DNA of 64,000 nt from a virus. Below are positions 1 to 64,000 of the stretch, in pieces (within the stretch, counting starts at the first letter, position 1; the number at the start of each line of letters is the position of its first letter). Below the pieces are notes generated by a model that had not been told where the DNA came from, did no database searches, and saw nothing but the letters and a program-made list of their open reading frames with translations. The position numbers and the translations under genes were made by a program. The stretch covers positions 50,923 to 114,922 of the IMG/VR virus record IMGVR_UViG_3300027797_000001; one strand, written 5' to 3'.

Positions 1-3000
1 GGTGGTTTACCTAAAGCTCAAAAAGGTGCAGCTACATACCAAGATAGTTTAGATGTATATAATAATGCTTTAAAACTAAAAGCTTTTTATGATTCAAAAA
101 AACAATTATATAATATATCTACTAGACCATGGTATGGTACAAGCAATTTAAAAAAGGAAGAAAAAGAAACATATGATTATGATAAAAATCCGGCTAACAA
201 TCCGGATGTAAAAACTTGGACACCTCAACAAAAAAGAAATTTTCAAAAAACAAAAGATTTAATTAAAGCAAATAAAGATCCAAACATTGCTTATATTACA
301 GATCTAATAACAGGTGCTTTAGATCCAGATGCTCCTGCTTCAAGATATGATAATAGAATTAAACCTCAATCAGAAATAGCATATTCGCCTTATAAAGCTC
401 AATATTCAAAAACAGAAGACTCACTTTATGACAAACTTCAGAAAAACTATGATGGTATGAGTAGTTATGGTGATCCAAGATTTCCTACCTTAACTCCAAG
501 TAAAAAAGATCTTTTAGATTATGCTAAAAAACTTGGTTATAGTCAAAAAGATGCTATAAGTCTTTTATATAAACTTAAAAGAGAAAATCTTGCTATGGCA
601 AACACACCTGGAGTTAATACTATCTTACCATATTATGATCCTCTTGCAGTAAAACCTGGGAAACTCCTTACAGATGATGAAATAAGAATTAGAGTTAAGA
701 AATATGGTACAACTGGTATTCCTCAAAATAGATTAGACAAACTTGGTTTAAATAGTTCAAACCCACCAAAAAGTTCAAACCCACCGAAAAAAAGTACATC
801 TTCTACAGTTACTAAATCACCATGTTCAAATCCAACAACTACTGTTATAAATAATGTACCAGATAAAATTCCTTTTGGAAAAAAGTTAGTTGGTACAGAT
901 GAAGAAACATTACCAGTAACTGGGAAAAAATGTGAGTATGTTAAAACTATAAATCCAATTTATGAGGATGTTACAATAGATCCTATTAAACCCCCAGCAA
1001 TTGCATTAAGAGTAGACAATGGTATTTTACCACCATTGCAACAATCAACTTATGTTCCACAAGAACCTATTGAAGCTCCACAATATGCATTAGGCCCTTA
1101 TACTGCTGATAGATTACGTTTATCAGTAACACCTGGAAAAACAAAAAAAGTAACAAAACGTGGAAGATTGTTTGATGGTAAAGGTCAAGGATATAAACAT
1201 ACAGAATATAAATCAACTAAAGATTTGGAGTTTGGAAAAAAAGAAGTTACTAGATTAATACCAAGAATTGTTCAGAAGATTACTGGTTATGATCCAGAAT
1301 ACTTTGAAGGTTCTTATGATGAAGAAGGTAACTATATTCCTGGAGAATTAGACTTTGGTAATGAGGTTGGTGGTAGAATGGAATTTAGAGGAGCTGCATC
1401 TTTACAAGATTTAATAAATCAACAGAAGTATGCAAAAGACTGGGAAGAGTATGAAAGAAAGATTGATGAGAGAGAAGAACAATCAAAGAAAAAACAAGAA
1501 GAGGGTAGAGCATTTAAAAAAGGTGGAACAAAGAAAAGAATATATAACCCTAATGCAAAGTATTATGCGGATGGTGGAGAAAATTTACAAGAAGAATGTC
1601 CACCATATCACTATTGGAATGGAGAAACTTGTGTTCCAGTTAGTAGAGAGCTTGCTCCTCTTGATCCACAATACTTATCAGAAAATCCAGATGTTGCAAC
1701 AAACATGCAAATTGAACCAGAAGTAAGTGTTAGTCCATTAGGTTCGGATTTTTCCAAGGCAAAGTCATGGATTGATAAATGGCATGATTCTCCAATGCAT
1801 GATAAAATGCTTATGAAATCATTACAGGGTAATAAAAAACTTTTTAAAGAATATAAGGATAAAAGAAAAAAAAATATACAAACTATTCCAGCACTAAATA
1901 TTAGTTTAGATAAAAGTGATCCTTTATATAAAGAAATAAAAGATTATTATGGGTTTGCTCCATGGGGAGCATCGGATAGTAATACAGGTGCTGTTTCAAT
2001 ATATAATTCTCATCCTGGAAATAAACAAATGTTAATTCATGAGGTTACTCATTCTTCTGATAGACCAGATGATAAATTAGGTAGACTTATTCCACCTAAT
2101 GACCAATTAACAATACAATATAGAATCCCATTAAATTGGAAATATAGTCAATATGGTAAAGATATGATGAAAGAATATAAAGAAAAAGGGTGGCGGTTAG
2201 ATGATGAATATATGGGTGAAGAAGAAATACCAAGAGATATATATGAACAACAACAATTTAATGATTGGAATAAATATTTATTAAGTGACCAAGGAACTGA
2301 GGTTAGAGCAAGATTAAGTGAGATAAGACAGGATGCACAAGAACAAAATATTTATGACCCTTTTAATAAAAAAATAACAAGAAGGCAATTTAAAAATTTA
2401 AAAAATATAAAATATCCTGATTCATTAGATGACCTTAAAAAAACTTTTTCTGATAAAGATATAAAGTGGATGTTAAATAACATTTCTAAAAACAATAATG
2501 AAACTGAAGATGCTATTCAATATGGTAAAAAAGGTGGGGCAAAGAAAAAATACACAAGTGATATAATTAATAGTACTAATTATCTTTTTGCGGAACATCC
2601 TTTATTTAAAAAGAAGAAACAATCTAAGAAAAGAATATATAACCCTAATGCAAAGTATTATCAATTAGGTGGATTAACACGATTTGTACCACAAGCTGGT
2701 AGAATGTTTGCTTTACCACCTATTACTAATACAATTGCAAATACTGCACCAGGTATTTTAAATTCTATAAAGACTATATCGCAAAAACTTCCTACTAATT
2801 TATTAGATGAAGGTGCAAGAGATTTATTACATTATCCTAGTTTTGATGTTACACTTGGAGAATCAAATTTAACAGGAGTTGATGCTGCAAAGTATTTGGG
2901 AGACTTTGGCTTTAAACCATATTCAGAAGGTTGGACAGCTCTAAGTGACATGAAAAATGCATTTGAAGGAAAACAATGGAATCCTAGTAAAGAAGATTAT

Positions 3001-5541
3001 TATACTCTTGATGAAATTTATAATTTAATAAATAAGCAAACAAATTATTTAAATGATCTTGCTAAGTTTAATGAAACAAATCCTGATGAATTAGGTGAGT
3101 ATGGAAATTTATTAAGATGGATGCAAAATGATTTTAGTAGAGATGAATTATTTTCATTGTTATTTCCAAATTCTAGTAGACCAAATTTTAAAGAAAAATT
3201 TTATCGCCCAGAACATATAAATTTATTAAAACAAACTACACCCAATCCTGAAACTGGTATAAATTTATATGATAATTTAATTAAAAATACCAATTTTGGA
3301 GATAAAGGTTTAGTAGATAAGTATACATTAAGAAGATCAATAACAGAACCTAATACTGAAATATTACCGGGATCTGAAGATCTAATGTTATATAGACAAA
3401 GATATGAACCCTACAGAGGTTTAGATGCTGGTAATTTAAGTGAACGTAAAGATGTAATAGAGTTTCTTAAAGATCATGATGGCATTTTAGGTTTTGAATT
3501 TAAAGATCTTAATAATGAATATTCCAATAATTTAAATTATTGGAAAGAACAAATATTTGAAAAGTTTGATAATCGACAATATAAAAAATTTCAAAAGAAG
3601 TTTAAAGAACAATCTAAACCTGGAACTAGCTCTAAACTTAAAGGATTAGATGCTTATAATCAAATAATTAATAGAACTGGTTCTAGAAATAAATACGGAG
3701 GAGAACTACCTAAAGGTAAATACGGATACTCTGTTGGTAATCTTATAAGAAAACAATTTGGTGGTTTAGGTAGAGATCAAAGTTTATCAGTTTCACCATA
3801 TGATCTTGATACTTACATTGGAGCTTCTGGAAATCAAATATATAATCCAGGATATAGTCTTACATATAATAAGCCAAACCTTTTTAAAAAATTAGATGTA
3901 GTTGGAACTCCTTTTCAAGTATCAATAGGAAGACCTTATAATACTGATCCAAATAGTTTAACTAATCAATCTTTAAATTTTGGAACATCATATGACTATG
4001 AATATATGGATCCAGGAGTACAACAAGGTCCACAACAAGAAGCTATAAATAATGCAGCTGCACAATATTTAGGAAAGGATGTTCAAGATTTAAACCAATC
4101 TGATTTAAATAAATTTTCAGCATTTAAATCATTAGGGGAAATTAAAAATGCTTATGCTCCAGGAAAACCAATTAATTTATCTACAAAACTTTCATTTTTA
4201 GGTAAAGCATTTAGTGACCAACCTGTTAGAGGTTTTGGATCAATATCTGGTGGTTATAATCCTGAAGCAGGTTTTTGGGCAGGAGCTGATCTTGGAGGTT
4301 TTGGAGTAATCTCAAATAAAAAACCAAAAACATATTTTGATAGAGGTTTATCTAGAAAAGGAGATTGGGCGGTTATTCCTAGTCTTTCTTTATTCTCTCC
4401 AGCAATTAGACAAAAAGGAATTGCAAATCTAGAACAATCTGCAGAGTATAAACGCTTATTAGAAAAAGATATACAAGAGGGTACTGATTCAGCACAAAAT
4501 TATTATGATAATCAATTAGATGATCAGGGTAAGTCAACAATGACATTTAATGCAAGACCGGAAATTAAAGCGCAACTTAAACCATTTAAAAAGTTTCCCG
4601 GAATCTTAGAAGGGGTAGTTGGAGCTAATATAGATTTTATAAGTGGTGGTAAGGATTCTATGGATAAAATTACAACTAATATAAACCCATACGGCAAAAT
4701 ATCATATGCTGTTTCTATTCAAGATGAGTTAGATAGAATGAAACGTAAGATGAAAAATGTAGAATTTCCTGATAAAAAACACTATGAAGATTACGTAGAA
4801 GAATATGAAAATCAAACTACAGAAGAAACTCCTACAGAAACTGATAATCAAATTAATCCACCGGAGGTTGAATTAAATTTTGATGGTCAAGGAGTAGGAA
4901 AAGCAGACTGCCCTAAAGGCTATGAAAGACCATGTGAAAAATGCAGATGTCAAAAAATAAAAATGCCTCAAATGTATACAGACAAAAGAGGTAAACAGTT
5001 ATTTGGCAATGAGCCTATTAGATTTCAAGATGGTGGAGAACAGGATGCAATGAATGCTATGATGAAAGCAAGACTTGCTTATGCTAATATGTTTGGTAAT
5101 CCCTCAGCACAAAGAATGATTAATCTTCCAGATCAACCTTATGAATTTGATAATGGGAATACAGGCACACACTACATGGCAAGTATGGATAACTATGCTG
5201 TACCTCAAATTCAAGATGAGAATGGAGTATTACAGATTGGAAACTATGGTCCAGAATCTACTGAGGCAATGAGATTTGACTCAGATGAAGATGCTAATTA
5301 TTTTGCAGAAAACTATAAAGATGTTTCACCAGGATTTATGGATCTAGAACTTGATGATAATGAGATAGAAGAATACAGAAAAGGTGGTTATATAATAGAA
5401 GATATTTCTGTGCCTTCACTAACTAGAATGCAGCCTGTTGGTAAATATCAAGATGGTGGAGAATATCAATTGGGTGATGAAGTAGATGAAGCTACTATGA
5501 AACAATTAAAAAAATTAGGTTTTACATTTGAACAAATTTAG
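1..5541 (+). CDS. Large modular virion/cargo protein (5' truncated by the window), with GG-motif-delimited modules including a HExxH zincin-like module
   Basis: Frame 1 is open from base 1 (GGLPKAQKGAATYQ...) into the listed ORF at 457, so the true start lies upstream. Contains repeated [FY]xxGG motifs and HEVTH at 2038-2052. Lies in the structural block upstream of the virion RNAP. Confidence 0.75.
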   Translation, partial: GGLPKAQKGAATYQDSLDVYNNALKLKAFYDSKKQLYNISTRPWYGTSNLKKEEKETYDYDKNPANNPDVKTWTPQQKRNFQKTKDLIKANKDPNIAYITDLITGALDPDAPASRYDNRIKPQSEIAYSPYKAQYSKTEDSLYDKLQKNYDGMSSYGDPRFPTLTPSKKDLLDYAKKLGYSQKDAISLLYKLKRENLAMANTPGVNTILPYYDPLAVKPGKLLTDDEIRIRVKKYGTTGIPQNRLDKLGLNSSNPPKSSNPPKKSTSSTVTKSPCSNPTTTVINNVPDKIPFGKKLVGTDEETLPVTGKKCEYVKTINPIYEDVTIDPIKPPAIALRVDNGILPPLQQSTYVPQEPIEAPQYALGPYTADRLRLSVTPGKTKKVTKRGRLFDGKGQGYKHTEYKSTKDLEFGKKEVTRLIPRIVQKITGYDPEYFEGSYDEEGNYIPGELDFGNEVGGRMEFRGAASLQDLINQQKYAKDWEEYERKIDEREEQSKKKQEEGRAFKKGGTKKRIYNPNAKYYADGGENLQEECPPYHYWNGETCVPVSRELAPLDPQYLSENPDVATNMQIEPEVSVSPLGSDFSKAKSWIDKWHDSPMHDKMLMKSLQGNKKLFKEYKDKRKKNIQTIPALNISLDKSDPLYKEIKDYYGFAPWGASDSNTGAVSIYNSHPGNKQMLIHEVTHSSDRPDDKLGRLIPPNDQLTIQYRIPLNWKYSQYGKDMMKEYKEKGWRLDDEYMGEEEIPRDIYEQQQFNDWNKYLLSDQGTEVRARLSEIRQDAQEQNIYDPFNKKITRRQFKNLKNIKYPDSLDDLKKTFSDKDIKWMLNNISKNNNETEDAIQYGKKGGAKKKYTSDIINSTNYLFAEHPLFKKKKQSKKRIYNPNAKYYQLGGLTRFVPQAGRMFALPPITNTIANTAPGILNSIKTISQKLPTNLLDEGARDLLHYPSFDVTLGESNLTGVDAAKYLGDFGFKPYSEGWTALSDMKNAFEGKQWNPSKEDYYTLDEIYNLINKQTNYLNDLAKFNETNPDELGEYGNLLRWMQNDFSRDELFSLLFPNSSRPNFKEKFYRPEHINLLKQTTPNPETGINLYDNLIKNTNFGDKGLVDKYTLRRSITEPNTEILPGSEDLMLYRQRYEPYRGLDAGNLSERKDVIEFLKDHDGILGFEFKDLNNEYSNNLNYWKEQIFEKFDNRQYKKFQKKFKEQSKPGTSSKLKGLDAYNQIINRTGSRNKYGGELPKGKYGYSVGNLIRKQFGGLGRDQSLSVSPYDLDTYIGASGNQIYNPGYSLTYNKPNLFKKLDVVGTPFQVSIGRPYNTDPNSLTNQSLNFGTSYDYEYMDPGVQQGPQQEAINNAAAQYLGKDVQDLNQSDLNKFSAFKSLGEIKNAYAPGKPINLSTKLSFLGKAFSDQPVRGFGSISGGYNPEAGFWAGADLGGFGVISNKKPKTYFDRGLSRKGDWAVIPSLSLFSPAIRQKGIANLEQSAEYKRLLEKDIQEGTDSAQNYYDNQLDDQGKSTMTFNARPEIKAQLKPFKKFPGILEGVVGANIDFISGGKDSMDKITTNINPYGKISYAVSIQDELDRMKRKMKNVEFPDKKHYEDYVEEYENQTTEETPTETDNQINPPEVELNFDGQGVGKADCPKGYERPCEKCRCQKIKMPQMYTDKRGKQLFGNEPIRFQDGGEQDAMNAMMKARLAYANMFGNPSAQRMINLPDQPYEFDNGNTGTHYMASMDNYAVPQIQDENGVLQIGNYGPESTEAMRFDSDEDANYFAENYKDVSPGFMDLELDDNEIEEYRKGGYIIEDISVPSLTRMQPVGKYQDGGEYQLGDEVDEATMKQLKKLGFTFEQI
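754..789 (+). repeat. 18-bp tandem repeat x2 (SSNPPK)
   Basis: agttcaaacccaccaaaa / agttcaaacccaccgaaa. Confidence 0.9.
1531..1566 (+). repeat. 36-bp exact direct repeat, copy 1 (KKRIYNPNAKYY)
   Basis: aagaaaagaatatataaccctaatgcaaagtattat, identical to 2626-2661. Confidence 0.95.
2626..2661 (+). repeat. 36-bp exact direct repeat, copy 2
   Basis: Identical to 1531-1566. Confidence 0.95.
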
Positions 5542-5543
5542 TG

Positions 5544-8500
5544 ATGGCAAAGTATAGAATTACAAGTTTACCGCAGTCTTTACCTAAAGCACAAAAAGGA
5601 TTATTTAATAAAAGAAATAAAATATCTGTTAGAAACGGTGAAGTTAAATTGTTTCCAAATTTATTTGGTGATAAAAAAAGAAACAATATAGATACTCAAG
5701 ATCAATCAGATGATACACAATATAACTGGTCTGGCACAACTCCAGAATTAATGCAACCTGATCAAGAGTCTTTTGAATTAAAACCTACATATGCACCAAC
5801 ACCAGAGTTTACTCAAGCAGATGTTAATTTAAGTTCTACTCTTAGTAAAATACAAGAGGAGAGAGACAGATTAGCTCAAGAAAAAGAAAACAAGGATTGG
5901 GAAGAGATGATGAAAAAAAGAGATGAGAAATTTAAAACTTCTAAAAAATATGATAAAATAGAACCTTTGCTTACAATTGATTCTGAAGGATATGCAGATG
6001 AGGATCTTGCTTATTTTCAAGAGGCTGGATATTTTCCAGTAAAAGATTCAAAAACAAATAAAATAAATTTATATCCATCAAATGAAATAAATTCAAAAAT
6101 TATTAATAATGGTTTAAGAACAGATGAGATTGTTAAAAAACTTGGAATAGGTGATGCTGAATCTGTGAAGTCTGCTTTTGGAGATTTAATGACTGCTGCA
6201 GATCAACAGTATTCGGCTACTGTTCAAAACAAATTATTACAAAAATCACTAGATGAAGGTATTAGTTTAGAAGACGCAGTTAAAAAATTATCTGGTAAAC
6301 TTGGAACTGAAAAAGGTCTTCAAAAATATGTTGCGCCTACTACTGATTTAATAAATAATTATATTGATGAAATTAAAAAAAATGTAAACCAACCTGCGGA
6401 GAAAGAACTTCAGTCAATGTACTATGATAATAGAAATCCTAATCAAGGTTATTCTCCAAAGATTGATTATAATTCATATGATCCAGGGTTAAAATATAAC
6501 ACGGATTATTATAATACTACAAATAATTGGGGACAATTTCTTAAAGACTATTCTGATTATAATAAAGAGTATGATAAAGAATATGCAGATTCATTTTATA
6601 ATAAACAAAATCAAACTGCTGATAAATTAAATTTACCTGTGTCAGATAGAACAGGAAATTTAAAAAATCAACAAGATGTGATTAATCAAAATATATCATT
6701 AACTAAACAAGTTGGAGATGTTTCTACAGAAGCAGGAAATAAAACAATAAATAAGAAGTATATAGAACAACTACAGGCAGACATGGCAAGAGTTTCTGAT
6801 CCTTTAGTTAAATATGAACTAAGTAAAAAACTTGATGCAGTAAAAAATAATCCAGAAGCTTTTTCTAAACTCTTAAAAGGTTTTGAATCTGGAGAAGTCT
6901 TTACAAAAGAAGATGAAGATAATATCAATGCTTTAACTTTTAGTATCCTTCAAAAAGAATCAAATCCAGATACTATAAAAGCTGGTGTAGATAGACCTAA
7001 ACTTACAACATCAGATAAAGTATTTGATGTATTAACTAATCCATTTGACGCATTTAAATATTCAAACCAAGGAGGTTTAGATAATATGTGGACTAGCGGT
7101 ATGGGTTATAATGAAAGAAAACTTTTAGAAAGAGCTAATCCAGAATTAAATCTTGGAACACAAGATAATCTAGTTGGTAATGCTTTGAATACATGGAATC
7201 CAATGAGATTTGCAAGAGATGTAGATTCTGATCTAGATAGAGAAGACTATGCTTCTGCTGGTTTAGAGGCACTTGAGTTTGCTACTCCTGCAATGTTTTC
7301 AAAAGCTGCAAGAGCTGGTAGATTAGCTAGAGACGCAAGTAAGTTTTTTCCAACTGGTTCAATCACACCAGGATTAAAAGGATTTACCGGATCTGCTTTT
7401 GAATCATTAAATCCCTATTTTGCATATGAGGCAATAAGACCAGGGGGAGAATTAAATAGATCATACGATTTACTTAAAGAAGGAAATATTAAAGAAGGAC
7501 TTCAAGAAGGTGCTTTTGGTCTATTAAATCTTTTACCTGCAGCTGGTACTTTTAAAAGTTTAAAAAGTGCTGAAAACATAGGTGGTGCTAAACCATTTGT
7601 ATCACAACAATTAAGTTTTAAGAAAGGAGGAGAGTTACCTACTTATCAAGGGCCAATAAGATCAATTGTAAAAAGTATTCCTTCTAAACTTGGTAATTTA
7701 GCAATGAAGACTGGAATAAAAACATTGCAACTTCCCGGAGTTAAACCTTTTTTTAGAAGTAACTATAATCCAATTAGTTATCCAATTAGTTATCCAATAA
7801 AACTTTTAGGTGAAAAAATAGCTAGACAATCTCTTAGTCCAAGTAGAAATAAAGAACAAGTTATTGCTGCACTTACTAAAAAAGCAGCCCCAGAAGAAAA
7901 CCTTTATTTTGGTAATGTAACTGCTGTGGATCCAGAATATGGTTATGGTAAAAGAGATTTAATTGCTAATTATTTTAGAGGTATAGATACTGGTTTTAAA
8001 CCAATTGACTATGATATTTATTCAGATCCTGGTTTAAAAAAATATATAGATAGATATGGACCTTTAAAAACATATGAACTTAATTCATCTGTTAAACATG
8101 GTCAACCTTTAGACATTGCTGATTTTACTAGGCTGCTAAATATAGATGATACTAAATTAAGTAATTTTGATCAAGATCTTTATGAAGATGAAGTTTTTCA
8201 AAATATGCCTGGTTTAGAAGATTATTACTATAATGAGTATATGAATAATCTTCCTGGAACTAGTACTCCTAGTCCATATAAAGCACAAAGACAATACTAT
8301 AAAAAAATGTTACATCAATATTTTGATAAACGCGGTATAGAAGTTCTCCCTCTAGTTGTTGATCCAGATTTGAATACATTAGGTAATGTTAAAAATTATT
8401 TAAGCCGTAATCCCGCTATATCATATGATGATCTTGCTGGTCATATGGGTTATTTAAAAAGATTGCCAAACAAAGAAGATTTTGAATTTACTACAAGAGA

Positions 8501-8732
8501 TATATGGAAATTTACACCTGATGACTATCATTCTAAATGGGCAGGATCTTCAAATAAAGATGAACTGTTTAAACAATTACAAGTTGAGGCTATGGATGCA
8601 TTTGGAAAACCATTTGTTTTAACCCAAACAAATCCAATGAAATTTAAAAACGGTGGTTCAATGGAATTAGAATTAACACCAAAACAAATTAAAGAGTATA
8701 TAAAAGCTGGATATATCATTGAAGATATCTAA
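5544..8732 (+). CDS. Virion/cargo protein with N-terminal KYRITSLP..LPKAQKG motif and C-terminal ELTPKQIKEYIKAGYIIEDI motif
   Basis: Long ORF (ATG 5544, or GTG 5541). Shares terminal motifs and FKKGG/FKNGG motifs with its neighbours. Confidence 0.75.
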   Translation: MAKYRITSLPQSLPKAQKGLFNKRNKISVRNGEVKLFPNLFGDKKRNNIDTQDQSDDTQYNWSGTTPELMQPDQESFELKPTYAPTPEFTQADVNLSSTLSKIQEERDRLAQEKENKDWEEMMKKRDEKFKTSKKYDKIEPLLTIDSEGYADEDLAYFQEAGYFPVKDSKTNKINLYPSNEINSKIINNGLRTDEIVKKLGIGDAESVKSAFGDLMTAADQQYSATVQNKLLQKSLDEGISLEDAVKKLSGKLGTEKGLQKYVAPTTDLINNYIDEIKKNVNQPAEKELQSMYYDNRNPNQGYSPKIDYNSYDPGLKYNTDYYNTTNNWGQFLKDYSDYNKEYDKEYADSFYNKQNQTADKLNLPVSDRTGNLKNQQDVINQNISLTKQVGDVSTEAGNKTINKKYIEQLQADMARVSDPLVKYELSKKLDAVKNNPEAFSKLLKGFESGEVFTKEDEDNINALTFSILQKESNPDTIKAGVDRPKLTTSDKVFDVLTNPFDAFKYSNQGGLDNMWTSGMGYNERKLLERANPELNLGTQDNLVGNALNTWNPMRFARDVDSDLDREDYASAGLEALEFATPAMFSKAARAGRLARDASKFFPTGSITPGLKGFTGSAFESLNPYFAYEAIRPGGELNRSYDLLKEGNIKEGLQEGAFGLLNLLPAAGTFKSLKSAENIGGAKPFVSQQLSFKKGGELPTYQGPIRSIVKSIPSKLGNLAMKTGIKTLQLPGVKPFFRSNYNPISYPISYPIKLLGEKIARQSLSPSRNKEQVIAALTKKAAPEENLYFGNVTAVDPEYGYGKRDLIANYFRGIDTGFKPIDYDIYSDPGLKKYIDRYGPLKTYELNSSVKHGQPLDIADFTRLLNIDDTKLSNFDQDLYEDEVFQNMPGLEDYYYNEYMNNLPGTSTPSPYKAQRQYYKKMLHQYFDKRGIEVLPLVVDPDLNTLGNVKNYLSRNPAISYDDLAGHMGYLKRLPNKEDFEFTTRDIWKFTPDDYHSKWAGSSNKDELFKQLQVEAMDAFGKPFVLTQTNPMKFKNGGSMELELTPKQIKEYIKAGYIIEDI
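7768..7798 (+). repeat. 12-bp tandem repeat, about 2.6 copies (PISYPISYPI)
   Basis: atccaattagtt atccaattagtt atccaat. Confidence 0.85.
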
Positions 8733-8790
8733 ACCTTTGAAGTTTACTCATTAAATTTATTTTTAGTATATTTAATATATAACGTGCACA
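8730..8790 (+). promoter_or_regulatory. Putative late promoter region: TAAAC-N7-GTTTA box plus TTTTAGTATATTTA..TATA element
   Basis: Same arrangement recurs at 15082-15143; AT-rich intergenic gap ahead of a structural gene. Confidence 0.45.
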
Positions 8791-11700
8791 ATGACAAAAA
8801 AGAAAGTAAGAATATACAAGGCTCCAGATGGTAAAGGTCAGTATATAAATAAAACTGCAAAGTTCTTAAAGAAAGCTGCATTTGGTGGTCAATCAGATAC
8901 TCCGCAAGAGGATATGTATTCTCAATTGGCACAAGCTTCATATATGTCTATTAAAAAGGGACAAAGTCCAAAGGCAGTATATGACTTTTTAATTAATAAT
9001 AAAATTAGTAAAGATGTTGCTGAGAAAATTGTGACAAGTGTTATACAGTTCATGATGTCAAAAGGTGAATTAGAACAAGAAGACCTTGACGAAGATCAGC
9101 AAAAAGAGCAACAGATGCAAGCTCAAATGCAACAACAGCAACAAGAAAAAGAACAAATGGCTTCTGAACAAGATGCTGCTAATGAAGCACAGATGGACAT
9201 GTACAACAAACAAAGTATGGATGTTGCTAATGACATGTCTCAGTATGATCAAGAAGCAGAAGCTAACTTAGATACAGAAGATATATTAGGTTTTCAGGCT
9301 GGTGGTCAAATGACTACAGATGATTTATTGTCAGAACTTAATAAGCATGATAATGATATTAATTTCCAAGATTTAGAATCATTAATTCAGTCTACTCCTG
9401 GAACACAAAGTGCATCATTCCCAGGGATTGAAGAATACTACTTACCTTATATTCCACTTTATAGTGAAAGCAATGAGATTCCAATTTATAATCCAATACA
9501 AAGTGATAATCAATATAAGTTTGGGGGAAAAACAAAAAAGAAATTTATAGGATCAGTACTAGAACTTTTAAAGAAAGAAGAGGGTGGCGAGGATGAAGTA
9601 ATTAATAATACTACAGCTACTCCTAAAGATGATCTTACAAATACTGTTAAGAGAAAACAAGATTCATTTGTATCAGCATTAAGTGACGAAGCTAAAAAAA
9701 TAAAAATAGAAGAGTATTATAATCAAATTAAAAATACAAATGATCCAGATACTCAAGAAATTTTAGGTGGAGGCCCTGATCAAATGAAAAGGGGTGGCAG
9801 AACTAAAAGAAAAGATAATAGACTGCTTAGAAAATTAAATAGAATACTAGGACAAAATGATATGTATGGTATGCAAGGGTATATGCCATATAATTATTTT
9901 AATAAGCGTAGTGGAGATTTTGCAAATCAAAGATTTGATACTTTAGACTATCCATCAATTGCAGAATACTATAAAGCATTGTTAGAGAAAATGCCAGTGT
10001 TAAATCAAATGTCAAGAGTATTGCCTCAAGTAGATGTTTATGACACAGGTTTATTTGGTAGACCAAAGAAGTATAAGATTTCATATAACATTCAACCAGT
10101 AGATAAATCTGCAGAAAGACAAGCTATGGAAGCTGTTATTAAGAACAATACTGGATCATCTTTCCCAATGTTATATCCAAATCCTGGTTATGATGGTTCT
10201 CCTGCTCCAGCTGGTACAATGTTAGATGTAGTTAATGACCGCTCTATAGCTCCTATACAATATGATGCATCTGTAAAACCTATGGTTCCTACAGGTCCAA
10301 TGGCTTTTCAGTTTGGAGGTTCAGCTATTTTTGATCCTTCTGCAAGTACATTAGCAAAATATATCTATGGTGGCAATGATTTTCCAGAAGATTCTAAGAA
10401 TGTAAATGATCCATACTTTTCAGATACTACACCATATCCACAAATGCAAAATGGCGGAGATCCCACTGAATATACACATTATACTCATGGAGCTAATGAT
10501 GTATTTCATGATAACATGAATATGATAAATCAAGCTAAGGATGGTTTAGAAACTGGTGGTGATGAATATGCTCTTGATTATATAAGACAACTTGCTGGTC
10601 AAATGAAGCAGTATAATAAAGCTTCTAGAAAATTAGGAAGGCAGGCAAGAAGAATGACTGGAAATACCATGTTAGATTATTTAATTCCTATCAATAGACC
10701 TTTTGAGTATGCAGGAAGTTATGGTCAACAAAGGGGAATGCCATTTGATTATGAGACCGGTGAAGAATACACCGGTGAAATAGACCCATCTAATTTTGTA
10801 GCAAGGGATAATTATAAAATAGGAATGTTTGGTAAACCTAAAAAATTTATAGATTATTATTCAGTAGGTAATGAAGGACTTAATGTTCCAGATGATTTTT
10901 CAGAAATTGAACCATATACAAAGTCAAAACAAAAAGCTCCTGCTCAACAAGATGTTTATAATGAACAAGAAGAGGAAGACATTTCTTTTCGTCAAGCAAG
11001 AAGGAATGATGGCGTAAGTAATATTAGAGGTGCTTTTGCAAGAATGTTTCCTGAAAGTTCAGGTAGAGAAGATAGAGAAAGAATGTTTCCTATGCTCAGA
11101 GCTCAAGACTCAGATAGAAGTGAAGACAGAAGATTGTTTCCAATGATGAGGGCGGATAAAAAACAAGAAGGTGGAGAACCAAACCAGGATGATTATTATA
11201 ATGATTTATTTTCTAAATTAAACTATAGTAATACCTATAGCAATTATTACAATGAATTAGAATTTAGAAAAGGTGGAAGAGTATTAAGAAAAGCATTTGC
11301 GGGTTTAGAAAATACACCTGTTTCATATAATGACAATCCAGTTACTTCACAAAATATTATTAGTCAAAATACTCCAGATCCTATGGAGCAAATGACAGCA
11401 TTTCAAGGACCTATTATAGAAGATAGTGACTTTAATTTTCCAACTGATCTTCCTGGACCAGTTTCTACAACTAAACCTTATGTTGAACCTGCAGAAGATG
11501 ATTGGTCAGGTCCTCAAATGAGTAATCCAGACATAGATTATCCTGCTGGTCCTGAGAAACTTAAAAATAAATTAGTAGGTGTTAAGAGAAAAAGAAAAGA
11601 TATGTTTAATATAGATCCAGAAGCAGGTGTTAATGCATTTAATGCTGGAGCTAGAGGAGTTCTTGGTGGTATTGATAGAATGAGGAATAAGAAACAAGAA

Positions 11701-12147
11701 GCAAACATGTATGCTAAAAACTTTGACCCTACTAAAATTTATGGACAAAAATCAAGAATAGATAAAGGTGACTATGATGTAAATAAAGGATTGTATAGAG
11801 TAAATCAAATGGGTGCTGATAGATTAGGCCGCTCTAAAAAGTATGGAGGTTATATGCAACCAGGAGGATCAGTAGATCAACAAATGTATTACCCTGAAGA
11901 CAATATGGTTTATCCTCCAGGAGATAGTCAGTATCCAATGATTCCTTTGAATCAAGATATTATGGATATGATGTATAACCAATACTATTCTGATCCTAAC
12001 TTTGCACCTTATATGGAAGACCCATATATGGAAGAAACTCCAGAGCAAATGGACTACAGAATGGTAAAAGAAGGTGGAGAAACCTATATGTCAGATGAAC
12101 AAATAAATGCCTTCTTAGCTGAAGGAGGAGAAATTGAATATTTATAA
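8791..12147 (+). CDS. Low-complexity Q/M/D-rich virion/cargo protein with about 15 xxGG motifs
   Basis: 1118 aa ORF with AAFGG, FQAGG, YKFGG, MKRGG, FQFGG, YIYGG, MQNGG, FRKGG, KKYGG, MQPGG and others; C-terminal MSDEQINAFLAEGGEIEYL. Confidence 0.75.
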   Translation: MTKKKVRIYKAPDGKGQYINKTAKFLKKAAFGGQSDTPQEDMYSQLAQASYMSIKKGQSPKAVYDFLINNKISKDVAEKIVTSVIQFMMSKGELEQEDLDEDQQKEQQMQAQMQQQQQEKEQMASEQDAANEAQMDMYNKQSMDVANDMSQYDQEAEANLDTEDILGFQAGGQMTTDDLLSELNKHDNDINFQDLESLIQSTPGTQSASFPGIEEYYLPYIPLYSESNEIPIYNPIQSDNQYKFGGKTKKKFIGSVLELLKKEEGGEDEVINNTTATPKDDLTNTVKRKQDSFVSALSDEAKKIKIEEYYNQIKNTNDPDTQEILGGGPDQMKRGGRTKRKDNRLLRKLNRILGQNDMYGMQGYMPYNYFNKRSGDFANQRFDTLDYPSIAEYYKALLEKMPVLNQMSRVLPQVDVYDTGLFGRPKKYKISYNIQPVDKSAERQAMEAVIKNNTGSSFPMLYPNPGYDGSPAPAGTMLDVVNDRSIAPIQYDASVKPMVPTGPMAFQFGGSAIFDPSASTLAKYIYGGNDFPEDSKNVNDPYFSDTTPYPQMQNGGDPTEYTHYTHGANDVFHDNMNMINQAKDGLETGGDEYALDYIRQLAGQMKQYNKASRKLGRQARRMTGNTMLDYLIPINRPFEYAGSYGQQRGMPFDYETGEEYTGEIDPSNFVARDNYKIGMFGKPKKFIDYYSVGNEGLNVPDDFSEIEPYTKSKQKAPAQQDVYNEQEEEDISFRQARRNDGVSNIRGAFARMFPESSGREDRERMFPMLRAQDSDRSEDRRLFPMMRADKKQEGGEPNQDDYYNDLFSKLNYSNTYSNYYNELEFRKGGRVLRKAFAGLENTPVSYNDNPVTSQNIISQNTPDPMEQMTAFQGPIIEDSDFNFPTDLPGPVSTTKPYVEPAEDDWSGPQMSNPDIDYPAGPEKLKNKLVGVKRKRKDMFNIDPEAGVNAFNAGARGVLGGIDRMRNKKQEANMYAKNFDPTKIYGQKSRIDKGDYDVNKGLYRVNQMGADRLGRSKKYGGYMQPGGSVDQQMYYPEDNMVYPPGDSQYPMIPLNQDIMDMMYNQYYSDPNFAPYMEDPYMEETPEQMDYRMVKEGGETYMSDEQINAFLAEGGEIEYL

Positions 12148-12156
12148 TTTTGTATT

Positions 12157-15084
12157 ATGTATCATAGAGTAAGAATTAAAAAATTGCCACAGGCAAGAAC
12201 AGGTTACCAAGTACAAGGTTCACTAGCTAATGATGTACCAGCTTTTGGTGGAGCAGATTATAATGCATATATAGGAAAACCAAATCTTAGACAAAGTAAA
12301 TATATTACAGCTGTACCAAGAGATGAAGCTAACTTAGAAGCAGAAGGTGGAGAAACTGTATATGGTGACATCAATGGAGATGGTTTTCCAGAACACAAAG
12401 TTATAAAAGGACCAAGACACTCAGCAGGTGGTGTACCATTATCATTACCAGATGATACATTTATTTTTAGTGATACTAAATCAATGAAGATAAATGATCC
12501 TAATGTTTTACAAATGTTTGGTAAAGCACCTAAGAAAGGAAAAGGTCAACATGGCTTTACTCCAGCAGATCTTGCTAAGCAATATGATATAGATAAGTAT
12601 AGAAAAATATTACAAGATCCTGACTCAGATCATATTGCTAGAAAAACTGCTGAACTAATGATCCGTAACTATAATATGAAGTTAGGAGCTTTAGCATTAG
12701 CACAAGAAGCTAAAAAAGGATTTCCTCAAGGTATACCAGTAGTAGCTAAACCTTACATGGAAGCTATGGGTCTTACAGAAGATAAACTTCTACCAGCTGA
12801 ATATAGAACATTGTCAGCTCCACAAGAAGAAGAAGAAATGCCAGAAGATCAAATGCAAGATCCTTCACAACAATATGCTTCTGATGATTATGATGTAGAG
12901 AATACACCATATGATACAGAAGAAGAAATGGGAATGCAACCTGGTATGGGATTAGATCAAGCAGCCATGGAAGGGCAAATGCAAATGCCACCTATGGCTA
13001 TGTATGGTATGGAGATGGGAGGTTATGATATGCCTTTTGCTGCATATGGTATGCCTATGGGAGCTAATTCTAGTAACTATATGGGAAGAACTAAAAGAAT
13101 CCAAGGTAGTGGTCCATTTCCAAACCGTCAAATGGCTAGAGAAGGAATTATTGCGGGTGGTGTATTAGGTATGCCATTGGTAATGCAAGATGGTGGATAT
13201 TTACCTAAAGCTCAAACAGGACCAACAACACCTAAATATAAAACATATAATGAGGCTGATCTTCCTGCAGGAACTGCAGTTAAAGATCCTAAAGATATGA
13301 GTCTTAAGGTTGGTGATTATGTAAGACAAGCAGATGGTACAGTAACTAAAGTTACTAGTGCGGCTTTAAAAACAAAAGTTGATACACAAACTCGACCTGG
13401 TACAAGAGCAGACTTTATGAATGCATCTGCTGATAACAAAGCTATACTAGAAGCAGGAGATAAAATTATTGATAAAGCAATAGCCAGTGGACAAGCTGTA
13501 AGAGGTTATAAAAAACCAGATGGTACTTGGGTAAATGACAAAACAAAATCTGGTGTAAGATTATTAGGAGATTTAAATTTACCATTTGAAGATAGAATTA
13601 TACTAAGTAGAGCACTTAATTCTTCTCAAGAATTTGGTACTAATAAATATAAGGTTGAATCTCAAGCAATGACCAAAGGTTATTCTAGAAAAGTTGATGG
13701 TAAATTTAAAGGTTCAGGATCTTTTGTTTCTGGATTTACACCTGAAGATTATGAGAAGAGATATCTTTTTGAAAAAGCTAGAGGATTTGGTTTAAATGAT
13801 CAAGAAGCATTTGATCAAATAAATAAAATATATGCGGATCCAGCAAAAACTTCTGAGATTAGAAAAGAATATTTAAATTATTTAGGAAAAGGAAATTTAG
13901 CTACTGGTAAATCAGATGCTGATTTATTAAATCCTAATTTTTATAAAGCTAATTATGCTGAAGTAACTTCTGGAATTGAATCAGTATTAGGTGCAGCAGC
14001 AAATAGACCTACAATAGGTGATGAGCAATTATCTGGTTTTGAGCACTTTGATGCTGCTGGTTTAAGTCCAGAGTTTAATTATGAACCACCTGAGAATCCA
14101 TGTCCATGTAAAGATGATAGTGGTCAAACAGTAGTTAGAGATGCTGATGGAAATTGCCCATGTCCAGATAAACCAAAAGATTGTCCTTGTGGTAAAGATC
14201 CTATAACTGGACAATGTAAACCATGTGACGAAATACCACCGGGAAAAAAACCTCCTGTTACTCCACCAGCTAAATGGTGGTTGCAAGATACAATTAAAAC
14301 TACTGGTGCATTTGGGGATTTAATGGGTATTAAAAAATATATGCCATGGTCACCTAAAGTAGATCTTGAAGAACCAAGACCTACATTCTTAGATCCTACA
14401 AGAGAACTTGCTCAACAGTCTGAACAAGCAAATCTTGCCATCATGAATTTAGCTGCATTTGCTGGACCACAAGCTTTATCTAGTAGAGCATCAAGCATAC
14501 AAGGAACTGGGGCTAAATCAGCCGCAGATACTTTATCTAGAATAAATAATGCTAATGTTGGTATAGCAGATAATTTTGAGATGAAACAAGTAGATATTAG
14601 AAATCAAGAAGCACTTGCTAATCAAGCTGGACAGCAAAAACTTTATGATGCAAATACTATAGCTAATCAACAGTTTGATAATTCAAGAATGGCATTAAGA
14701 AATCAAATGAGAAATCATTATACAAATGCTATTACTAATAAAGCTAAAACAGCTACATTAAATCAGTTGTATCCACAGTACGCAGTCTTGCCAGAGACTG
14801 GTGGTATGCCAGGATTTAAAGGCGGTAAGCCAATTAAACCTGAAGTTACAAAAACTGCTCAAGAATACTTTGATGAGATAAAACTACAGTATCCTGATAT
14901 GGATGACAAAACCGCATATCAAATGGCTAAAGATAGAGCAGGTACTCAAACAACCGATGATAATGCTATGGATGTTGTTAATGCACAATACAATGTTCCA
15001 TCTGGAACAGATATGAGATATGGAGGATTTGCTAATGGAGGCTTTGTTTATGGAGACTCAATCTATCCTTTCTTTTTTACTTAA
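12157..15084 (+). CDS. Virion structural/cargo protein with an EAEGGE...GPRHSAGGV domain and a Cys-Pro-rich segment
   Basis: 975 aa ORF. The N-terminal ANLEAEGGETV...GPRHSAGGVPL...FIFSD pattern resembles proteins of crAss-like structural modules (recalled, not searched). CPC repeats at 14098-14226. Confidence 0.7.
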   Translation: MYHRVRIKKLPQARTGYQVQGSLANDVPAFGGADYNAYIGKPNLRQSKYITAVPRDEANLEAEGGETVYGDINGDGFPEHKVIKGPRHSAGGVPLSLPDDTFIFSDTKSMKINDPNVLQMFGKAPKKGKGQHGFTPADLAKQYDIDKYRKILQDPDSDHIARKTAELMIRNYNMKLGALALAQEAKKGFPQGIPVVAKPYMEAMGLTEDKLLPAEYRTLSAPQEEEEMPEDQMQDPSQQYASDDYDVENTPYDTEEEMGMQPGMGLDQAAMEGQMQMPPMAMYGMEMGGYDMPFAAYGMPMGANSSNYMGRTKRIQGSGPFPNRQMAREGIIAGGVLGMPLVMQDGGYLPKAQTGPTTPKYKTYNEADLPAGTAVKDPKDMSLKVGDYVRQADGTVTKVTSAALKTKVDTQTRPGTRADFMNASADNKAILEAGDKIIDKAIASGQAVRGYKKPDGTWVNDKTKSGVRLLGDLNLPFEDRIILSRALNSSQEFGTNKYKVESQAMTKGYSRKVDGKFKGSGSFVSGFTPEDYEKRYLFEKARGFGLNDQEAFDQINKIYADPAKTSEIRKEYLNYLGKGNLATGKSDADLLNPNFYKANYAEVTSGIESVLGAAANRPTIGDEQLSGFEHFDAAGLSPEFNYEPPENPCPCKDDSGQTVVRDADGNCPCPDKPKDCPCGKDPITGQCKPCDEIPPGKKPPVTPPAKWWLQDTIKTTGAFGDLMGIKKYMPWSPKVDLEEPRPTFLDPTRELAQQSEQANLAIMNLAAFAGPQALSSRASSIQGTGAKSAADTLSRINNANVGIADNFEMKQVDIRNQEALANQAGQQKLYDANTIANQQFDNSRMALRNQMRNHYTNAITNKAKTATLNQLYPQYAVLPETGGMPGFKGGKPIKPEVTKTAQEYFDEIKLQYPDMDDKTAYQMAKDRAGTQTTDDNAMDVVNAQYNVPSGTDMRYGGFANGGFVYGDSIYPFFFT

Positions 15085-15143
15085 ACTTTTAAGATTTATT
15101 AAACTTAATAAATTTTAATATATTTATATTATAATAATAAAAT
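15082..15143 (+). promoter_or_regulatory. Putative late promoter region: TAAAC-N7-ATTTA box plus TTTTAATATATTTATATTATA element
   Basis: Mirrors 8730-8790. Confidence 0.45.
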
Positions 15144-18100
15144 ATGGCAACGTATATACAAGGGGTTACAGATTATATACCAGATTACCAGCCTTTTCAG
15201 CCTGACTTAAATTTCTATGCAAGTGCTTTGCAGACAAAACAAAATCAGTATGATAGTAATTATAAGGCTTTAAATAATTTATATGGTCAATATTTTTATG
15301 CTGATTTAACAAGACCTGATAATATTAAAAAGAAAGATCAATTACTTAAGAATATTGACTTTAATTTAAACAGGGTAGCTGGTTTAGATTTATCATTAGA
15401 ACAAAATGTTCAACAAGCTACTCAGATCTTTACACCATTTTATGAAGACCAATTCTTGATGAAAGATATGGCCTATACTAAAAACTTTAGCAGTTCTTAT
15501 AATGGTGCATTAGCATTACAGAAAAGTAAAGACAAAGAAACATATTCTAAATACTGGAATGAGGGAGTTAAGTATATGTTATATGAAAGAGAAAAGTTTA
15601 AAAAATCAACTGATGAAGAATCATTAGGATTTGCTAATGCAGAGTATGTGCCTTATAAAAATGCAGTTGAAACTTACATGAAACTTGCAAAAGATATGGG
15701 TATATCAGCTGATATAACTCAATCCAATGGTAGATACTTTGTTCGTCAAAAAAATGGAGATTTAATTCTTCAAGATTTAAGTAGAATTTTTACATCTGCT
15801 TTTGCTAATGACCCTCAACTTCAAAAAATAGCTCAAGTTCAAGCTGTAGTAAATAGAGAAGATAAGATTAGAGAACTTGCTGGTAAATATAATGGAGATA
15901 TTGCTGCTGCAGAAAGAGAATATTTACAAACTCAAAACGCAACTATCCAAGAATATATTGCATTAAAAAATTCTAAGAATAAAGAGAATTTAAAAACTGT
16001 AGAAAATAAAACTGAATCTGTAAATAAAAAACTTGAATTTGGTGAAGGAAATCAATTTACAGAATCTTATGTAAAGTCTCTTGAGAAAGCATATGGTATT
16101 GCACAAGATAATGTTAATTATAGTGATGCTTTAAGTAATGAAATTTCTGATGACAAAAACAGAACATTAACTACTGCTGGAGGAACATCTAATCCTGATG
16201 ATATTGAACAATTAAGATATAAAGTAGATGCGGGTACTGCATCAATGTTTGCAGAACAAGATATTGCTGAAGCAGCATATCAACGTTCTAGAGTAGATAT
16301 GGTAGTTGATATATCAGCAGATCCATATGGTGTGTCCGCACAAAATCATGCATTTGCATTATCTAGACAGAGAGAAGCACAAGCCCATAAAGAGTTCATG
16401 CTTGAACAAAAAGATATAAAAGATAAAGAAAATCTTGTTCTTAATGCTGGATTAGTTAATGGTACTTATATTGGTACACAACAGGTAATGGGTGCAGATG
16501 GTAAAATGCATACTGAAGGAATTCCAAATCCAGCACTATTCAATAGAAGAACATTATTAGATACTGACTCTGGTGCAGCTACAGATGGAGAAAATAAACT
16601 TGTTGCAAATAGAGATAAATTAAAAGAAGTTACATCTGAATATGCAGATCCAATGATTAAAAACATTGTTAATACTCTTAACATGTTTGTTAAAGCTGGA
16701 TATTTAAATAAGGGTGATATTGCTCCAATGTTTTTTAATGGTAAAATGGACGCAAATCAGTTCCTTAAAAATTATCAAGATAAGTCATACGGATATTTAA
16801 GTGGAAAAGGTGCTGATTATTTAGAAACACTTTATAATAAAGTTACTACATTTGCTATGGCACACAGAGGTGATGCTGGAGTAGCTGATTCATATTTAAG
16901 TAGTTCTTCTCATGAGAAGTTTGATGACTATGTAACATATCTTAGAGCAAATAAAAAACTTAAAGCTGATAATGCAGAAGTTATAAATAAGAATTTATAT
17001 TCTTCTGTTGCTTTAAGCAGCTTAGGTTTAGATGATAAAATGAAAGAAAAACTAATAAGTAGTTTTTATGATAAAAACAGTTTAATGATTTTATCAAAAG
17101 ATGATTTTATCAATAGTAATAAAAATATGAAAGTTAATTCTGCTTTGCATTATCCTCTTTCCGTAACTAGTCCTGAACAAACTGATAAAAGTTTTTCAAT
17201 GACTCAGAAAGAATATAATACTTGGAAGCAAAATGTTTTAAAACTTGACAAAGAGTTATTCTCTATAGATCCAGCTGGAAAATTTTCAAATAAACTTATT
17301 GGTAATGTTGCAAGTATTGGTGATCCAAATCTTAGAAAAAAATATAACAGAGTACAACAAATCAAAAGTGATCTACAAAGAATGGGTGCTTGGAATGGTG
17401 AGAGAAAAATTGTTATTACTGATCATAAAGATGTAAACGGTAATGTAAAACCAATAGGTGTAAAACATAATGGATCTTCAATTTGGGATAATGTTAGTAG
17501 AGACAAAGAAGAAGTACTATCTGGAATATATGATGAGTTTGCAAGAAATTTTGTAAACACATCAAAAAGTAGAGAAATTAAAAGTGTCTATGACTCTCCA
17601 CATTTTAAAGGTACTGGTTTAGCAAGTACAGGAATTAATGGTTTAGATGTTTCAATGGCTGCACCTACTAGTCCTGGATTTAAAGCTTATATAGATTTTA
17701 TGGAAAAGGATATGACTAGAATAAATCTATATGATGGAAAAAATAAAGTAAGTTTCTTTGGTGCTAATAAAACTGGTGTAAATGATACTGAAGATTTATT
17801 GGATAATAATGATGCTGCTAAAGTAACTGAATTAATTCTAGAGCACTACTATAAAAATATTGGTAAAAAAGATATTAAACCATTCTTCTTTGGTTCAAGA
17901 CAAATTGCTCTTGAAGATAAAAATACCGGAGCAATGGTTATTAAACCAGACAATCAAGTATTAAAAGAACTTATAGAATCAGATACTCAAGGTTTAATTA
18001 CTAAAGAAGTACAACAAGCCATATTAAAAAATGGCATCTCTATTATATCTAATAAAAATAATTTCAGTAATGATATCTTTAAAGGTAATGAAACAACACC

Positions 18101-18386
18101 TTTAGAAAGTATGGTAAATGCATTAGAGGAAATTACTTATGTTAATCCTATGGGTGGTGGTGAAGTAACTGTTGCAAAAAATACAACTGGTACATCTGAT
18201 TATAATATTTATGGAATACAATATTATATGGACAAAAATGGTCAGAAAAAATCAGAAAAATTTACACTACCTGTATTGATGTATCAAAATAATATTGATC
18301 AACTTTTTTATCAGGCTAAGCAAATGCTTAGAGAGAATGCGGAAGATTATGCTGCAGAATATAGAAGATTCCATCAAAATAAATAA
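15144..18386 (+). CDS. Virion cargo/ejection protein, function unknown
   Basis: 1080 aa ORF directly upstream of the three giant genes; helical N-terminal region; lacks the dense GG motifs. Confidence 0.7.
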   Translation: MATYIQGVTDYIPDYQPFQPDLNFYASALQTKQNQYDSNYKALNNLYGQYFYADLTRPDNIKKKDQLLKNIDFNLNRVAGLDLSLEQNVQQATQIFTPFYEDQFLMKDMAYTKNFSSSYNGALALQKSKDKETYSKYWNEGVKYMLYEREKFKKSTDEESLGFANAEYVPYKNAVETYMKLAKDMGISADITQSNGRYFVRQKNGDLILQDLSRIFTSAFANDPQLQKIAQVQAVVNREDKIRELAGKYNGDIAAAEREYLQTQNATIQEYIALKNSKNKENLKTVENKTESVNKKLEFGEGNQFTESYVKSLEKAYGIAQDNVNYSDALSNEISDDKNRTLTTAGGTSNPDDIEQLRYKVDAGTASMFAEQDIAEAAYQRSRVDMVVDISADPYGVSAQNHAFALSRQREAQAHKEFMLEQKDIKDKENLVLNAGLVNGTYIGTQQVMGADGKMHTEGIPNPALFNRRTLLDTDSGAATDGENKLVANRDKLKEVTSEYADPMIKNIVNTLNMFVKAGYLNKGDIAPMFFNGKMDANQFLKNYQDKSYGYLSGKGADYLETLYNKVTTFAMAHRGDAGVADSYLSSSSHEKFDDYVTYLRANKKLKADNAEVINKNLYSSVALSSLGLDDKMKEKLISSFYDKNSLMILSKDDFINSNKNMKVNSALHYPLSVTSPEQTDKSFSMTQKEYNTWKQNVLKLDKELFSIDPAGKFSNKLIGNVASIGDPNLRKKYNRVQQIKSDLQRMGAWNGERKIVITDHKDVNGNVKPIGVKHNGSSIWDNVSRDKEEVLSGIYDEFARNFVNTSKSREIKSVYDSPHFKGTGLASTGINGLDVSMAAPTSPGFKAYIDFMEKDMTRINLYDGKNKVSFFGANKTGVNDTEDLLDNNDAAKVTELILEHYYKNIGKKDIKPFFFGSRQIALEDKNTGAMVIKPDNQVLKELIESDTQGLITKEVQQAILKNGISIISNKNNFSNDIFKGNETTPLESMVNALEEITYVNPMGGGEVTVAKNTTGTSDYNIYGIQYYMDKNGQKKSEKFTLPVLMYQNNIDQLFYQAKQMLRENAEDYAAEYRRFHQNK

Positions 18387-21300
18387 ATGGATATGGCAGA
18401 AAATGAAAATTTAGATGTAACTGGTAGAGCAGAATTTTTAAGAAAAGGAACAACAGAACTTAATGATTTTCTTCCATTTGGTGGAGAGCAAATAAATACT
18501 CAGAATAATTTATTTGCACAAAATCCTCAAAGACCGCCTATTCAAATTGAGAGTCCTAATAGTGATCCTCAAAAACCTACTATACAAAAAGATTATATTC
18601 AGGACAATGGTCCTGGGATTATGCCATATAGTTCTAATCAACTTGCTAATACTTCACAGCAAAGAACACAAGCTAGATTAAAAAAATTACAGAATGCTGC
18701 TTATAGTCTAGAAGATAATTCTCAGTACTCTAAACCATTTATGTATGACTCTACAGCAACAGGGGCACATAAAGCTAAGTATAAAGGATACGGACAAAGA
18801 ACATATGATAGAATTGGTTTTAGCCCACTTGTAAACAATGAAGAAATCTTTATTAATAATACATCTATAGCAGATGATTTCATAAGAACTGCTACAAACT
18901 CATTTTTCCCTATGGTTGGTCAGGGGTTAATTGCTAATCCTAAAAGTTATGCTCAATTGTTTCAAGGAAATATTGGACAAGACTATGATCAATCTGAAGA
19001 TTATGAAGAGTATTCTAATATAGGATACAGTAGTAGAGGTGGACCATTGGCTTTTATAAACAATGTCTTTAACTCACTTGGATATAGTGCCGGGGTAATG
19101 TTTGAAGCAGGTGCAGAGATGGCACTTGAAGGAGCTATAGAAGGTGCTATTGTTGGTAGTATTGAACCAGGAGCAGGAACAGCTGCTGGTGGAGTTATAG
19201 GTGGAGCAATAGGTGGTGCAGTTGGAGTTGCTAGAGGATTGTTTGCTTTGCCAAAGTCTTTATTTAATATGGGGAAGTATGGTGGTAAGATGTTATCTTC
19301 TTTAAAAAATGCTGAGAAATTTACAGAAGCTAAAAACTTATTCAATACTGCTGTAAAGTCTACAGCAAATTTTGTTAATCCGGTAAATAATACACTTACT
19401 GCCTATAAAGAATATGATAATTTAACTGGATTAGCAAGAGCATCAAGAACAGCCGGGGGTTTCTTTAGAGATGTTATTGGTATGAATGCTGCCTTAAGTG
19501 AAGGTAGACTAGAAGGTGGGTTTGTAGAAAATAAAACTTATGAAAGATCCTATGATGAGTTTTGGAAAAAATTTAATAGAGCTCCTGATGATAAAGAACA
19601 ACTTGAATTAAGAAAAAGATCTAAGATTGCTGGTTTTCAGGATACATGGAAAAATGGTATGCTTGTTTTTTATTCTAATAAACTTGCGTTTCCAAATCTT
19701 TTTGGTAACAAGCTTTTTTCTAAAATGTCTAGAACAGTTGGTGAAATAGGAAATGAGTTTGATTTAGTTTATCAAGCTGGTAAGAAAGGTATTCAAGAAG
19801 GAAGTTATGAGTTAGTAGATTACAATATAAAAAATGCTCTTAAAGGTTTTATTAAACCAGCAAACTTCGGTAAGGCTTCATTAATGTATTTTAAGACTAA
19901 CCTGGTAGAAGGTACACAAGAAGTTTTACAAGATGTGTTGGCAGATGCTACTGAAGAGTATTATGTAAATTCTTACTTTGATCCAACTAAAGCAAACTTT
20001 GATTATTCAATGTCCACATTGGGTAATGCTTTTGGACATCAAGTTTCTGAACAAGGTTTTGAAACCTTTATGTCTGGTTTTGTAATGGGTGCATTTTTAA
20101 AGCCAGTATCTGGTGTGCCAAGATTTGCTACTATCCAGTACAATAAAATGAAAATGACTCCAGAAGAGTATAAGACATATACTAATGATAGGAAAACATA
20201 TGGTGAGCAGGTGAAGAATGCAATGAATAAGATGCATAAAAATCCTGTTGACTTTTTAAATGATAGAATGGTTAACTATGGTAACCAAAGTATTATATCT
20301 AAAAAATTAGCAGATGATGAAACAGATGAGAAAGAAATGTGGGATGGTGTTAATGCATCTTTCTTATCAGATGTAATTACTACATTAAGGGCTGGTACAT
20401 TTAAAGTTTGGTTAAGTAATTTTGAAAAATATAACCAGATGAGTGATAAAGACTTAGAAGATACTCTAAGTCTTAAAGGAGGAGAAGGTCAAAAAATGCG
20501 GGAAACAATGTCAAACTATGTTTCTAAAGCTAAAAAAATACAAGCAAGATATGATGAAGGCCAAAATACTTTTGGCAAAAGAATGATTCCCCTTACTAAT
20601 TTAAAAGAAGGTAGTCCTGAATATGAAAAAGCTCAGATATATAATAAAGCATTAGAAAGAGGTCTTTATAACTTAACCTTTTTAGGAGAGACCTTTGATT
20701 TAAATCTTGAAAGAATAAATGCAATGACTCAAAAACTTGGGTCATTGGATGCAATTAAAAACTTACCTGGTGCAGATTTTCAAACATTACTTGATCATGA
20801 AAGATTGACCAATAATATTAAAATACTTCAAACAGAAATTGAAACACTAAAACAAACTGGTGATCAAGCTGCAGTTACACAAGCAGAAAAGAAAGAAAGA
20901 TTGTTAACTAAGTTACAGAAGTTTCAAGATACTCAAATTGATTATTTAACTCTTAAGAAAGCAACTGAATCTTTAGAATTACTTAAACGTGAAGCAAAAG
21001 CTGCTGGTAAAAAAGCAAATATAGAAGATCTAGAAGTTGCTAAAGAGATTATTGATTATTATAAAAAGAATGGAAAGAATCCTAAAAAAGATCATAAAAA
21101 AGCATTTGAAGAATTATTAAAAGATTTATCTGGCTCAGATGTCAACTTCATGAAAATGATGAGACAATTAAAAGCTAATGATGGCATGAGAGATTTATTT
21201 ACAAAGTTAACAGACATATACGACTTAACTTTAGAAAATAAAAACATAGTACCATATGTTACAACTCTTACAGATCCTGATGGTTTCTATGAGCATGTAA

Positions 21301-24300
21301 ATAGAAACTTTGAGTGGATGAGAAATCTTTGGCTTAGTAGGCAAAACTATTACAAAGAAGTAATAGATAAGTCTATTAAGATGAAAGAAAATAATGATGC
21401 ATTAAGAGAATTAGCTAATCTAAATATATATGTTGATCTTGATCAATTTGCAGATTGGACAGAAAATCCAAATGCATTACCAGAATATTTTATTGATGCC
21501 AGTCAAGGGTCAGAAAGAATTATTCCAAAAGGTAGTGTGCTTTATGATAAGTATGTTAAAGTTCTTAATGATACAGCAAGAGCTCAAGAAACAAAAGCTG
21601 CTGGAGATCCAGTAGATATTAATGGTCAGCTTGATGAGGCTATAGAAGATTTAATGAATAAAAAATCTGTAGAAATTGATGAAGCAGATAAACAATTCAA
21701 AGAAGCAATTAAGGTTGAGACTACATTTACATATGACGAACTCTTACAACAAGAAGAAGACTTAAGAAAATCACAAGAGGCTGTAGTACTTACTGAAACA
21801 CAAAAGAAAGTAATTGATGCTGATATAAGTAAACTGTTTGAAAATATGCCAGCAGATGATCCTGCTGCTATATTACAACAACTTAGAAATTTTGTTAATA
21901 GAGGTGTTATTCCTGAAGAGTTTTTAAATGATGATAAAATAGTTGAGTTTAGAGATGAGTTCTTAGTTAGTCCTTCTGATGACAACATGCTTGGATTATC
22001 AGAGAAAAGAATGAAAGAAATCAAAGCTGAAGCTATTGAGTTATATAGATCTTTTCCAGAAACCTATGATGATACACAAAGAAGAGATGCAGCTGGTAGA
22101 TACATGGCAGTTTTTGAATTAATAAACAACTACTTAAATTCTACAGAAGTAATTAGTTCGAAAGAAAAACAAGAGAAAGCTAAAGAAAAAGTAGATAGCA
22201 ATATCATTAATACTACTCAAGCATATGCAGATTATCAAATTACACTTAAAGATATAGATGAGAGATATGCTGGATTATTGCAAGAGTTAAAAGATCTCTT
22301 TATTAAAAGAGGTGCATCAACTACACCTACAGAAAAAGAAATATCTACAAAATCATCATGGGCTGATATACAAAAATCTGCACCAGCGTTATACAAAACT
22401 TTGTTAGAGCAATTTAATAAAGAAGTTGTTGAAGGTATGGGTATTAATGAATCTGATGAAAACTTTGAAGGAGTTAAGAATAACTGGTTAGAACAACAAG
22501 GTGAAACAATCAACAGATATAATGTTGAAAAAGAATCTGAAAAAATTATTAAACAACAAGAGGCTAAACAATTTAAAGTACCGACATTAAAGTATTTTAA
22601 ATTACCAGCACGTATTGCAAATATAACTCCTTCATCAAGGATTAAACCATATCAAGATGTTATTTCTGCATTGAAGTTAATGTTACAAACAAAAATTGCT
22701 GTTGATTTAAAAACACAAAAACAAATAAAGCTAACAAATGAAGATTTAACAAATATTAAAAGTGATATTGTAGAATTAGAAAGATTAGTAAACTGGTTAA
22801 GTGAAAATGGAGTTGTAGAAAATGAAACTTTATTTGATGTTACGGATAATATCTTTACTGAAAAAGTAAAAAATAGAGCTGGTGAAATAGAAGAAGTAAG
22901 GGATGAGAATGGTGTACTAATTGAAAGAAGAATAGATGGTGCTCCTGCAAGAAGGGTAACTAAAGAAGCTGAGAAATTAGATATAGAAAGTACACCTGGA
23001 AAAGAAAGTTTTGTTTATGAACCTTTAAAAACAAAAACAAAGACTAAATATGATGCAGAAGGTAATGTTACTGAAGTATATGATGTACCATCACCAATCA
23101 TGTCTGCATATGATGCTATTATAGAAAGTGATGACATTGCTGATAACAAAAAGTTAGATGCTTTCTTAAAGTCATTTACTCAATGGGTGATGGCATCCGG
23201 TCTAGTATTTAAAGATAAGACAGGTAAAAAAATAAACAAAGAGAAATATGATCTATTAAAAGAATCTTTAGAACAAGATTTCTCTAGAGAGAATGTTTAC
23301 AATACTGTTGGAAGTCTAGCATTTAAACACTCATCAGATGCTGGTAATATAATTGATGATTTAATAAAAGATTTTTTAACTAGAGAAGGTACATCATTTA
23401 AAGAAATAACCAAACCTGAAAAAATGTCTAAAAAAGCATTTGATAATTTGTTTGGTAAGAATGGTGTAATTAGAAAATTTAGAGATGGTATAATTGATGG
23501 TGATTATATTATTGTTGGTGCTGGAGATTTAGTATTTGATAAAACTCTTTTTGAAAATGGTATAGTAGGTGAGACAGATTTAGTAGCTATAAATACTAGA
23601 GGTGAGTTACAAATTATTGATATTAAAGCTCTTGGTTCTGGAAGTTGGGCTATATTTAATTCTGATTTGGAATTAAATAAAAAAATTAACGCTCTTAAAA
23701 AACAGGGGTTAACAGATCAAGAAATTGAAAAAGATTCTGATGTTGCTCTAATAAAACGAAACTTATTAAAAAGTAAAAAGCAATATTATAGAATTCAACA
23801 ATCTATTTATAGAAACTTAATCTGGAGAATGACGGGGATTAAACCTACAAGAATTGGTTTAATGGCCTTAGAGGTAGATGTAGATACTGAAGGCAATATT
23901 AATAATGCAAACATTTCAAATATAGTTCCTAAAGGAGAAAGCACACTTGAACTAGAATACTTCCCTGGTGTTGAATCAATTGTTCCAGAACCTGAAGTTA
24001 CAAGTCAACCTACAAAAGGTCTTGTTTCTGAAATAACAGAAGAAGAATTTAATGATTTTGTTAACAACGGTGTTGTTTCAGAAGATAGACTTAATTCTAT
24101 TGCTAATAAGATTAAAAATAATCAATCATTAACAACTCAAGAAACTGCAATATTCAATGATAAAACTTCTGAAGTAAATGCAAAAATTCAAGAAATATTT
24201 ACTTTAGAAGATAATCCAGAAAGATCTAACGTTGTAGCTGATAATGTAAATCAACAAATCATTTATAATGGTAGGGTTGGAACACTTAGACTTGTAGGTA

Positions 24301-26102
24301 ATGTTTACACTATATTTTATAGTGATGGCACTGGTGGACAGTTATTATATAAGCAAAATGCATTAACTGATGGAAGTGTAAAACTAGATGAGATAGGTGC
24401 TATTCTTCCAACAATAATTACAAATGTTGGACAAGTTAAAATTATTAATGGTAAAAAAATAGATGCTGAAATAATCAGTGAGTCTAGAGTTAGGATTAAT
24501 CGTGTATTCTATAGAATAAACAAAAACAAACTTGGTGCAGTATCTTCTATGTCATATCAATCTAATGATGCAGAAATAAATGAACTAGAAGACGAGATCA
24601 AAATTTATAAATCTGAAATACAAAGATTACAAAAGGAGAATGCTCAATTGTTATCTAAAACAAAATCAGATAGTTACAAAAGTCAAATTGCAAAGTTAAC
24701 TACGCAAATAGAAACTGCGCAAGAAGAAGCTAAAGTAACAGAGTCTCTTTCTGAAAGAGCTAGATTAGAAAGTGAATTATATGATTTAAATAATCAACAG
24801 AATTCAAACATCAGAACCATTGCTGATTATAACACAGAAATTGAATTAGTAAATAGTAGGATAGAAGATCTTAAACAATCTAATGAATCTGTTAAAATTA
24901 CCAGTGGTAATTTAAATGATCTTATTGCCGCATTAAATCTTCTACCCGGAAGCTTTAAGTTCTATGCAGGTAAGACAGCTCAAGATCAGAAAAAAGATTT
25001 AGCTTCTATACAGGGTAAATCAGTTACCCCAAATCTTAGTCAAAAGATAACTGAGATTATGGAGAAAGATTTCCCTAATGCATATAATAAACTTATTGAC
25101 TCTGGTGTAACTGCAATATCATCTGAAGAACTTAATACTATAAAAGATTGGACAAATAAAACAATTGAAGAGTTATCTGCTTTAGGTACTGCAGAAGCAA
25201 TTGCTAATAATCTTACTGATGAATTAGATAATCAGATCAATGTTTTACAAGGAATGTTAAATGACTTAGAATTAATTAAATTAAATAAAGATGGAAGCAT
25301 CAGTAAAAAACCGCAAACAGCAGCAAGCAAAGTCTTTGGACCTAAAAAAATATCAGACGGGACTGGTATATCTTCGCCTGTCAAGCCTACCAGTGAACAA
25401 ACAGAAGGAATTTCTGTCGGAGAAGGAACAAAACCAAGACAAGGAACAGTAGATGAAGCTAAAAAATCTTTAGAGGAATCATTAGCTATATCTGCTAGTT
25501 TATCAGGAATCAATGTATCAATGCAAATTAAGTCAACTAAGCAAGCTGACAAGTTAATTGATAAAATGAGAAATGCTAATACAGAACAAGAGCTTAATGA
25601 TGCATACTTTGAAGCATTAAATTATCTAAGTAATAATCCTGGAAAAATTGATCCAAACATTATTGCTAATACATTTACTGCAGTAACAGAAGAGAAAAAC
25701 TTTAATGATGAGAATCCAACTCCTACTTACGAATCTATTAAGAAAGGAACATATTTGATGCCTAAAACACCTATGTTTAAAAATGAAAATCCAAGTCCGG
25801 TAGAAATTGTTAGAAAAGGACCTAAAGCTATTGTTATAAAAGACATTAATACTAATGAGTCTATGAATATAAAACCAGAAGATTTGTCTAAATTTGTAAC
25901 TATGACAGAAGAAGGATTAAAGCAATTGGGTGGAGTGGAACTTACTCAAGAAGACATTAGAGAAATAGAAGAAAATGCACAAGTAATTGCAGATACTCTT
26001 GAGAATACAGCTGAGTTAAACAAAGCTGCAGATGAAGTTAAAAATGCTGAGACAAAGGGTAGCTTCAGAGATAGATTGAAAAATAAAAATTGTAATATTT
26101 AG
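18387..26102 (+). CDS. Giant virion ejection protein with Gly/Ala-rich hydrophobic segment, coiled coils and a PD-(D/E)XK nuclease-like domain
   Basis: 2571 aa. GAIEGAIVGSIEPGAGTAAGGVIGGAIGGAVG at about 19130-19230. GETDLVAIN...IIDIK...YRIQQSIY at about 23560-23810. First of three giant genes, as in crAss-like phages. Confidence 0.75.
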   Translation: MDMAENENLDVTGRAEFLRKGTTELNDFLPFGGEQINTQNNLFAQNPQRPPIQIESPNSDPQKPTIQKDYIQDNGPGIMPYSSNQLANTSQQRTQARLKKLQNAAYSLEDNSQYSKPFMYDSTATGAHKAKYKGYGQRTYDRIGFSPLVNNEEIFINNTSIADDFIRTATNSFFPMVGQGLIANPKSYAQLFQGNIGQDYDQSEDYEEYSNIGYSSRGGPLAFINNVFNSLGYSAGVMFEAGAEMALEGAIEGAIVGSIEPGAGTAAGGVIGGAIGGAVGVARGLFALPKSLFNMGKYGGKMLSSLKNAEKFTEAKNLFNTAVKSTANFVNPVNNTLTAYKEYDNLTGLARASRTAGGFFRDVIGMNAALSEGRLEGGFVENKTYERSYDEFWKKFNRAPDDKEQLELRKRSKIAGFQDTWKNGMLVFYSNKLAFPNLFGNKLFSKMSRTVGEIGNEFDLVYQAGKKGIQEGSYELVDYNIKNALKGFIKPANFGKASLMYFKTNLVEGTQEVLQDVLADATEEYYVNSYFDPTKANFDYSMSTLGNAFGHQVSEQGFETFMSGFVMGAFLKPVSGVPRFATIQYNKMKMTPEEYKTYTNDRKTYGEQVKNAMNKMHKNPVDFLNDRMVNYGNQSIISKKLADDETDEKEMWDGVNASFLSDVITTLRAGTFKVWLSNFEKYNQMSDKDLEDTLSLKGGEGQKMRETMSNYVSKAKKIQARYDEGQNTFGKRMIPLTNLKEGSPEYEKAQIYNKALERGLYNLTFLGETFDLNLERINAMTQKLGSLDAIKNLPGADFQTLLDHERLTNNIKILQTEIETLKQTGDQAAVTQAEKKERLLTKLQKFQDTQIDYLTLKKATESLELLKREAKAAGKKANIEDLEVAKEIIDYYKKNGKNPKKDHKKAFEELLKDLSGSDVNFMKMMRQLKANDGMRDLFTKLTDIYDLTLENKNIVPYVTTLTDPDGFYEHVNRNFEWMRNLWLSRQNYYKEVIDKSIKMKENNDALRELANLNIYVDLDQFADWTENPNALPEYFIDASQGSERIIPKGSVLYDKYVKVLNDTARAQETKAAGDPVDINGQLDEAIEDLMNKKSVEIDEADKQFKEAIKVETTFTYDELLQQEEDLRKSQEAVVLTETQKKVIDADISKLFENMPADDPAAILQQLRNFVNRGVIPEEFLNDDKIVEFRDEFLVSPSDDNMLGLSEKRMKEIKAEAIELYRSFPETYDDTQRRDAAGRYMAVFELINNYLNSTEVISSKEKQEKAKEKVDSNIINTTQAYADYQITLKDIDERYAGLLQELKDLFIKRGASTTPTEKEISTKSSWADIQKSAPALYKTLLEQFNKEVVEGMGINESDENFEGVKNNWLEQQGETINRYNVEKESEKIIKQQEAKQFKVPTLKYFKLPARIANITPSSRIKPYQDVISALKLMLQTKIAVDLKTQKQIKLTNEDLTNIKSDIVELERLVNWLSENGVVENETLFDVTDNIFTEKVKNRAGEIEEVRDENGVLIERRIDGAPARRVTKEAEKLDIESTPGKESFVYEPLKTKTKTKYDAEGNVTEVYDVPSPIMSAYDAIIESDDIADNKKLDAFLKSFTQWVMASGLVFKDKTGKKINKEKYDLLKESLEQDFSRENVYNTVGSLAFKHSSDAGNIIDDLIKDFLTREGTSFKEITKPEKMSKKAFDNLFGKNGVIRKFRDGIIDGDYIIVGAGDLVFDKTLFENGIVGETDLVAINTRGELQIIDIKALGSGSWAIFNSDLELNKKINALKKQGLTDQEIEKDSDVALIKRNLLKSKKQYYRIQQSIYRNLIWRMTGIKPTRIGLMALEVDVDTEGNINNANISNIVPKGESTLELEYFPGVESIVPEPEVTSQPTKGLVSEITEEEFNDFVNNGVVSEDRLNSIANKIKNNQSLTTQETAIFNDKTSEVNAKIQEIFTLEDNPERSNVVADNVNQQIIYNGRVGTLRLVGNVYTIFYSDGTGGQLLYKQNALTDGSVKLDEIGAILPTIITNVGQVKIINGKKIDAEIISESRVRINRVFYRINKNKLGAVSSMSYQSNDAEINELEDEIKIYKSEIQRLQKENAQLLSKTKSDSYKSQIAKLTTQIETAQEEAKVTESLSERARLESELYDLNNQQNSNIRTIADYNTEIELVNSRIEDLKQSNESVKITSGNLNDLIAALNLLPGSFKFYAGKTAQDQKKDLASIQGKSVTPNLSQKITEIMEKDFPNAYNKLIDSGVTAISSEELNTIKDWTNKTIEELSALGTAEAIANNLTDELDNQINVLQGMLNDLELIKLNKDGSISKKPQTAASKVFGPKKISDGTGISSPVKPTSEQTEGISVGEGTKPRQGTVDEAKKSLEESLAISASLSGINVSMQIKSTKQADKLIDKMRNANTEQELNDAYFEALNYLSNNPGKIDPNIIANTFTAVTEEKNFNDENPTPTYESIKKGTYLMPKTPMFKNENPSPVEIVRKGPKAIVIKDINTNESMNIKPEDLSKFVTMTEEGLKQLGGVELTQEDIREIEENAQVIADTLENTAELNKAADEVKNAETKGSFRDRLKNKNCNI

Positions 26103-26105
26103 GAA

Positions 26106-29100
26106 ATGGCTTGTTTATTAAATGAGAAAGATGTACTAGACATCTATAGTGATATATATGAGAATTTTTTAGAAGTACTTGATTCTAAATCTAAGACACC
26201 ATTTAGTCCTATAGATTATATTAAGACAATGCATTCTGACATTGCAGAGAATAATGATCCAAAGTTTGCATTAGAAGTAGTTCAGGCAATCCCACAAATC
26301 ATGTTGCAAGTAATTGCAACTAGAGGAGATGTTAGAAAATATATTGCTCTTAATAATATTGATACTAATTCTTTAATTAAGTTATCTGTAGACTTTGAGA
26401 AAATTGAAAATGTAAAAAAGTTTATAGCAGGTAAGATGCCATCTTTGTCTGATGTTAAATCTAAGATAGCTACAAAGAATAAATCTGATAAAGAAGTTAA
26501 ATTAAAAAATCCAGAAGATACATCTGAAAATAGTGATAATAAAGTATCTAATACAAAAATAGAAGATCCTTTAACATCTACATTTCAATATGCAAAAGCA
26601 GTTAATCCTGACACAGCTACAGAAGAAGAGTTAGAGCAAAGAGATCCTGAAAAAAATACCACACACTCTGTAGTAAAACAAATCATTGGTCTATTTGATA
26701 ATAGACCTGCAAATAGTGATGAAGTTATCTATCAAGGTACATCAGTTGCTTTAAGACCTATGATGCTTAACATGGTTCCTAAAGAACAATTGTTTAGTGA
26801 TGATGCAAAATTTTTAGAAGAAAATCCAGAATATAATGGGATAGTAGTTATTATCTCAGATGTTGATGGTAATATTTTAAACTTTGATGAAGATGGTAAC
26901 TTAGTTGATGATGGTAAAATTGCATATCAGTATTTAAGAGATTTAGAATTAAAAAATTCAAAGATCTCTTTAATGAATAGATCAGGATATAAGTATGAAC
27001 TAGTAAGTGCAGAACAAACTTTAAAAGCTGAAGACAAAAAAGAAAAAGAAAGGAATGGTCTTGGAATGTCTCAGAAACAAAAAGAAAATAGACTCATAGA
27101 AATTGAAAATGAGCAAAAACAAAAAATGAATGATCTATATAGAATCAGACAGTTTGTTATGCGTAATCCAGAAGAGGTATTTACTTTAAAGATTATAGGT
27201 GGCTCATATGGTAATTTTAAAAATAAGTTTATACCACTTTCAGAAACTGGATTAAATTTAAATGAGATTACATTACCTATTGCTGCAGGTCCGCAAAAAG
27301 GTTATATAAAGGTTAGAATTAAAACTAAAGGTGCTGGTGGTTACATAGATCACTATGTCTTATTACAAAGAGGGGATGTAACTTCAGAGATAGCAGATAA
27401 GATAGCTACAATATTAACTACTGATGCTGTATATAGAGGAAAACCATTATCAGATCTTGCTAAATATACATATGCAAATGTATTTTTAGATAATGCTATT
27501 GAAAAAAATAACATTAGAATAGATCTAAAAAAAGTTAATGGATTTAATGAATTACAAGTTTCTATCAAAGGAGAGAAGGTTGATTTAGATTCACCAACAG
27601 CTTTTGATGAAATTAAAAATCATTTACTTAAAGCGGTAGAACTAGGGAGTAAAACATATCCTGCTAATTTAAATTACAATAAAGATTTAATTGGAGGATC
27701 TTTTACTGATTATATAATTAAAGATGGAAAAGTAAGCACTAGAAAACAAGATTACTTTGAGTTTATTAAACCTTATATGAAAATTGAGTTTAGTAAATTA
27801 TCTGGAGGCTTCTTTATGAATAGTAATTCATATCTACAATTTGCGGTTCCAGAAGAAATTTTACCACCTAGTAAAAGAAATTATAGTTTAGCATCAACTA
27901 CATCTACAACAAATAAAGTAAAAGAAGTAGAAACACAAGATGTTGAAGATGAAGAAAGTGTAGATGTAGAACCAGGTGAGGTAGTATACAATCTTAAAAA
28001 ACAAGTTGGGTACGCACTTGCTACAGAGAATGCACAGAATACTGATGTAACATTAAACATTGCTGTTAATTTTGAACAGGGAGAAGCTAAGATTGCAAAG
28101 AGAAGTGCAAAGAATCATGTTCCAGTTACACTTAATAAAAAAAGATCTACACAAAAAAGCTTTGGTAATTTAACTACCATAGCTGGAAATGTAATTAAAC
28201 AACTAAATAGATTCAAGTCAGATACATTAAATGTAGCAGGTAATGATATTGTTACATCTATATTTAATGGTTATACACAACAAGATCTTGATCAGTTTAT
28301 GAATCAGTTATTTGAAAGAATAGTTAATTCAGATAGCTTAATTACTCCAATTAAAAAGATTGTAACTACTGGTGAATCAGGAGTTCCTGAATCAGCAATT
28401 AAGGCAGCTAAGAAAAATGGAATTGGTGTTGAAATTACTGTACCTACAGGATGGACTTTCTTTGTCTATAGAAAAAATAGTGCAAATAAAAAATACAAAA
28501 TATCAAACCTTGAAGAATTTAAGGCAAGATTTGGGGATGCTAAAGTAAAGACAACAGCTAAAAGAAAAACTAGTAGTACTATTAATAAAACTAAAAGTAA
28601 ATTTACTAAGGCTAAAACAACTAGTAGAAAGACAACTCCTAAGAAGACTACTAAACAAGCAAATAAGAAAGTAGATACTCAATTAAATAAATCTGCAATA
28701 AGCACACAGTTTAGTTTATTATCTAGACTTGGTGAAAGAAGAGAGTTATTTAAAGGAGACAATGACGAACTTAATAGATTAGATACTTTAGAAAGAAAAG
28801 TGGGTAATTTCTTTGAGAGATTATTTACTACTAAAGCTCAGAGAGATTCTATTTATAAGTGGTGGGAAACTCATCCAATGTCTAAGCATGTTCCTTTAGA
28901 TATTATAACCGGGATTGTTAATTCTGATGCTTTTGCAACTTGGAGCCAACATGGTATTACTTTGCACTTAGCAAATAATGCTACCCCTATTGACTTATGG
29001 CATGAGGCATGGCATGGATTTACTCAGTTATACTTAACTCCTGAAGAAAAAACTAAACTCTATGATGAGATTAGAAAAACTCCAAAGTTTGAGAATGCTA

Positions 29101-32100
29101 CATACTTTGATATAGAAGAAGTATTAGCAGAAGATTATAGAAACTATTTGAGAGATAATACTTTATTTACAGGTTTTATCGGAACCATATATAAAAAGAT
29201 CAGAGATTTTTTAAGAACAATGTTTGGTAAAATTACCAGACAAGACATGACAAGACCTAGAGATATTGCCATTGTTAAAGAGTTATATGATAAACTATAT
29301 AGGGGTGATATACTTGATCTAGAACCAAGTATGGATAACATTATGTTTACTAAACTTAATAGATCTAGTAAAACGATTAACTTATTACAATCACAAGAAG
29401 AAAAGTATTCTCCATTTAGCCCTAAAGAAAGTGACCACATTCTTAAAATGTTTGATACTCTCGTAGCAGATAATATCAAATATTACAATTCCAAAAATAA
29501 TTCTAAGGCTGGTGTAGTTAGACTCTTTGCAGATAAAGATCTTAAAACAAAACTTTATTATTCAATAAAACAACAGTTTGCAGACATGGTCAGTGAGCTA
29601 ATGTCAGAATATAAAACATTAGCATTAGCAAATAGTGATGACCCAGCTATACCGGAACTACAAGCTAAAATAGATTTATTAATTAAAGCATTAGATAATT
29701 TTGGAAACATAGATGCTGCAATTAATGACAAGAATGTAGGTGGTGTAATAGGATATATTGTAAAGAAATCTAGATTTAATCAAATTCAAGAAGAAGTAAT
29801 TGAAGATCCCAATGATCTTGAAAACACACGTGTACTACAAGACTATAAGGGTAATGTAATTAATCCTAAGAACCTTGCATCTCCTACCACCTTAGCTCTT
29901 ATATCTACAACATTTAAAGTTGAGAAAACAGAGGACGGACAAGTTCTTCCTGTGTTAGATTATTTTGGACTTCCTCAACTAGAAAATCTTGATGATATAT
30001 GGAATAAATTAGCTAAAGTTTTAGCAGGTTCATTTGACTATACAGAGATGTATCAGAGATTGACAGACAGTCTTGAAAATTATCCTGAGTTTCAAGATAT
30101 ACTAGATTCATTAAGAAGTCCTTCTGATTATGATTTTAAAGATAAAACACAATGGAGGTTAGAAACTAACTTTTGGCAAGACTTTAAAAAGCCAAGAGTT
30201 CCTTTTTTACAATATAATATCAATAAGAATATTGTAAAGAAAAAACAATTAGATGAAGAAACTGGAAGAGAAATATCTCCTGAAGTTGCAAATTATGAAA
30301 GTGTAGTTACTAATGCAAGCTTTGCCATTAATTCTGTAATATCTGATTGGAAATTTAATTTCATTACTAGCACAAGAGATATTAATCCATACATAGATAT
30401 TCAAGATAATCAAGTCTTACTTGATACTGGTAAAATAATTCAAAAGTTTTCTGATAGAAATGGAATTTTTACAGATAGTAAATCAAGAGAATTTTTGGAA
30501 GCATTAGGTATCTATATGGATAGATCAAGTGCTGAGATAAATGCAATCTTTGCTGATCCTGTAAAAGTTTCAAATGCATTTTTCTTACCATTTATGTTTG
30601 ATGTAATTAAGCTTGTTGACAAAGCTTCTCAAACAACAGATGTTGGTAAAGTTGCAGCTGCTGAGAAATTTAAAAGTGATCCAGTTACATATTTGTTGAG
30701 AGGTTTAGGTGGTGCTGATACTAAAGCATTAGTAGAAAATGATGCTGCAAAGTATGATGTTGCTTCCAGGATCAAAGCTTTAGCTACTTTGCAAAATGCA
30801 TACTCTGATGGCTATTCTAATTTTAGTGTACTTACTCCAGAAGGTAATCGTGTTTGGGAGCAAGTAGTTGATAATACAATCACAAGAATTGTTACAGCTA
30901 TTAACAAAGCTGAAGATTGGCAACAACTTACTAATGCAGCATCAGATCCTGATAATATGTTCCAGCATATGCGTTGGTTAGGGAATGAAAATAATCCATA
31001 TAGTAAACACTCAAAACTTTTAAACTCCATATTTATATTGGATGTAGAGGAATCAGATCCATCATATGGTGCAAAGAGAACAAAGATAGAAGGTGGAAAT
31101 TCTGTTCCAATTCAATTAAAAATAAATAACATCGGTGGTACTCAGCTTATTGTAAACAATGAGAATGATGGTACAGGAGCTTCTACAGCTTCATTAGATG
31201 CAACTAGTAAGTTTTTACAAGAGATGCATACCATGTTATTAAATGGTATTGAAGAATTCATGAGGCACGCATCTAAAAATACTGCAATGTCTTTGAAGCC
31301 AGATGAAATAGAAACATATCCTGAAAAAACTGATAAACATTTATATGTAGATATTGATCTATTTAGTCCTAAATATCAAGGTCTTGGTGAGACAGAAGCA
31401 TTTGAAATTATTCTTGGTTATATTGCTGGAGAATTAGAAAGGGTAAATAGATATAAAAACAATGATGATTATAAACAATATAAAGGTTATAACAGAGAAG
31501 TTTATGATGACCGTGGTAAGGTTGTAGATGCTGGTTCTGTATTTACTGCATTTGATGATGTATTAAGTACCAAGGTAAAAGATGAACTATATAAAATAGA
31601 AGGAGATTTATTTGAAGCATTAGATAATAACCCGGATCTTAGACAAAGAATAGAGAATGATGTAACAGAATATTTCCAAAAAGAAACTGAAGCTAACTTA
31701 GAAAGATTAGAATCTGCAAGATATGTAGATGCAAATCTTTTTGATAAAACTTTAGATCCATCATTAACTCAAGCACAAAGAGATGAAATACTTGTTAAAG
31801 CCTACACGTATAATTCTTGGATACATAAATTTGAAACACTAATCTTAGCATACGGGGATCTTGTTCAATATGATCATAGTAAAGAAGAGTTCCATAAAAG
31901 AAATGCTGGATTAGGTTCAGGTGGTAGAGGATTTAGATCAGATGTACAAGCTATACAATACATAAACTCTTTAACAAATGTTTATGCTGACAAATATGGA
32001 TATACTCTTAGACCATATGATGGTACTCTGAGAACAGCCATAATGAAAGAAAAGAAAGTTAAAGAGTCTATTTACTATAAAGAATATCTTAAAGAACTTA

Positions 32101-35100
32101 CTGATTCAATAAATAAAAGAATTAAGAATAAAGTAAAAGCTGCTGAGATGGCAGAAACAGCTTTAGGAGAATATTTAGGTATGAAAGAGGGTGATGGTCA
32201 AGGTCATATCACTCTTGAAGCATACAGAAACTTAAAAGAACTTGAAGGTAAGTGGACAGATCAACAGGAGTTACTTTATTTAAAAGTTGCTAATGGAGAA
32301 ACTATTACTGCAGAAGATGTAATTGAATTCTTTCCTTCTTATAAATTACAATACTTTGGTGCAATAGATAGTGAAGGTTTGGCTATAACATCGTTCCATA
32401 AGTTCTCATTAGCACCTATTATTCCATTTACGACTGCTTCTAATAGCTATTTAGAGAAGCTGAATAAAAAAATGATGGAGCAAAATATAGACTATGTAAC
32501 ATTTGAAACTGGTTCTAAAGTATCTCACATTGGATCTGGAGATGTAGTAATTGATGAGAATGGTAATTTTAATGATGATGTTGTATTTACAGAAAATAAA
32601 ATCTTTACAGAATTCTTAAAGAATCAGACAGAAATTAATTCAGTTTATAAAGGAAAAAGTATATTCTCTACACAGTTAAGAAAGCTTATTCTTGAGGGTC
32701 TTTATGAAAAAGGTGTAATAGACACTACAGAGGAAGATAAAATTACAGATCCAAGAGTTAGAAAATATCTTAAAGATGTTGCTGAATATAGTGAGACATT
32801 AAGAGTTGAACTATTAGAAGAAATTGGATTTGAAAAAGAAGGAGATAAATATATTCCTAAAAATAAAGATAGCATAACTAAACTTACAGAACTCATTAGA
32901 GAGAATCTTACAAAAGAAGATGTAGTTGGTGATCATCTTATAGATATTATAGATGTAACAGATAGCGGATCACTTGCTTTTGACTTATCTATACATCCAG
33001 AAGCAGTTAAAATTGAAAAACTTTTAACATCACTTATTAATAAAAGACTAATTAAACAGCAGTTTAATGGTGAGCCTTTAGTACAAGTATCCGGTGCTTT
33101 TTATACAGATGCATTTGGATTAACTGAGGGCAAATTTAAAAATGCTTCAGATGAAGATCGTAAAAAATGGATGGGTTCCAATGTTTTACCTACATATCAT
33201 AAAAAGAAAGATGGCTTTACAGCTGCAATGAAAGTTGCTATTGCATTACAAGGTGATTATACCAACTTATTAAACTTAGAATATAAGGGTAATGTTATTG
33301 GAGATATAGACACATTGAATCTAGCTATTAAAGATGATGAATGGTTAGATGCTAATAATGGAGCTAACAGAAAAGCAATAACAATGGTTGCAGTTAGGAT
33401 TCCAGTACAGGGTCTAAACTCTATGGAGTTCATGGAAGTATATCATTTCTTACCACCACAAGCAGGAAATATTATTGTTCCTCCAACAGAAATAGTTGCT
33501 AAGTCAGGAGCTGACTTTGATATAGATAAGATGACTATTTATATGAACAATATAAATGAGGATGGTACAACACCAGAAAGATTCTTTGAAAATATAGAAG
33601 AGCTAAAAGATTATTTAAATGATCCAGAAGTATCAGATGATGAGAAGTTTCTTGCAATGAAATCTCAAAAACAATACTTACAAAACTCAATCATTAACAG
33701 TATGAAAGAGCTTTTAGAGTTACCTCAAAACTATGTCTCATTAATTACTCCTAATGGAACTTTCTTAGTTAAAGAACTAGCTGATGAATTATCACAGTAT
33801 GTTATGGACTATAATCCATTTAATGTTAAAAATGGAAAGGAAAGAAAAGATGTTAAAACAGGTAAAAAATCTATTAGTCCAACCAGAGTTCTAGAGTCAT
33901 TATATAACTTATATAAGCATGAGTCAAATGTAGTAGGTAAGAATACTTTGGGTCTTGGTGCTGTAGAAAATACATTCCATACACTTATTAATTCTGTAGA
34001 GACAGCGGGTGGAGTTGCAATGCCAGATAGCTTTATGCATGGTAAAGAAAAAGATTTAAGAAAATCATTACTTTGGTTAAGACACAACATAACTAAAAAG
34101 AATGGTAAAGAATTAATATCTATTGCAAGTAGGTATGATGTAGATGGTATAAATAAAATTGCAGATATTATATCTCAGCTTATGAACGGCTGGGTAGATG
34201 TTGAGAAAGAGGCCTGGGTATTCTTTGTTCAAGGAAACTATGAAGTAGCACCTATACTACTTTACTTACTTAAAACAGGAGTACCTGTAGATGAGGCTGT
34301 ATACTTTGTATCTCAACCATTAGTAAGAGAGTATGTAAAAGAACAACGTCTTGCTAAATCTACTTTTGCTGATGTATTAGGTAAAAAACCAGACTCAAGA
34401 AACTTTGTAAGATATCAAGCTGCGTCAGAAGTATTGCTAAATGCTTTACCAAAAGAAATGCATTCTAGTGTATCTAATAACAGAAAGAGATATGAACTTG
34501 GTTTAGAACTTGCAGAAAGAATCTTTAAGTCAAAGAAAGAAAAGAGCTTTACAAAAAAACAAATGCTTGATCTTATTACACAGACTAAAAAGAAACCGGA
34601 GACCGCAAACTCAGGATTATCAATTGCAATGTTCTTACACTATCTACAGATAGAACAACAAATTACAGGACTTACAGAACTTAAAATGGCAGCTAATCCA
34701 GATACATCTACAGATGCTACGGCAGGAGAAGCAGAACAAAGTCTTGCGCAAATTGAAAGAGTAAAGACTAATACTAAAAATGAAGACTATTTATTTGATG
34801 CATTAAAAAATGACTCAATTATTAGCTCACTATTTAACTATGACTTAATTCTTTCACTTAATGAGATGATGTTCCCATTAAGATATAATAGAGCTATCTC
34901 TGATTATCTAATGGCTAAGTCTGATGTTTTAAGAGAAGACTCTCAAATGATTTTTGGAGAAAATAAAACTGATGTATTTATGAATACATTCAGAAATGAT
35001 ATTATTAGTTTCTTATTTCAACAGGCAGCTAGAAAATTCAAGCTTGGAGATTCTTATAAATCATACACTCTAAAAAAATCTGTACCAACTAAATTAGTAG

Positions 35101-36632
35101 ATCAGTTAAAATTTGGAGCATTTGTTAAAAAAGATCCATCAGGAGTTACTACTATGTATATAGACCAGGCAGCTATTGAAAATGACTTTGATAGAGGTAT
35201 ATGGATTAATACATCTGAGGATCAAGACAGTTATATAAACAGAGGTTTATATCCACTTACTGAAGCACACTTTCATTCAAATGTAACTACCAACAAAGAT
35301 GAGTATGTGAAATTTGTTACTGAAAGAGAGTATTTAAGATCTATTTATCCTAAGTCAGAGATAACTAAAACAATTCAGTTTGAAGAAGAATTAATAAATG
35401 TTAAAGGAGAGAAACCAGACTTATCTGAGGCTAAAGCAGAAAGCTATACTTATGAGAAAATCTTAGCAATTAAAGCTCTAGAAAATACATTAAATCCATA
35501 TCACATGTTTAATGATCCTGTATATGCATATGCTGTACAATTCAATAAGCTAATGGAAAAATATGGAGAGATTAAAAAACAATATTCTTTACTTAATAAA
35601 TTAAAGCCTGAGCCTAATAAAGCTAAAAATATGTTTAATCTTTATGTGGCTGAAAAAGACTTTACAAATGATTCTTCTAACTTGTATTATGAAAATTTAC
35701 AAGAGCTTTCAAATCCAGCAATTAAAAAAGTTGTTGATGAAAGACAGAATCAAGAGATAAGTGATTTCTTTGGTAAGTTATCTATGTATGCATTTATGCA
35801 GACTGGTATAAATAAGACCAAGTTTAATTTTAATAACATAGTGGATTTTAAAGAATACATGTATTTAATTAATGATGAGATAGCTACTTTTACTAAGGCA
35901 TTAGAAAATTCTAAAACTGCAAATAAATTCTTAGATGATTTTTATAAAAGATTTGTTTCAGAAAATTCTAAAATAAATAAAGACCGTGGTAGATATAAAA
36001 ACTATCTCTTTAATGTAAGCATGACTGAGTTAGCAAAAATTGCAGATGTTGATACTAATGGTCTTACATTAACAGAAAGATATAAATTAATGGAGAGTAA
36101 AGAAGAGGGGCAATTTATATACGATAATATTAAGGCTACTCCAACAGATTATAATCTAATGCTTAGTAGAAATGAAGATGTTACTTTTGCATATCCAGCT
36201 CCCGTAGTTGTATTGCAAGGGCAGTCATCTGGAATTGGAGACTCTGTAATTAGAAATATATCTAAAGAAATGTCAGTAGGTTTTGCTACATCATTGCTTG
36301 TAGATTCTGATGCACTAACTGAACTAGAGGCAGAGGATTATGAAGCAATTAAAAATTCATATGATGCAGCAATTGAAAGACTATTAAACTTAAAGAAAGA
36401 TGGTAAAATGATTGCCTTCCCATTAAAAGGAATTGGTAATGCAGCAGCCATGCCTCAAGAATTATTCGTATATTTATCTAGAAGATTATACCAAGAATTT
36501 GGGTATCTAAATCCGGGCTCTACTATGTATAAAGAAATTAGTGAATTAGTTGGAGAAAAACAAGGGATATCTGATGCTGAGATATTAGCAGAACTTGGAC
36601 TTGAAGAAGATCCTTTTGCATGTAAAATTTAA
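26106..36632 (+). CDS. Virion-associated DNA-dependent RNA polymerase, crAss-like (two-barrel), with accessory zincin, SLOG-like and macro-like domains
   Basis: 3508 aa. RIPVQG..SM (33396) followed by GADFDIDK (DFDID at 33513-33527), the DxDxD variant known from phi14:2 gp66 and crAss-like virion RNAPs. HEAWH at 29001-29015. Confidence 0.9.
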   Translation: MACLLNEKDVLDIYSDIYENFLEVLDSKSKTPFSPIDYIKTMHSDIAENNDPKFALEVVQAIPQIMLQVIATRGDVRKYIALNNIDTNSLIKLSVDFEKIENVKKFIAGKMPSLSDVKSKIATKNKSDKEVKLKNPEDTSENSDNKVSNTKIEDPLTSTFQYAKAVNPDTATEEELEQRDPEKNTTHSVVKQIIGLFDNRPANSDEVIYQGTSVALRPMMLNMVPKEQLFSDDAKFLEENPEYNGIVVIISDVDGNILNFDEDGNLVDDGKIAYQYLRDLELKNSKISLMNRSGYKYELVSAEQTLKAEDKKEKERNGLGMSQKQKENRLIEIENEQKQKMNDLYRIRQFVMRNPEEVFTLKIIGGSYGNFKNKFIPLSETGLNLNEITLPIAAGPQKGYIKVRIKTKGAGGYIDHYVLLQRGDVTSEIADKIATILTTDAVYRGKPLSDLAKYTYANVFLDNAIEKNNIRIDLKKVNGFNELQVSIKGEKVDLDSPTAFDEIKNHLLKAVELGSKTYPANLNYNKDLIGGSFTDYIIKDGKVSTRKQDYFEFIKPYMKIEFSKLSGGFFMNSNSYLQFAVPEEILPPSKRNYSLASTTSTTNKVKEVETQDVEDEESVDVEPGEVVYNLKKQVGYALATENAQNTDVTLNIAVNFEQGEAKIAKRSAKNHVPVTLNKKRSTQKSFGNLTTIAGNVIKQLNRFKSDTLNVAGNDIVTSIFNGYTQQDLDQFMNQLFERIVNSDSLITPIKKIVTTGESGVPESAIKAAKKNGIGVEITVPTGWTFFVYRKNSANKKYKISNLEEFKARFGDAKVKTTAKRKTSSTINKTKSKFTKAKTTSRKTTPKKTTKQANKKVDTQLNKSAISTQFSLLSRLGERRELFKGDNDELNRLDTLERKVGNFFERLFTTKAQRDSIYKWWETHPMSKHVPLDIITGIVNSDAFATWSQHGITLHLANNATPIDLWHEAWHGFTQLYLTPEEKTKLYDEIRKTPKFENATYFDIEEVLAEDYRNYLRDNTLFTGFIGTIYKKIRDFLRTMFGKITRQDMTRPRDIAIVKELYDKLYRGDILDLEPSMDNIMFTKLNRSSKTINLLQSQEEKYSPFSPKESDHILKMFDTLVADNIKYYNSKNNSKAGVVRLFADKDLKTKLYYSIKQQFADMVSELMSEYKTLALANSDDPAIPELQAKIDLLIKALDNFGNIDAAINDKNVGGVIGYIVKKSRFNQIQEEVIEDPNDLENTRVLQDYKGNVINPKNLASPTTLALISTTFKVEKTEDGQVLPVLDYFGLPQLENLDDIWNKLAKVLAGSFDYTEMYQRLTDSLENYPEFQDILDSLRSPSDYDFKDKTQWRLETNFWQDFKKPRVPFLQYNINKNIVKKKQLDEETGREISPEVANYESVVTNASFAINSVISDWKFNFITSTRDINPYIDIQDNQVLLDTGKIIQKFSDRNGIFTDSKSREFLEALGIYMDRSSAEINAIFADPVKVSNAFFLPFMFDVIKLVDKASQTTDVGKVAAAEKFKSDPVTYLLRGLGGADTKALVENDAAKYDVASRIKALATLQNAYSDGYSNFSVLTPEGNRVWEQVVDNTITRIVTAINKAEDWQQLTNAASDPDNMFQHMRWLGNENNPYSKHSKLLNSIFILDVEESDPSYGAKRTKIEGGNSVPIQLKINNIGGTQLIVNNENDGTGASTASLDATSKFLQEMHTMLLNGIEEFMRHASKNTAMSLKPDEIETYPEKTDKHLYVDIDLFSPKYQGLGETEAFEIILGYIAGELERVNRYKNNDDYKQYKGYNREVYDDRGKVVDAGSVFTAFDDVLSTKVKDELYKIEGDLFEALDNNPDLRQRIENDVTEYFQKETEANLERLESARYVDANLFDKTLDPSLTQAQRDEILVKAYTYNSWIHKFETLILAYGDLVQYDHSKEEFHKRNAGLGSGGRGFRSDVQAIQYINSLTNVYADKYGYTLRPYDGTLRTAIMKEKKVKESIYYKEYLKELTDSINKRIKNKVKAAEMAETALGEYLGMKEGDGQGHITLEAYRNLKELEGKWTDQQELLYLKVANGETITAEDVIEFFPSYKLQYFGAIDSEGLAITSFHKFSLAPIIPFTTASNSYLEKLNKKMMEQNIDYVTFETGSKVSHIGSGDVVIDENGNFNDDVVFTENKIFTEFLKNQTEINSVYKGKSIFSTQLRKLILEGLYEKGVIDTTEEDKITDPRVRKYLKDVAEYSETLRVELLEEIGFEKEGDKYIPKNKDSITKLTELIRENLTKEDVVGDHLIDIIDVTDSGSLAFDLSIHPEAVKIEKLLTSLINKRLIKQQFNGEPLVQVSGAFYTDAFGLTEGKFKNASDEDRKKWMGSNVLPTYHKKKDGFTAAMKVAIALQGDYTNLLNLEYKGNVIGDIDTLNLAIKDDEWLDANNGANRKAITMVAVRIPVQGLNSMEFMEVYHFLPPQAGNIIVPPTEIVAKSGADFDIDKMTIYMNNINEDGTTPERFFENIEELKDYLNDPEVSDDEKFLAMKSQKQYLQNSIINSMKELLELPQNYVSLITPNGTFLVKELADELSQYVMDYNPFNVKNGKERKDVKTGKKSISPTRVLESLYNLYKHESNVVGKNTLGLGAVENTFHTLINSVETAGGVAMPDSFMHGKEKDLRKSLLWLRHNITKKNGKELISIASRYDVDGINKIADIISQLMNGWVDVEKEAWVFFVQGNYEVAPILLYLLKTGVPVDEAVYFVSQPLVREYVKEQRLAKSTFADVLGKKPDSRNFVRYQAASEVLLNALPKEMHSSVSNNRKRYELGLELAERIFKSKKEKSFTKKQMLDLITQTKKKPETANSGLSIAMFLHYLQIEQQITGLTELKMAANPDTSTDATAGEAEQSLAQIERVKTNTKNEDYLFDALKNDSIISSLFNYDLILSLNEMMFPLRYNRAISDYLMAKSDVLREDSQMIFGENKTDVFMNTFRNDIISFLFQQAARKFKLGDSYKSYTLKKSVPTKLVDQLKFGAFVKKDPSGVTTMYIDQAAIENDFDRGIWINTSEDQDSYINRGLYPLTEAHFHSNVTTNKDEYVKFVTEREYLRSIYPKSEITKTIQFEEELINVKGEKPDLSEAKAESYTYEKILAIKALENTLNPYHMFNDPVYAYAVQFNKLMEKYGEIKKQYSLLNKLKPEPNKAKNMFNLYVAEKDFTNDSSNLYYENLQELSNPAIKKVVDERQNQEISDFFGKLSMYAFMQTGINKTKFNFNNIVDFKEYMYLINDEIATFTKALENSKTANKFLDDFYKRFVSENSKINKDRGRYKNYLFNVSMTELAKIADVDTNGLTLTERYKLMESKEEGQFIYDNIKATPTDYNLMLSRNEDVTFAYPAPVVVLQGQSSGIGDSVIRNISKEMSVGFATSLLVDSDALTELEAEDYEAIKNSYDAAIERLLNLKKDGKMIAFPLKGIGNAAAMPQELFVYLSRRLYQEFGYLNPGSTMYKEISELVGEKQGISDAEILAELGLEEDPFACKI

Positions 36633-36636
36633 AAAA

Positions 36637-39600
36637 ATGGTTTGTAATTCTAAAGAAAACTCTATTCAATATTTAGTATCAAAAGGTGCTATAAATGATG
36701 TTAGAAAAGTAATTGATAGAGACTTATTTGATAAGTTAAATGACAGTTTAACAAGGTATGCTGAGACTAAATATGGTCTTGATACTATGGGTGCACAGTT
36801 GTTTACGGCAGCTACAGAACAAACTAGATATTTAAAAGATACTCCAGCATATAGAGAATCCACATATTCTATTAAACGGGCAGTTCCTAATGAGGTATTA
36901 TTTCAAAGACTAGATCAGTTAGTTACACAATATGAGAACAGATCTGATACAGATCAATCTATGTTTAATAGACCTTTAGAACTTGAAATTAATGCAGATA
37001 TAAAAGAAGTATTTGCAGCTTTCCCTAGACTTGCTTCAGTTGGAACATTAGATCAATATAGAGAATACTTAAATTCAAGACTTACATTTCCAAAAATATT
37101 AGTTCATGCAACAGTAGTTCCTTTTGAAACTTTTGATGAGGATCTTACAACAATGAAATCAAAAGATTTGGGTTCCGGTTTATATGTCTCTGATCTTAAA
37201 AATAATTGGTCAAAATATCAAGAACAAAATAAACGTAATATATCAAGACAATTAAGAAATAATTTTGAAGATGCTCTTGAAGATTATTTTGACATGTCAA
37301 TTGACGATATAAATGATAAATATTTTAAAAGGGTAGAGTCAAAGTTTATAAATCCAATATCTAAACTTAAACAATTACTTGATTCTCGTTCAATTAATGC
37401 ATTTGAATTTAATGATCAATTAAAAACTATTGAAGTTGCTAGACAGTATGAAATTTTTAGACTTGCAATTGGGGATATAAAAAGTAAAAAAACTAAAGAG
37501 AGATTGTCAAAACTACTTGATAAAGTAATAACTCCATTTGCTATTTTAGATAAACCAATTAATCAATATTATGGATATACTGGAAACAGTATAAAATATG
37601 TTAAAGATGGATATTTAGAACTTAAAGGAAATGAAAAAGAATCATTGATCATTGAAGGTACAGTGAATGATGTTAAACAAGCTGTTTTAAAAAATCCAAA
37701 AGATTATTTTGTTTTAGGTACTAACCCAGATATAAATGCATTTAAAGAGTTTGTTGCTACAACAAAAGATATGCCTATGATGATGAGAGAATCATCAAAA
37801 ATTACACAAGATGATAAAAGTTACTATAGAGGTCAAATAGAAAAACCTTTTATTGATAAAGACGGAAACTTAATTCTTTTTGGTAGAGAAGATGAGCTTT
37901 ATAAAAAAGCAGGTCTTAAAAGTTATGGCATATCAATGACAGATAATTTAAAAACTGCTGTTGGATATGGAGAAGGTCAATTTGAACGTGAAAATCTATT
38001 ATTTGATGATGTATGGGGATATGACGTAAATACATGGGAAGCTGAGGATGCTTACAATGAACTTCAAGAAAACGGATGGTGGTTAATTCAAATTCCTAAA
38101 AATATTAACTATGAGATAGTTAAAGAAGCTGGTGAAGTTAAAGTTATTGGGAATAAAATTATTGTACCAAAAGGTCAATATAAAATTCAACAGTTTGCAG
38201 ATAATGTAAAAGAAACAATAGAAACAAATGATTTTGATTTACCAATTTTTAAATTTGATGCAGCAACAATTGTAAATGCAAGATCAAAAGAAGTAGCTAC
38301 AATTTTAGCTAACAGACTTGCATTAGGTTTAAAAGTTAATTACTATAATATTACAGAAGCAGAGGCTCGAGATATTCTTAAAAATAGTAAGATACCATAT
38401 CAAGGTGAGCCAGCATTCTTTTTTGCGGGAACTGTTTATACTGTAGGAGATAATGTAAACTTAAATACAGTACTCCATGAATTCTCACACCCATTACTAC
38501 AGGGAATAAGAAAAACTAACAAAGGGAAAGAGCTATTTAATAAATTATATGCGCAGTTAGATGGTACTACAGAAGGAGATGCAATAGTTAATCACTTAAA
38601 AGCAGAATACCCGGAACTTGAAGAAGGATCAGATAGATTTAAAGAAGAAGCTTTAGCTTATGCACTACAATTGCGTGCAGTAAACTTGGTAAATAATAAA
38701 ATAGAGTCTGAAGGTTTTGATAAATTTATTAAAAACTTATTATATCAAATCAAGCAATTCTTAAAATCTATATTTGGCAACAAAGTAAATGTAGCCAAGT
38801 TAGATGTAAATACTTCTTTAGAGGAACTTGCAGACATGCTTCTTGAAAAAGATTTCATTTATGATACTGATAAAATAACATATGATGATCTTGTAGCTTT
38901 TGCAAGATATACAAAAGCAAGGGTGGATTTTCTCACTAAAAATGCAAGTAAAAATGCAGTTACAGACTCTATTAATAGTTGGTATACATCTACTAATGCA
39001 GTTTTAGAAAGAGCAAAAAATTTTAAGGGTAATAAAGTAACAAGAGAAATTGTAAAAAATAGTTTACTTAGAAAAGGAACTACTGAATTAACTCCTGGAA
39101 TTAAAAGATCTCTTTCTGGATATCAAACAATTAATAAAGGAAGACAACAATCTGTTGATGAAGTTATAGAGGGTGCAATAAATGCTGAAGAACTTAGAAT
39201 TAAAGATCTAACTAACAGATCAACTGCATTTGTAAGCTCATTAGAAATTACAAATAATTCCATCAAAGAAATTGAAAATGAATTAAAGTTACTTCAGAAA
39301 AAGAAAAATTTTGGTGGAAGATCTGATATTGCATTACTCGGTTTATATGAGAGTTCATTAACAAGATGGTATAGAAGTATATCAGATGTTTATGACATAT
39401 TAAAGAGTGACTTTAATATGACAACGGATAATCCTTTTTCTAGACTTTTAAATGAAATGTCTACAAACATTAGTGAGTCACGAAAAATTATTATTGATCT
39501 TTATAGAAAGAATACTAAGTATTTATTTGTTTCAATTACTGGTTACATGTCAGACTTTGTTAAAGATGAATTAAATACTGAGCTTGGAAAAATCTTAAAA

Positions 39601-42600
39601 GATAAAATGTCTCAACAGGAATATGAAGATTTCTTTAATAAAATCATACATCAGAAGTTAGAAAAAAATGATGTAGAAAATCTTACTAAAAAATATGGAG
39701 TTCCTGCACTATTTGTCAATAGATTGATAGAGAGATATAACTATTTTATAATTAATGAAACTACTATATCTGACATATTAAAAGGTAAGTTCAAGGATGT
39801 TAGCATTTTAAATAGATTCTTTGAAAGTTATTCTTCAAGTACAAGTCCTATTGTAGGAGCATTATCTATTTATTTGGAGAACCAAGAAAGACAAGCAGAG
39901 CAAAGAGCATGGGATAAGAGTTCTAAATTTAGAAAGAAGTTAGAAGGTATATTACCATCAGTAATAGAATTTAATAAATGGAATACCCGTCAAATGCTCG
40001 ACTTAGTTACTGAAAAAGATACAGTAGCATTTTTTGATAGCAAGGAAGGTAATATGATTAAGAAAGATGTTTATACTTTCTTAAATGAATTTGGTAATGG
40101 CTGGAGGTATGACTTAGATATACTAGATCATGCTATTGATGAGGCAAGAAAAGCTGGTGACCCAGAAGCTCTAAAAAATGCAGAATTAGCATTAAGACAA
40201 TTTAAAAGGGATTACATGCATGATGAGTATGTTCCTGAGTATTATGAGAAAGATGACATATTTAATTCATCACCTATAGGACAAAAGGCATGGGTAGAAA
40301 GAAAACTTGCATTAGATGAGTTTTCAGCAGAAGCAAATAAACTTCATAATGAGTCAGAAAGATTTGAGGCATATGGTGTTTTACAAGAACTGTGGAGAAA
40401 ATATCAAATGCTTTACTCATTAGTAAATGAAGATGGTACACCTAAAACAGGAGAAGACTTAGAAAAAGCTGAGCTTTTACTAAAACATAGAAAAGAAACA
40501 TCTAAGTTTCATGAGTTTGTTCCTGTTCCTGGATCATTACAGACAGCATATAATGAATTTATCAATCTTAAAAAAGCTGAGGGAAAATCACAAGCAGATA
40601 TTGATGAGTTATTAAAAGCTTGGTTAAAGCAAAATACAAGATTAGTTTACTCTCCTAAGTTTTATGAAGAAAGAACTAAGTTACTTAATAGATTACAAGA
40701 GCTTCAGGAGAAAGTAAATATTACAGGATTTAATCCAAGTGATAATTACAAAACAATTTCTAACTTAATATATGGTTTTAAAGATGAACAAGGACAGCCT
40801 GATCCTAATGCATTAGGAGAAGAAAGACTAGAACAAATTAAACAACTACAGCAAGAAATAATTGATTTTAGATTTAATTTTGATAGTAACTCTGGCCTTT
40901 CAAGAGAAGATCTTGATGAGTTAAAAGGTTATGTAATGGCAATTAAGAATAGAAAATTGACAGAGCCAGAACAAAAAAGATACTTATATCTTATTGAGAA
41001 GCAGACTGATCAAGGTCTTACAATGGAAGAAGCATTTGAGATGCAATCTATTTTTGATGAGCTTGGTGAGCTAAGCATGAAAGTTCCTACTGAATATTAC
41101 TTAGATCAATTAAACTTTAATCTTTCTAAGTTTAACATTGCTGCTGTAACAGAAGATAAAGTCAATGAGTATATTAACTCAGATGAATTTAAAGAGCTAG
41201 TAAAAACTGATGAGAACTTTTATAACTGGTTTTTACTTAATCACGTAAATAAAAAAGTATTTAAAAAAGGAGTTGGTCTAACAAATGTTTTTGAAAGAAC
41301 TCTTGCTAACTCTGTTACAGTACCAAAAAATGCTTCAATGATAGAAACTACAACTATTATTGATGAATCTACAGGAGAAGAAATAAATTTAATGGGTGTC
41401 CCTAATAGCAGACACTCAATCTATACTGTAAAAGATCAATATAGATCTATTCCATTTGGTTTAACAGCAGAAGAAAAGAAAAAGTATGTAGGTAAGATAA
41501 TTGATAATAAAGGAAACTTCTTACCTAGACTTTATGATGGAACAAAGACTGGAGCTAAAACTGATAAGTATATAAACAAAAGATACTTTGATTTAAAAAG
41601 ATCAAACAGTGCACAGTTTCAGGTAATTGAAACTATTAAACAATATTTTCTAGAAGCTCAAGAAGGTAAAGCAAATATGGCAAAACTATATTTAGATTTA
41701 CCAAGATATGCTATAGATAATATTGTAGAGTCTTTTCAAGCTGGAAAATATTTAGATAGATATCAGCAAGCTAAAGCTGGACTCAGTGAGTTTTGGGATA
41801 CTACATTTGGAAAGGCTACTAGAAATGCGCAAGATACATTTAACTATAATCCAGAGTTTAATCTTGTTAATACAGACATGGATGGAGATCAAGTAACTTA
41901 TATCCCTGTGTCTGGTCTTTATAATATTGATGCTGATAAAGTTTCTCCAGATGTATTTCAAAGTATAATGAAGTATGCATTATCTCTAGAGATACATGAT
42001 ACTCTTTTACAAAATTTACCATTAGCTGAATCAATAGTAGAAGTATTCTCTTCTCCAGAAGCACAGCCAAAAGCTATAAATAAATATAGAAGAGATATAT
42101 TTAAAGCTACTGGAGAGTTAAAAGAAGCTAATGCAAAAACAGGCACTAATCAAATGCTTGGTCAATTAAACTCTTTAATTGAAAGACAATTCTATGGTGT
42201 ACATAATCAGGATTTATCTGAAAAATATCCTAGAATAACTAAAGCAATTAATGCAATGCAGAAAGCTTCATCTACTGCATCTTTAGCTATTAATATTCCA
42301 TCTGACCTTAAAAACAAATATGGTGCAATGGTTCAGTTAATCATTGAAGCAGCAGGTGCAGAATTTGTTAACTTAAAAGATTTAGCAGCAGGTAGACTTT
42401 GGGCATTTAAAGCTATGACAAGTTGGTCTTCTAAAACCGGTATCTATGCTGTTGGCCCTGGATCGTTTACTACACAGTTAGTTGAAATGTTTGACCCAAC
42501 ATTTAGAGGTAGAGATAATACAGGTAGAAGTGTAAGTAGAAGTTTATACAAAGATCTTGTTAACGGAGAGTGGATGTATATGCACAGAAAGTTTGGTGAG

Positions 42601-43770
42601 ATGGAAGTTGCTTTAAGTTTGTTTGGTTCTTTTATGAATGCACAAAAAGTTGAGCAAGTTGTAGATGGTAAGACACAAACAATAAGATACATTGATGCTT
42701 GGGAACAAGATGCTGATGGTATTGTAAGACTTAAAAAAGGGATACATCCAAAATGGAATAACCTACATGTTTATCATACTGTTGCAAAAGGAGATACTTT
42801 ACAAAAACTTGCTAAACAATACTATGTAACTGTAGAAGAATTAAAAGCTAAAAATAGAATTGCAAGTGATATAGAACTTGTAGAGGGTGATGAGATAGTA
42901 ATTGCTAAATCAGAAGGCTTTGACTTATTTAGAAATCAAGTTCAGGGAACGTCAAGATATCTATTTGGTGCATATGATAAATTTGGACAACCAGAAGCTA
43001 ATAAATATTTGCTATATAGACTATGGGTATTCATGAGAAAATGGTTTACAACAATGTTTGTAAATAGATTTGGATCTCAAGTTATCTTTACTGAAGGTAA
43101 AAAATTACCAACATTAGTTGCAAGATATGACTGGGCATTAGGTAAAACTAAAAAAGGATACTATGTTACTGGGTTTCAGTTCTTAGTTGATATGCTTAAA
43201 ACAAAAGGTCAGAATATTAAGTATATGAGGGAAGAAGAAAAGGTTGCTTTTAGAAAACTATCTGCAGAGGGATTGTTTATCATAGCATCTGCTTTAATTG
43301 TGTCAGCATTATTTGGATATGATGAGGATGATGAAGATAAGTGGAAAAAAATAGCTGAAAGATCAGAAGCATTTGGTACTGATGGTTATAATACTTATGG
43401 ATTCTTAACTAATCACGCATTACTATTATTACTAGGAACACAAGCTGAGACTACAGCGTTTATTCCACTACCAAAAATAGGAGGAATTAACCTTGGTGCT
43501 GATGATTATATCAAAATGGTTACTCAAACATCTACAGCATTTAATAATACTATACAGTTGTACATAGAAATTTTCTCAGACTTTTTAAATATGGTTACCT
43601 TCAATGGTGCATCTAGATATAAAAGAGATGCTGGACCATATCCTTGGGAACAAAAGGATGATTTAAAAATTATTGATCACGTACTTAAAACTGTAGGATT
43701 TACAGGTTCTTCTGGAGACCCCGAAACTGTACTTAAAAATCTTAAAGCTTCAGGTGAAAGAGTAAGATAA
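36637..43770 (+). CDS. Giant polyvalent virion protein: two ART-like regions, HExxH zincin, LysM domain, C-terminal hydrophobic segments
   Basis: Probable start ATG 36637 (MVCNSK), just after the RNAP stop. HEFSH at 38476-38490. LysM YHTVAKGDTLQKLAKQYYVTVEELKAKN...LVEGDEIVI at 42772-42906. GLFIIASALIVSALFGY near 43270-43320. Confidence 0.8.
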   Translation: MVCNSKENSIQYLVSKGAINDVRKVIDRDLFDKLNDSLTRYAETKYGLDTMGAQLFTAATEQTRYLKDTPAYRESTYSIKRAVPNEVLFQRLDQLVTQYENRSDTDQSMFNRPLELEINADIKEVFAAFPRLASVGTLDQYREYLNSRLTFPKILVHATVVPFETFDEDLTTMKSKDLGSGLYVSDLKNNWSKYQEQNKRNISRQLRNNFEDALEDYFDMSIDDINDKYFKRVESKFINPISKLKQLLDSRSINAFEFNDQLKTIEVARQYEIFRLAIGDIKSKKTKERLSKLLDKVITPFAILDKPINQYYGYTGNSIKYVKDGYLELKGNEKESLIIEGTVNDVKQAVLKNPKDYFVLGTNPDINAFKEFVATTKDMPMMMRESSKITQDDKSYYRGQIEKPFIDKDGNLILFGREDELYKKAGLKSYGISMTDNLKTAVGYGEGQFERENLLFDDVWGYDVNTWEAEDAYNELQENGWWLIQIPKNINYEIVKEAGEVKVIGNKIIVPKGQYKIQQFADNVKETIETNDFDLPIFKFDAATIVNARSKEVATILANRLALGLKVNYYNITEAEARDILKNSKIPYQGEPAFFFAGTVYTVGDNVNLNTVLHEFSHPLLQGIRKTNKGKELFNKLYAQLDGTTEGDAIVNHLKAEYPELEEGSDRFKEEALAYALQLRAVNLVNNKIESEGFDKFIKNLLYQIKQFLKSIFGNKVNVAKLDVNTSLEELADMLLEKDFIYDTDKITYDDLVAFARYTKARVDFLTKNASKNAVTDSINSWYTSTNAVLERAKNFKGNKVTREIVKNSLLRKGTTELTPGIKRSLSGYQTINKGRQQSVDEVIEGAINAEELRIKDLTNRSTAFVSSLEITNNSIKEIENELKLLQKKKNFGGRSDIALLGLYESSLTRWYRSISDVYDILKSDFNMTTDNPFSRLLNEMSTNISESRKIIIDLYRKNTKYLFVSITGYMSDFVKDELNTELGKILKDKMSQQEYEDFFNKIIHQKLEKNDVENLTKKYGVPALFVNRLIERYNYFIINETTISDILKGKFKDVSILNRFFESYSSSTSPIVGALSIYLENQERQAEQRAWDKSSKFRKKLEGILPSVIEFNKWNTRQMLDLVTEKDTVAFFDSKEGNMIKKDVYTFLNEFGNGWRYDLDILDHAIDEARKAGDPEALKNAELALRQFKRDYMHDEYVPEYYEKDDIFNSSPIGQKAWVERKLALDEFSAEANKLHNESERFEAYGVLQELWRKYQMLYSLVNEDGTPKTGEDLEKAELLLKHRKETSKFHEFVPVPGSLQTAYNEFINLKKAEGKSQADIDELLKAWLKQNTRLVYSPKFYEERTKLLNRLQELQEKVNITGFNPSDNYKTISNLIYGFKDEQGQPDPNALGEERLEQIKQLQQEIIDFRFNFDSNSGLSREDLDELKGYVMAIKNRKLTEPEQKRYLYLIEKQTDQGLTMEEAFEMQSIFDELGELSMKVPTEYYLDQLNFNLSKFNIAAVTEDKVNEYINSDEFKELVKTDENFYNWFLLNHVNKKVFKKGVGLTNVFERTLANSVTVPKNASMIETTTIIDESTGEEINLMGVPNSRHSIYTVKDQYRSIPFGLTAEEKKKYVGKIIDNKGNFLPRLYDGTKTGAKTDKYINKRYFDLKRSNSAQFQVIETIKQYFLEAQEGKANMAKLYLDLPRYAIDNIVESFQAGKYLDRYQQAKAGLSEFWDTTFGKATRNAQDTFNYNPEFNLVNTDMDGDQVTYIPVSGLYNIDADKVSPDVFQSIMKYALSLEIHDTLLQNLPLAESIVEVFSSPEAQPKAINKYRRDIFKATGELKEANAKTGTNQMLGQLNSLIERQFYGVHNQDLSEKYPRITKAINAMQKASSTASLAINIPSDLKNKYGAMVQLIIEAAGAEFVNLKDLAAGRLWAFKAMTSWSSKTGIYAVGPGSFTTQLVEMFDPTFRGRDNTGRSVSRSLYKDLVNGEWMYMHRKFGEMEVALSLFGSFMNAQKVEQVVDGKTQTIRYIDAWEQDADGIVRLKKGIHPKWNNLHVYHTVAKGDTLQKLAKQYYVTVEELKAKNRIASDIELVEGDEIVIAKSEGFDLFRNQVQGTSRYLFGAYDKFGQPEANKYLLYRLWVFMRKWFTTMFVNRFGSQVIFTEGKKLPTLVARYDWALGKTKKGYYVTGFQFLVDMLKTKGQNIKYMREEEKVAFRKLSAEGLFIIASALIVSALFGYDEDDEDKWKKIAERSEAFGTDGYNTYGFLTNHALLLLLGTQAETTAFIPLPKIGGINLGADDYIKMVTQTSTAFNNTIQLYIEIFSDFLNMVTFNGASRYKRDAGPYPWEQKDDLKIIDHVLKTVGFTGSSGDPETVLKNLKASGERVR

Positions 43771-43782
43771 AAAAAAGGAAGA

Positions 43783-43980
43783 TTATCTCTTCCCCTTCTT
43801 AACTTTTTTAAGTTTACTTATATCAACTCCTACAAGATTACTTGTATCAAGTTTAAACTTACCAAGTGTACCTTCTTTGTCTTTGCTTACAAGAACATAG
43901 CTACTATCTTCTGATATAAAGTTGATATACAACTCTTGACCATTGAATTCAATTTTCATTTTTCTTTTTGTTTTTGACAT
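43783..43980 (-). CDS. Small basic hypothetical protein
   Basis: 65 aa ORF preceded by a TAACTTTG element; convergent with the virion block. Confidence 0.65.
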   Translation of the reverse strand: MSKTKRKMKIEFNGQELYINFISEDSSYVLVSKDKEGTLGKFKLDTSNLVGVDISKLKKVKKGKR

Positions 43981-44002
43981 TATTTGTTGGTTTTAGGTTA
44001 TT

Positions 44003-44010
44003 CAAAGTTA
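44003..44010 (-). promoter_or_regulatory. Bacteroidota-type -7 promoter element (TAnnTTTG)
   Basis: Minus strand reads TAACTTTG about 22 nt upstream of the ATG at 43980. Confidence 0.55.
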
Positions 44011-44012
44011 AG

Positions 44013-44046
44013 AAAAAAAAGGGGGAACAGCAATAGCCATTCCCCC
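44013..44046 (-). terminator. Rho-independent terminator
   Basis: Minus strand GGGGGAA-TGGCTATTGCTG-TTCCCCC followed by T8, downstream of the 408 aa gene. Confidence 0.8.
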
Positions 44047-44087
44047 AATTTTAGTGATAATAAAACATAACCTGATAAACAGGATCT

Positions 44088-45314
44088 TTAGAAGAAGTCT
44101 GATGAATCATTATCTTCATCATCATTGATGTTAAAGATTAAGTCATCAAAATTTGCTGCTCGTACAGCATCTTCTTCATATTCTTTAGCATTTTCTTCTA
44201 TACTCATATAAGAAGAATTCTCACCTGTATACTCCTGATTCTCATCTGGAGCATAAGTAGGTGCATCATCTTTATCTGATTCTAGTGGTAAATTCATCCA
44301 ATCATTTAGGTCTTCTTCATCTTCTGGATCTTCCAATTGGTTAGTATAACTAACCACCTCATTGTGAAAATCTCTTGTTTCAAAAGTATTCCCTGCAGGG
44401 TCAGTATAAAGAATTGATACTTCTTCAGCTTCTTCTGCATGTTTGTATCTAAGATCTTCATCCATTAGATCTGCTTCTAGATCTGCTTCAGCTGCAGCAA
44501 TTTGATCTAATAAATTAGTTTGATTAGGATCAACAAAAACTGTCTCAGCTTCAACAACTACAGGAGCAGGTGCAACTATCTGTGCAGATGGTGTGCACTG
44601 TTGGAAATTATTCACAGTAGAAATAAAATAATGCAAGACTCTTTGATCTTCCATCCAAGTCTTAGGATGTGAATGCTGTAATGCAATAGTCACATAGTTA
44701 TAGAATGCCCATAAGCTATTACTATCAGCATAAACATGACTTGGTCTATCCATTTGTTGTCTTACAATACTAGATTGCTCTGTAGTAAGAATCTGATACT
44801 CCGCAAATAGGATACCTAGTAGCTGAGCTTGTTTTCTCTTGTTTAGAGTAATACCTTTCATAGATTCTTTGTCAGAACATAGCTGATTATAATACATGTG
44901 TGCATTAGCTATTTGATCTTGTATGGTTTTAACTGTCTCTTCATCCGCAGTACCAGTATGTTTACGAGCCCAGCTTCCCATATCCCCACATACCATAGTA
45001 GTACCTGTTAGGTTGATATAGCCACCCACACCACATTTAAATCTCACTTGTTTGTTATAACTGTTTGTCCATGCAAACATCATAGATAGCTCAGGGTCAT
45101 TGTTAAAATTTAACTTGTAAATCCCATGAGCAATTTGTCCGTCAGCAGTACATTTGTACTCTTCACTAACAACTCCAAAGCCTGCAGCAGCAAGCTCAGT
45201 ATATACATAATCCATTACAGATTGGTGGCTAATTACAGTGTAAGTAGCAGCATGATTTGGTAAAGGCACACTAACTAAGTGCGCCTTTGTACATTCAGCA
45301 ATTTTCTTTGGCAT
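44088..45314 (-). CDS. DUF932-like protein with long acidic C-terminal tail
   Basis: TYTVISH...NSYNKQ..FKCGVG...VCG...RKHTG...SLWAFYN pattern; the last ~150 aa are strongly D/E-rich. Confidence 0.6.
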   Translation of the reverse strand: MPKKIAECTKAHLVSVPLPNHAATYTVISHQSVMDYVYTELAAAGFGVVSEEYKCTADGQIAHGIYKLNFNNDPELSMMFAWTNSYNKQVRFKCGVGGYINLTGTTMVCGDMGSWARKHTGTADEETVKTIQDQIANAHMYYNQLCSDKESMKGITLNKRKQAQLLGILFAEYQILTTEQSSIVRQQMDRPSHVYADSNSLWAFYNYVTIALQHSHPKTWMEDQRVLHYFISTVNNFQQCTPSAQIVAPAPVVVEAETVFVDPNQTNLLDQIAAAEADLEADLMDEDLRYKHAEEAEEVSILYTDPAGNTFETRDFHNEVVSYTNQLEDPEDEEDLNDWMNLPLESDKDDAPTYAPDENQEYTGENSSYMSIEENAKEYEEDAVRAANFDDLIFNINDDEDNDSSDFF

Positions 45315-45316
45315 AA

Positions 45317-47215
45317 TTAAAATAAACTAAGTTGTGTAATAATAGGTTCAAGATCACGGATCTCCTTATTGATCTTGTCCAAGTAATAATCATAATTAAT
45401 ATCATATTCACTAAAAGGTTTATCCTTATAGTCTATCATTAGAGTCTGCAACCATTTGCCAGCCTCAATTTGTATTTCTCTGTTGTCAGTATTGTTCTTC
45501 TTAATCACCTTACTACCTGTGTTAGATATAAAATATCTGATAGTATGTTGTACTTTTTCAATTAAATACTCTCCACTAACCATCTTGTGCTCATAAAAAT
45601 TCCAGTCCCCCTTGATCTTAACACCACCACAAAAATCAAATATATTTGTGATAGATTTAATATAATCTTCGGGCTTGATGCCATCTACAAAATAAGCATG
45701 TATAGCTTTAGGGATTACAAGAAAACTTTTGTTCTTATGCATAGCAAGATTAGCAAACTCAAACCTACCCTTACATTTAGATTTACCATCTTCTGTAATA
45801 GCAATGTAATTATTTACATCACCTAGGATAATCTTAGAATACTTATCATGCTCCAGCTGTAGATTGGTTAGCTTCTCCCACCTTCTGCAGATTTCCATAT
45901 ACTTGTCTTCATACTGTTTAGGGATCATTGTTTCCAAACCATCTGTGTTTTGCATAAGTGGCAAGGCATTTGGTATTTCTTCACAAATCATCTCATACAA
46001 CATAGTAAGACTAAGTTGACCATTGATAGTGATTCTCATAGTAAACTCTGGGTCATACAAGAAACTGTTTTCATCATTAGATAAACCATAGGTTGAATTC
46101 AAGATAATCTTGTACACATAGTTCTTGGGATCTTTCTTAGGAATCTTTTTCCTTTCTTCAAAGAACCATTCATACAGATTGCAGAATTCTTCTTTAGGTA
46201 AGTGTGCAGGAGCCCACTTATTTCTAATAGCTAGATTAGGATAGAAACTAGTAACATCAGATGTCATTATTATCATCTCCTGATTAGTTTCATATACTTT
46301 AGTAGAGCGTGCACCATGAACACCACCAAGACCAAAGTCTGTCTGTACACCTTTATACCTTACAGAATATTTAAAACCACCTTTAGTTTCACCCGGGTAG
46401 ATTACTACATCCTGAAACTTCTTCAAAAGATTCTGAAAGGTAGCTGTCTTAAATTCTATATAAGGTAGTATAATATCACGGACTGTGATCTTTAACCTGT
46501 TAGTTCTCATTTTTCTGAGCTCATACTTCTTTATATCAGTATGCTTACTTAGAAAATGCATGAATAACTCTTTAGATATTCTTGGCTCAGATGCGGAATA
46601 TAAATCTATCCCATACTCATCTGTTAGTTGTTTCCTCAGATCTATTTGATCTTTACACAGAAACATGATCTGCTTGGTAGACTTGACATCATTAATACAG
46701 TATCTGATTATCTCAGGTATTTGTTCTGTAGTAACTTCAGTAGTATGATGAATAGGCATATCAATAATATTGTGCCAGTCCATAGTATACTGTATCCACT
46801 TTAAGCTAGATCTTTTTGCATTGTTGTCCCAATGGTTTAGTTTGAATACATCAAGTTGTCTGATGCTTAGGTCCCTGGGAGAATACTCCTGGAACTCACC
46901 ATTGTTACTTCTATTAATTACATCTTGTGCTTTTCTATAAATAAATCTAGCAATAGTATCACCAGATTGCTCGAGAAGCTGTTCTTTATTTCTTAAGATG
47001 TGCTCAGTGATTTGGCTATCAAATCCAATACCATTAAAACTTACATGCCATTCATTATAAGCAATGTTCTTTTCTAGAAAAGTTACCAGTTCTAGAATCT
47101 CATTCTTGCTTTCGTGAATAGTAAAGATTATTGGCTCTTCAGATTTTACTCCCTCAAAGACTGCTATGAAACAAGAGCATAAAGTTTCATAGTCCATTAC
47201 ATAGTGCTGTCTCAT
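45317..47215 (-). CDS. Family B DNA polymerase
   Basis: Exonuclease DYET and FNG..FD motifs; polymerase motifs SDVTSFYPN, KIILNSTYG, QNTDG. Confidence 0.92.
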   Translation of the reverse strand: MRQHYVMDYETLCSCFIAVFEGVKSEEPIIFTIHESKNEILELVTFLEKNIAYNEWHVSFNGIGFDSQITEHILRNKEQLLEQSGDTIARFIYRKAQDVINRSNNGEFQEYSPRDLSIRQLDVFKLNHWDNNAKRSSLKWIQYTMDWHNIIDMPIHHTTEVTTEQIPEIIRYCINDVKSTKQIMFLCKDQIDLRKQLTDEYGIDLYSASEPRISKELFMHFLSKHTDIKKYELRKMRTNRLKITVRDIILPYIEFKTATFQNLLKKFQDVVIYPGETKGGFKYSVRYKGVQTDFGLGGVHGARSTKVYETNQEMIIMTSDVTSFYPNLAIRNKWAPAHLPKEEFCNLYEWFFEERKKIPKKDPKNYVYKIILNSTYGLSNDENSFLYDPEFTMRITINGQLSLTMLYEMICEEIPNALPLMQNTDGLETMIPKQYEDKYMEICRRWEKLTNLQLEHDKYSKIILGDVNNYIAITEDGKSKCKGRFEFANLAMHKNKSFLVIPKAIHAYFVDGIKPEDYIKSITNIFDFCGGVKIKGDWNFYEHKMVSGEYLIEKVQHTIRYFISNTGSKVIKKNNTDNREIQIEAGKWLQTLMIDYKDKPFSEYDINYDYYLDKINKEIRDLEPIITQLSLF

Positions 47216-47246
47216 AATAATTCAGTTAAGCTGTTTCCCCGTGTAT

Positions 47247-47274
47247 AAAAAATGGGGCAACCTAAGCCACCCCA
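47247..47274 (-). terminator. Rho-independent terminator-like hairpin
   Basis: Minus strand TGGGGTGGC-TTAG-GTTGCCCCA followed by T6. Confidence 0.7.
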
Positions 47275-47286
47275 TAGTGACCTAAA

Positions 47287-47649
47287 TTACTTAGATTTTG
47301 TTTCTGCAGCCATGAAAGACTTGTAGTCAAACTCAGAAGAATTAATACCAAAGTGCTCAACTATCTCTGTGATAGCTACTGCATCTTCAATATAAAACTC
47401 CTGAAACACTTCAATCTTATGTCTGTCTTGTTTAGTTCCTTTTGAACCAGTAAGTACTTGTCCATACTCATCTAACTTAGGAAGCATGTGTAAACTCTGC
47501 TTAGTAGTTTTAGAGATAATAACAAATACTTTTGTACCCGGATCAAAGATACATTCTACATAAGGACAATTCTCTGTGATAGGAATCATTCTGAATGTTT
47601 GGCTTTCTTGCCAACTAGATTGAACTAGCATCATACTTTTTTCACTCAT
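47287..47649 (-). CDS. Hypothetical protein
   Basis: 120 aa ORF co-oriented with the replication block; A-rich leader. Confidence 0.75.
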   Translation of the reverse strand: MSEKSMMLVQSSWQESQTFRMIPITENCPYVECIFDPGTKVFVIISKTTKQSLHMLPKLDEYGQVLTGSKGTKQDRHKIEVFQEFYIEDAVAITEIVEHFGINSSEFDYKSFMAAETKSK

Positions 47650-47674
47650 TTTTTTGATTTTTTTATAAAATTAA

Positions 47675-48235
47675 TTAAATAATTTCAATATTTTCCAAAT
47701 CTGCAACCTCAATTAACAATATCTCTCTATCTAGATCTGGTTTGTCACAGAGTTCTCCAACAGATTCTAATAGTTCCACATCTACATTTAAGATTCTTGC
47801 ATAGTCCTTGAAATGTGTTTCAGGATGCAAGAAACCTTTGACATAGGTATAATTACCACTATTTTTTTCAAAGAAGTTTAAAATTTTACGCTTTATATTA
47901 TCAGATATTTGACTGTATTTTCCATTTACAAATAGATTCCAGTCATCTTTGATATCAGAGAAATCAAATATATAAACAGCTGTATTTGAATCTATCACAA
48001 TATGATCATGAAGTCTAGTATGCTTTAGTAAAATAGATTTACTAAATGTTATATACTCTTCATCTTTTCTTATTGGATATAGACAAACAAGCTTTGCATC
48101 CTCTGGTTTAATATTGTTCCAACTGATGTAAGTTTCAGAAGGAATAACACTTGTACCACGTTTAATTTCTAAGAGCGGATACAAAAACACCTTAGACTTT
48201 TGAAAATATGTACTATAAAGCGCATCAAGAACCAT
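47675..48235 (-). CDS. Hypothetical protein
   Basis: 186 aa ORF tightly packed behind the nuclease gene. Confidence 0.75.
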   Translation of the reverse strand: MVLDALYSTYFQKSKVFLYPLLEIKRGTSVIPSETYISWNNIKPEDAKLVCLYPIRKDEEYITFSKSILLKHTRLHDHIVIDSNTAVYIFDFSDIKDDWNLFVNGKYSQISDNIKRKILNFFEKNSGNYTYVKGFLHPETHFKDYARILNVDVELLESVGELCDKPDLDREILLIEVADLENIEII

Positions 48236-48238
48236 AAT

Positions 48239-49258
48239 TTATAATTTTACATTACCCATAATTAAATCATATGGCAGTGTAAAGTCTTTGTTTTCATAAT
48301 GATATTTAGCAATATCCATTACTTCATCAAAGTCTTGTTGCCATATGGCCATTGTCTCTCTTGAGACTTGGAATGGATAAGCTTGGTTGTATTTGTCAAT
48401 TACAATAAATGTAAAGTACAACTTCCACTCAGCCAGATCGGGTAAGTCTTTTAGAAATTTATGAAACACAAGTTTTTCATATGCCACGGCTTGTAACCAA
48501 TACTTATAATACTGCACAGAGTCCGGGAATTCTAAAAGAGATTTACCCGTTGTCTTAAGGTCATTAATAAAGACTGTCTTAGATTCTTTATCTATCACAA
48601 GATTGTCTATAATTCCCTTAAAACCATAAGGTAGAGAATCTACATCTATATTTACAAGCAACTCACTGTAAACTTCTAGATGAGTATCTTCCTCTGTCCT
48701 GTCAAGTTGTAGTAGCTGTCTAATTTCCGGATTGGATTTTAGAACCATAACACCTTCTCTACAGCCACTTAGAGTAGGTTCATCAACTACTAGTTTGTCT
48801 TGACTTTCTTTTAAAAACTTAAAGTAATTTTTGTTTTCTTCTGTGAGTATCTTATCAAGTCTCTGTTGGTCTGTCTTGAGTGTCTGATAAAGGTTAGCTG
48901 TAAGTAGCTCTGTGAGTATATCTGCTGAATAGTCTTCCAAAGATAATGTATTATTTTCTACTGACAAGTGTGTCTTGAAAATATTATCAATAATTTTTTT
49001 CTGACTATCAGTTGGTTGTTTTCCCGGGAGGCTTGTAAAATAATCATCATACTTATCCTCTTCAAATAAGAGACAGTGCAGAACCCTACCTGCTACCAGA
49101 TGAGGTCCCACAATGTCTTCTCTTTTTTTGAGCACATAATGATTATAGAATGCCAAGGGAGAATAAAGAAGTTTACTCAGACTACTATAGCTGAAATAAA
49201 ACTTCTCTTTATAAAACTTCTCTAGTTCCTCAGAACCAGTCAAGGTCATTTCCTTCAT
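48239..49258 (-). CDS. PD-(D/E)XK exonuclease (RecE/Cas4-like, DUF3799-type)
   Basis: FSYSSL N-terminus, G..LHCLL, FKGIIDNL...INDLKTTG, Y.YWLQAVAY. Confidence 0.85.
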   Translation of the reverse strand: MKEMTLTGSEELEKFYKEKFYFSYSSLSKLLYSPLAFYNHYVLKKREDIVGPHLVAGRVLHCLLFEEDKYDDYFTSLPGKQPTDSQKKIIDNIFKTHLSVENNTLSLEDYSADILTELLTANLYQTLKTDQQRLDKILTEENKNYFKFLKESQDKLVVDEPTLSGCREGVMVLKSNPEIRQLLQLDRTEEDTHLEVYSELLVNIDVDSLPYGFKGIIDNLVIDKESKTVFINDLKTTGKSLLEFPDSVQYYKYWLQAVAYEKLVFHKFLKDLPDLAEWKLYFTFIVIDKYNQAYPFQVSRETMAIWQQDFDEVMDIAKYHYENKDFTLPYDLIMGNVKL

Positions 49259-50474
49259 TATTTTCTTTTATTTGATTGTTATTTGATTCTTCTTCAGGGG
49301 TCCCCTGTTCTTGATTTAACTCTTCTTCTATTGCTATTAACTCTGACTTAAGTTCATTGCGGTTAATGTTAGTTAATGCAGCTTCTATAAGTTCATCTGT
49401 TATTATTTCATCCTCTGGCTCTGTGACCTCAAGATTTTCTTCTGGTTCAGGATTAATTAAATTTAGAGAAGATAGATTAAGCTTATCAAGATATGCTTGT
49501 TTGATAGTAAATTCTTTAACTTCAAATACATCACTATAATTAATATTCCCATGAACAGAACGAGTATATTCTTTGTACAATCTCTTGATCATATCTACAG
49601 TAAGCAAACCCTTCTCATCAATGATACTTACAATTTGTTCTGCACTTCTACTACCAAGACTTCTTGTAACCCAATTAAAATAACTAAGCATTGATTTAAA
49701 GTTTACATGATTCCTAGTATGAGAGTTGCTTATCTGATGATAATAATTACTCAATAACATTTGCAAATAAAGTATGCTCTTCTCATAATGAGAGTTTGCC
49801 ATAATTTCCATAGCTAAAATATGATTGTCACTATCTGAGCTTTCAAACATACTTCCTAATTGCTGATAAACTTCTTCATCTATTATAGTAGAGTCATCAC
49901 CATTGATGTTAGTAATTAACTCTGACTCATCATAAACAGGTTTACCTTGCATTCCATTATATGCTTCTGCATACTCTTCTTCAATTGCATAAATATAACC
50001 ATTGTCATAGTGATTAGCCTCATTGCGTGCTAGACAATTTCTCATGTCTGACCAATCTGTACAAATCTTAGTGGCACCTGATGCAACAAGAGCAGTTTCT
50101 AACTTCTCAATATAATATTCATCCTTACAAATCTCTTTGACATTATTAAGAATAACTTCTGCATCTGCAATATAATACCAACTAGAACCTGTCATCTTGC
50201 CCATACTGCTCTTACCACTGAATATAACATTGGCTTTCTCTGGATCTCTGACAACTCTAATACCAAGATTTAAAGCTAAATCTTTTAGTTTTACCCGGGG
50301 AATATTTACGCCAGGTAATAAATATATCATGTCTCCCTGTTTAGGAACATATTTTTTTGCATTTACAAAATCCGGAACATTAGTTCCTAATCCTTCTATA
50401 ATTTTCACATTAAATCCACTTATCTTATCATGGTTATTATCACCATGTAATTCTATATGAACGTATTTTTCCAT
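49230..50474 (-). CDS. Hypothetical protein, possible BRCT-like N-terminal region, acidic tail
   Basis: Probable start MEKYVH at 50474, since the longer start overlaps a hairpin. IYLLPG...GIRVVRDPEKANVIF segment. Adjacent to the MoxR/vWA pair. Confidence 0.65.
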   Translation of the reverse strand: MEKYVHIELHGDNNHDKISGFNVKIIEGLGTNVPDFVNAKKYVPKQGDMIYLLPGVNIPRVKLKDLALNLGIRVVRDPEKANVIFSGKSSMGKMTGSSWYYIADAEVILNNVKEICKDEYYIEKLETALVASGATKICTDWSDMRNCLARNEANHYDNGYIYAIEEEYAEAYNGMQGKPVYDESELITNINGDDSTIIDEEVYQQLGSMFESSDSDNHILAMEIMANSHYEKSILYLQMLLSNYYHQISNSHTRNHVNFKSMLSYFNWVTRSLGSRSAEQIVSIIDEKGLLTVDMIKRLYKEYTRSVHGNINYSDVFEVKEFTIKQAYLDKLNLSSLNLINPEPEENLEVTEPEDEIITDELIEAALTNINRNELKSELIAIEEELNQEQGTPEEESNNNQIKENNEGNDLDWF

Positions 50475-50493
50475 AATTGTCTTATAAAGATTA

Positions 50494-50514
50494 GGGGAAG
50501 TATTACCCTCCCCC
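50494..50514 (-). terminator. GC-rich hairpin between the MoxR ATPase and the next gene
   Basis: Minus strand GGGGAGG-GTAATA-CTTCCCC; weak U-tract. Confidence 0.4.
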
Positions 50515-50572
50515 ATCTTAGTTATTAATTTGTTTGATGTTTGACTAAAGGGGTAACTGTTTTATCACTGTT

Positions 50573-51742
50573 TTAGCTGATAGCCATCTTCACCACATTA
50601 GTATTTTGCATGAGTTTAGCAAACTTTACCTTGTTTCCATTTACAATCTCTTTGATCATATAATATCTCAAGTCATTTGTAAATGCTTCACAGTCTGTAG
50701 TAAGCTTAGCTAATCTGTCAATAATAGGTGCAGCCACAGAACCTTTCTCAGCCATAACAAGTGAATAGTTTACCAATCTGGTTGCAATTACACTTGAAAT
50801 ATCTGCTCTGAAATCATCATCTTTACCAACTGCACTTGTCAAAGCTCCCATTACATATGCTTCATCTTTGTTAAGAATATCATCCGGAGAGATAATCTTA
50901 TCTAGTTTATTATTAATAAACATAGTAAACATAGAACTAAAGTCAGCACCAACAGAACCCTCACCAATCATTTGGATTAGTGGAAGATCATCTTCAAACT
51001 TTGGAATAGAACTGATAGCATTAAAGAACGTAGTAATAGCTCTTGGATTAACTCTTTGAGTTACAAGCTCTGGGTGCATCAACATAAAGTTAATACATCT
51101 ACCATCTACCCCTGCTGTCTCAGCCCATTTACCCCACACATTAGAATCATACTTCATCTCTACAGAAATAAATCTAGTCTTCTGAGCAACATCTAAGCTG
51201 GTAACATTATAGTCACCATTGTCTGGATTAGTAGTTAAGATTACATGCCAGTTCTTAGGTAGCTTCCAAGAAACATATTCTTGTCTATCTAGAATCTCCA
51301 TAGTAGCTTGCATAAATCTGTGGTCTGCACGAGTATAGTCATCCAATACCAAGAAGCCACCCTCACCTTTACCTTGAATCCACTCTGGAGCAGCATGAGC
51401 CATTCTTTTATCTACAACAGTAAACTTAGCATTAAGAGCTCCTTGAATCTGAGCTTCATTTATCCAACGCTCTTTACCTTCTTGATTTCTTACCAAGAAT
51501 TCTTTAACAGGAAAACCAACTAAGTCACCTAATTCTTCTATCTGAGATAAATTAAGCTTTACTACATCCATGTCAAGTTCTTTACCCAACTGCATGATAG
51601 CTGAAGTCTTACCAAGACCGGCATCACCTTCAATATTAATTGCCACTGGAACTTTTCCTTGGCTTTGGATATACTGGTTATTTGCAACCATATGGCGGAT
51701 AAATCCTTTTAACTCTTCTACGTTTAATTGTACTGTGTTCAT
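50573..51742 (-). CDS. MoxR-like AAA+ ATPase
   Basis: Walker A GDAGLGKT, Walker B LVLDDYTRA, TTNP sensor, D.AQKTRF; adjacent vWA gene. Confidence 0.88.
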   Translation of the reverse strand: MNTVQLNVEELKGFIRHMVANNQYIQSQGKVPVAINIEGDAGLGKTSAIMQLGKELDMDVVKLNLSQIEELGDLVGFPVKEFLVRNQEGKERWINEAQIQGALNAKFTVVDKRMAHAAPEWIQGKGEGGFLVLDDYTRADHRFMQATMEILDRQEYVSWKLPKNWHVILTTNPDNGDYNVTSLDVAQKTRFISVEMKYDSNVWGKWAETAGVDGRCINFMLMHPELVTQRVNPRAITTFFNAISSIPKFEDDLPLIQMIGEGSVGADFSSMFTMFINNKLDKIISPDDILNKDEAYVMGALTSAVGKDDDFRADISSVIATRLVNYSLVMAEKGSVAAPIIDRLAKLTTDCEAFTNDLRYYMIKEIVNGNKVKFAKLMQNTNVVKMAIS

Positions 51743-51753
51743 AGTTTTTCTTT

Positions 51754-52932
51754 TTATAGTTCTAATTTAATCACATGACCTGGTAAACTTTCATTCATAC
51801 TTGATCTCTCTGACAAAACCCACAGGATACGTCCTTTTGGCTTTACAGATGTATAACACTCTCCGTCAGTAAAATACACCAGGCTTGTATATTTCTTTTG
51901 GTTAGCATTATAATAATCTAGGACTGGATCAAACTCAGTCCCACCTCTACCTTTCACATTTAGTTCATTCTTACCTTTGTATTCTTCTATAGAATTAATA
52001 CTAGTGTCACATTGAACTATTGTAATATCCACTCCAGCTTTATAGATATGGTGTATCTCATTCATAAACTCAGTTAACTCTGCATTACTTACAGAACCTG
52101 AAGTATCAATGGCCAACAACATGTGCTGTTTCATTTTAATTTTAAGGCCAGGATTTTCATCATACCTTCTATTCTCTTTTCTTCTAATCTTCTTGGTAAA
52201 TACTTTAGTACTCGTACCAGAAAATCTTCTGACATAACTTCTCCAGTCAAATTTAGGTTTAACTATTTCTTCAATAATTATAACACCTTCTATCTCACCT
52301 GGAACATTCCCCCGCTTCTTAATAGTTTGTTCTTTAGCATCTGATAAAACTTTCTGTAATTGTTTTTCAATTAGTTTTTTCTCAGCTTCACTAAGATCAT
52401 CAAACTCTTCCCAAGTACTGTGATCAGGAACATCTCCATTATCTATGTTGTCTAGCAACTTGTCCATCTCATCATTCCCACAGGTACCATTCTTATCTTT
52501 CTCATCTTTAAGCTGTTGTAGTTTATCATAATAATATCTACAACCTGCTTTAATATCAAGATCAAGATCTTCATAGTCATTTATATTTATACCTCCATCT
52601 GGCAAATATTCTGAATCAATATACTGATTGATCTCCATGTCCATTGCAACATTAGCAAGTTTCTTGTTTCTAAAAGAACCAAAACTTACTAGATGTCCAA
52701 AGGCAATATGCAATAACTCATGCTTGAGTAATCCCATTTGATGCTTCTCACTAAGACTTGTCCAAAACTCCTCATTGATAGCCAACTGATAGTTGATACC
52801 ATTCTTACTCACACCTGCCGTAGGAAGATCTTTTCTCCACATTTTATTGAGCATAATAAGAAAGAACCCATAATAGGGCTCTTTCAACATTAGCTCTTTA
52901 CTAATTTTACTTAGACTCTGCTGTTTGTCCAT
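51754..52932 (-). CDS. Metallopeptidase-like/vWA domain protein (DUF2201-type), MoxR partner
   Basis: HELLH motif; MIDAS DTSGS; GRGGT.F; YFTDG. Confidence 0.88.
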   Translation of the reverse strand: MDKQQSLSKISKELMLKEPYYGFFLIMLNKMWRKDLPTAGVSKNGINYQLAINEEFWTSLSEKHQMGLLKHELLHIAFGHLVSFGSFRNKKLANVAMDMEINQYIDSEYLPDGGININDYEDLDLDIKAGCRYYYDKLQQLKDEKDKNGTCGNDEMDKLLDNIDNGDVPDHSTWEEFDDLSEAEKKLIEKQLQKVLSDAKEQTIKKRGNVPGEIEGVIIIEEIVKPKFDWRSYVRRFSGTSTKVFTKKIRRKENRRYDENPGLKIKMKQHMLLAIDTSGSVSNAELTEFMNEIHHIYKAGVDITIVQCDTSINSIEEYKGKNELNVKGRGGTEFDPVLDYYNANQKKYTSLVYFTDGECYTSVKPKGRILWVLSERSSMNESLPGHVIKLEL

Positions 52933-53335
52933 TGTCTTTTAATTTAATTGTTAACTCAAACTTGTCTGTCGGATATCCCATATTGTCCAACATTCTACCA
53001 AGATTCATCATAAAGTATTCTAGAAATAATTCTATAGAATCTTTAGAAGCATTATTCTTGGTCAGTAATGATAAGATATCACTTGTTGTAGGTTTTGAAT
53101 CCCATCCACCATTGTAATCATGTAGCTTATTTATTATAAAATCATAAACCTTTTTACAATCTCGTTCCCACTCGTCTAGTCTATAGTTACCATATCTAAA
53201 AATAACAAGTATTTCTCCAAGATTGGCTTCTAAATCTAGATCTTCTAAAACTTTGTACACCAGATAATTATTTTCTTTATCTGGTGACTTCATCATATTT
53301 ACTAAATTTTTAACTTCATCTCTACTTAAAATCAT
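52907..53335 (-). CDS. Hypothetical protein
   Basis: 142 aa ORF, translationally coupled via TAATG. Confidence 0.7.
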   Translation of the reverse strand: MILSRDEVKNLVNMMKSPDKENNYLVYKVLEDLDLEANLGEILVIFRYGNYRLDEWERDCKKVYDFIINKLHDYNGGWDSKPTTSDILSLLTKNNASKDSIELFLEYFMMNLGRMLDNMGYPTDKFELTIKLKDNGQTAESK

Positions 53336-53460
53336 TAATCTTCAATATTTAAAAAGGTAATCAGATCTTGGACTTTTTCAATTATATCATCTTTAAGTTC
53401 ATCTGTAAGTGTTTGTAATTCTAAATTATACAACCACTCATTAAATTCATCTTCTGTCAT
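53335..53460 (-). CDS. Small acidic hypothetical protein (41 aa, not in the ORF track)
   Basis: MTEDEFNEWLYNLELQTLTDELKDDIIEKVQDLITFLNIED*; fills the gap exactly, with a TAATG overlap into the next gene. Confidence 0.7.
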   Translation of the reverse strand: MTEDEFNEWLYNLELQTLTDELKDDIIEKVQDLITFLNIED

Positions 53461-53471
53461 TAGTCTTCAAT

Positions 53472-53768
53472 TTAGTAATTTATCAATAGTGTTTTAATCA
53501 AACCTACAGCACTTACTTTATGAAATAAATGAGCAAGTCCTCTTAGATCATTAATGGTAGCGCAATTTATATTTAAATTTACAGTTTCTCCAATATCCGG
53601 AGCTGACAATATCTTTATCATATAGTTGTTATCAATACCATAATCCTTAGTCAGAAATAATATTATATTTGGAAAAAAAGCATGGCTATACTTTTGATTT
53701 TCTACATCAGAGCATATCCAGTCATTTTCTAACAAACTTTCATGTGTTATTTGTATTACATCTTCCAT
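53472..53768 (-). CDS. Hypothetical protein
   Basis: 98 aa ORF, TAATG-coupled to the upstream gene. Confidence 0.65.
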   Translation of the reverse strand: MEDVIQITHESLLENDWICSDVENQKYSHAFFPNIILFLTKDYGIDNNYMIKILSAPDIGETVNLNINCATINDLRGLAHLFHKVSAVGLIKTLLINY

Positions 53769-54109
53769 TAGTCTTCAATTTTTAAAGTTTTAATCATCCA
53801 CTCTGTAGGTGTATTTATATTATCCACCCATTCTTTTGCACTTGGTATATAACCATTGCAATCCTCTTTAACATGTTGTTCTCCAACATATCTTGTATAC
53901 ACTGTTTTGCCCTCTGAATTTTCAAAACTTGGCCCAAACTTTTTCTCACATTCAAATATTCCCTCACTATGATGACGGAACATTCTATGTTTACTGTGTC
54001 CAATCCAAGCCTTAGTTTCATCAAACCACTCATGAATTAACTGATAATCAGATATTTGCCCACCCCATCTTCTTACTGATGATTTAGCATGTTCTAGTGG
54101 ATGTGACAT
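53768..54109 (-). CDS. DUF6915-like His-rich protein
   Basis: HP..HA.SS...WGG...IH.WFDETK...HR..RHH.EG...EQHV.ED pattern. Confidence 0.7.
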   Translation of the reverse strand: MSHPLEHAKSSVRRWGGQISDYQLIHEWFDETKAWIGHSKHRMFRHHSEGIFECEKKFGPSFENSEGKTVYTRYVGEQHVKEDCNGYIPSAKEWVDNINTPTEWMIKTLKIED

Positions 54110-54510
54110 TATTCTTCTGTGTTTTTAAATAAATTACCCTCATGTGTGTAGTCTTCAATTTCCACAATTCTAACATTGTTATTTATAAGATATTCACCTG
54201 AAGGAACTTTAATTAATAAATCTCCATAACCACCTTCATTATTCCACCAATCCTCAATATTATCAAGTATTGTTTCATGGGCAAAGTTCTGAATATTTGC
54301 ATCTGCACTAGAGTTCAATGTAGCAAGAGCTATATTTTCATCCCACTCATTTAGAAGATCAATATCAGAAAATTCTGCATCTTCTTTATCTGTATATACT
54401 ATAGCTTCAATAGCTCCACTATCTCCACCACCATCATAATGTATTTTAATACCAGTAACCCCCTGATCCGCTAATTGGATCAAGACTTCCATTAATTGTT
54501 CTTCTGTCAT
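54109..54510 (-). CDS. Acidic DUF6878-like protein
   Basis: GV..I.I.YDGGGDSG and W.NNEGGYG motifs; adjacent to the DUF6915-like gene. Confidence 0.55.
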   Translation of the reverse strand: MTEEQLMEVLIQLADQGVTGIKIHYDGGGDSGAIEAIVYTDKEDAEFSDIDLLNEWDENIALATLNSSADANIQNFAHETILDNIEDWWNNEGGYGDLLIKVPSGEYLINNNVRIVEIEDYTHEGNLFKNTEE

Positions 54511-54512
54511 AA

Positions 54513-54941
54513 TTATTTGAATTTGTAAAACCTGCCTAGAATATTTCCATTCAGAAACTCATCACTCTCAAGTACTCCCCTAACAAACTGATACTTAGTC
54601 TCATAATAAGTAAGTTCAGTCTTAGTAAGACATATCTTGATAATGTACCTTCTAATGTCTATCCCGGCTTTATGTGCAGCTTTTAATTCTGCATTGCTAC
54701 TATAATAATCTATATATGATAGCTTCTTTTGTATAGTATACTTTTTAGTTCTTTTATCCTGCAACTGTTCTACAGCTCTCTTACCCATTCTCTTCTTTGT
54801 TGTAGAATAAAAGTTCTTCTTTCCAATATACCTTACAAGCTTTCCATTTATTATAGCCTGCATCTCATACACAAAACCTTCTGCTCCTTCTGGAATCATG
54901 GAGTTTTCAAAGTCTTGCCCTTGGTATGACCATTTACTCAT
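54513..54941 (-). CDS. GIY-YIG family endonuclease-like protein
   Basis: GFVYEM...RYIGKK, YYSS, LTYYE, N.NI motifs. Confidence 0.7.
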   Translation of the reverse strand: MSKWSYQGQDFENSMIPEGAEGFVYEMQAIINGKLVRYIGKKNFYSTTKKRMGKRAVEQLQDKRTKKYTIQKKLSYIDYYSSNAELKAAHKAGIDIRRYIIKICLTKTELTYYETKYQFVRGVLESDEFLNGNILGRFYKFK

Positions 54942-55921
54942 AATAATGCTTGTTTTAATAACGGTAATAGATTCTCTCTAACTTTATCTATACCATGTAC
55001 TTTAATAGCATCTGATAAATCCTTCTCCATCTCTAGAATAACATATTCAAAACCATATCTAGATTTGTATTTCTCCGCAGCTTTTATACCAGCCTCATCA
55101 TTATCAAACAACACACATACTTTCTGATACTTAGAACTAATGCTACTCATTATATTCTCTGGCATCATAGTATTCTCACTGTCTGGTGCAATTGCTTCTG
55201 AATTACTAATCTTTAGTTTTTGATATGCCATTAAATCTTTAAGTGAAGATGCAATAATTAAATAAGGTTTATCAAATACTAATTGTTCAGTACCTTGTAT
55301 ATAATCTCTTACCTTGATAAATTTACTGTCTTTTACTTTTGGCTGATAGATCTTATAGAGTGTCCCATCATCTTTAAAATACCCATACATATAATTGCCC
55401 TTGATAGTTATACTTGACACAACATCATTTTCATCTGTCTTTGTCATCACATAATATTCTAGTGGAACCACATTATATCTAGACAATAATCTAGAACCAA
55501 TGTGATATTTCATCCAATATTTTTGATCAAGAGTATTCCAGTGCCGCATCTCATAATCAGTAACTTTAAATTTACTGTGTTGTTTATAAGACTTTATAGG
55601 ATTATGACCATTGTTTAGAACATACTGGTTATAGTCTTCTATAATCTTATAACTTGCGGAACCTCTAGTGGGTAAATTAAATAGACTTTGGACAAGAGCA
55701 ATAGAATCACCACCATTACCTGAAGAAAAATCTTTAAACTTATAGATACTATTTCTGTCAATATAAATACACATAGAAGGTGTCTTCTCCCGTGGATTAA
55801 ATACTGACTTCATTTTAATATCTTGTCCTGTGAGTTTTTCTGTTAGGTTAAGATAATGTTCAAATGCCCATTCTCTTGGGACATCAGTTAAATCACATAT
55901 TAAGTTTTTTGTGGAAATCAT
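54938..55921 (-). CDS. DNA primase (Toprim), crAss-like
   Basis: E.TPS...FKDFSSG.GGD N-terminal region; Toprim SSLKD and LFDNDEAG; KDLSD. Confidence 0.85.
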   Translation of the reverse strand: MISTKNLICDLTDVPREWAFEHYLNLTEKLTGQDIKMKSVFNPREKTPSMCIYIDRNSIYKFKDFSSGNGGDSIALVQSLFNLPTRGSASYKIIEDYNQYVLNNGHNPIKSYKQHSKFKVTDYEMRHWNTLDQKYWMKYHIGSRLLSRYNVVPLEYYVMTKTDENDVVSSITIKGNYMYGYFKDDGTLYKIYQPKVKDSKFIKVRDYIQGTEQLVFDKPYLIIASSLKDLMAYQKLKISNSEAIAPDSENTMMPENIMSSISSKYQKVCVLFDNDEAGIKAAEKYKSRYGFEYVILEMEKDLSDAIKVHGIDKVRENLLPLLKQALL

Positions 55922-55937
55922 AGCAACCCAAGTTAAG

Positions 55938-55970
55938 TAAATAAAGGGGCCATTACAACCCCTTTATTTA
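55938..55970. terminator. 12-bp perfect inverted repeat (possible terminator)
   Basis: TAAATAAAGGGG-CCATTACAA-CCCCTTTATTTA between the SSB-like gene and primase. Confidence 0.7.
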
Positions 55971-55977
55971 GGAGTTG

Positions 55978-56670
55978 TTAATCTAAACTAAAGTCAGAAG
56001 ATGTTCTTCCTGGTGTTGGAAATTCATCATCATCATCACCAAAATTATCTACTGGCTTTACCTCAATTTTCTTAAGGTGCTTAGCCTCGTCATACTTAAG
56101 AATTCTATCAGAACCTTCTTCACCATAAGCATACTTATTATTTTCAGCTTTTGGTAACCACATGTCATATGCAGTATAGCCAGACTTGTTCTCATATTCC
56201 TTACCGGCAACACAGAAATCTAGATACTTATCTTTAAGTGGAGCATTGTTACTAAAGTTTCTTACAAAATCTTCAATTGTATTAAACTTGTTATCCTGCT
56301 CCTCAAACCAACTCATTATTCCAGTTGCCTTAGACAAGTTAGCCAAGAACATCATCAAAGATCTATCTCTCTGAATTTTAATTCCAGACTTAGTTTGCCC
56401 ATCAGCATATGCATATTGACTAGCTTTTACTCTACCAATCTGACCCTTATATCTTCCTTTGCTTTCATCATCTTTATCAATCAGAAAACCTTCAAACCCG
56501 TCAATTGGTTCTGTCTCAACATTTAGTATTAAGTGTTTAGCACCATCAATAAATTGAAAGTCTTCTAACGTAATACTGTTGATTTTTAATTTGTGATTTC
56601 CTGGGGCAATAGTTTTTGCCATTCCACCACCACCATTCTCATTTACTAGATCTTTTGTACTTAAACCCAT
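55978..56670 (-). CDS. Probable single-stranded DNA-binding protein
   Basis: Lies between the Sak4-like ATPase and primase; beta-rich body; acidic tail FGDDDDEFP...SDFSLD. Confidence 0.6.
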   Translation of the reverse strand: MGLSTKDLVNENGGGGMAKTIAPGNHKLKINSITLEDFQFIDGAKHLILNVETEPIDGFEGFLIDKDDESKGRYKGQIGRVKASQYAYADGQTKSGIKIQRDRSLMMFLANLSKATGIMSWFEEQDNKFNTIEDFVRNFSNNAPLKDKYLDFCVAGKEYENKSGYTAYDMWLPKAENNKYAYGEEGSDRILKYDEAKHLKKIEVKPVDNFGDDDDEFPTPGRTSSDFSLD

Positions 56671-56685
56671 TTTGTTTGTTTTTTA

Positions 56686-57405
56686 TTATTTATACACTTT
56701 ATTCCAGTAAGTCTTTAACTTACCATCTTTCATCTCAGAAATTATTATTTCTTCATTTTGCAAGTGCTCTGGCCTTGCACCACAAGTCACTTCTTCATTA
56801 GTTTTAAAGCTAAGAATGGTTTCATTACCCTTTCTATACATATAACCAATTGCATCTGCGTTAGCACAAATTAGAGATTTTATCTTGCCTGTCAAATCTA
56901 TATTTGCAGACATAACCATCTCTCCTTTATCATCTACCTGCTTGTCTTTAATGTGACCAGATAAAATAATATGGGGAGCTAAGGTATCAATAAAATCTAA
57001 AACTTGAAAGAATGCTTGCCTAACATATAAGTAACCCGCACCATTAGGTAATGTAAGAACACTGTCTCCAGAATAATTCTTACCCATTGATGTTTGTTTA
57101 TATAAGTTAATTGCAAGTGGCATAACCATATCTTCTAGAGCTGTAACAGTATCAATAGTAATATATTGATATGGATAACCAGCATCTTTGATTGCTTTGC
57201 CAACTTCTTTCAACTCCTGAAGATTATTAGCTTTGACTTTAAGTGCTTCTACATAGTCTGCACCATTCTCTAAGTCAATAATTAAATTATCATCAAGACC
57301 TGCAAATGCAGTTGTCTTACCTGTCTTAGGCTTTGAATACACAATTAATCTCTTAGGATTAACCCTGTTAGCTTTTACTTTTTTAGTTGGAAGTACTATA
57401 CCCAT
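56686..57405 (-). CDS. Sak4-like / AAA_24 P-loop ATPase (recombination)
   Basis: YSKPKTGKTT, IIDLENG, ITIDTVT, SGH, ADAIGY. Confidence 0.85.
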   Translation of the reverse strand: MGIVLPTKKVKANRVNPKRLIVYSKPKTGKTTAFAGLDDNLIIDLENGADYVEALKVKANNLQELKEVGKAIKDAGYPYQYITIDTVTALEDMVMPLAINLYKQTSMGKNYSGDSVLTLPNGAGYLYVRQAFFQVLDFIDTLAPHIILSGHIKDKQVDDKGEMVMSANIDLTGKIKSLICANADAIGYMYRKGNETILSFKTNEEVTCGARPEHLQNEEIIISEMKDGKLKTYWNKVYK

Positions 57406-57406
57406 G

Positions 57407-57988
57407 TTATTTGTTTTTTAGTGCTATTGCAAGTTTTTGAAATCCAGCTGCAATCTCCAGTAAAATAGCAGATACATCATCAGAGCCTTCTATGTCTTTC
57501 ATTTTGGGAACAAACTCCTCTTCAAAATCTGGAAACACACTTAGTCTCTTTTGTTCTTTTGGTTCTTCAGTTCTCTGTGTCTCATAGCTATTGTAAGGAA
57601 TTTCTTCAGACCCTTTGTTTACACAAACAAGTTCTGAAGTTGGAACAACATATGCAGAATACTCCTCGCCTCTAGAATTTGTAGAAGTTTTAACTTCATA
57701 CTCTTCCTTAAAATAAGGATTGTATCTATACTTGAATAGTGGTCTTTCCCAAAACATGGAAACCATGTTTGTCTCAGCTCCTCTTGCATCCCTCTCAATG
57801 TCCACTAATTCTATATAGATATCAGTACCCTTGTTTAATTCATTTTCAAAAAACTGAATCTGTCTTCCAAACTTACCTTTGCTATAAAATGCAGTCTTAG
57901 CTGTAAACTGATGACCACTGGTTAGTTTTTCTAAAAACTTTGAGTGATGTTCCATCAACTCTTTTTCTTTTTCTTTTCTGTTATACAT
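57407..57988 (-). CDS. Hypothetical protein
   Basis: 193 aa ORF in the replication operon. Confidence 0.75.
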   Translation of the reverse strand: MYNRKEKEKELMEHHSKFLEKLTSGHQFTAKTAFYSKGKFGRQIQFFENELNKGTDIYIELVDIERDARGAETNMVSMFWERPLFKYRYNPYFKEEYEVKTSTNSRGEEYSAYVVPTSELVCVNKGSEEIPYNSYETQRTEEPKEQKRLSVFPDFEEEFVPKMKDIEGSDDVSAILLEIAAGFQKLAIALKNK

Positions 57989-57999
57989 AATTTTTAATT

Positions 58000-58971
58000 T
58001 TAATTTGATGTAGGTGGTGGATCAATTTCCATAAGCCTCATGACATTTCTATCTAACTTGAAGAAGTTCATACCCATAAAGCCATTTCTAGATTTTAGTA
58101 TGTGAAATACTAATAAATCTGGGTCATTGATAATATACCTCTCAGGTCCATAGAATTTAAGTTTTCTATTGGCAGGACGGTTAATACCAAGCACTACATC
58201 TGCATGTTGTAATAAAGCATCAGAACCATATAAATCAGAGTCAAGAATATAGTTTCCATATGTACCATTTTTAGCTCTTTCTATAGTTTCAACATTTCTG
58301 TTTAACTGACTAAGAACCAAGAATGCCACAGGAAACTTCTTCTTCATTTCTGTAAGGGCTTCACCTAATGTATAAAGCATCTCAAACTTATCCTTCTGCC
58401 CCTTACCAACCTTAAATAAAGCTGAATGATCTATAGTAACTAAAGTATTTGTAAATCCATCTTCACTTTTATGCTTCTCCATATAAGCATGAATAGTAGC
58501 ACACATCTCATCTACTGTACATGGATCATACACCACATCTACTATATCATAACTTGCTGTACTATCATAAAATTCCACACACTTTTGAAAAATACTTTTG
58601 TCAACAGGTTTTCCCTTACTCATCAGAGTATTGTAATCAGAACCTACATTCATAGACAATTTTCTAATACCATTTGTCTCATCTAACATCTCAAACTGAA
58701 ACTTTAGTATTCTGAACTTTTGGTCAGGATTAATCATTATGACATCATTAACCAATTGTTCCATAAATAAAGTCTTACCGGTTCCTGGCCGAGCACCAAC
58801 AACTGTAATAGTTCTCCATTCTAGACCATCACAAAAAATATTATTAAAATTTACCCAAGCTGTCTTCAATGATTTTAATTCACCATTGTGTCTAGCTTTC
58901 ATTTTATAGAGAGCTTTTTTAACAGCATCTCTTTCACTCACAGCCTTTAAAGGGCTCGCATTATTATACAT
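58000..58971 (-). CDS. dnaB: DnaB-like replicative helicase (C-terminal ATPase domain only)
   Basis: GARPGTGKT, FEM, IDH, LSQLNR, SDLYGSDALLQHAD, KSRNG. Confidence 0.9.
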   Translation of the reverse strand: MYNNASPLKAVSERDAVKKALYKMKARHNGELKSLKTAWVNFNNIFCDGLEWRTITVVGARPGTGKTLFMEQLVNDVIMINPDQKFRILKFQFEMLDETNGIRKLSMNVGSDYNTLMSKGKPVDKSIFQKCVEFYDSTASYDIVDVVYDPCTVDEMCATIHAYMEKHKSEDGFTNTLVTIDHSALFKVGKGQKDKFEMLYTLGEALTEMKKKFPVAFLVLSQLNRNVETIERAKNGTYGNYILDSDLYGSDALLQHADVVLGINRPANRKLKFYGPERYIINDPDLLVFHILKSRNGFMGMNFFKLDRNVMRLMEIDPPPTSN

Positions 58972-58981
58972 ATTCTATAGA

Positions 58982-59170
58982 TTAATTTTCCGGGGTACCT
59001 TCTATTGAAGGTTGAATTCTTTCATATAAATAATGAGACAAAGTAATTATAGCTTCTATAGCTATATACTGCAAAATGCTCACTTCTATAATGTAGTTGT
59101 TAATTATTAGATACAAACACACGCTCCCAATAATCCCAATAAGTAACTTCTTTAAATTTATATGTATCAA
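58982..59170 (-). CDS. Small membrane protein
   Basis: 62 aa with two hydrophobic stretches; ATGA overlap with the upstream gene. Confidence 0.6.
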   Translation of the reverse strand: MIHINLKKLLIGIIGSVCLYLIINNYIIEVSILQYIAIEAIITLSHYLYERIQPSIEGTPEN

Positions 59171-59754
59171 AATAGTCTTTCTTTAATAAATATTATTTCA
59201 TCATCTGGTTTGTTTATAATCATTTCACAATAATCAGCTAAATCTGAGTCCCAAGTTTTGTCACTGCTTTGCTTTCTAATAAAATATTGAGATGTTCTCA
59301 TATACTGATAATCAATCTCCCTGTATTCCAAAACATATTTCTTTGCTGCTAACAAAACTGTTTCCCAATCATAATCATAAGTTTCAAAGAACCATCTAAA
59401 TGCATTTTCTAAGTTTTTAGAATTAGATCTTGCATACTTACCACTGGCAAGTTTAATACTTGGAAATGTTTCTGAATACTTTTTTACAGAGTCTTCAAAA
59501 TTATCTCCCAATAAAAGTTTAGATGTTTTCTTTTTTGACTTCTTAAAGAAGCCATCAATCTCAGTAGTAAAGATAATACTTTTATTTGTTAATGTCAAGT
59601 CTTCATTTAACCAACCATCAGAAATTAATCTCTTTACTTCTAATTCCTTGCTTATATAAGATGCAGGAATTATACTTTGTTTTACACAATGTAAAACATA
59701 ATAACTATTTGGAGTAATTCCTTCTCCAATCAATCTTAAAAATATATCTTCCAT
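59167..59754 (-). CDS. Hypothetical protein, possible replication initiator/helicase loader
   Basis: 195 aa; possible winged-helix N-terminus; upstream of the helicase. Confidence 0.55.
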   Translation of the reverse strand: MEDIFLRLIGEGITPNSYYVLHCVKQSIIPASYISKELEVKRLISDGWLNEDLTLTNKSIIFTTEIDGFFKKSKKKTSKLLLGDNFEDSVKKYSETFPSIKLASGKYARSNSKNLENAFRWFFETYDYDWETVLLAAKKYVLEYREIDYQYMRTSQYFIRKQSSDKTWDSDLADYCEMIINKPDDEIIFIKERLF

Positions 59755-59755
59755 A

Positions 59756-60463
59756 CTACCAATTAATATTATATCCTGTTGTTTCTGAAACTAAATGATG
59801 CACTTTTAAGAATGCATTATCTGAATTCCATTCTCTCTGCTTATTATAAGCTGCACTTGCCGGGTGGCTTGCAAATACTTTGTGATTATTATCTCCAACA
59901 TATTCTGCCCACTCTTGTGCTTTTTTACCAAGGTAAAGATATGTAAGTTCTTTTTTATTATGATTAAGATAGTCAAATAAATTTGCTGTAAATTCTTGCC
60001 ATAAATCATAATGTTTACCTATCTTACCTACTTCAGTTGTAAGAGATGTATTAAGCATAAGTATACCCTGTCGGGACCATTTTGATAAGTCTAATGATCT
60101 ATCATACCCATTTGGATATAATTTCTCAACTTCATTTAACATATATCTAAGAGAAGGTTGTTCTTTTTCAGATTTACTACAGCTAAATGATATACCATCA
60201 GCTACACCTAATGTAGGATATGGATCTTGTCCAACTATAACTAGTCTTAAATCATTATATGGACATTCTTCAAATGCTCTAAATAAATCTTTTAAAGGTG
60301 GAGTAAATCTTTTATCTTCACTACTCATTTTATAAAGCTTAGTTAAAACTTCTGTAAACTCAGAACTAAACAGGTAAGATTTAAAAAACTTATCCCAACC
60401 ACTAGGCTGAAGTTTTTCAAACATTTTTTGTTTAATGCTATCAATTTCTAGTTCTATTTTCAT
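59756..60463 (-). CDS. ung: Uracil-DNA glycosylase (family 1)
   Basis: VIVGQDPY, ADGISFS, PSLR, QGILMLNTSLT, HPAS. Confidence 0.93.
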   Translation of the reverse strand: MKIELEIDSIKQKMFEKLQPSGWDKFFKSYLFSSEFTEVLTKLYKMSSEDKRFTPPLKDLFRAFEECPYNDLRLVIVGQDPYPTLGVADGISFSCSKSEKEQPSLRYMLNEVEKLYPNGYDRSLDLSKWSRQGILMLNTSLTTEVGKIGKHYDLWQEFTANLFDYLNHNKKELTYLYLGKKAQEWAEYVGDNNHKVFASHPASAAYNKQREWNSDNAFLKVHHLVSETTGYNINW

Positions 60464-60470
60464 TTTTTCT

Positions 60471-60478
60471 TATTTTTG
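60471..60478 (+). promoter_or_regulatory. Bacteroidota-type -7 promoter element (TAnnTTTG)
   Basis: TATTTTTG, 14 nt upstream of the ATG at 60493. Confidence 0.45.
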
Positions 60479-60492
60479 TTAAAATTATTACT

Positions 60493-60786
60493 ATGAATGC
60501 AAAAATCAAAGAAATAAAAGATGATGCTTTAATGAGCATTTCAGTAAATAAATCATTTTATTTAATGAGTAAAGCAGTATCTTTTTATTTATTTAATAGA
60601 GTTGATGTTGAAGATAAAGATCAGTATCTTAAAGACTTAATGACTAAGGAATATCAAGATCTAGATGATCTTCAACGCAGTATTTATACAGTTATTTTAC
60701 TTTTAGCTGAAATTGAAAGACAAGCAACTGAAACTAATCAATTTGAGGAAAAAGAAATAACTGAAGATAGTATTAAGCAAGATTAA
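60493..60786 (+). CDS. Hypothetical protein
   Basis: 97 aa ORF filling the gap between two minus-strand genes. Confidence 0.75.
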   Translation: MNAKIKEIKDDALMSISVNKSFYLMSKAVSFYLFNRVDVEDKDQYLKDLMTKEYQDLDDLQRSIYTVILLLAEIERQATETNQFEEKEITEDSIKQD

Positions 60787-61147
60787 TATTTAAATCCTTA
60801 CCAATTTCAATAGCAGATTCTATTGCCATTGCTAACTCTTCTTTGCTACATTCTTTAAAAGACTTACAGTATTCTGCACCACCTCCGTCATAACAGAGAC
60901 CAGAATGCTTTTTAACTAGAACTTTCATCTCATCAAATGTATAGCCAGATTCTTTGGCTAATTCTCTAATACAGGCGTGTATCTTAGCTAATTGTGCTAA
61001 GCTACCATTGTCTGAAGTTAGTCCCATAAAGACCTCAACTTCCTGACCATCTTGAAGTTTATCAAGAAATAATTGATAAGAAATCTTTGTGCTTTCATTA
61101 ATATGCACTAAATTTCCATTCTTCTTTGTAAGTTTGAAACTAAACAT
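60773..61147 (-). CDS. NinB/YbcN-like protein
   Basis: S.AQLAKIHACIRELA...GY..DEMK...KSF..CSKEEL..AIE pattern. Confidence 0.6.
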   Translation of the reverse strand: MFSFKLTKKNGNLVHINESTKISYQLFLDKLQDGQEVEVFMGLTSDNGSLAQLAKIHACIRELAKESGYTFDEMKVLVKKHSGLCYDGGGAEYCKSFKECSKEELAMAIESAIEIGKDLNINLA

Positions 61148-61178
61148 ACGGTATTTTTTATTATATTATTATAAGCTT

Positions 61179-62204
61179 ATGAATAAAAATCCAAAAAAAG
61201 TAACCAAGGAAACTACTAAGATTATTTTAGAATATCTCAAAAAATTCCCTAATTCACCAAGTAAAACTCTAGCAAAAAAAATCTATTCTGAAAATGGGGG
61301 ATATTTTGAAAAATTTGAAAATGTGTATACTAGAGTTAGATATTACAGAGGTCAAATAGGAAAATATCATAGAGAAAGATTGAATAATAAAGAGTTTCAA
61401 AAAGAACTTAAAACAAAAGTAATGCAAAATTTTGTATCCTTACCAACATCCTTATCAGAAAAGAGAGGAACATTCACATTTCCTACAGGATGTAGAAAAC
61501 TTGGTGTTATTGGTGACCTCCATATACCATATCATGATGAAGATGCTATAGAAACTGCTTGTGATAAAATGGAAGCAGAAGGCGTAGACAGCATCTTAAT
61601 CAATGGAGACTTACTTGACTTTTATCAGCTTTCTTTTCATGAAAAAGATCCAAGAAAGATTCATTTTAAAAATGAAATAGAAGCAGGTAAACAGTTCTTT
61701 GAGTACATGCGCTCTAGATTTCCTGGGATTCCTATTTATTTTATACCTGGTAACCATGAAAACAGGTTTGAAAGATATCTTAGAATAAAAGCATCTGAGT
61801 TACTTGACATGGATGAATTTAGGTTAGATGTAATCTTACATGTTGCTGAATACAAAATAGAGTATCTTCCATTTAGAACCAAAGTTATTTTTGGTGACTT
61901 CCTTATAGAGCACGGCGACAAGATTCCTGGAGCAGGTGGTGTAGTACCAGCAAGAACTGCTCTAATGAGACTTAAAACCAATTGTATTGTAAATCACTTT
62001 CATAAAAGTTCTCAAAGCTCACAAAGAGTTTATGGAACCGGTGAGTCTAGTACAATAAGAGCATATAGCCTTGGATGTCTGTGTGAATTAGCACCAGATT
62101 ACATGGAAATAAATGAATGGAATCATGGCTTTGCTATTCTAACAAAAATTGATAATTTAGTGTCCGTAAATAATTACAAAATAGAAGGCAACACAATTAT
62201 CTAA
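61179..62204 (+). CDS. Calcineurin-like metallophosphoesterase with N-terminal helical (possible HTH) extension
   Basis: GDLHIPYHD, NGDLLD, GNHE, HGD, HFH. Probable start ATG 61179, since the longer start overlaps the divergent gene. Confidence 0.88.
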   Translation: MNKNPKKVTKETTKIILEYLKKFPNSPSKTLAKKIYSENGGYFEKFENVYTRVRYYRGQIGKYHRERLNNKEFQKELKTKVMQNFVSLPTSLSEKRGTFTFPTGCRKLGVIGDLHIPYHDEDAIETACDKMEAEGVDSILINGDLLDFYQLSFHEKDPRKIHFKNEIEAGKQFFEYMRSRFPGIPIYFIPGNHENRFERYLRIKASELLDMDEFRLDVILHVAEYKIEYLPFRTKVIFGDFLIEHGDKIPGAGGVVPARTALMRLKTNCIVNHFHKSSQSSQRVYGTGESSTIRAYSLGCLCELAPDYMEINEWNHGFAILTKIDNLVSVNNYKIEGNTII

Positions 62205-62515
62205 TGTTTCTACCAATAGTACTAAAAGACAAAGATGGAGAGTATATTGAGCATCTTAATATAACTCATATTACCAGAACTTCATTTGTTAATGTGAGAA
62301 ACACAGATGCAGGTACTAGAATCCATTTAAGAACAGGAGAAGTTTTAACAACTCCTGTCCCTATGGATATAATTCAAACTGAAATAGATGATTGTTATAG
62401 ATCTGCTGCTGCCATGATAATGTTTAATATCCTAGCAGAGAAAGCACAGCTCTCTAAAATTACTGATGATGTTGATATCCTTGGTGGACAGCAACCTGAA
62501 CCAGATGCTCTATAG
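62204..62515 (+). CDS. Hypothetical protein
   Basis: 103 aa, TAATG-coupled to the phosphoesterase. Confidence 0.7.
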   Translation: MFLPIVLKDKDGEYIEHLNITHITRTSFVNVRNTDAGTRIHLRTGEVLTTPVPMDIIQTEIDDCYRSAAAMIMFNILAEKAQLSKITDDVDILGGQQPEPDAL

Positions 62516-62723
62516 CATATCTGTTTAGTTCAGCTTTAGTATCCCAATCAAAGTTATATACTTTCCATTCACCATCCAGGCTTTCATCATTTGCTGATGA
62601 AATTAAACTTAGACCTGGTAGTAAATCTAATATGTAATAATAATAGTCATAGCCATTCTGGCTTTCATCATCTGAGACTTCTACTTTATCAAAGCCAAAT
62701 TCAATTAATTCTTGTTCCGTCAT
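62460..62723 (-). CDS. Hypothetical protein
   Basis: 87 aa ORF (MTEQELIEFGF...). Confidence 0.65.
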   Translation of the reverse strand: MTEQELIEFGFDKVEVSDDESQNGYDYYYYILDLLPGLSLISSANDESLDGEWKVYNFDWDTKAELNRYAIEHLVQVAVHQGYQHHQ

Positions 62724-62826
62724 CTTTATATTTGTTTCTTAAATATTCTGCCCAATCATTTTGTTTTCTACCATTTATAAAAAACCATCCAAGATTTAAT
62801 TCAAACCATTTTATAAAAGTTTTCAT
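62701..62826 (-). CDS. Small Trp/Phe-rich hypothetical protein (41 aa, not in the ORF track)
   Basis: MKTFIKWFELNLGWFFINGRKQNDWAEYLRNKYKDDGTRIN*; ATGA overlap with the upstream gene. Confidence 0.65.
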   Translation of the reverse strand: MKTFIKWFELNLGWFFINGRKQNDWAEYLRNKYKDDGTRIN

Positions 62827-63230
62827 TTTTCTACCATTGTTTGCATGAACACTGTATGATTCAGGATTTCAAAAGCATATGTATATTTTAAATCTTTATA
62901 TACTTCATTCTCTTTAGAATATATCCCGTGTTCTTTGATTCTTAAATCTCTTAGATTCTGTATGCTTAATGTTACTATAGCAAGATTGTCTCCATCTTCT
63001 GATTTCATCATGCTTATGATGTTTCTTATTTCAGCATCATTTAGATAATTGTACTTCTTAAGTAACATTAGCTCAGCCATATATACAAAGGGCCGGAATT
63101 CATCCTTCTTAGACCCTTTATGGTACATATACCATAGATAGTTTAGATTACCATCTGCACCATCAGTAATATTATAATGTTCTTCGGCAATTGCTGCCAC
63201 AAGTTTTAGCATTTCTTTTGTATCTGTCAT
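62823..63230 (-). CDS. Hypothetical protein
   Basis: ORF open to 63332; MTDTKE at 63230 is the more likely start (A-rich leader). Confidence 0.6.
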   Translation of the reverse strand: MTDTKEMLKLVAAIAEEHYNITDGADGNLNYLWYMYHKGSKKDEFRPFVYMAELMLLKKYNYLNDAEIRNIISMMKSEDGDNLAIVTLSIQNLRDLRIKEHGIYSKENEVYKDLKYTYAFEILNHTVFMQTMVEK

Positions 63231-63350
63231 AAGTTTTATTTTAGAAAATATACCGTATGGTGTTCCACTGTATAATATCACCATGAAGTTTTCTAAATTC
63301 TTCAATATATCTGGGTTTATCTGATGATACATGCCTACTAGTAATTTTCT

Positions 63351-63569
63351 CTACCAACGTTTCTGAAAGTTAATAAAAGCTGATGCATTCTTATTAGAAT
63401 CAAATATCTTGGGCATACCATATTTATCTAATACATATTCCCATTTAGTAAAGAACCATAAGAATTTAACTTTCTTTTGTACAGAGAATTTTGTCCCTGA
63501 ATATGGTGTAAGTTTTACCATTAATACTCTATAACCCTGCTTGTCCTCTCCTTTCCTTAAAATAATCAT
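63351..63569 (-). CDS. Small basic hypothetical protein
   Basis: 72 aa ORF. Confidence 0.65.
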   Translation of the reverse strand: MIILRKGEDKQGYRVLMVKLTPYSGTKFSVQKKVKFLWFFTKWEYVLDKYGMPKIFDSNKNASAFINFQKRW

Positions 63570-63587
63570 ATGTGTTGGTTTATTTAG

Positions 63588-63809
63588 TTACTTATCTAAT
63601 TTAATCTGATTCTCATCTAGTATCTCATAGAACTTGTTCCGGATTCTTTCTACCATATCCCATTCTTCTTGCTTAAGTTCTTCATACTTCCATAGTGTTC
63701 TCAGCTCTTGAGATATATCCCATAATGCTGAGTGCATATTACTACCTTGTATAGCAAAATCAAATTCTGCTTGATCTTCCGGTAAATTAAAGGTTATTTT
63801 TGCTTTCAT
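63588..63809 (-). CDS. Small hypothetical phage protein
   Basis: 73 aa, MKAKITFNLPEDQAEF... Confidence 0.75.
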   Translation of the reverse strand: MKAKITFNLPEDQAEFDFAIQGSNMHSALWDISQELRTLWKYEELKQEEWDMVERIRNKFYEILDENQIKLDK

Positions 63810-63839
63810 AGTTCTTGTTGTTTAAAGGTTTCTCAATTA

Positions 63840-63876
63840 ATTATGTCACAAATATCTCCTATATTTGTGACATAAT
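63840..63876. repeat. Perfect 16-bp inverted repeat with 5-nt loop
   Basis: ATTATGTCACAAATAT-CTCCT-ATATTTGTGACATAAT in an intergenic region. Confidence 0.9.
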
Positions 63877-63937
63877 AAAAAGTTTATAGACTTAAAATTT
63901 GTAAAGTTTTTTAAGTTTATAAGCCTATAACCTGATA

Positions 63938-64000
63938 TTATTCAGGTAATTCTTCTCCATCTTTACCAGTAACTATACCCATTAGCTGTTGCATAATGGC
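63938..64000 (-). CDS. 3' end of a gene truncated by the window
   Basis: Minus strand ...AIMQQLMGIVTGKDGEELPE*. Confidence 0.5.
   Translation of the reverse strand, partial: AIMQQLMGIVTGKDGEELPE

Follow-up and report, generated by a model that had tools for sequence, protein, structure and literature searches.

The proteins encoded at the start of this stretch of viral DNA carry a short peptide motif, Phe/Tyr/Met followed usually by Gln or Lys, any residue and Gly-Gly, which is a real, selected signal with selection acting at the protein level and which marks the end of autonomous modules. The genome is that of a crAss-like phage, and the motif is restricted to proteins in cargo position, which this phage probably packs into its head, and to basic proteins of the head module. 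The explanation favored here, with a probability of roughly 0.4, is that it constitutes a cleavage site after the Gly-Gly. The whole stretch analysed, referred to as the window, comprises 64,000 nucleotides (positions 50,923 to 114,922 of the IMG/VR record IMGVR_UViG_3300027797_000001); coordinates below are those of the window, on the plus strand unless stated. Literature searches found no published account of the motif in crAss-like phages.

The motif and its distribution

In the first four ORFs of the window the pattern [FYM]xxGG appears 21 times against 3.8 +/- 2.1 expected from residue shuffles, and none of 300 shuffles reached that count, which bears out the excess suspected in a preliminary description of positions 1-15084. 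By the same procedure, the strict form [FYM][QKR]xGG gives 16 copies (0.70 expected) and a second motif, LP[KQ][AG][QRK]xG, gives five (0 expected). Every motif listed in that description is present in the translations where it had been placed, as are the single-Gly variants GGLPKAQKG (at base 1), GGELPKGKYG, GGYLPKAQTG, SLPKAQKG and LPQARTG. Its remark that the motif is not similarly dense in the four larger genes downstream also holds, these giants (9,550 aa) containing no [FYM]xxGG where shuffles predict 3.1, and likewise none of the strict form. The reversed pattern GG..[FYM], employed as a control, is not enriched (6 vs 3.9), nor is the adenovirus spacing [FYMLI]xGG (7 vs 7.5 in the cargo, 1 vs 1.2 in the basic proteins), and the remainder of the genome shows no excess of the motif (9 vs 9.2 expected). 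In related contigs the enrichment recurs, with 302 copies vs 21 in a set of 57 contigs and 248 vs 9.7 in a set of 80.

The view that the motif is a feature of positions 1-15084 alone was not sustained, since 11 more copies (0.7 expected) are found outside the window in a cluster of small basic proteins encoded just after the capsid gene (genome positions 31605-34488). These proteins, with a K+R content of 0.18-0.24, presumably sit in the virion, and the small basic proteins of relatives hold 343 motifs vs 37 expected. More than 10 proteins have an N-terminal leader that closes with the motif; the basic proteins bearing such leaders measure 80-160 aa and are not shuffled, and in one of 116 aa MKSGG stands 10 aa ahead of a DUF6321 domain. 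The capsid protein itself is probably not processed, to judge from the analogy with crAss001. Between the portal and capsid genes, a 414-aa gene yielded nothing beyond Atlas leads that point to scaffold proteins (0.81-0.83). The conserved 341-aa gene that follows the capsid gene was considered as a hidden protease and rejected, because none of its Cys, His or Ser residues is invariant across 334 representative clusters.

At the level of local context, a sequence logo of 566 unique sites carries information solely at the five positions that end in Gly-Gly. Around 462 unique sites proline is enriched 2-2.4-fold at -6 to -2 and 1.6-1.7-fold at +6 to +8, and falls to 0.25-fold at the residue right after the Gly-Gly, a position that is hydrophobic in 45% of these sites vs 27% of the background. 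The usual setting is a proline-rich, disordered linker, and tandem copies are also seen, spaced by 5-30 aa. A helix C-cap (Schellman) reading was ruled out, because the enrichment of proline at -2, -3, -5 and -6 leaves no helix ahead of most sites. Instances of the form YxKGG-YIVEE lie within an apparent small strand-helix-strand element and not in a plain linker. Examples of motif peptides are PIRFQDGGEQDAM and TPKMKSGGSTPAW.

Probable cargo proteins and their modules

ORF1 (1..5541; 1936 aa) is the first half of cargo A and consists of a conserved N-domain followed by shuffled modules. Its true start lies 270 nt ahead of the window, right after a muzzle-like gene. The part of ORF1 inside the window has seven [FYM]xxGG sites, with MKNGG just upstream: FKKGG (1513..1527), YADGG (1564..1578) and YQLGG (2659..2673), which end copies 1 and 2 of a repeat, FISGG (4636..4650), FQDGG (5023..5037), directly ahead of the conserved S7 module, YRKGG (5374..5388), within the element EIEEYRKGGYIIEDIS, and YQDGG (5446..5460). 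ORF2 (5541..8732), the second half of cargo A, opens with the leader MAKYRITSLPQSLPKAQKG, bears FKKGG (7617..7631) and FKNGG (8643..8657), and closes with the tail ..FKNGG..ELTPKQIKEYIKAGYIIEDI. Cargo B is encoded by ORF3 (8791..12147), from the leader KKKVRIYKAPDG..KFLKKAAFGG to the tail ..FLAEGGEIEYL, with eight [FYM]xxGG sites in between: FQAGG (9292..9306), YKFGG (9514..9528), MKRGG (9784..9798), FQFGG (10306..10320), YIYGG (10360..10374), MQNGG (10444..10458), FRKGG (11263..11277) and MQPGG (11854..11868). A complex prediction with alignments for the ORF2 tail and the ORF3 leader (40 aa each) scored 0.22, below the mark. ORF4 (12157..15084), or cargo C, shows in its alignment the leader RVRIKKLPQARTGYQV..VPAFGG and the tail MRYGGFANGGFVYGDSIYPFFFT; it bears MEMGG (13009..13023) and MQDGG (13183..13197), whose Gly-Gly is invariant in 12 orthologues, and MRYGG plus FANGG in the C-terminal tail (15013..15042). 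The ORF4 motif stays invariant at orthologous positions in these 12 sequences while its flanks diverge. AlphaFold2 predicts a folded domain at residues 45-215 of ORF4 and a disordered linker at 225-360 that carries motifs, every ORF4 motif being placed in a linker of pLDDT<50 between confident domains.

The second motif, LP[KQ]A[QR]xG, comes after internal Gly-Gly sites and also opens free-standing cargo genes. In ORF1 it appears as LPKAQKG (7..27) directly after MKNGG and as LPKGKYG (3706..3726) after NKYGGE; the ORF2 leader contains LPKAQKG (5580..5600), the ORF4 leader LPQARTG (12184..12204), and LPKAQTG (13201..13221) comes after MQDGGY in ORF4. On a wider scale, 122,000 aa of cargo contain 50 matches to it and tail ORFs totalling 117,000 aa contain none. 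Of the 50, half are N-terminal and nine others have a Gly-Gly at most 4 residues upstream, with further examples in which the Gly-Gly lies a few residues farther back.

The observation that the motifs sit between unrelated sequence blocks proved well founded, the blocks being shuffled modules with breakpoints near motifs. The position and the combination of ORF1 segments change from one relative to another, and 22-33% of homology breakpoints lie at most 8 aa from a motif vs 10% of random positions. Fusion and fission are seen as well: cargo A is a single 2789-aa ORF in one relative (L007), with the tail element internal, and the 86-aa and 116-aa basic proteins form one ORF in another (L142), with MKTGG at the joint. 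The claim that these ORFs are polyproteins has thereby gained a polyprotein-like grammar, made of fusion/fission joints and a paired start motif. The S7 module (5038..5430) is the most widespread one of cargo A (34 loci, 63% mean identity); its AlphaFold2 model, with a mean pLDDT of 39, is unusable. Another module of ORF1 (1579..2673) is zincin-like, with HEVTH at 2038-2052, and is bounded by a perfect 36-bp direct repeat (1531-1566 and 2626-2661). Its HExxHxxDRP and TExRARL signatures are invariant in six copies, and it is found in merely about 5 of 57 related loci. No Pfam family matches this module, and Atlas offers LPD23 at 0.83, to be read purely as a lead.

Candidate enzymes

Six-frame HMM searches for proteases, with a threshold of E<=1, covered the whole genome, which is complete (terminal repeats, CheckV 100%). 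Neither a C5 nor a C48 cysteine protease matched (PF00770, PF02902), a result that leaves room for a very divergent enzyme, and there was no match to a C39 peptidase (PF03412). No JAMM enzyme or other known type of Gly-Gly-directed protease was found in the genome, nor were the head proteases of the HK97 S78, T4 S77, ClpP and S49 types at the same threshold (PF04586, PF03420, PF00574, PF01343). No counterpart of the adenain-type enzyme implied by the preliminary description was found, the searches having returned no C5, C48 or C39 protease. Its suggestion that a maturation protease might be encoded elsewhere in the genome fared better, for a scan for HExxH motifs revealed a candidate virion-borne protease domain in ORF7, a homologue of the virion RNA polymerase.

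This putative zincin-like domain (28923..29150) contains HEAWH (29001-29015) and EEVLAE (29118-29132), and its assignment is suggested by these motifs and by their conservation. H966, E967, H970, E1005 and E1009 are invariant in 17 orthologues of 28-61% identity, HExxH is present in 50 of 50 aligned sequences, and the EExxAE block in nearly all of them. ORF7 is a homologue of the gp66/gp50 RNA polymerases, its profile matching phi14:2 gp66 (6VR4) with an E value of 8e-27, and by homology with crAss001 and phi14:2 it is likely to be packed in the same particle as the cargo. The domain itself matches residues 2135-2204 of crAss001 gp47 (BLAST E 4e-4), a virion protein (PMC10172136). In addition, a zincin-like protease domain has been reported in phi14:2 gp65, a virion protein adjacent to the RNA polymerase, and in its orthologues, and fused forms of such giants are likely cleaved according to the same authors, who propose no substrate motif and no link to cargo or basic proteins (preprint 10.1101/2020.03.07.982082). 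The HExxH...EExxAE domain of ORF7 and crAss001 gp47 fits this reported domain. Pfam domains of the Zeta-toxin kinase, 2OG oxygenase and ART-PolyVal types also appear in relatives of ORF7. Taken from sequence, the ORF7 domain is the most likely candidate for the reader of the motif. The zincin-like segments of the genome have no Pfam or PDB zincin match; Pfam returned no peptidase family for three of them or for crAss001 gp47, and MPTase-PolyVal (PF18818) has no match in the genome.

The same HExxH scan pointed to a possible second zincin-like motif, HEFSH followed by KEEALAYA, in the gp49-like ORF8 (38476..38490). Pfam identified a putative metallopeptidase of the DUF2201_N type (HELLH) with a VWA-like domain on the minus strand (51754..52932; E 2.5e-17, 2.4e-16 and 8.5e-07). 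Its gene, located in the replication module, adjoins a MoxR-like ATPase gene (50573-51742, PHROG ATPase), and the protein could be regarded as a second candidate protease.

Possible cleavage and the alternatives

Under the cleavage reading, the extended motif peptide would be read by a protease and cut after the Gly-Gly, which would remove leaders of 10-35 residues and separate the cargo modules. From the basic proteins it would produce short peptides, by analogy with adenovirus core precursors or the internal proteins of T4 and phiKZ. The ORF7 domain would act as the reader, either in the filled head or on ejection. Information confined to the upstream side and the exclusion of proline after the Gly-Gly form a pattern more typical of a scissile site. 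Scarcity of the motif in the RNA polymerase giants (4 copies vs 12.5 +/- 3.4 in 12 diverse homologues) was also counted in favor, an avoidance that is weak once the depletion of Gly-Gly is allowed for (Phe/Tyr/Met at -3 of Gly-Gly, 4 vs 8.7, p 0.1). Counted against cleavage were the conserved tails of 5-12 residues beyond the last Gly-Gly, with 0 of 115 cargo ORFs ending exactly there, and the strand-helix-strand setting of the YxKGG-YIVEE instances. So were the nature of the enzymes, every known Gly-Gly-directed protease being a cysteine or JAMM enzyme and none being encoded, and the case of podophages whose scaffold exits (P22, T7), in which ejection proteins are not known to be processed, taken together with the failure to find head proteases. 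A fully specified version, in which the zincin-like domain borne by the RNA polymerase cuts cargo polyproteins and basic precursors after [FYM]-[QK]-x-G-G in crAss-like phages, is a more doubtful proposition. Such a system may be the phage counterpart of adenovirus core maturation, with an unrelated enzyme and a shifted motif.

Adenain (C5) acts at (M/L/I)-X-G-G/X sites in the core and cement precursors pVII, pX/mu and pVI, and the ASFV protease pS273R cuts at Gly-Gly-X sites. The likeness lies in a short motif that ends in Gly-Gly, with upstream-only information and several sites per precursor, borne by internal virion proteins that include basic core proteins presumed to associate with DNA. 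However, the hydrophobic residue is at P5 here and at P4 in adenain sites, one position farther from the Gly-Gly, and the (M/L/I)xGG spacing is not enriched, so that the analogy drawn in the preliminary description does not hold for the spacing. In T4 internal head proteins gp21 cleaves a capsid targeting sequence at LxE, and inner-body proteins of phiKZ-like phages are cut at S/A/G-x-E; N-terminal leaders, multiple internal sites in head-internal proteins and a short, P-side-only motif missing from tail and replication proteins are common to these phages and to the present case, although the motif differs and the genome yielded no prohead protease of the S77 or S78 type. The double-glycine leaders of bacteriocins and quorum peptides (LSxxELxxIxGG) are cut by C39 peptidase domains. 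A subset of sites here (LTxxEIxxYxKGG) resembles them, the Gly-Gly closing a leader-like helix in both, but the hydrophobic register is off by one (-5, vs -4, -7 and -12), most sites here are internal and proline-flanked, and a C39 domain was not found. Polyvalent proteins are likewise multi-module, fast-shuffling proteins encoded beside virion genes, and their separation into functional units has been attributed, as a proposal, to a zincin-like MPTase domain, which the N4-type virion RNA polymerase carries too (Iyer et al. 2017, PMC5512222). A cleavage or junction motif is not named in that paper, whose text contains neither "glycine" nor "linker", and the present genome differs in that Pfam MPTase-PolyVal is unmatched.

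The same restriction to candidate internal proteins would be expected of an uncut short linear motif, a multivalent tag that binds modules and basic proteins to a common head receptor (scaffold, portal, capsid interior or other cargo) and is released on scaffold exit or ejection. This alternative is tentative and less probable than cleavage. Tandem copies 5-30 aa apart suit avidity, and the conserved tails, with no cargo ORF ending at Gly-Gly, fit an uncut peptide. Further points in its favor come from gp45, the cargo protein 1 of Bacteroides phage crAss001 (PDB 7QOG), whose gene comes after the muzzle gene, the same position as cargo A here, and which docks to the portal and tail rings via short segments (Bayfield et al. 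2023, PMC10172136). The ordered parts of gp45 are bordered by A[FY]GG, which occurs four times vs 1.07 expected and differs from the consensus here, [FYM]xxGG not being significantly enriched in gp45 (3 vs 1.25). The portal-bound domain of gp45 (7qog_M) is the best PDB match of the ORF4 N-domain (VIA-align Z 5.1, too low for a secure fold match; rmsd 4.9 over 96 aa at 24% identity, the runner-up having Z 3.7) and also comes first in Foldseek (E 0.34), and AFGG precedes both domains; phmmer, BLASTP, hmmsearch with a 12-sequence profile and hhalign gave no sequence link from ORF3 or ORF4 to gp45. On the other hand, the one-sided information and the exclusion of proline are more typical of a scissile site, and the motif beside the ring-bound gp45 helix is not ordered, the model beginning at residue 214. 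Nor does a tag give a reason for the scarcity of the motif in the co-packaged giants, whose packaging apparently does without it.

Disordered linkers at module borders would also suit a passive spacer that has no specific reader, with Gly-Gly as a flexible hinge and a hydrophobic residue as stop, between modules that fold independently and unfold one by one through portal and tail. Cargo has to be partly unfolded to get through a channel less than 50 A wide (PMC10172136), which agrees with this idea. A hinge, however, needs no invariant Gly-Gly at orthologous sites, no Phe/Tyr/Met three residues upstream and no Gln/Lys, and it leaves the leaders of the 80-160-aa basic proteins and the paired start motif unexplained, so that we consider a mere spacer unlikely. 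A recombination by-product, in which short joint DNA serves as micro-homology for shuffling and the peptide is its shadow, could draw on the 36-bp repeat around the ORF1 zincin-like module and on the coincidence of homology breakpoints with motifs. It is largely refuted, because the Gly codon use of the motif equals the background (GGT 0.62 vs 0.57, GGA 0.31 vs 0.37). Moreover, several different residues occur at positions 0-2, orthologous sites keep the motif unchanged between diverging flanks, and the motif is present in small proteins that are not shuffled; this origin is very improbable.

With regard to cleavage in crAss001 itself, peptide-mass fingerprinting of published gel-band peak lists (PMC6235969, supplement file 14) never placed gp45 above chance and consequently shows neither intact nor cut gp45. 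The analysis rests on bands 1-9, which resolve to gp44, gp50/gp47, gp49, gp20, gp26/gp22, gp22/gp25, gp25 and gp23, the peak list of band 10 being too sparse.

Crassviruses are among the most abundant phages known, and the question at stake is how several megadaltons of internal protein are loaded, stored and released. A five-residue signal on every cargo module is a direct experimental handle that predicts mature termini and names a candidate enzyme. The signal would also allow the borders of cargo modules to be drawn automatically across thousands of metagenomic genomes. Cleavage, once confirmed, could explain why two parts of one crAss001 cargo protein are found in separate compartments; its exclusion would make the motif the first candidate for a packaging tag on crassvirus cargo. 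As to the surroundings of this genome among known phages, megablast of positions 1-15084 against phage records gave no match and PHROGs and Pfam gave nothing usable on ORF1-ORF5. By capsid protein, the nearest isolate is Leptolyngbya phage Lbo-JY46, at 28% identity and with a different gene order.

Genomic setting and distribution of the motif

The 64 kb of the window make up the right-hand part of a phage genome that is complete at 114,922 bp, bears direct terminal repeats and has a CheckV completeness of 100%. Pfam Crass_capsid is matched by the capsid protein of this genome, PHROGs of the crass type by its terminase and portal, and CrAss tail ring families by two of its genes. The window is preceded by a gene for a muzzle-like protein of 1836 aa (57 relatives, 31-87% identity), so that ORF1-ORF4, the four motif-bearing ORFs (window 1-15084), occupy the position of gp45 and gp46, the cargo genes of Bacteroides phage crAss001 (PMC10172136). 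ORF1 (1936 aa, starting 270 nt upstream of the window) and ORF2 form cargo A, ORF3 cargo B and ORF4 cargo C. Among the four giant genes downstream, ORF6 resembles crAss001 gp47, ORF8 resembles gp49 and ORF7 is, by sequence comparison, a homologue of the virion RNA polymerase: it matches crAss001 gp50 (BLAST E 5e-20), its profile matches gp66 of Cellulophaga phage phi14:2 (6VR4, E 8e-27), and D2470, D2472 and D2474 are invariant.

All the Gly-Gly motifs listed in the preliminary description are present in the translations, and their proposed enrichment was borne out by residue shuffles per protein: [FYM]xxGG occurs 21 times in ORF1-ORF4 (3.8 +/- 2.1 expected) and the strict form [FYM][QKR]xGG 16 times (0.70 expected). 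Their scarcity in the larger genes was confirmed as well, since ORF5-ORF8 (9,550 aa) contain neither form (3.1 and 0.56 expected, respectively). In same-genome controls, no enrichment was found for the reversed pattern, for the rest of the genome or for the adenovirus spacing that had been invoked as a parallel. The supposed restriction to four consecutive ORFs holds only in part: the motif is dense there, but 11 further copies, mainly M-[KQ]-x-G-G, are spread over seven small and strongly basic proteins encoded behind the capsid gene (genome 31605-34488), where 0.7 are expected. Across 57 loci, ORFs downstream of the muzzle gene contain 571 [FYM]xxGG (116 expected) and 302 strict sites (21 expected), while the upstream tail ORFs contain 47 (67.5) and 2 (6.3). 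In 80 loci retrieved via the capsid protein, the small basic ORFs hold 343 (37) and 248 (9.7), and the other ORFs 183 (114) and 14 (18). Among 12 ORF4 orthologues, Gly-Gly is invariant at 288-289, 346-347 and 956-957 and nearly so (90% or more) at 961-962, with flanks variable or deleted. No description of the motif was found in the literature searched, relative to which what is new is the motif together with its grammar and the connection to small basic head proteins; cargo proteins, polyvalent proteins and the virion zincin-like domain are already known.

The basic cluster (G000:C1:31605-34488 in whole-genome coordinates, L001:11606-14486 as a locus, outside the window) is bordered by the capsid-adjacent gene on one side and by the first tail ring gene on the other. 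Its products (80-284 aa, K+R up to 0.24) have the appearance of core proteins that condense DNA, and Pfam assigns two of them to DUF5872 and DUF6321; a counterpart of the cluster is missing from this place in crAss001. The 341-aa gene following the capsid gene (L001:10567-11589) is conserved in this position and belongs to a large family (3,845 close matches, forming 334 clusters at 50% identity) that corresponds to none in Pfam or PHROGs and in 47 diverse homologues shows no invariant Cys, His or Ser.

Anatomy and grammar of the signal

In a logo built from 566 unique instances, only five positions carry information (Y/F/M/A, Q/K/A/R, D/Y/K, G, G). Proline around 462 unique sites reaches 2-2.4x enrichment at positions -6, -5, -3 and -2 and 1.6-1.7x at positions +6 to +8, and is depleted to 0.25x at the residue directly after Gly-Gly and to 0.14x at +1. 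The residue directly after Gly-Gly is hydrophobic in 45% of these sites, against a 27% background. Paired motifs are frequent, 5-30 residues apart. An AlphaFold2 model of ORF4 residues 1-400 (alignment of 30 sequences) has confident domains at 45-215 and from 361 onward; pLDDT falls below 50 in the leader (14-40) and in residues 225-360, stretches that contain AFGG, MEMGG, MQDGG and LPKAQTG.

The three cargo classes of the clade have conserved termini. Class A begins with a 92-aa domain followed by MKNGG and ends in EL[TS]xxEIxxYxKGG-YIVEE[LI]D; class B begins with KKRVRIYK(..)AQxGG and ends in FLANGG-EVEYL; class C begins with RVKIKKLPQARTGYQV..AFGG and ends in KYGGxxFxxGG-FVYxDxxYPFIL. End elements also occur internally in longer ORFs, as in locus L007, where cargo A is a single 2789-aa protein with ..YVKGGYIVEDISVPSLTRMDNGG.. 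inside. A second motif, [LIV]P[KQT]A[QRKN]xG, has 50 matches in 122,000 aa of cargo and 0 in 117,000 aa of tail ORFs; 25 of the 50 lie within 25 aa of an N-terminus, 9 others have Gly-Gly at most 4 residues upstream, and further listed ones lie slightly farther from it. In locus L142, the 86-aa and 116-aa basic genes, separate in this genome, form one ORF whose joint retains MKTGG immediately ahead of the DUF6321 domain. ORF1 segments are found at different positions in other genomes, and where cargo proteins align to one another, 22-33% of the HSP ends are no more than 8 aa from a motif (10% for random positions). Taken together, the placement of the second motif, both fusions, the segment shuffling and the HSP ends give an internal joint the look of a fusion between an end signal and a start signal.

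In some relatives, the 92-aa N-domain of cargo A is replaced by a SET-domain-like start (..SKIxGAGKGLF..KGE.IG..) at L024:15481, L047:15484, L056:15526 and L025:15403. ORF4 residues about 630-700 (window 14050-14250) form a Cys-rich stretch (CPCKD..CPCP..CPC..C), likely a zinc knuckle, with C649, C651, C669 and C690 conserved among orthologues. Two relatives have an extra small gene (..DDEDYYWLSQWNWNA..) between cargo C and the ORF5 homologue (L014:16309-16803 and L053:19627-20124), an insertion that probably encodes a homing endonuclease.

Of PDB structures, the gp45 domain bound to the portal matches the ORF4 N-domain best: it ranks first in Foldseek (E 0.34), and the structural match on the predicted model is moderate (VIA-align Z 5.1, rmsd 4.9, 96 of 126 residues, 24% identity; next row Z 3.7), with no relation found by sequence methods. 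In both proteins AFGG stands a few residues ahead of the domain. The four A[FY]GG sites of gp45 (1.07 expected, P 0.02) flank both cryo-EM-resolved pieces, 214-245 and 425-552, and the modelled chain, with 126 residues and its end at 552, seems to run through G428-W429. Unlike [FYM]xxGG, these sites lack a hydrophobic residue at -3 and therefore say little on the consensus motif.

Candidate proteases

A search for the maturation protease suggested in the preliminary description detected no cysteine, JAMM or classical head protease in six frames (C39, C5, C48, S78, S77, ClpP, S49 and Prok-JAB, no match at E<=1); three metalloprotease-like elements were found instead, none of which matches the Pfam peptidase models for polyvalent proteins. 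The element in ORF7, D-[LIV]-Y-H-E-[AG]-W-H..Q-L..L-Y..[DE]-[IL]-E-E-x-[LIM]-A-E-[DE]-[FY]-R, keeps HExxH in each of the 50 sequences aligned (49 homologues and the query), and with few exceptions they also share the EExxAE block; across 17 orthologues (28-61% identity), H966, E967, H970, E1005 and E1009 do not vary. The region aligns to residues 2135-2204 of crAss001 gp47 (YHEAFH..EENMAEGF, E 4e-4), a virion protein (PMC10172136). According to preprint 10.1101/2020.03.07.982082, a zincin-like protease domain is present in phi14:2 gp65, which adjoins the RNA polymerase, and in its orthologues, the three giants occur in virions, and fused forms are probably cleaved. The same argument was made by Iyer et al. 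for N4-type virion RNA polymerase and polyvalent proteins (PMC5512222).

The ORF1 module, HExxHxxDRP..TExRARL, is invariant in six copies but occurs in only about 5 of 57 loci and hence cannot be the general reader. It spans 1.1 kb flanked by a perfect 36-bp direct repeat encoding KKRIYNPNAKYY (window 1531-1566 and 2626-2661), whose 1095-bp spacing preserves frame, so that recombination could remove or insert the module. The third element is a replication-module gene encoding a DUF2201_N putative metallopeptidase (HELLH) with a VWA-like domain, beside a MoxR-like AAA ATPase gene (window 50573-52932, - strand); its PHROGs label as an HNH endonuclease has no Pfam support.

Putative function of the motif and features of the giants

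The motif is read here as a putative cleavage site for a candidate enzyme, with a probability of about 0.4. This reading is favored by information that is one-sided and ends in Gly-Gly, and by the exclusion of proline and preference for hydrophobic residues directly after it; a hydrophobic residue after the cut suits a zincin S1' pocket. Further points in its favor are the N-terminal leaders, a grammar that joins end to start signals, the fusion and splitting of genes at the motif and a conserved protease-like domain presumably packaged in the same particle, as well as a weak avoidance of the motif in the giants. In 49 ORF7 homologues (172,492 aa), 14 [FYM]xxGG and 1 strict site occur, against about 50 and 8.4 expected from composition, and in 12 diverse members 4 [FYM]xxGG against 12.5 +/- 3.4 by shuffling. 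This avoidance is suggestive only, because a general GG deficit (77 vs 110 in the 12 members) explains part of it and the conditional test on them is weak (4 vs 8.7, p 0.1).

Against cleavage stand the conserved tails that follow the last Gly-Gly (0 of 115 ORFs end at GG), the location of some sites in a small folded-looking element and the comparison with scaffold-using podophages, where ejection proteins usually stay unprocessed. A docking tag that is never cut is a possible, somewhat less probable explanation, and a passive hinge is doubtful. Gly codons are used inside the 566 instances as elsewhere, which indicates that selection acts on the peptide, and it is very improbable that the motif is a shadow of recombination.

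Pfam Zeta-toxin kinase, 2OG oxygenase and ART-PolyVal domains occur in ORF7 relatives. At residue 1761, ORF8 contains NTDMDGDQV (window 41875-41889), a DxDGD motif resembling the metal site of multisubunit RNA polymerases, and the invariant DFDID sits in ORF7; by analogy with the proposal for crAss001, the polymerase may be split over these two giants. Cysteines are nearly absent from the giants (0 in ORF5; 1, 2 and 1 in ORF6, ORF7 and ORF8, which span window 18387-43770), and ORF7 C3 and C3506 are invariant in 17 orthologues.

Follow-up and report, generated by a model that had tools for sequence, protein, structure and literature searches.

Paired terminal motifs at the gene junctions of probable cargo proteins in an uncultured crass-like phage

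Sequence comparison strongly supports a functional coupling between a module at the C-terminus of one protein and a basic strand at the N-terminus of the protein encoded by the next gene in a distant, uncultured crass-like phage, because the two co-occurred at 106 of 106 junctions, were jointly absent from natural ORF3-ORF4 fusions and, in the case of the c1/n2 pair, were found only where ORF1 and ORF2 are split. That the motifs are present exactly at the splits and gone in the fusions suggests that the separate pieces may clip back together head to tail. With moderate confidence, we regard the terminal motifs as strand-complementation connectors of split cargo proteins, their binding being a prediction.

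The gene string and its terminal motifs

The window analysed was a stretch of 64,000 nt from IMG/VR record IMGVR_UViG_3300027797_000001 (positions 50,923-114,922). It contains a string of protein modules, ORF1-(ORF2)-ORF3-ORF4 (Table 1), which, going only by gene position and gene order, are probably virion cargo or ejection proteins. ORF1 is modular and cargo-like and carries two C-modules, one internal and the other terminal; it ends in DEATMKQLKKLGFTFEQI before the stop codon. ORF2 begins with MAKYRITSLPQSLPKAQKG and finishes with ELELTPKQIKEYIKAGYIIEDI, and its termini are conserved around a middle part with identities as low as 25% and a more than 2-fold range of lengths; both ORF1 and ORF2 are highly mosaic. 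ORF3 begins with MTKKKVRIYKAPDGKG and finishes with YMSDEQINAFLAEGGEIEYL, and its family is large, with 208 cluster representatives at E ≤ 0.001, while ORF4 runs from MYHRVRIKKLPQARTG to GGFVYGDSIYPFFFT. Searches of Pfam (E ≤ 0.01) and PHROGs assigned ORF1-ORF5 to no family; a lone SutA-RBD match on the c3 motif (16.5 bits against a cut-off of 29.3) was discarded as chance-level. Similarly, tblastn against 50,697 phage records returned a single 7% fragment for ORF2 and no match for ORF3 or ORF4, and a scan of viral contigs with ORF2 alone as query gave no match, although an alignment query did find relatives.

The C-termini of ORF1, ORF2 and ORF3 share a strand-helix-Gly-strand module of about 30 residues, composed of xxGG, a short strand, a helix with the pattern [E/D]L[T/S]xxE[I/L]xx[Y/F], a glycine and an acidic strand [I/V]E.., whereas the N-termini of ORF2, ORF3 and ORF4 (n2, n3 and n4) consist of a basic K-[V/Y]-R-I strand. 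Each of the three C/N pairs has class-specific residues: TFE in c1 goes with YRIT in n2, I[IV]E[DE] in c2 with VRI[YR]K in n3, and [VIL]E[YF][LI] in c3 with VRIKK in n4. When HMMs of the motifs, built from related loci, were run against the six-frame translation of the whole 114,922-bp genome, only four C sites (17.7-30.7 bits; next match 4.9) and three N-termini (14.8, 11.7 and 7.1 bits; next match 3.1) were retrieved, which excludes chance as the source of the motif sites. All peptides quoted in an earlier, sequence-only reading of this DNA were found where it had placed them, and the stop of the pattern that it described was confirmed, as ORF4 lacks the C-motif, ORF5 (N-terminus MATYIQG) lacks the N-motif and the HMM scan revealed no further sites.

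Table 1. Positions of the genes, terminal motifs and conserved spacer in the window
Feature	Position	Strand	Remarks
ORF1	1..5541	+	open at window start, 5' end 270 nt upstream; 1936 aa in genome
Internal c2-type C-module of ORF1 (FMDLELDDNEIEEYRKGGYIIEDI)	5335..5406	+	followed by SVPSLTRMQPVGKYQDGG, no basic strand
c1, terminal C-module of ORF1 (YQLGDEVDEATMKQLKKLGFTFEQI)	5464..5538	+	
ORF2	5544..8732	+	1062 aa; present in only part of the clade
n2, N-terminal basic strand of ORF2 and LPKAQKG element (MAKYRITSLPQSLPKAQKG)	5544..5600	+	
c2, terminal C-module of ORF2 (SMELELTPKQIKEYIKAGYIIEDI)	8658..8729	+	
ORF2-ORF3 spacer, 58 nt	8733..8790	+	palindrome AAACCTTTGAAGTTT beginning in the stop codon; promoter-like TTAGTATATTTAATATATAA
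ORF3	8791..12147	+	1118 aa; conserved N and C termini
n3, N-terminal strand and helix of ORF3 (MTKKKVRIYKAPDGKGQYINKTAKFLKKAAFGG)	8791..8889	+	
c3, terminal C-module of ORF3 (ETYMSDEQINAFLAEGGEIEYL)	12079..12144	+	modelled as strand, helix, strand
ORF4	12157..15084	+	975 aa; last member of the chain, without C-module
n4, N-terminal basic strand of ORF4 (MYHRVRIKKLPQARTG)	12157..12204	+	

Co-occurrence, fusions and codon usage in related genomes

The motif pair is widespread in uncultured phages, represented here by the comparison set of about 80 related viral contigs, with the contexts of protein matches taken from IMG/VR loci, and by the 208 ORF3 cluster representatives. A basic-strand start was found in the next gene after every one of the 106 non-redundant terminal C-modules in the relatives (100 of 100 that passed the HMM threshold, and 6 more that fell short of it), with no C-only junction among them, and 241 other junctions carried neither motif. 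For c3/n4 taken alone, 52 of 52 terminal modules were paired. The sequence-only reading had proposed that a C-motif is always followed by an N-motif, and this held for the terminal copies but failed for internal C-modules in ORF1/ORF2 homologues (56 matches, 40 unique), which run straight into (S)VPEL.KAQ.G without a basic strand. The module must therefore have some role needing no N-partner and, since internal copies exist, it is not purely a terminal docking tag.

The converse of the pairing rule also broke down, at 11 N-only junctions in which the upstream protein ends without a C-module. In 8 of these 11 the upstream protein is complete in the locus, and each of the 8 contains an internal copy of the C-module. 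The n3 strand was absent only in L011, L020 and L069, in all of which the upstream proteins are devoid of C-modules. Because at least two of the N-only lineages (L013 versus L021) have diverged in the meantime, an independent function of the N-strand is possible. As for covariation between the C and N motifs, the variation was too little and was confounded by relatedness.

Natural fusions, to which the sequence-only reading had pointed as informative alongside co-occurrence in related genomes, do exist, and both motifs are gone from them. Fused ORF3-ORF4 proteins (1,724-2,171 aa) make up more than 20 clusters, are encoded as single ORFs on viral contigs of 51-76 kb and lack c3 as well as n4; their junction reads ...YGG(x0-10)-(K/R)x(R/K)TGxQ.... 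On the tree of the ORF4 domain the fused state mapped as 2 changes, pointing to only about two fusion events, one origin being compatible with the well-supported branches. Similarly, where ORF2 is missing a single ORF1 terminates in c2, and where ORF2 is present the c1/n2 pair is added, while ORF2 modules occur elsewhere inside single ORF1 proteins. Proteins longer than ORF3 were also searched for ORF1/2-ORF3 fusions and none was found, which is weak evidence.

At the codon level, the invariant Gly, Ala, Phe, Leu, Val and Ile positions of the motifs were each encoded by 2 to 5 synonymous codons, indicating selection on the peptide, and the termini remained conserved where the protein bodies dropped to 25-30% identity. 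The three junctions are organised differently in their DNA. At c1/n2, a TAG stop follows c1 and the ATG of ORF2 lies 2 nt further on. The gaps at c3/n4 are mostly of 8, 9 or 10 nt, with a few of 3-6 nt, and the stop was TAA in the 32 of 32 in-frame cases checked. The ORF2-ORF3 spacer, in turn, has kept its length and sequence in about 45 relatives and, measuring 57-58 nt and containing its own promoter-like element, indicates that the c2/n3 junction is not translationally coupled; the c2 and n3 peptides are equally conserved despite this.

A strand-complementation model and its alternatives

Wherever the string is divided between two genes, the break lies directly after the acidic strand of a C-module, and in the downstream protein the same LP.A..G element is preceded by an additional basic strand (K-[V/Y]-R-I-x-K, 7-9 residues). 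In our preferred reading, strand complementation would join this N-strand to the sheet of the C-terminal module upstream, and the split pieces would be held head to tail non-covalently, acting like the single polypeptide of the relatives; the connectors could later be removed at flanking xxG(G) sites. An AlphaFold2 model of the junction was obtained from the natural in-frame ORF3-ORF4 read-through, with the TAA read as Gly and an alignment of 26 rows. It predicted a strand-helix-strand fold followed by a further strand (strands 39-42, 56-62 and 67-73, helix 44-52; pLDDT 81-86), in which the n4 and c3 strands pair as a hairpin with the natural termini at the turn, a geometry that the tether favours by design. 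In ORF4 modelled alone, residues 1-12 were unstructured (pLDDT about 60) and the domain 45-215 scored above 90. A complex prediction with 40 aa each of c3 and n4 and custom alignments scored 0.22 against a mark of 0.32, which counts neither way, and no PDB structure matched the junction model in Foldseek (E ≤ 0.001), which is unsurprising for so small a unit (about 35 residues). The strand pairing put forward in the sequence-only reading thus gains from the comparative coupling and from the tethered hairpin, and must be qualified in that the motif is not purely a docking tag. In this reading the C and N motifs would bind each other, and they might have a role in virion co-incorporation or ejection order.

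The most serious alternative, in our view an unlikely one, is that the motifs are independent tags that do not bind each other, namely a removable basic leader for capsid targeting or packaging and a separate acidic portable tag or spacer, both excised at xxG(G) during maturation, so that gene boundaries merely coincide with the spacer peptides of a polyprotein-like array. Such processing would fit the xxGG-like motifs that flank the C-module on both sides, the KAQ.G, ARTG or KAQ.GG that follows the N-strands and the enrichment of GG in ORF3 (17 observed versus 6.6 expected). Independence would likewise accommodate the internal C-modules without N-partner and the N-only junctions, and, as the fused ORF3-ORF4 retains GG and (K/R)xRTG, the mature products could match in fused and split forms. 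Nevertheless, the protease and its cleavage are hypothetical, and independent tags leave unexplained why a terminal C-module without a downstream N-strand never occurs (0 of 106) and why the motifs are offset by one gene, ORF1 having no leader and ORF4 no C-module. Moreover, c3 was lost together with n4 in every fusion, even though internal C-modules are tolerated elsewhere.

Ordered packaging or ejection by the motif pairs, as the sequence-only reading had imagined, is speculation. In its fullest and quite improbable form, three orthogonal C/N pairs would constitute an order code, joining ORF1-ORF2-ORF3-ORF4 into one chain of about 5,000 residues, either non-covalently or covalently (by a Lys-Glu/Asp isopeptide linking the paired strands). 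Once packed into the capsid, this chain would pass through portal and tail in the order of the genes, with each protein pulling the next and the connectors perhaps clipped at xxGG afterwards.

We give little credence to the idea that recombination between homologous modules has spread the junction as a gene-splitting cassette, neutral or selfish, made up of stop, start and flanking codons, whose peptides would have no function beyond termination and re-initiation. The likeness of the three junction types, the tight and constant stop-start spacing at c1/n2 and c3/n4 and the mosaicism of ORF1/ORF2 are all compatible with such a cassette, but the peptides were kept through abundant synonymous change at low overall identity, and those of the uncoupled c2/n3 junction no less than the others. 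Scarcely credible is a last option, in which what is conserved is a nucleic-acid element, DNA or RNA, of the gene ends (a recombination handle or regulatory site), or in which stop-codon recoding or frameshifting makes the genes one single ORF: crass-like phages are known for stop-codon reassignment and two of the spacers hold conserved nucleotide elements, but synonymous sites inside the motifs vary freely, the stops are TAA, or TAG then an in-frame TGA, in ORFs that are open under code 11, and adjacent genes are not in the same relative frame in all relatives. A split intein, whose N and C fragments measure about 100 and 35 aa with catalytic Cys, Ser or Thr at the splice junctions, was rejected, since the motifs have only about 25 and 10 aa and there is no conserved nucleophile after the N-strand or at the start of the C-module.

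Relation to known systems

No prior description of such terminal connector motifs was found in the literature searched. The strand-complementation reading would make the motif pair a concrete, peptide-scale hypothesis on how crass-type podoviruses get several giant proteins into the head and then, in the right order, out through a narrow tail. In that case the pair might also serve protein engineering as a small, naturally occurring connector of split proteins; it provides, in addition, an annotation marker for otherwise unannotatable genes. Docking domains of multi-protein PKS/NRPS assembly lines, above all the β-hairpin kind, to which a terminal peptide binds as an extra strand, resemble the present case in having matched short elements at the extreme C-terminus and the next N-terminus, gene order equal to assembly order, several pair classes within one system and elements that are dispensable on covalent fusion. 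They differ in that they have no sequence relation to these motifs (no Pfam match), in polarity, the folded unit here being C-terminal and the added strand N-terminal, and in joining enzymes, whereas the proteins here are, by gene order, probable phage virion proteins whose binding is only predicted. In chaperone-usher and type V pili, the N-terminal extension of subunit n+1 completes the sheet of subunit n by donor-strand complementation or exchange, giving head-to-tail chains through an N-terminal strand as proposed here. The pili, however, are homopolymers of Ig-like pilins, unlike these heterologous single-copy giants; the accepting unit here would be a mini-module of about 25 residues, and no chaperone or usher is known for this system. 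Finally, the T4 internal proteins carry a short conserved N-terminal capsid targeting sequence, possibly removed by a protease, on otherwise hypervariable head-packaged proteins. As in T4, several proteins here have a leader in common, but the T4 leader is independent of the neighbouring gene, whereas here the leader tracks the upstream C-module and disappears on fusion: n4 is lost together with c3, and n3 only where no C-module lies upstream.

The cargo proteins gp45 and gp46 of crAss001 (PMC10172136) are encoded, like the string described here, between a large tail (muzzle-like) gene and giant RNA-polymerase-like genes. They differ in that the termini of crAss001 gp44-gp47 do not have the C/N motifs, and no sequence or profile similarity was found between the crAss001 cargo proteins and the ORFs of this phage. 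The N-terminal domain of ORF4 gave no match to the crAss_CARG1 HMM (Pfam PF25725) even at E ≤ 10, to gp45 by hhalign, to PDB sequences with a domain profile or to PDB structures by Foldseek. VIA-align produced a weak match (Z 5.0, rmsd 5.5, 95 residues, 23% identity), tied with unrelated helical rows, to 7qog_M, the gp45 fragment in the crAss001 portal assembly, and the Atlas feature match between the ORF4 domain and the portal-bound gp45 fragment fold was 0.91.

Terminal motifs of the giant genes and their relatives

The window covers the right-hand 64 kb of a virus record that is complete at 114,922 bp and has direct terminal repeats; GC is ~31%. Terminase, portal and major head protein matched PHROG head families, and the portal shared 23-33% identity with its counterparts in Crassvirales and in Flavobacterium, Cellulophaga and Leptolyngbya phages; these matches make the source a crass-like phage, distant and uncultured. 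No Pfam or PHROG family was matched by ORF1-5, and tblastn of ORF2, ORF3 and ORF4 against 50,697 deposited phage records gave essentially no match. Scanning IMG/VR with alignment queries yielded 10, 62 and 9 related loci; besides the window's own protein, ORF2 had 28 homologues, and 208 cluster representatives were obtained for ORF3 at E<=0.001. Gene order was constant across the related loci (ORF0, ORF1, sometimes ORF2, ORF3, ORF4, ORF5). In the window as in these loci, ORF1 and ORF2 have a mosaic make-up of modules that have been shuffled; for example, residues 1764-1901 of the window's ORF1 match ORF1 residues 88-225 in locus L014 and, in locus L026, the C-terminal end of that protein.

Features of the giant-gene region, with window positions and sizes
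Feature	Window position	Size or remark
ORF0, tail-like gene		1,836 aa; upstream of ORF1
ORF1		1,936 aa; downstream of ORF0
ORF2		1,062 aa
ORF1 and ORF2, mosaic region	1-8732	
Spacer upstream of ORF3	8733-8790	mostly 57-58 nt in relatives
ORF3		1,118 aa
ORF4		975 aa
ORF4 residues 1-260	12157-12936	folded alone
ORF1-4, region with [F/Y/M]-x-x-G-G motifs	1-15084	
Spacer upstream of ORF5	15085-15143	mostly 55-66 nt in relatives
ORF5		1,080 aa
Three giant proteins after ORF5		2,571, 3,508 and about 2,380 aa
ORF6 C-terminus, ORF7 N-terminus	26085-26115	...KNKNCNI, MAC
ORF7 C-terminus	36600-36650	...DPFACKI

All the peptides quoted in the sequence-only reading, which proposed that a C-terminal motif in one gene is always followed by an N-terminal motif in the next, were found where it had placed them. 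HMMs for both motifs, built from related loci, were run against the entire genome translated in six frames. Only four sites were matched by the C-motif HMM, three at the C-termini of ORF1, ORF2 and ORF3 and the fourth inside ORF1 (17.7-30.7 bits; next match 4.9), and the N-motif HMM matched only the starts of ORF2, ORF3 and ORF4 (14.8, 11.7 and 7.1 bits; next 3.1). Chance is thus ruled out as the source of this pattern. Among relatives the termini are nearly constant, despite protein bodies whose identity falls to 25-30% and whose length ranges more than two-fold. Codons vary freely at the invariant motif residues (Gly GGA/GGT/GGC, Ala GCA/GCT/GCC, Leu CTT/TTA/TTG/CTA, Val GTA/GTT, Ile ATT/ATA/ATC), and the constraint therefore acts on the motif peptide and not on the DNA.

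Co-occurrence of the motifs at gene junctions

All non-redundant junctions between consecutive plus-strand ORFs were scored in the related loci and the window's own genome. A terminal C-module above the HMM threshold was followed by a basic strand in the next gene at 100 junctions (8 c1, 41 c2 and 51 c3, the modules that in the window end ORF1, ORF2 and ORF3, respectively), and c1 or c3 ends below threshold were followed by such a strand at 6. None had a terminal C-module without an N-strand downstream, 241 had neither motif, and at 11 an N-strand was present after a protein end devoid of the module. Related genomes hence bear out the proposed succession for terminal copies. Its converse fails at these 11 junctions, and the module also has 56 internal copies (40 unique) in ORF1/ORF2 homologues, which had been missed when it was taken as purely terminal.

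The spacers upstream of ORF3 and ORF5 are of nearly fixed length and have in common a palindrome, AAACTTnnnnAAGTTT, starting within the stop codon and followed by promoter-like TTAAATTAAAATTTAGTATATTTA or TTAAAAAATTTTAATATATTTA. Kept in about 45 genomes (L001-L072 compared), these elements resemble a terminator or operator together with a late promoter. In several of the N-only cases (loci L013, L021 and L011) the upstream ORF runs from xxGG directly into the spacer palindrome, and its peptide KLNKFIH is the translation of AAACTAAATAAGTTTATTCAT, so the c2 segment has been deleted there. The upstream proteins were complete in the locus at 8 of the 11 N-only junctions, each with at least one internal C-module, and n3, the basic strand starting ORF3, was missing only where the proteins upstream are wholly devoid of the module (L011, L020 and the distant L069), a distribution that rescues C/N coupling at the genome level. 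In two near-identical contigs (L007 and L008, 10001-12972), ORF2 is broken in two: the C-module is lacking from an 863-aa ORF, and the c2 module sits in a separate ORF of 115 aa, which suggests a frameshift or sequencing error.

Fusions, splits and the cut point

Natural fusions, which the sequence-only reading had proposed to look for, do exist between ORF3 and ORF4 and are the strongest evidence for C/N coupling. More than 20 protein clusters (1,724-2,171 aa) combine an ORF3-like start with an ORF4-like end; in every one, just 0-10 residues separate the conserved C-terminal domain of ORF3 (...NSGLFR.D..GQ.W.S.YGG) from the (K/R)x(R/K)TGxQ element of ORF4, and both c3 (about 22 residues) and n4, the basic strand starting ORF4 (about 11 residues), are gone. 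On viral contigs of 51-76 kb each fused protein is encoded by one unbroken ORF, and gene order is as elsewhere. A maximum-likelihood tree built on the N-terminal domain of ORF4 requires two changes for the fused state, one in a pair nested within the split forms (SH-aLRT 93) and the other in an 18-member clade with split sisters; a single origin is compatible with the well-supported branches alone. A similar picture holds for the boundary between ORF1 and ORF2: genomes without ORF2 have one ORF1, ending in a c2-type module, genomes with ORF2 have an extra c1/n2 pair, and ORF2 body modules sit inside single ORF1 proteins of other genomes. Since the fusions lack both motifs and c1/n2 occurs only with ORF2, the pair is tied to the cut sites, being present where, and only where, the protein string is cut.

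Internal C-modules, usually one per ORF1, run directly into S[VI]P[ES]L.[KQ]AQ.G(G) or D.Y..GG. A basic strand was never found after the 56 internal matches, so the module has a role independent of the N-partner. Comparison of the internal form, ...GGYIVEDI-SVPELTKAQKG, with the split one, ...LGYTFEKI (stop) MAKYRIT-SIPQSLPKAQKG, places the cut immediately after the acidic strand, and the gene downstream has acquired an additional 7-9-residue strand before the shared LP.A..G element. An ORF3 homologue from the protein cluster search (P0123, 1070 aa) opens with an n4-like segment (MKKHKVRIKRLP), followed at 124-209 by an ORF3-like C-domain and then by permuted ORF4 segments, ORF4 649-883 ahead of ORF4 38-241; it represents a rearranged relative or else a mis-assembly. 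In a distant relative (L083, 7938-8020) the basic strand is present twice at the ORF4 N-terminus (MQYRVKISQEPDIYKVRVTSPPKAKT).

Proposed strand complementation and alternative readings

ORF3 and ORF4 share a reading frame, with a TAA stop and three codons between them, in the window and in 25 relatives. The read-through was translated with TAA as Gly, and the 26 rows were aligned and folded by AlphaFold2. The junction region was the sole confident part (pLDDT 81-86), modelled as strand ETYM, helix DEQINAFLA, strand EIEYL, a four-residue turn in which the natural termini lie, and strand HRVRIKK. Because the tether itself favours a hairpin, this model is only supportive. When ORF4 residues 1-260 were folded alone, residues 45-215 formed a very confident predicted domain (pLDDT above 90) and the N-strand was unstructured (pLDDT about 60), as expected of a strand needing a partner. 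Over the full length of the domain there was a weak match to 7qog_M, a chain of the crAss001 portal assembly (Z 5.0, 23% identity, 95 residues), and a language-model feature search matched the domain to crAss_CARG1; HMM and profile tests of this putative relation were negative.

Terminal docking through strand addition has precedents in NRPS/PKS docking domains and in the donor-strand complementation of pili. No papers linking docking domains with phage ejection or cargo proteins were found in the literature searched. The best-fitting model, and on balance a probable one, is that the N-terminal strand of gene n+1 would complement the sheet of the upstream C-terminal module, so that split pieces are re-joined non-covalently, and class-specific residues of the three C/N pairs could set gene order along the chain. 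A putative role in ordered packaging or ejection would be consistent with an open question posed for crAss001 (PMC10172136). crAss001 itself lacks the C/N motifs seen in the window's phage.

The main rival, to which we give distinctly less credence, holds that the C- and N-motifs are independent, possibly removable targeting or spacer peptides. It accounts for the internal copies and the N-only junctions, but leaves unexplained the absence of C-only junctions, the joint loss of c3 and n4 in fusions and the offset by one gene. ORF1-4 are interspersed with [F/Y/M]-x-x-G-G motifs (in ORF3, 17 GG observed vs 6.6 expected), and xxG(G), a possible processing site, lies on either side of every C-module and after every N-leader, a bracketing that keeps alive the possible removal of module and leader as spacers during maturation. 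Both the codon data and the c2/n3 junction, which is uncoupled and has a spacer of 57-58 nt, contradict a neutral split cassette or a nucleic-acid element behind the motifs.

Follow-up and report, generated by a model that had tools for sequence, protein, structure and literature searches.

Among the phages of the human gut the Crassvirales are the most abundant, and the proteins that phages eject are frequently free of cysteine. The closest described precedent for the locus considered here is the cyanopodophage A4 (Anabaena phage A-4L), in which cryo-EM revealed that the C-terminal helix of gp27 docks in gp26 and is locked there by a disulfide between gp27 Cys1715 and gp26 Cys5, a bond that is presented as a local detail and not as a rule (PNAS 2025, PMC12002296). 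In the A4 genome these two residues are the only cysteines of gp27 (1717 aa, at −3, negative positions being counted back from the C-terminus) and gp26 (1114 aa, at 5). The ejection proteins of the N4-like phages (Schitoviridae), including a 3,500-aa virion RNA polymerase (vRNAP), show a near-total absence of cysteine that has been attributed to passage through the periplasm (PMC11445570). Among the crassviruses, gp47, gp49 and gp50 of crAss001 were identified as virion proteins by mass spectrometry, and intersubunit disulfides are present in the tail and portal vertex of the same virions (Bayfield et al., PMC10172136), while some crassviruses encode a fused polyprotein (preprint 10.1101/2020.03.07.982082). 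The way in which crassviruses bring their giant RNA polymerase into the host is regarded as an open question (PMC13434306), and no description of end-to-end links between their cargo proteins, probably disulfides, was found in papers on these phages.

The window is a stretch of 64,000 nucleotides (positions 50,923 to 114,922 of IMG/VR virus record IMGVR_UViG_3300027797_000001), and all features given below lie on its + strand. The genome is that of a crassvirus, with matches to PF23898 Crass_capsid (E 2.6e-29) and PF25731 crAss_MUZ (E 4.5e-18) in the capsid and muzzle genes upstream, and it represents a divergent lineage, having no DNA match and protein matches of only 25-30% identity in a phage collection. 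Three giant proteins follow one another, gp1 (18387..26102, 2571 aa), gp2 (26106..36632, 3508 aa) and gp3 (36637..43770, 2377 aa), of which gp2 is the virion RNA polymerase. Its catalytic DFDID motif (33513..33527, residues 2470-2474) lies within an invariant SGADFDIDK (residues 2467-2475), tblastn with its core reaches RNAP genes in 90 Crassvirales records, and its profile matches phi14:2 gp077 (E 2e-13 and 1e-11), which is PDB 6VR4; sequence and profile searches of gp2 against the PDB gave no direct match, the link to 6VR4 running via phi14:2. Further upstream in gp2 is a zincin-type HEAWH (29001..29015, residues 966-970; invariant in alignment A1), and this region aligns with residues 2135-2204 of crAss001 gp47 (BLASTP E 3e-5; profile E 3e-12). 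A profile region of gp1 matches residues 1577-1872 of the same gp47 (E 2e-25). In gp3 the N-terminal domain shares homology with phi14:2 gp076 starting at residue 1, and the protein carries a second zincin-type motif, HEFSH (38476-38490, residues 614-618), and a LysM domain (42775-42903, residues 2047-2089), the latter being, with one unnamed PHROG in gp2, all that Pfam and PHROGs returned for the trio. Because the counterparts in crAss001 and phi14:2 were found in virions by mass spectrometry, all three proteins are probably injected, that is, packed in the capsid and expelled via the tail.

The three proteins comprise 8,456 residues and contain four cysteines in total, all at the ends that face a junction. 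The sole cysteine of gp1 is residue 2569 (−3; TGT, 26091-26093) in a C-terminus that reads KNKNCNI, gp2 starts MAC and ends DPFACKI with its only two cysteines at residue 3 (26112-26114) and residue 3506 (−3; 36621-36623), both TGT, and gp3 starts MVC from ATG 36637, its sole cysteine being residue 3 (TGT, 36643-36645). These termini are exactly as the earlier note had read them, and its statement that almost no other cysteine occurs in some 8,400 residues was too cautious, since the count of others is zero. The outer ends of the trio, MDMAE... in gp1 and ...GERVR in gp3, are cysteine-free, as had also been claimed. Cysteine makes up 1.22% of the remaining genome, where it falls within the first five residues of 1 of 75 other ORFs and within the last five of 5 of 75. 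Of the two junctions, the first (26091..26114) reads TGT AAT ATT TAG GAA ATG GCT TGT, or C-N-I-stop, a 3-nt spacer and M-A-C, and the second (36621..36645) reads TGT AAA ATT TAA AAAA ATG GTT TGT, or C-K-I-stop, a 4-nt spacer and M-V-C. In favour of the gp3 start at ATG 36637, an M-x-C beginning is seen in about 110 of 120 homologues, and an upstream TTG at 36595 was chosen by two gene calls only. Many gp1 homologues begin MAENEN, and gp1 may therefore start at its second ATG (18393), with no effect on the finding. Directly upstream of gp1 is a cysteine-free protein of 1080 aa (15144..18386), kept as MATY[IL]QGV... and with no cysteine in nearly all related loci (two cysteines in two of them), which we regard as context and not as a chain link.

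Conservation was assessed in 318 homologues (78 of gp1, 120 of gp2 and 120 of gp3), drawn from large protein collections and a profile scan. The terminal cysteines proved to be conserved, the reverse of what the earlier note had said would refute its reading. A C-terminal cysteine is present in 78/78 gp1 homologues (within the last 10 residues in each) and 120/120 of gp2 but 0/120 of gp3, and an N-terminal one in 0/78 of gp1, 118/120 of gp2 and 110/120 of gp3, with only 14 internal cysteines in about 877,000 residues. Full-length representatives of gp2 clusters at 50% retain the C-terminal cysteine in 116/116 cases and the N-terminal one in 108/116. The pattern is kept in the three families down to 22-40% identity, and C2569 of gp1 is among only 48 invariant columns of an alignment that reaches 22% identity. 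At 69 non-redundant IMG/VR loci, cysteine occurs on both sides of 59/59 evaluable junctions between gp1 and gp2 and of 59/59 between gp2 and the next protein, and at the N-terminus of 0/50 gp1 proteins. The junction regions matched nothing in the phage collection, as DNA or as protein, and scans with the two C-terminal pieces likewise gave no close relative in IMG/VR. Two observations count against the tether proposed below, as the C-side cysteine of one genome (cr273_1) lies 50 residues from the end, and gut crassviruses have 5-15 internal cysteines in these proteins. Judged from these comparisons, the terminal-cysteine pattern of the trio is not a product of chance.

The same layout extends to cultured crassviruses, and relatives across the order conform to it. 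In phi14:2 the cysteines are at −1 in gp078, at 3 and −2 in gp077 and at 3 in gp076, and in crAss001 they are at −3 in gp47, at 5 and −9 in gp50 and at 5 in gp49, the facing ends being ...RCNS (gp47) with MSKRC... (gp50) and ...ICGANTLYEL (gp50) with MAKKC... (gp49); MS/MS data underlie the annotation of the phi14:2 homologues as structural proteins. Terminal cysteines have gone without mention in this literature, with "cysteine" appearing 0 times in PMC10172136 and in preprint 10.1101/2020.03.07.982082, and the supplementary text of Bayfield et al. (PMC10172136) holds no comparison of reduced and non-reduced gp47, gp49 and gp50; the same authors made both reduced and non-reduced runs of crAss001 virions. 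The rule can also be of use in annotation, in that the true start of crAss002 gp33 is probably 32 codons downstream of the annotated one.

What the cysteines follow is the protein break, and not the domains or the DNA. In the Intestiviridae, where proteins 2 and 3 are fused, protein 1 has a C-terminal cysteine and the fused protein starts MSC and has none at its C-terminus; in the Suoliviridae, where proteins 1 and 2 are fused, the fused protein lacks a cysteine at its N-terminus but has one at its C-terminus, and the next protein starts M-x-C. No cysteine pair is seen at the fused junctions of either family, whose positions are approximate. In the present phage the first break precedes the zincin motif by 966 aa, whereas in crAss001 and the Intestiviridae it follows the motif by 180-550 aa, and since the pair stays at the break while the break shifts relative to this conserved domain, the rule is independent of domains. 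L095 was considered as a second case of a moved break and set aside, its 6381-aa protein having instead a second region resembling the RNAP core. At four loci (L066, L077, L080 and L094) extra small ORFs of 242-655 aa are present between gp2 and gp3, and they have exactly two cysteines, at 3 and −1. At L038, gp3 is split around a GIY-YIG homing endonuclease and is 94-99% identical to an unsplit homologue, a split that by sequence comparison is recent, and the new ends, ...DCG and MAC..., constitute a new cysteine pair.

We propose that the terminal cysteines act as pairs, C-terminal with N-terminal, that join consecutive proteins head to tail. This part of the tether put forward in the earlier note is strongly supported by the comparative data, because a pair is found at every break in every architecture examined and is lacking at the outer ends and at fused junctions, and because added links have a cysteine at both ends and the recent split has a new pair. 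The disulfide itself we infer, for crassviruses, by analogy with A4, and the rest of the note's proposal, exit as a single thread and reductive release, is likewise inferred. We consider it probable overall that each protein docks by its C-terminal segment onto the N-terminal domain of the next and that the two facing thiols form an intermolecular disulfide. The virion would then contain a covalent chain, gp1-S-S-gp2-S-S-gp3, some 8,450 residues long and functionally equivalent to the one fused polyprotein that certain crassviruses encode. With all other cysteines purged, mispairing would be avoided, the tether would set the cargo order and a 1:1:1 stoichiometry during both packaging and ejection, and the polymerase could be freed when the tether is reduced in the host cytoplasm. 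Several points count against a disulfide. Phages are assembled in a reducing cytoplasm and most of the hosts are gut anaerobes. Searches for thioredoxin and glutaredoxin genes detected none in the genome. The disulfides of crAss001 and A4 were seen in aerobically purified virions. An Erv1/Alr search, which matched none of the control genomes either, says nothing on the point, and complex prediction for gp2 residues 3380-3508 with gp3 residues 1-110, from single sequences, scored 0.04, a result that weighs on neither side.

The best of the alternatives is that the paired thiols hold a metal ion (Zn, Fe or Cu) between them, possibly in a clasp shared by two or more chains. Such a clasp matches the pairing logic as well as a disulfide does, neither a reducing cytoplasm nor an anoxic gut would hinder its formation, and a histidine adjoins the cysteine in some Suoliviridae C-termini (HCKGE, HCKKS). 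We nevertheless think it unlikely, as each junction offers only two thiols with no conserved His, Asp or extra Cys nearby across lineages, the one solved analogue (A4) is a disulfide, and a total purge of cysteine is better explained by the avoidance of disulfide scrambling. It is quite improbable that the cysteines are unpaired and bind a third partner (the portal, the capsid interior or a host factor) or serve as a redox sensor or stability signal. Lone near-terminal cysteines do occur in a few upstream cargo proteins of other crassviruses (p-crAssphage gp47 at −2, crAss002 gp30 at −8), and the pairing of termini is deduced from sequence, but unpaired cysteines would leave the cysteine-free outer ends (0/78 gp1 N-termini, 0/120 gp3 C-termini) unexplained, and they do not account for fusions, in which both members of a pair vanish together, for inserted links with a cysteine at each end, or for a new split that has both. 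A different covalent chemistry, such as thioester-mediated peptide ligation to a true polyprotein, is very improbable: a cysteine near the N-terminus and another at the extreme C-terminus are the groups needed, and a fused polyprotein does exist in some crassviruses (preprint 10.1101/2020.03.07.982082), but the N-terminal cysteine is at 3-8 and not at 1, domain searches returned nothing of intein or ligase type, the bond in the A4 analogue is an ordinary disulfide, and the crAss001 proteins, listed at separate masses by Bayfield et al. (PMC10172136), probably resolve as separate proteins on reducing SDS-PAGE. The last possibility, of virtually negligible probability, is that the pattern is a by-product of a nucleotide signal at the junction (translational coupling, in-frame TAG readthrough from gp1 to gp2, or a processing site), for although both junctions are alike as DNA (TGT AAN ATT TAR ... 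ATG GNT TGT) and gp1 and gp2 share a reading frame, this is contradicted by crAss001, which keeps the pattern with gp47 encoded on the strand opposite to gp50 and gp49, by spacers that vary in relatives from −1 to 18 nt in all three frames at junction 1 and from −10 to 29 nt at junction 2, with the cysteine at −1 to −10 on the C-side and 3 to 8 on the N-side, and by the absence of a suppressor tRNA, the sole tRNA of the genome being Arg-TCT.

The terminal-cysteine pattern is a conserved rule, readable from sequence, from which the partners and the order of joined cargo proteins can be predicted, and it provides a concrete hypothesis that would account for the fusion of cargo proteins in some lineages and their separation elsewhere. 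It also suggests a redox switch for polymerase release or activation, and provides a simple annotation marker for the members of the chain and for their correct start codons. A more far-reaching combination of these ideas, which we offer tentatively and which as a whole is rather more likely to be wrong than right, is that of a modular code, in which an M-x-C start and a cysteine end could place any protein, perhaps including extra enzymes, at a set position in the chain, the chain would exit as one thread of up to about 1 MDa, and host cytoplasmic reductants would cut it and thereby activate the polymerase that had been injected. On that view the crassvirus trio would correspond to the N4 vRNAP, with disulfide stitching in place of its single chain.

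How the three crassvirus proteins relate to the domains of the N4 vRNAP was described in 2026 as an open question (PMC13434306). The trio shares with the N4-like phages a giant virion RNAP accompanied by other cysteine-poor cargo proteins, but the N4 vRNAP is a single polypeptide, a single-subunit enzyme of the T7-like type, whereas gp2 is of the two-barrel DFDxD type, and the N4-like proteins, reported to be without any cysteine (PMC11445570), have no terminal pairs whereas gp2 keeps two terminal cysteines; a reading of gp1-gp3 as an N4-like operon with suppressed cysteines was rejected on these grounds. The cargo blocks of crAss001 (gp47/gp50/gp49) and phi14:2 (g067/g066/g065, with gp66 = PDB 6VR4) are much closer, being alike in the DFDxD RNAP, the zincin motifs, the order of modules and the terminal-cysteine rule, and that of crAss001 differs from the present one in that its first break falls after and not before the zincin domain. 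A4 gp27 and gp26 resemble the trio as consecutive giant ejection proteins in which a lone C-terminal cysteine faces a lone cysteine near the next N-terminus, but A4, a T7-like podophage, has a pentameric pre-ejectosome, one link instead of a chain of at least two, and no RNA polymerase. As A4 gp26-28 gave no BLASTP or profile match to gp1-gp3 at E <= 0.01, the precedent is an analogy of mechanism and not of family, and if the chain proposed here is real, the single A4 disulfide becomes one instance of a design principle that recurs in the ejection machinery of phages.

The 114,922-bp source record has direct terminal repeats, the window being its right part, and is that of a crassvirus because it encodes both a Crass_capsid (PF23898) and a crAss_MUZ muzzle (PF25731) protein. 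A series of large plus-strand ORFs lies 3' of the muzzle gene, and the final three encode gp1 (18387-26102, 2571 aa), gp2 (26106-36632, 3508 aa) and gp3 (36637-43770, 2377 aa). The virion RNA polymerase (RNAP), gp2, contains SGADFDIDK (residues 2467-2475) and a HEAWH zincin motif (966-970), both invariant in its family. Its core matches RNA polymerase genes in 90 Crassvirales records (tblastn), and the profile of its family hits phi14:2 gp077, whose solved structure is the virion RNAP 6VR4. A further zincin motif, HEFSH (614-618), lies in gp3, along with a LysM domain. The crAss001 homologues (gp47, gp50 and gp49) were found in virions by mass spectrometry (PMC10172136), and those of phi14:2 are likewise virion proteins by mass spectrometry.

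The 8,456 residues of gp1, gp2 and gp3 contain four cysteines in total, every one at a junction-facing terminus: position -3 of gp1 (counted back from the C-terminus), 3 and -3 of gp2, and 3 of gp3. The pattern that the earlier note read from the termini is thus exact. It is also highly non-random: the other ORFs of the genome contain 1.22% cysteine, and terminal cysteines are rare in them (within the first five residues in 1/75, within the last five in 5/75). Of the five cargo-like ORFs upstream, three have no cysteine at all. A 975-aa ORF with cysteine-free neighbours (12157-15084) has all eight of its cysteines within residues 649-690, arranged as CPC/CPC/CPC/CxxC repeats in what looks from its sequence like a small metal-binding knot, and the same cluster occurs in a related locus (L071). 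The cargo-like proteins at 457-15084, compared by their termini alone, have similar tails (…GG..L....[IL]K.[YL].K.G[FY].[FI]E.I or …GGEIEYL) and basic heads (MAKYRI, MTKKKVRIYK, MYHRVRIKK).

The terminal cysteines are kept in homologues, scored within the first or last 10 residues. They are present at 78/78 C-ends and 0/78 N-ends of the gp1 family (24-100% identity), at 118/120 N-ends and 120/120 C-ends of the gp2 family (39-95%), and at 110/120 N-ends and 0/120 C-ends of the gp3 family (42-97%), with only 2 internal cysteines in 192,259 residues, 2 in 421,771 and 10 in 263,343, respectively. Most gp3 exceptions are on short contigs or differ only in the called start, which suggests truncation of the contig or a wrong start call. 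When the last 1,200 residues of gp2 were searched by HMMER against 1.84 billion representatives, 1,293 matches were obtained, and the full-length representatives among the matches listed have a C-end cysteine in 116/116 cases and an N-end cysteine in 108/116. An IMG/VR profile scan yielded 80 loci that share the gene order of the window, 69 after removal of redundancy; in these 69, cysteines flank both sides of all evaluable junctions (gp1|gp2, 59/59; gp2|next, 59/59), and an N-terminal cysteine is absent from all 50 complete gp1 proteins. Two junctions are unevaluable owing to broken genes, in which a short ORF, still starting MAC or MVNC, carries the severed N-terminus of gp3 or gp2 (L055:20833-21645, MACNSREN...; L080:9550-9743, MVNCSLSQ...); frameshifts or assembly errors account for both, and the cysteine is not truly lost. 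The three proteins of relatives also carry variable inserted enzyme domains (precomputed Pfam), including Zeta_toxin/AAA_33 kinases (PF06414, PF13671), GNAT (PF00583), PF18760, PF25176, PF12694, FtsK_gamma (PF09397) and PDDEXK_1 (PF12705), and the rare internal cysteines lie mostly inside such regions. These insertions would fit the giant proteins being carriers of injected effectors.

The cysteine pairs track the breaks between proteins. The three colinear proteins of phi14:2 have them at -1 (gp078), 3 and -2 (gp077) and 3 (gp076). In Intestiviridae, where modules 2 and 3 are fused, protein 1 ends in cysteine (-1 or -2) and the fused protein starts MSC and lacks a C-terminal cysteine (p-crAssphage, crAss002, cr271, cr3, cr11). 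The annotated start of crAss002 gp33 (MVLDYS..., L007:11948-12046) precedes MSC at residues 33-35, and since MSC is the start in all other Intestiviridae examined, the true start is probably 32 codons downstream. In Suoliviridae, where modules 1 and 2 are fused, the fused protein has no N-terminal cysteine and a C-terminal one at -1 or -4, and M-x-C opens the protein that follows (cr118, cr60, cr52, cr7). The only exception found is cr273_1 (L014:18900-19160), in which the last cysteine of the fused protein lies 50 residues short of the end and precedes an acidic extension of low complexity; the next protein nonetheless starts MFC. In this genome TAG is read as sense, and the fused gene contains 36 in-frame TAG codons.

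Links have also been added. Four loci have an extra small ORF (242-655 aa) between the RNAP and a short gp3-like protein (L066:19587-20315, L077:19920-20678, L080:22077-22862, L094:21939-23906), with exactly two cysteines, at 3 and -1, the pattern MAC[IK]..IKED ... [IV]LK[NS][IL]C and no Pfam match; these look like plug-in links. In a recent split at L038:20710-29246, a GIY-YIG/NUMOD3 homing endonuclease gene (21952-22545) separates the two parts of a gp3 homologue, a head of 396 aa and a body of 2232 aa, which are 94% and 99% identical to P0228, an unsplit homologue. The new C-end is ...DCG, and the body has gained a 196-residue N-terminal module starting MAC. Another locus encodes a 6381-aa ORF (L095:7386-26531) with a full gp2 inside and only two cysteines (5 and -1), whose residues 5251-6052 match the RNAP core profile a second time, either a tandem duplication or an assembly artefact.

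As there is one cysteine per inner end and none at outer ends, and as no pair is seen at fused junctions and added links have both, it is strongly supported that each C-end cysteine acts with the N-end cysteine of the next protein. Shared ancestry confounds the co-variation between junction sequences: acidic ...DDLxC ends, for example, always pair with MK[ILV]xC starts. The earlier note proposed a covalent head-to-tail tether through a disulfide or a shared metal site. Its pairing stands on the order-wide pattern, the fusions and the extra links, and a disulfide, the simplest chemistry, is probable by analogy with cyanopodophage A4. A caveat on the disulfide is that phages assemble in a reducing cytoplasm, mostly in anaerobic hosts, and neither a thioredoxin nor a glutaredoxin gene was detected in this genome. 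Disulfides can form in crassvirus particles, since crAss001 virions contain several that link subunits of the tail and portal vertex (PMC10172136). The known virion disulfides were seen in particles that had been purified aerobically. A bridge between the two terminal thiols through a metal ion is a less likely alternative. With disulfides, gp1-gp2-gp3 would be a covalent chain, the functional equivalent of the fused polyprotein encoded by some crassviruses (preprint 10.1101/2020.03.07.982082). Tight gene spacing would favour equimolar synthesis; both release of the chain by reduction in the cytoplasm and the direction of its exit are inferred.

The rule holds in crAss001, where gp47 (-3) is on the plus strand and gp50 (5, -9) and gp49 (5) are on the minus strand, and relatives have intergenic spacers of -10 to 29 nt that fall in every frame; neither a DNA motif at the junction nor readthrough of the in-frame TAG can therefore account for the pattern. 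In the window, gp1 and gp2 share a reading frame and are separated by TAG GAA alone (26100-26108), which looks like coincidence rather than recoding, as relatives use all frames and the single tRNA of the genome is Arg-TCT. In this phage the first break precedes the zincin-1 motif by 966 residues; in crAss001 it follows the motif by 184 residues and in Intestiviridae by 200-550. The zincin-to-DFDxD distance is ~1,500-1,700 residues in all genomes but one (cr271, 2,291). By these alignments the break shifts relative to the conserved zincin-1 domain, and the cysteine pair follows the break, not the domain or the DNA.

Full-text searches found no paper describing terminal cysteines in crassvirus cargo, the word 'cysteine' is absent from the Drobysheva preprint (10.1101/2020.03.07.982082) and Bayfield et al. 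(PMC10172136), and a 2026 paper on N4 treats the ejection proteins of crassviruses as an unresolved matter (PMC13434306); as far as could be searched, the finding is unpublished for the order Crassvirales. N4-like phages show near-total loss of cysteine from ejected proteins, ascribed to passage through the periplasm (PMC11445570), to which the conserved terminal cysteines of crassviruses are a new exception. In A4, gp26 receives the C-terminal helix of gp27, and a Cys1715-Cys5 disulfide holds the helix in place (PMC12002296). The A4 genome shows the same signature as gp1-gp3, the only cysteines of these two proteins being at -3 of gp27 (1717 aa) and 5 of gp26 (1114 aa), and because these proteins have no detectable sequence similarity to gp1-gp3, the likeness is an analogy of mechanism. 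That mechanism has been observed once, as the single disulfide of A4, the nearest precedent; what is new here is a probable multi-link cysteine chain that includes the virion RNAP and is conserved across the order.
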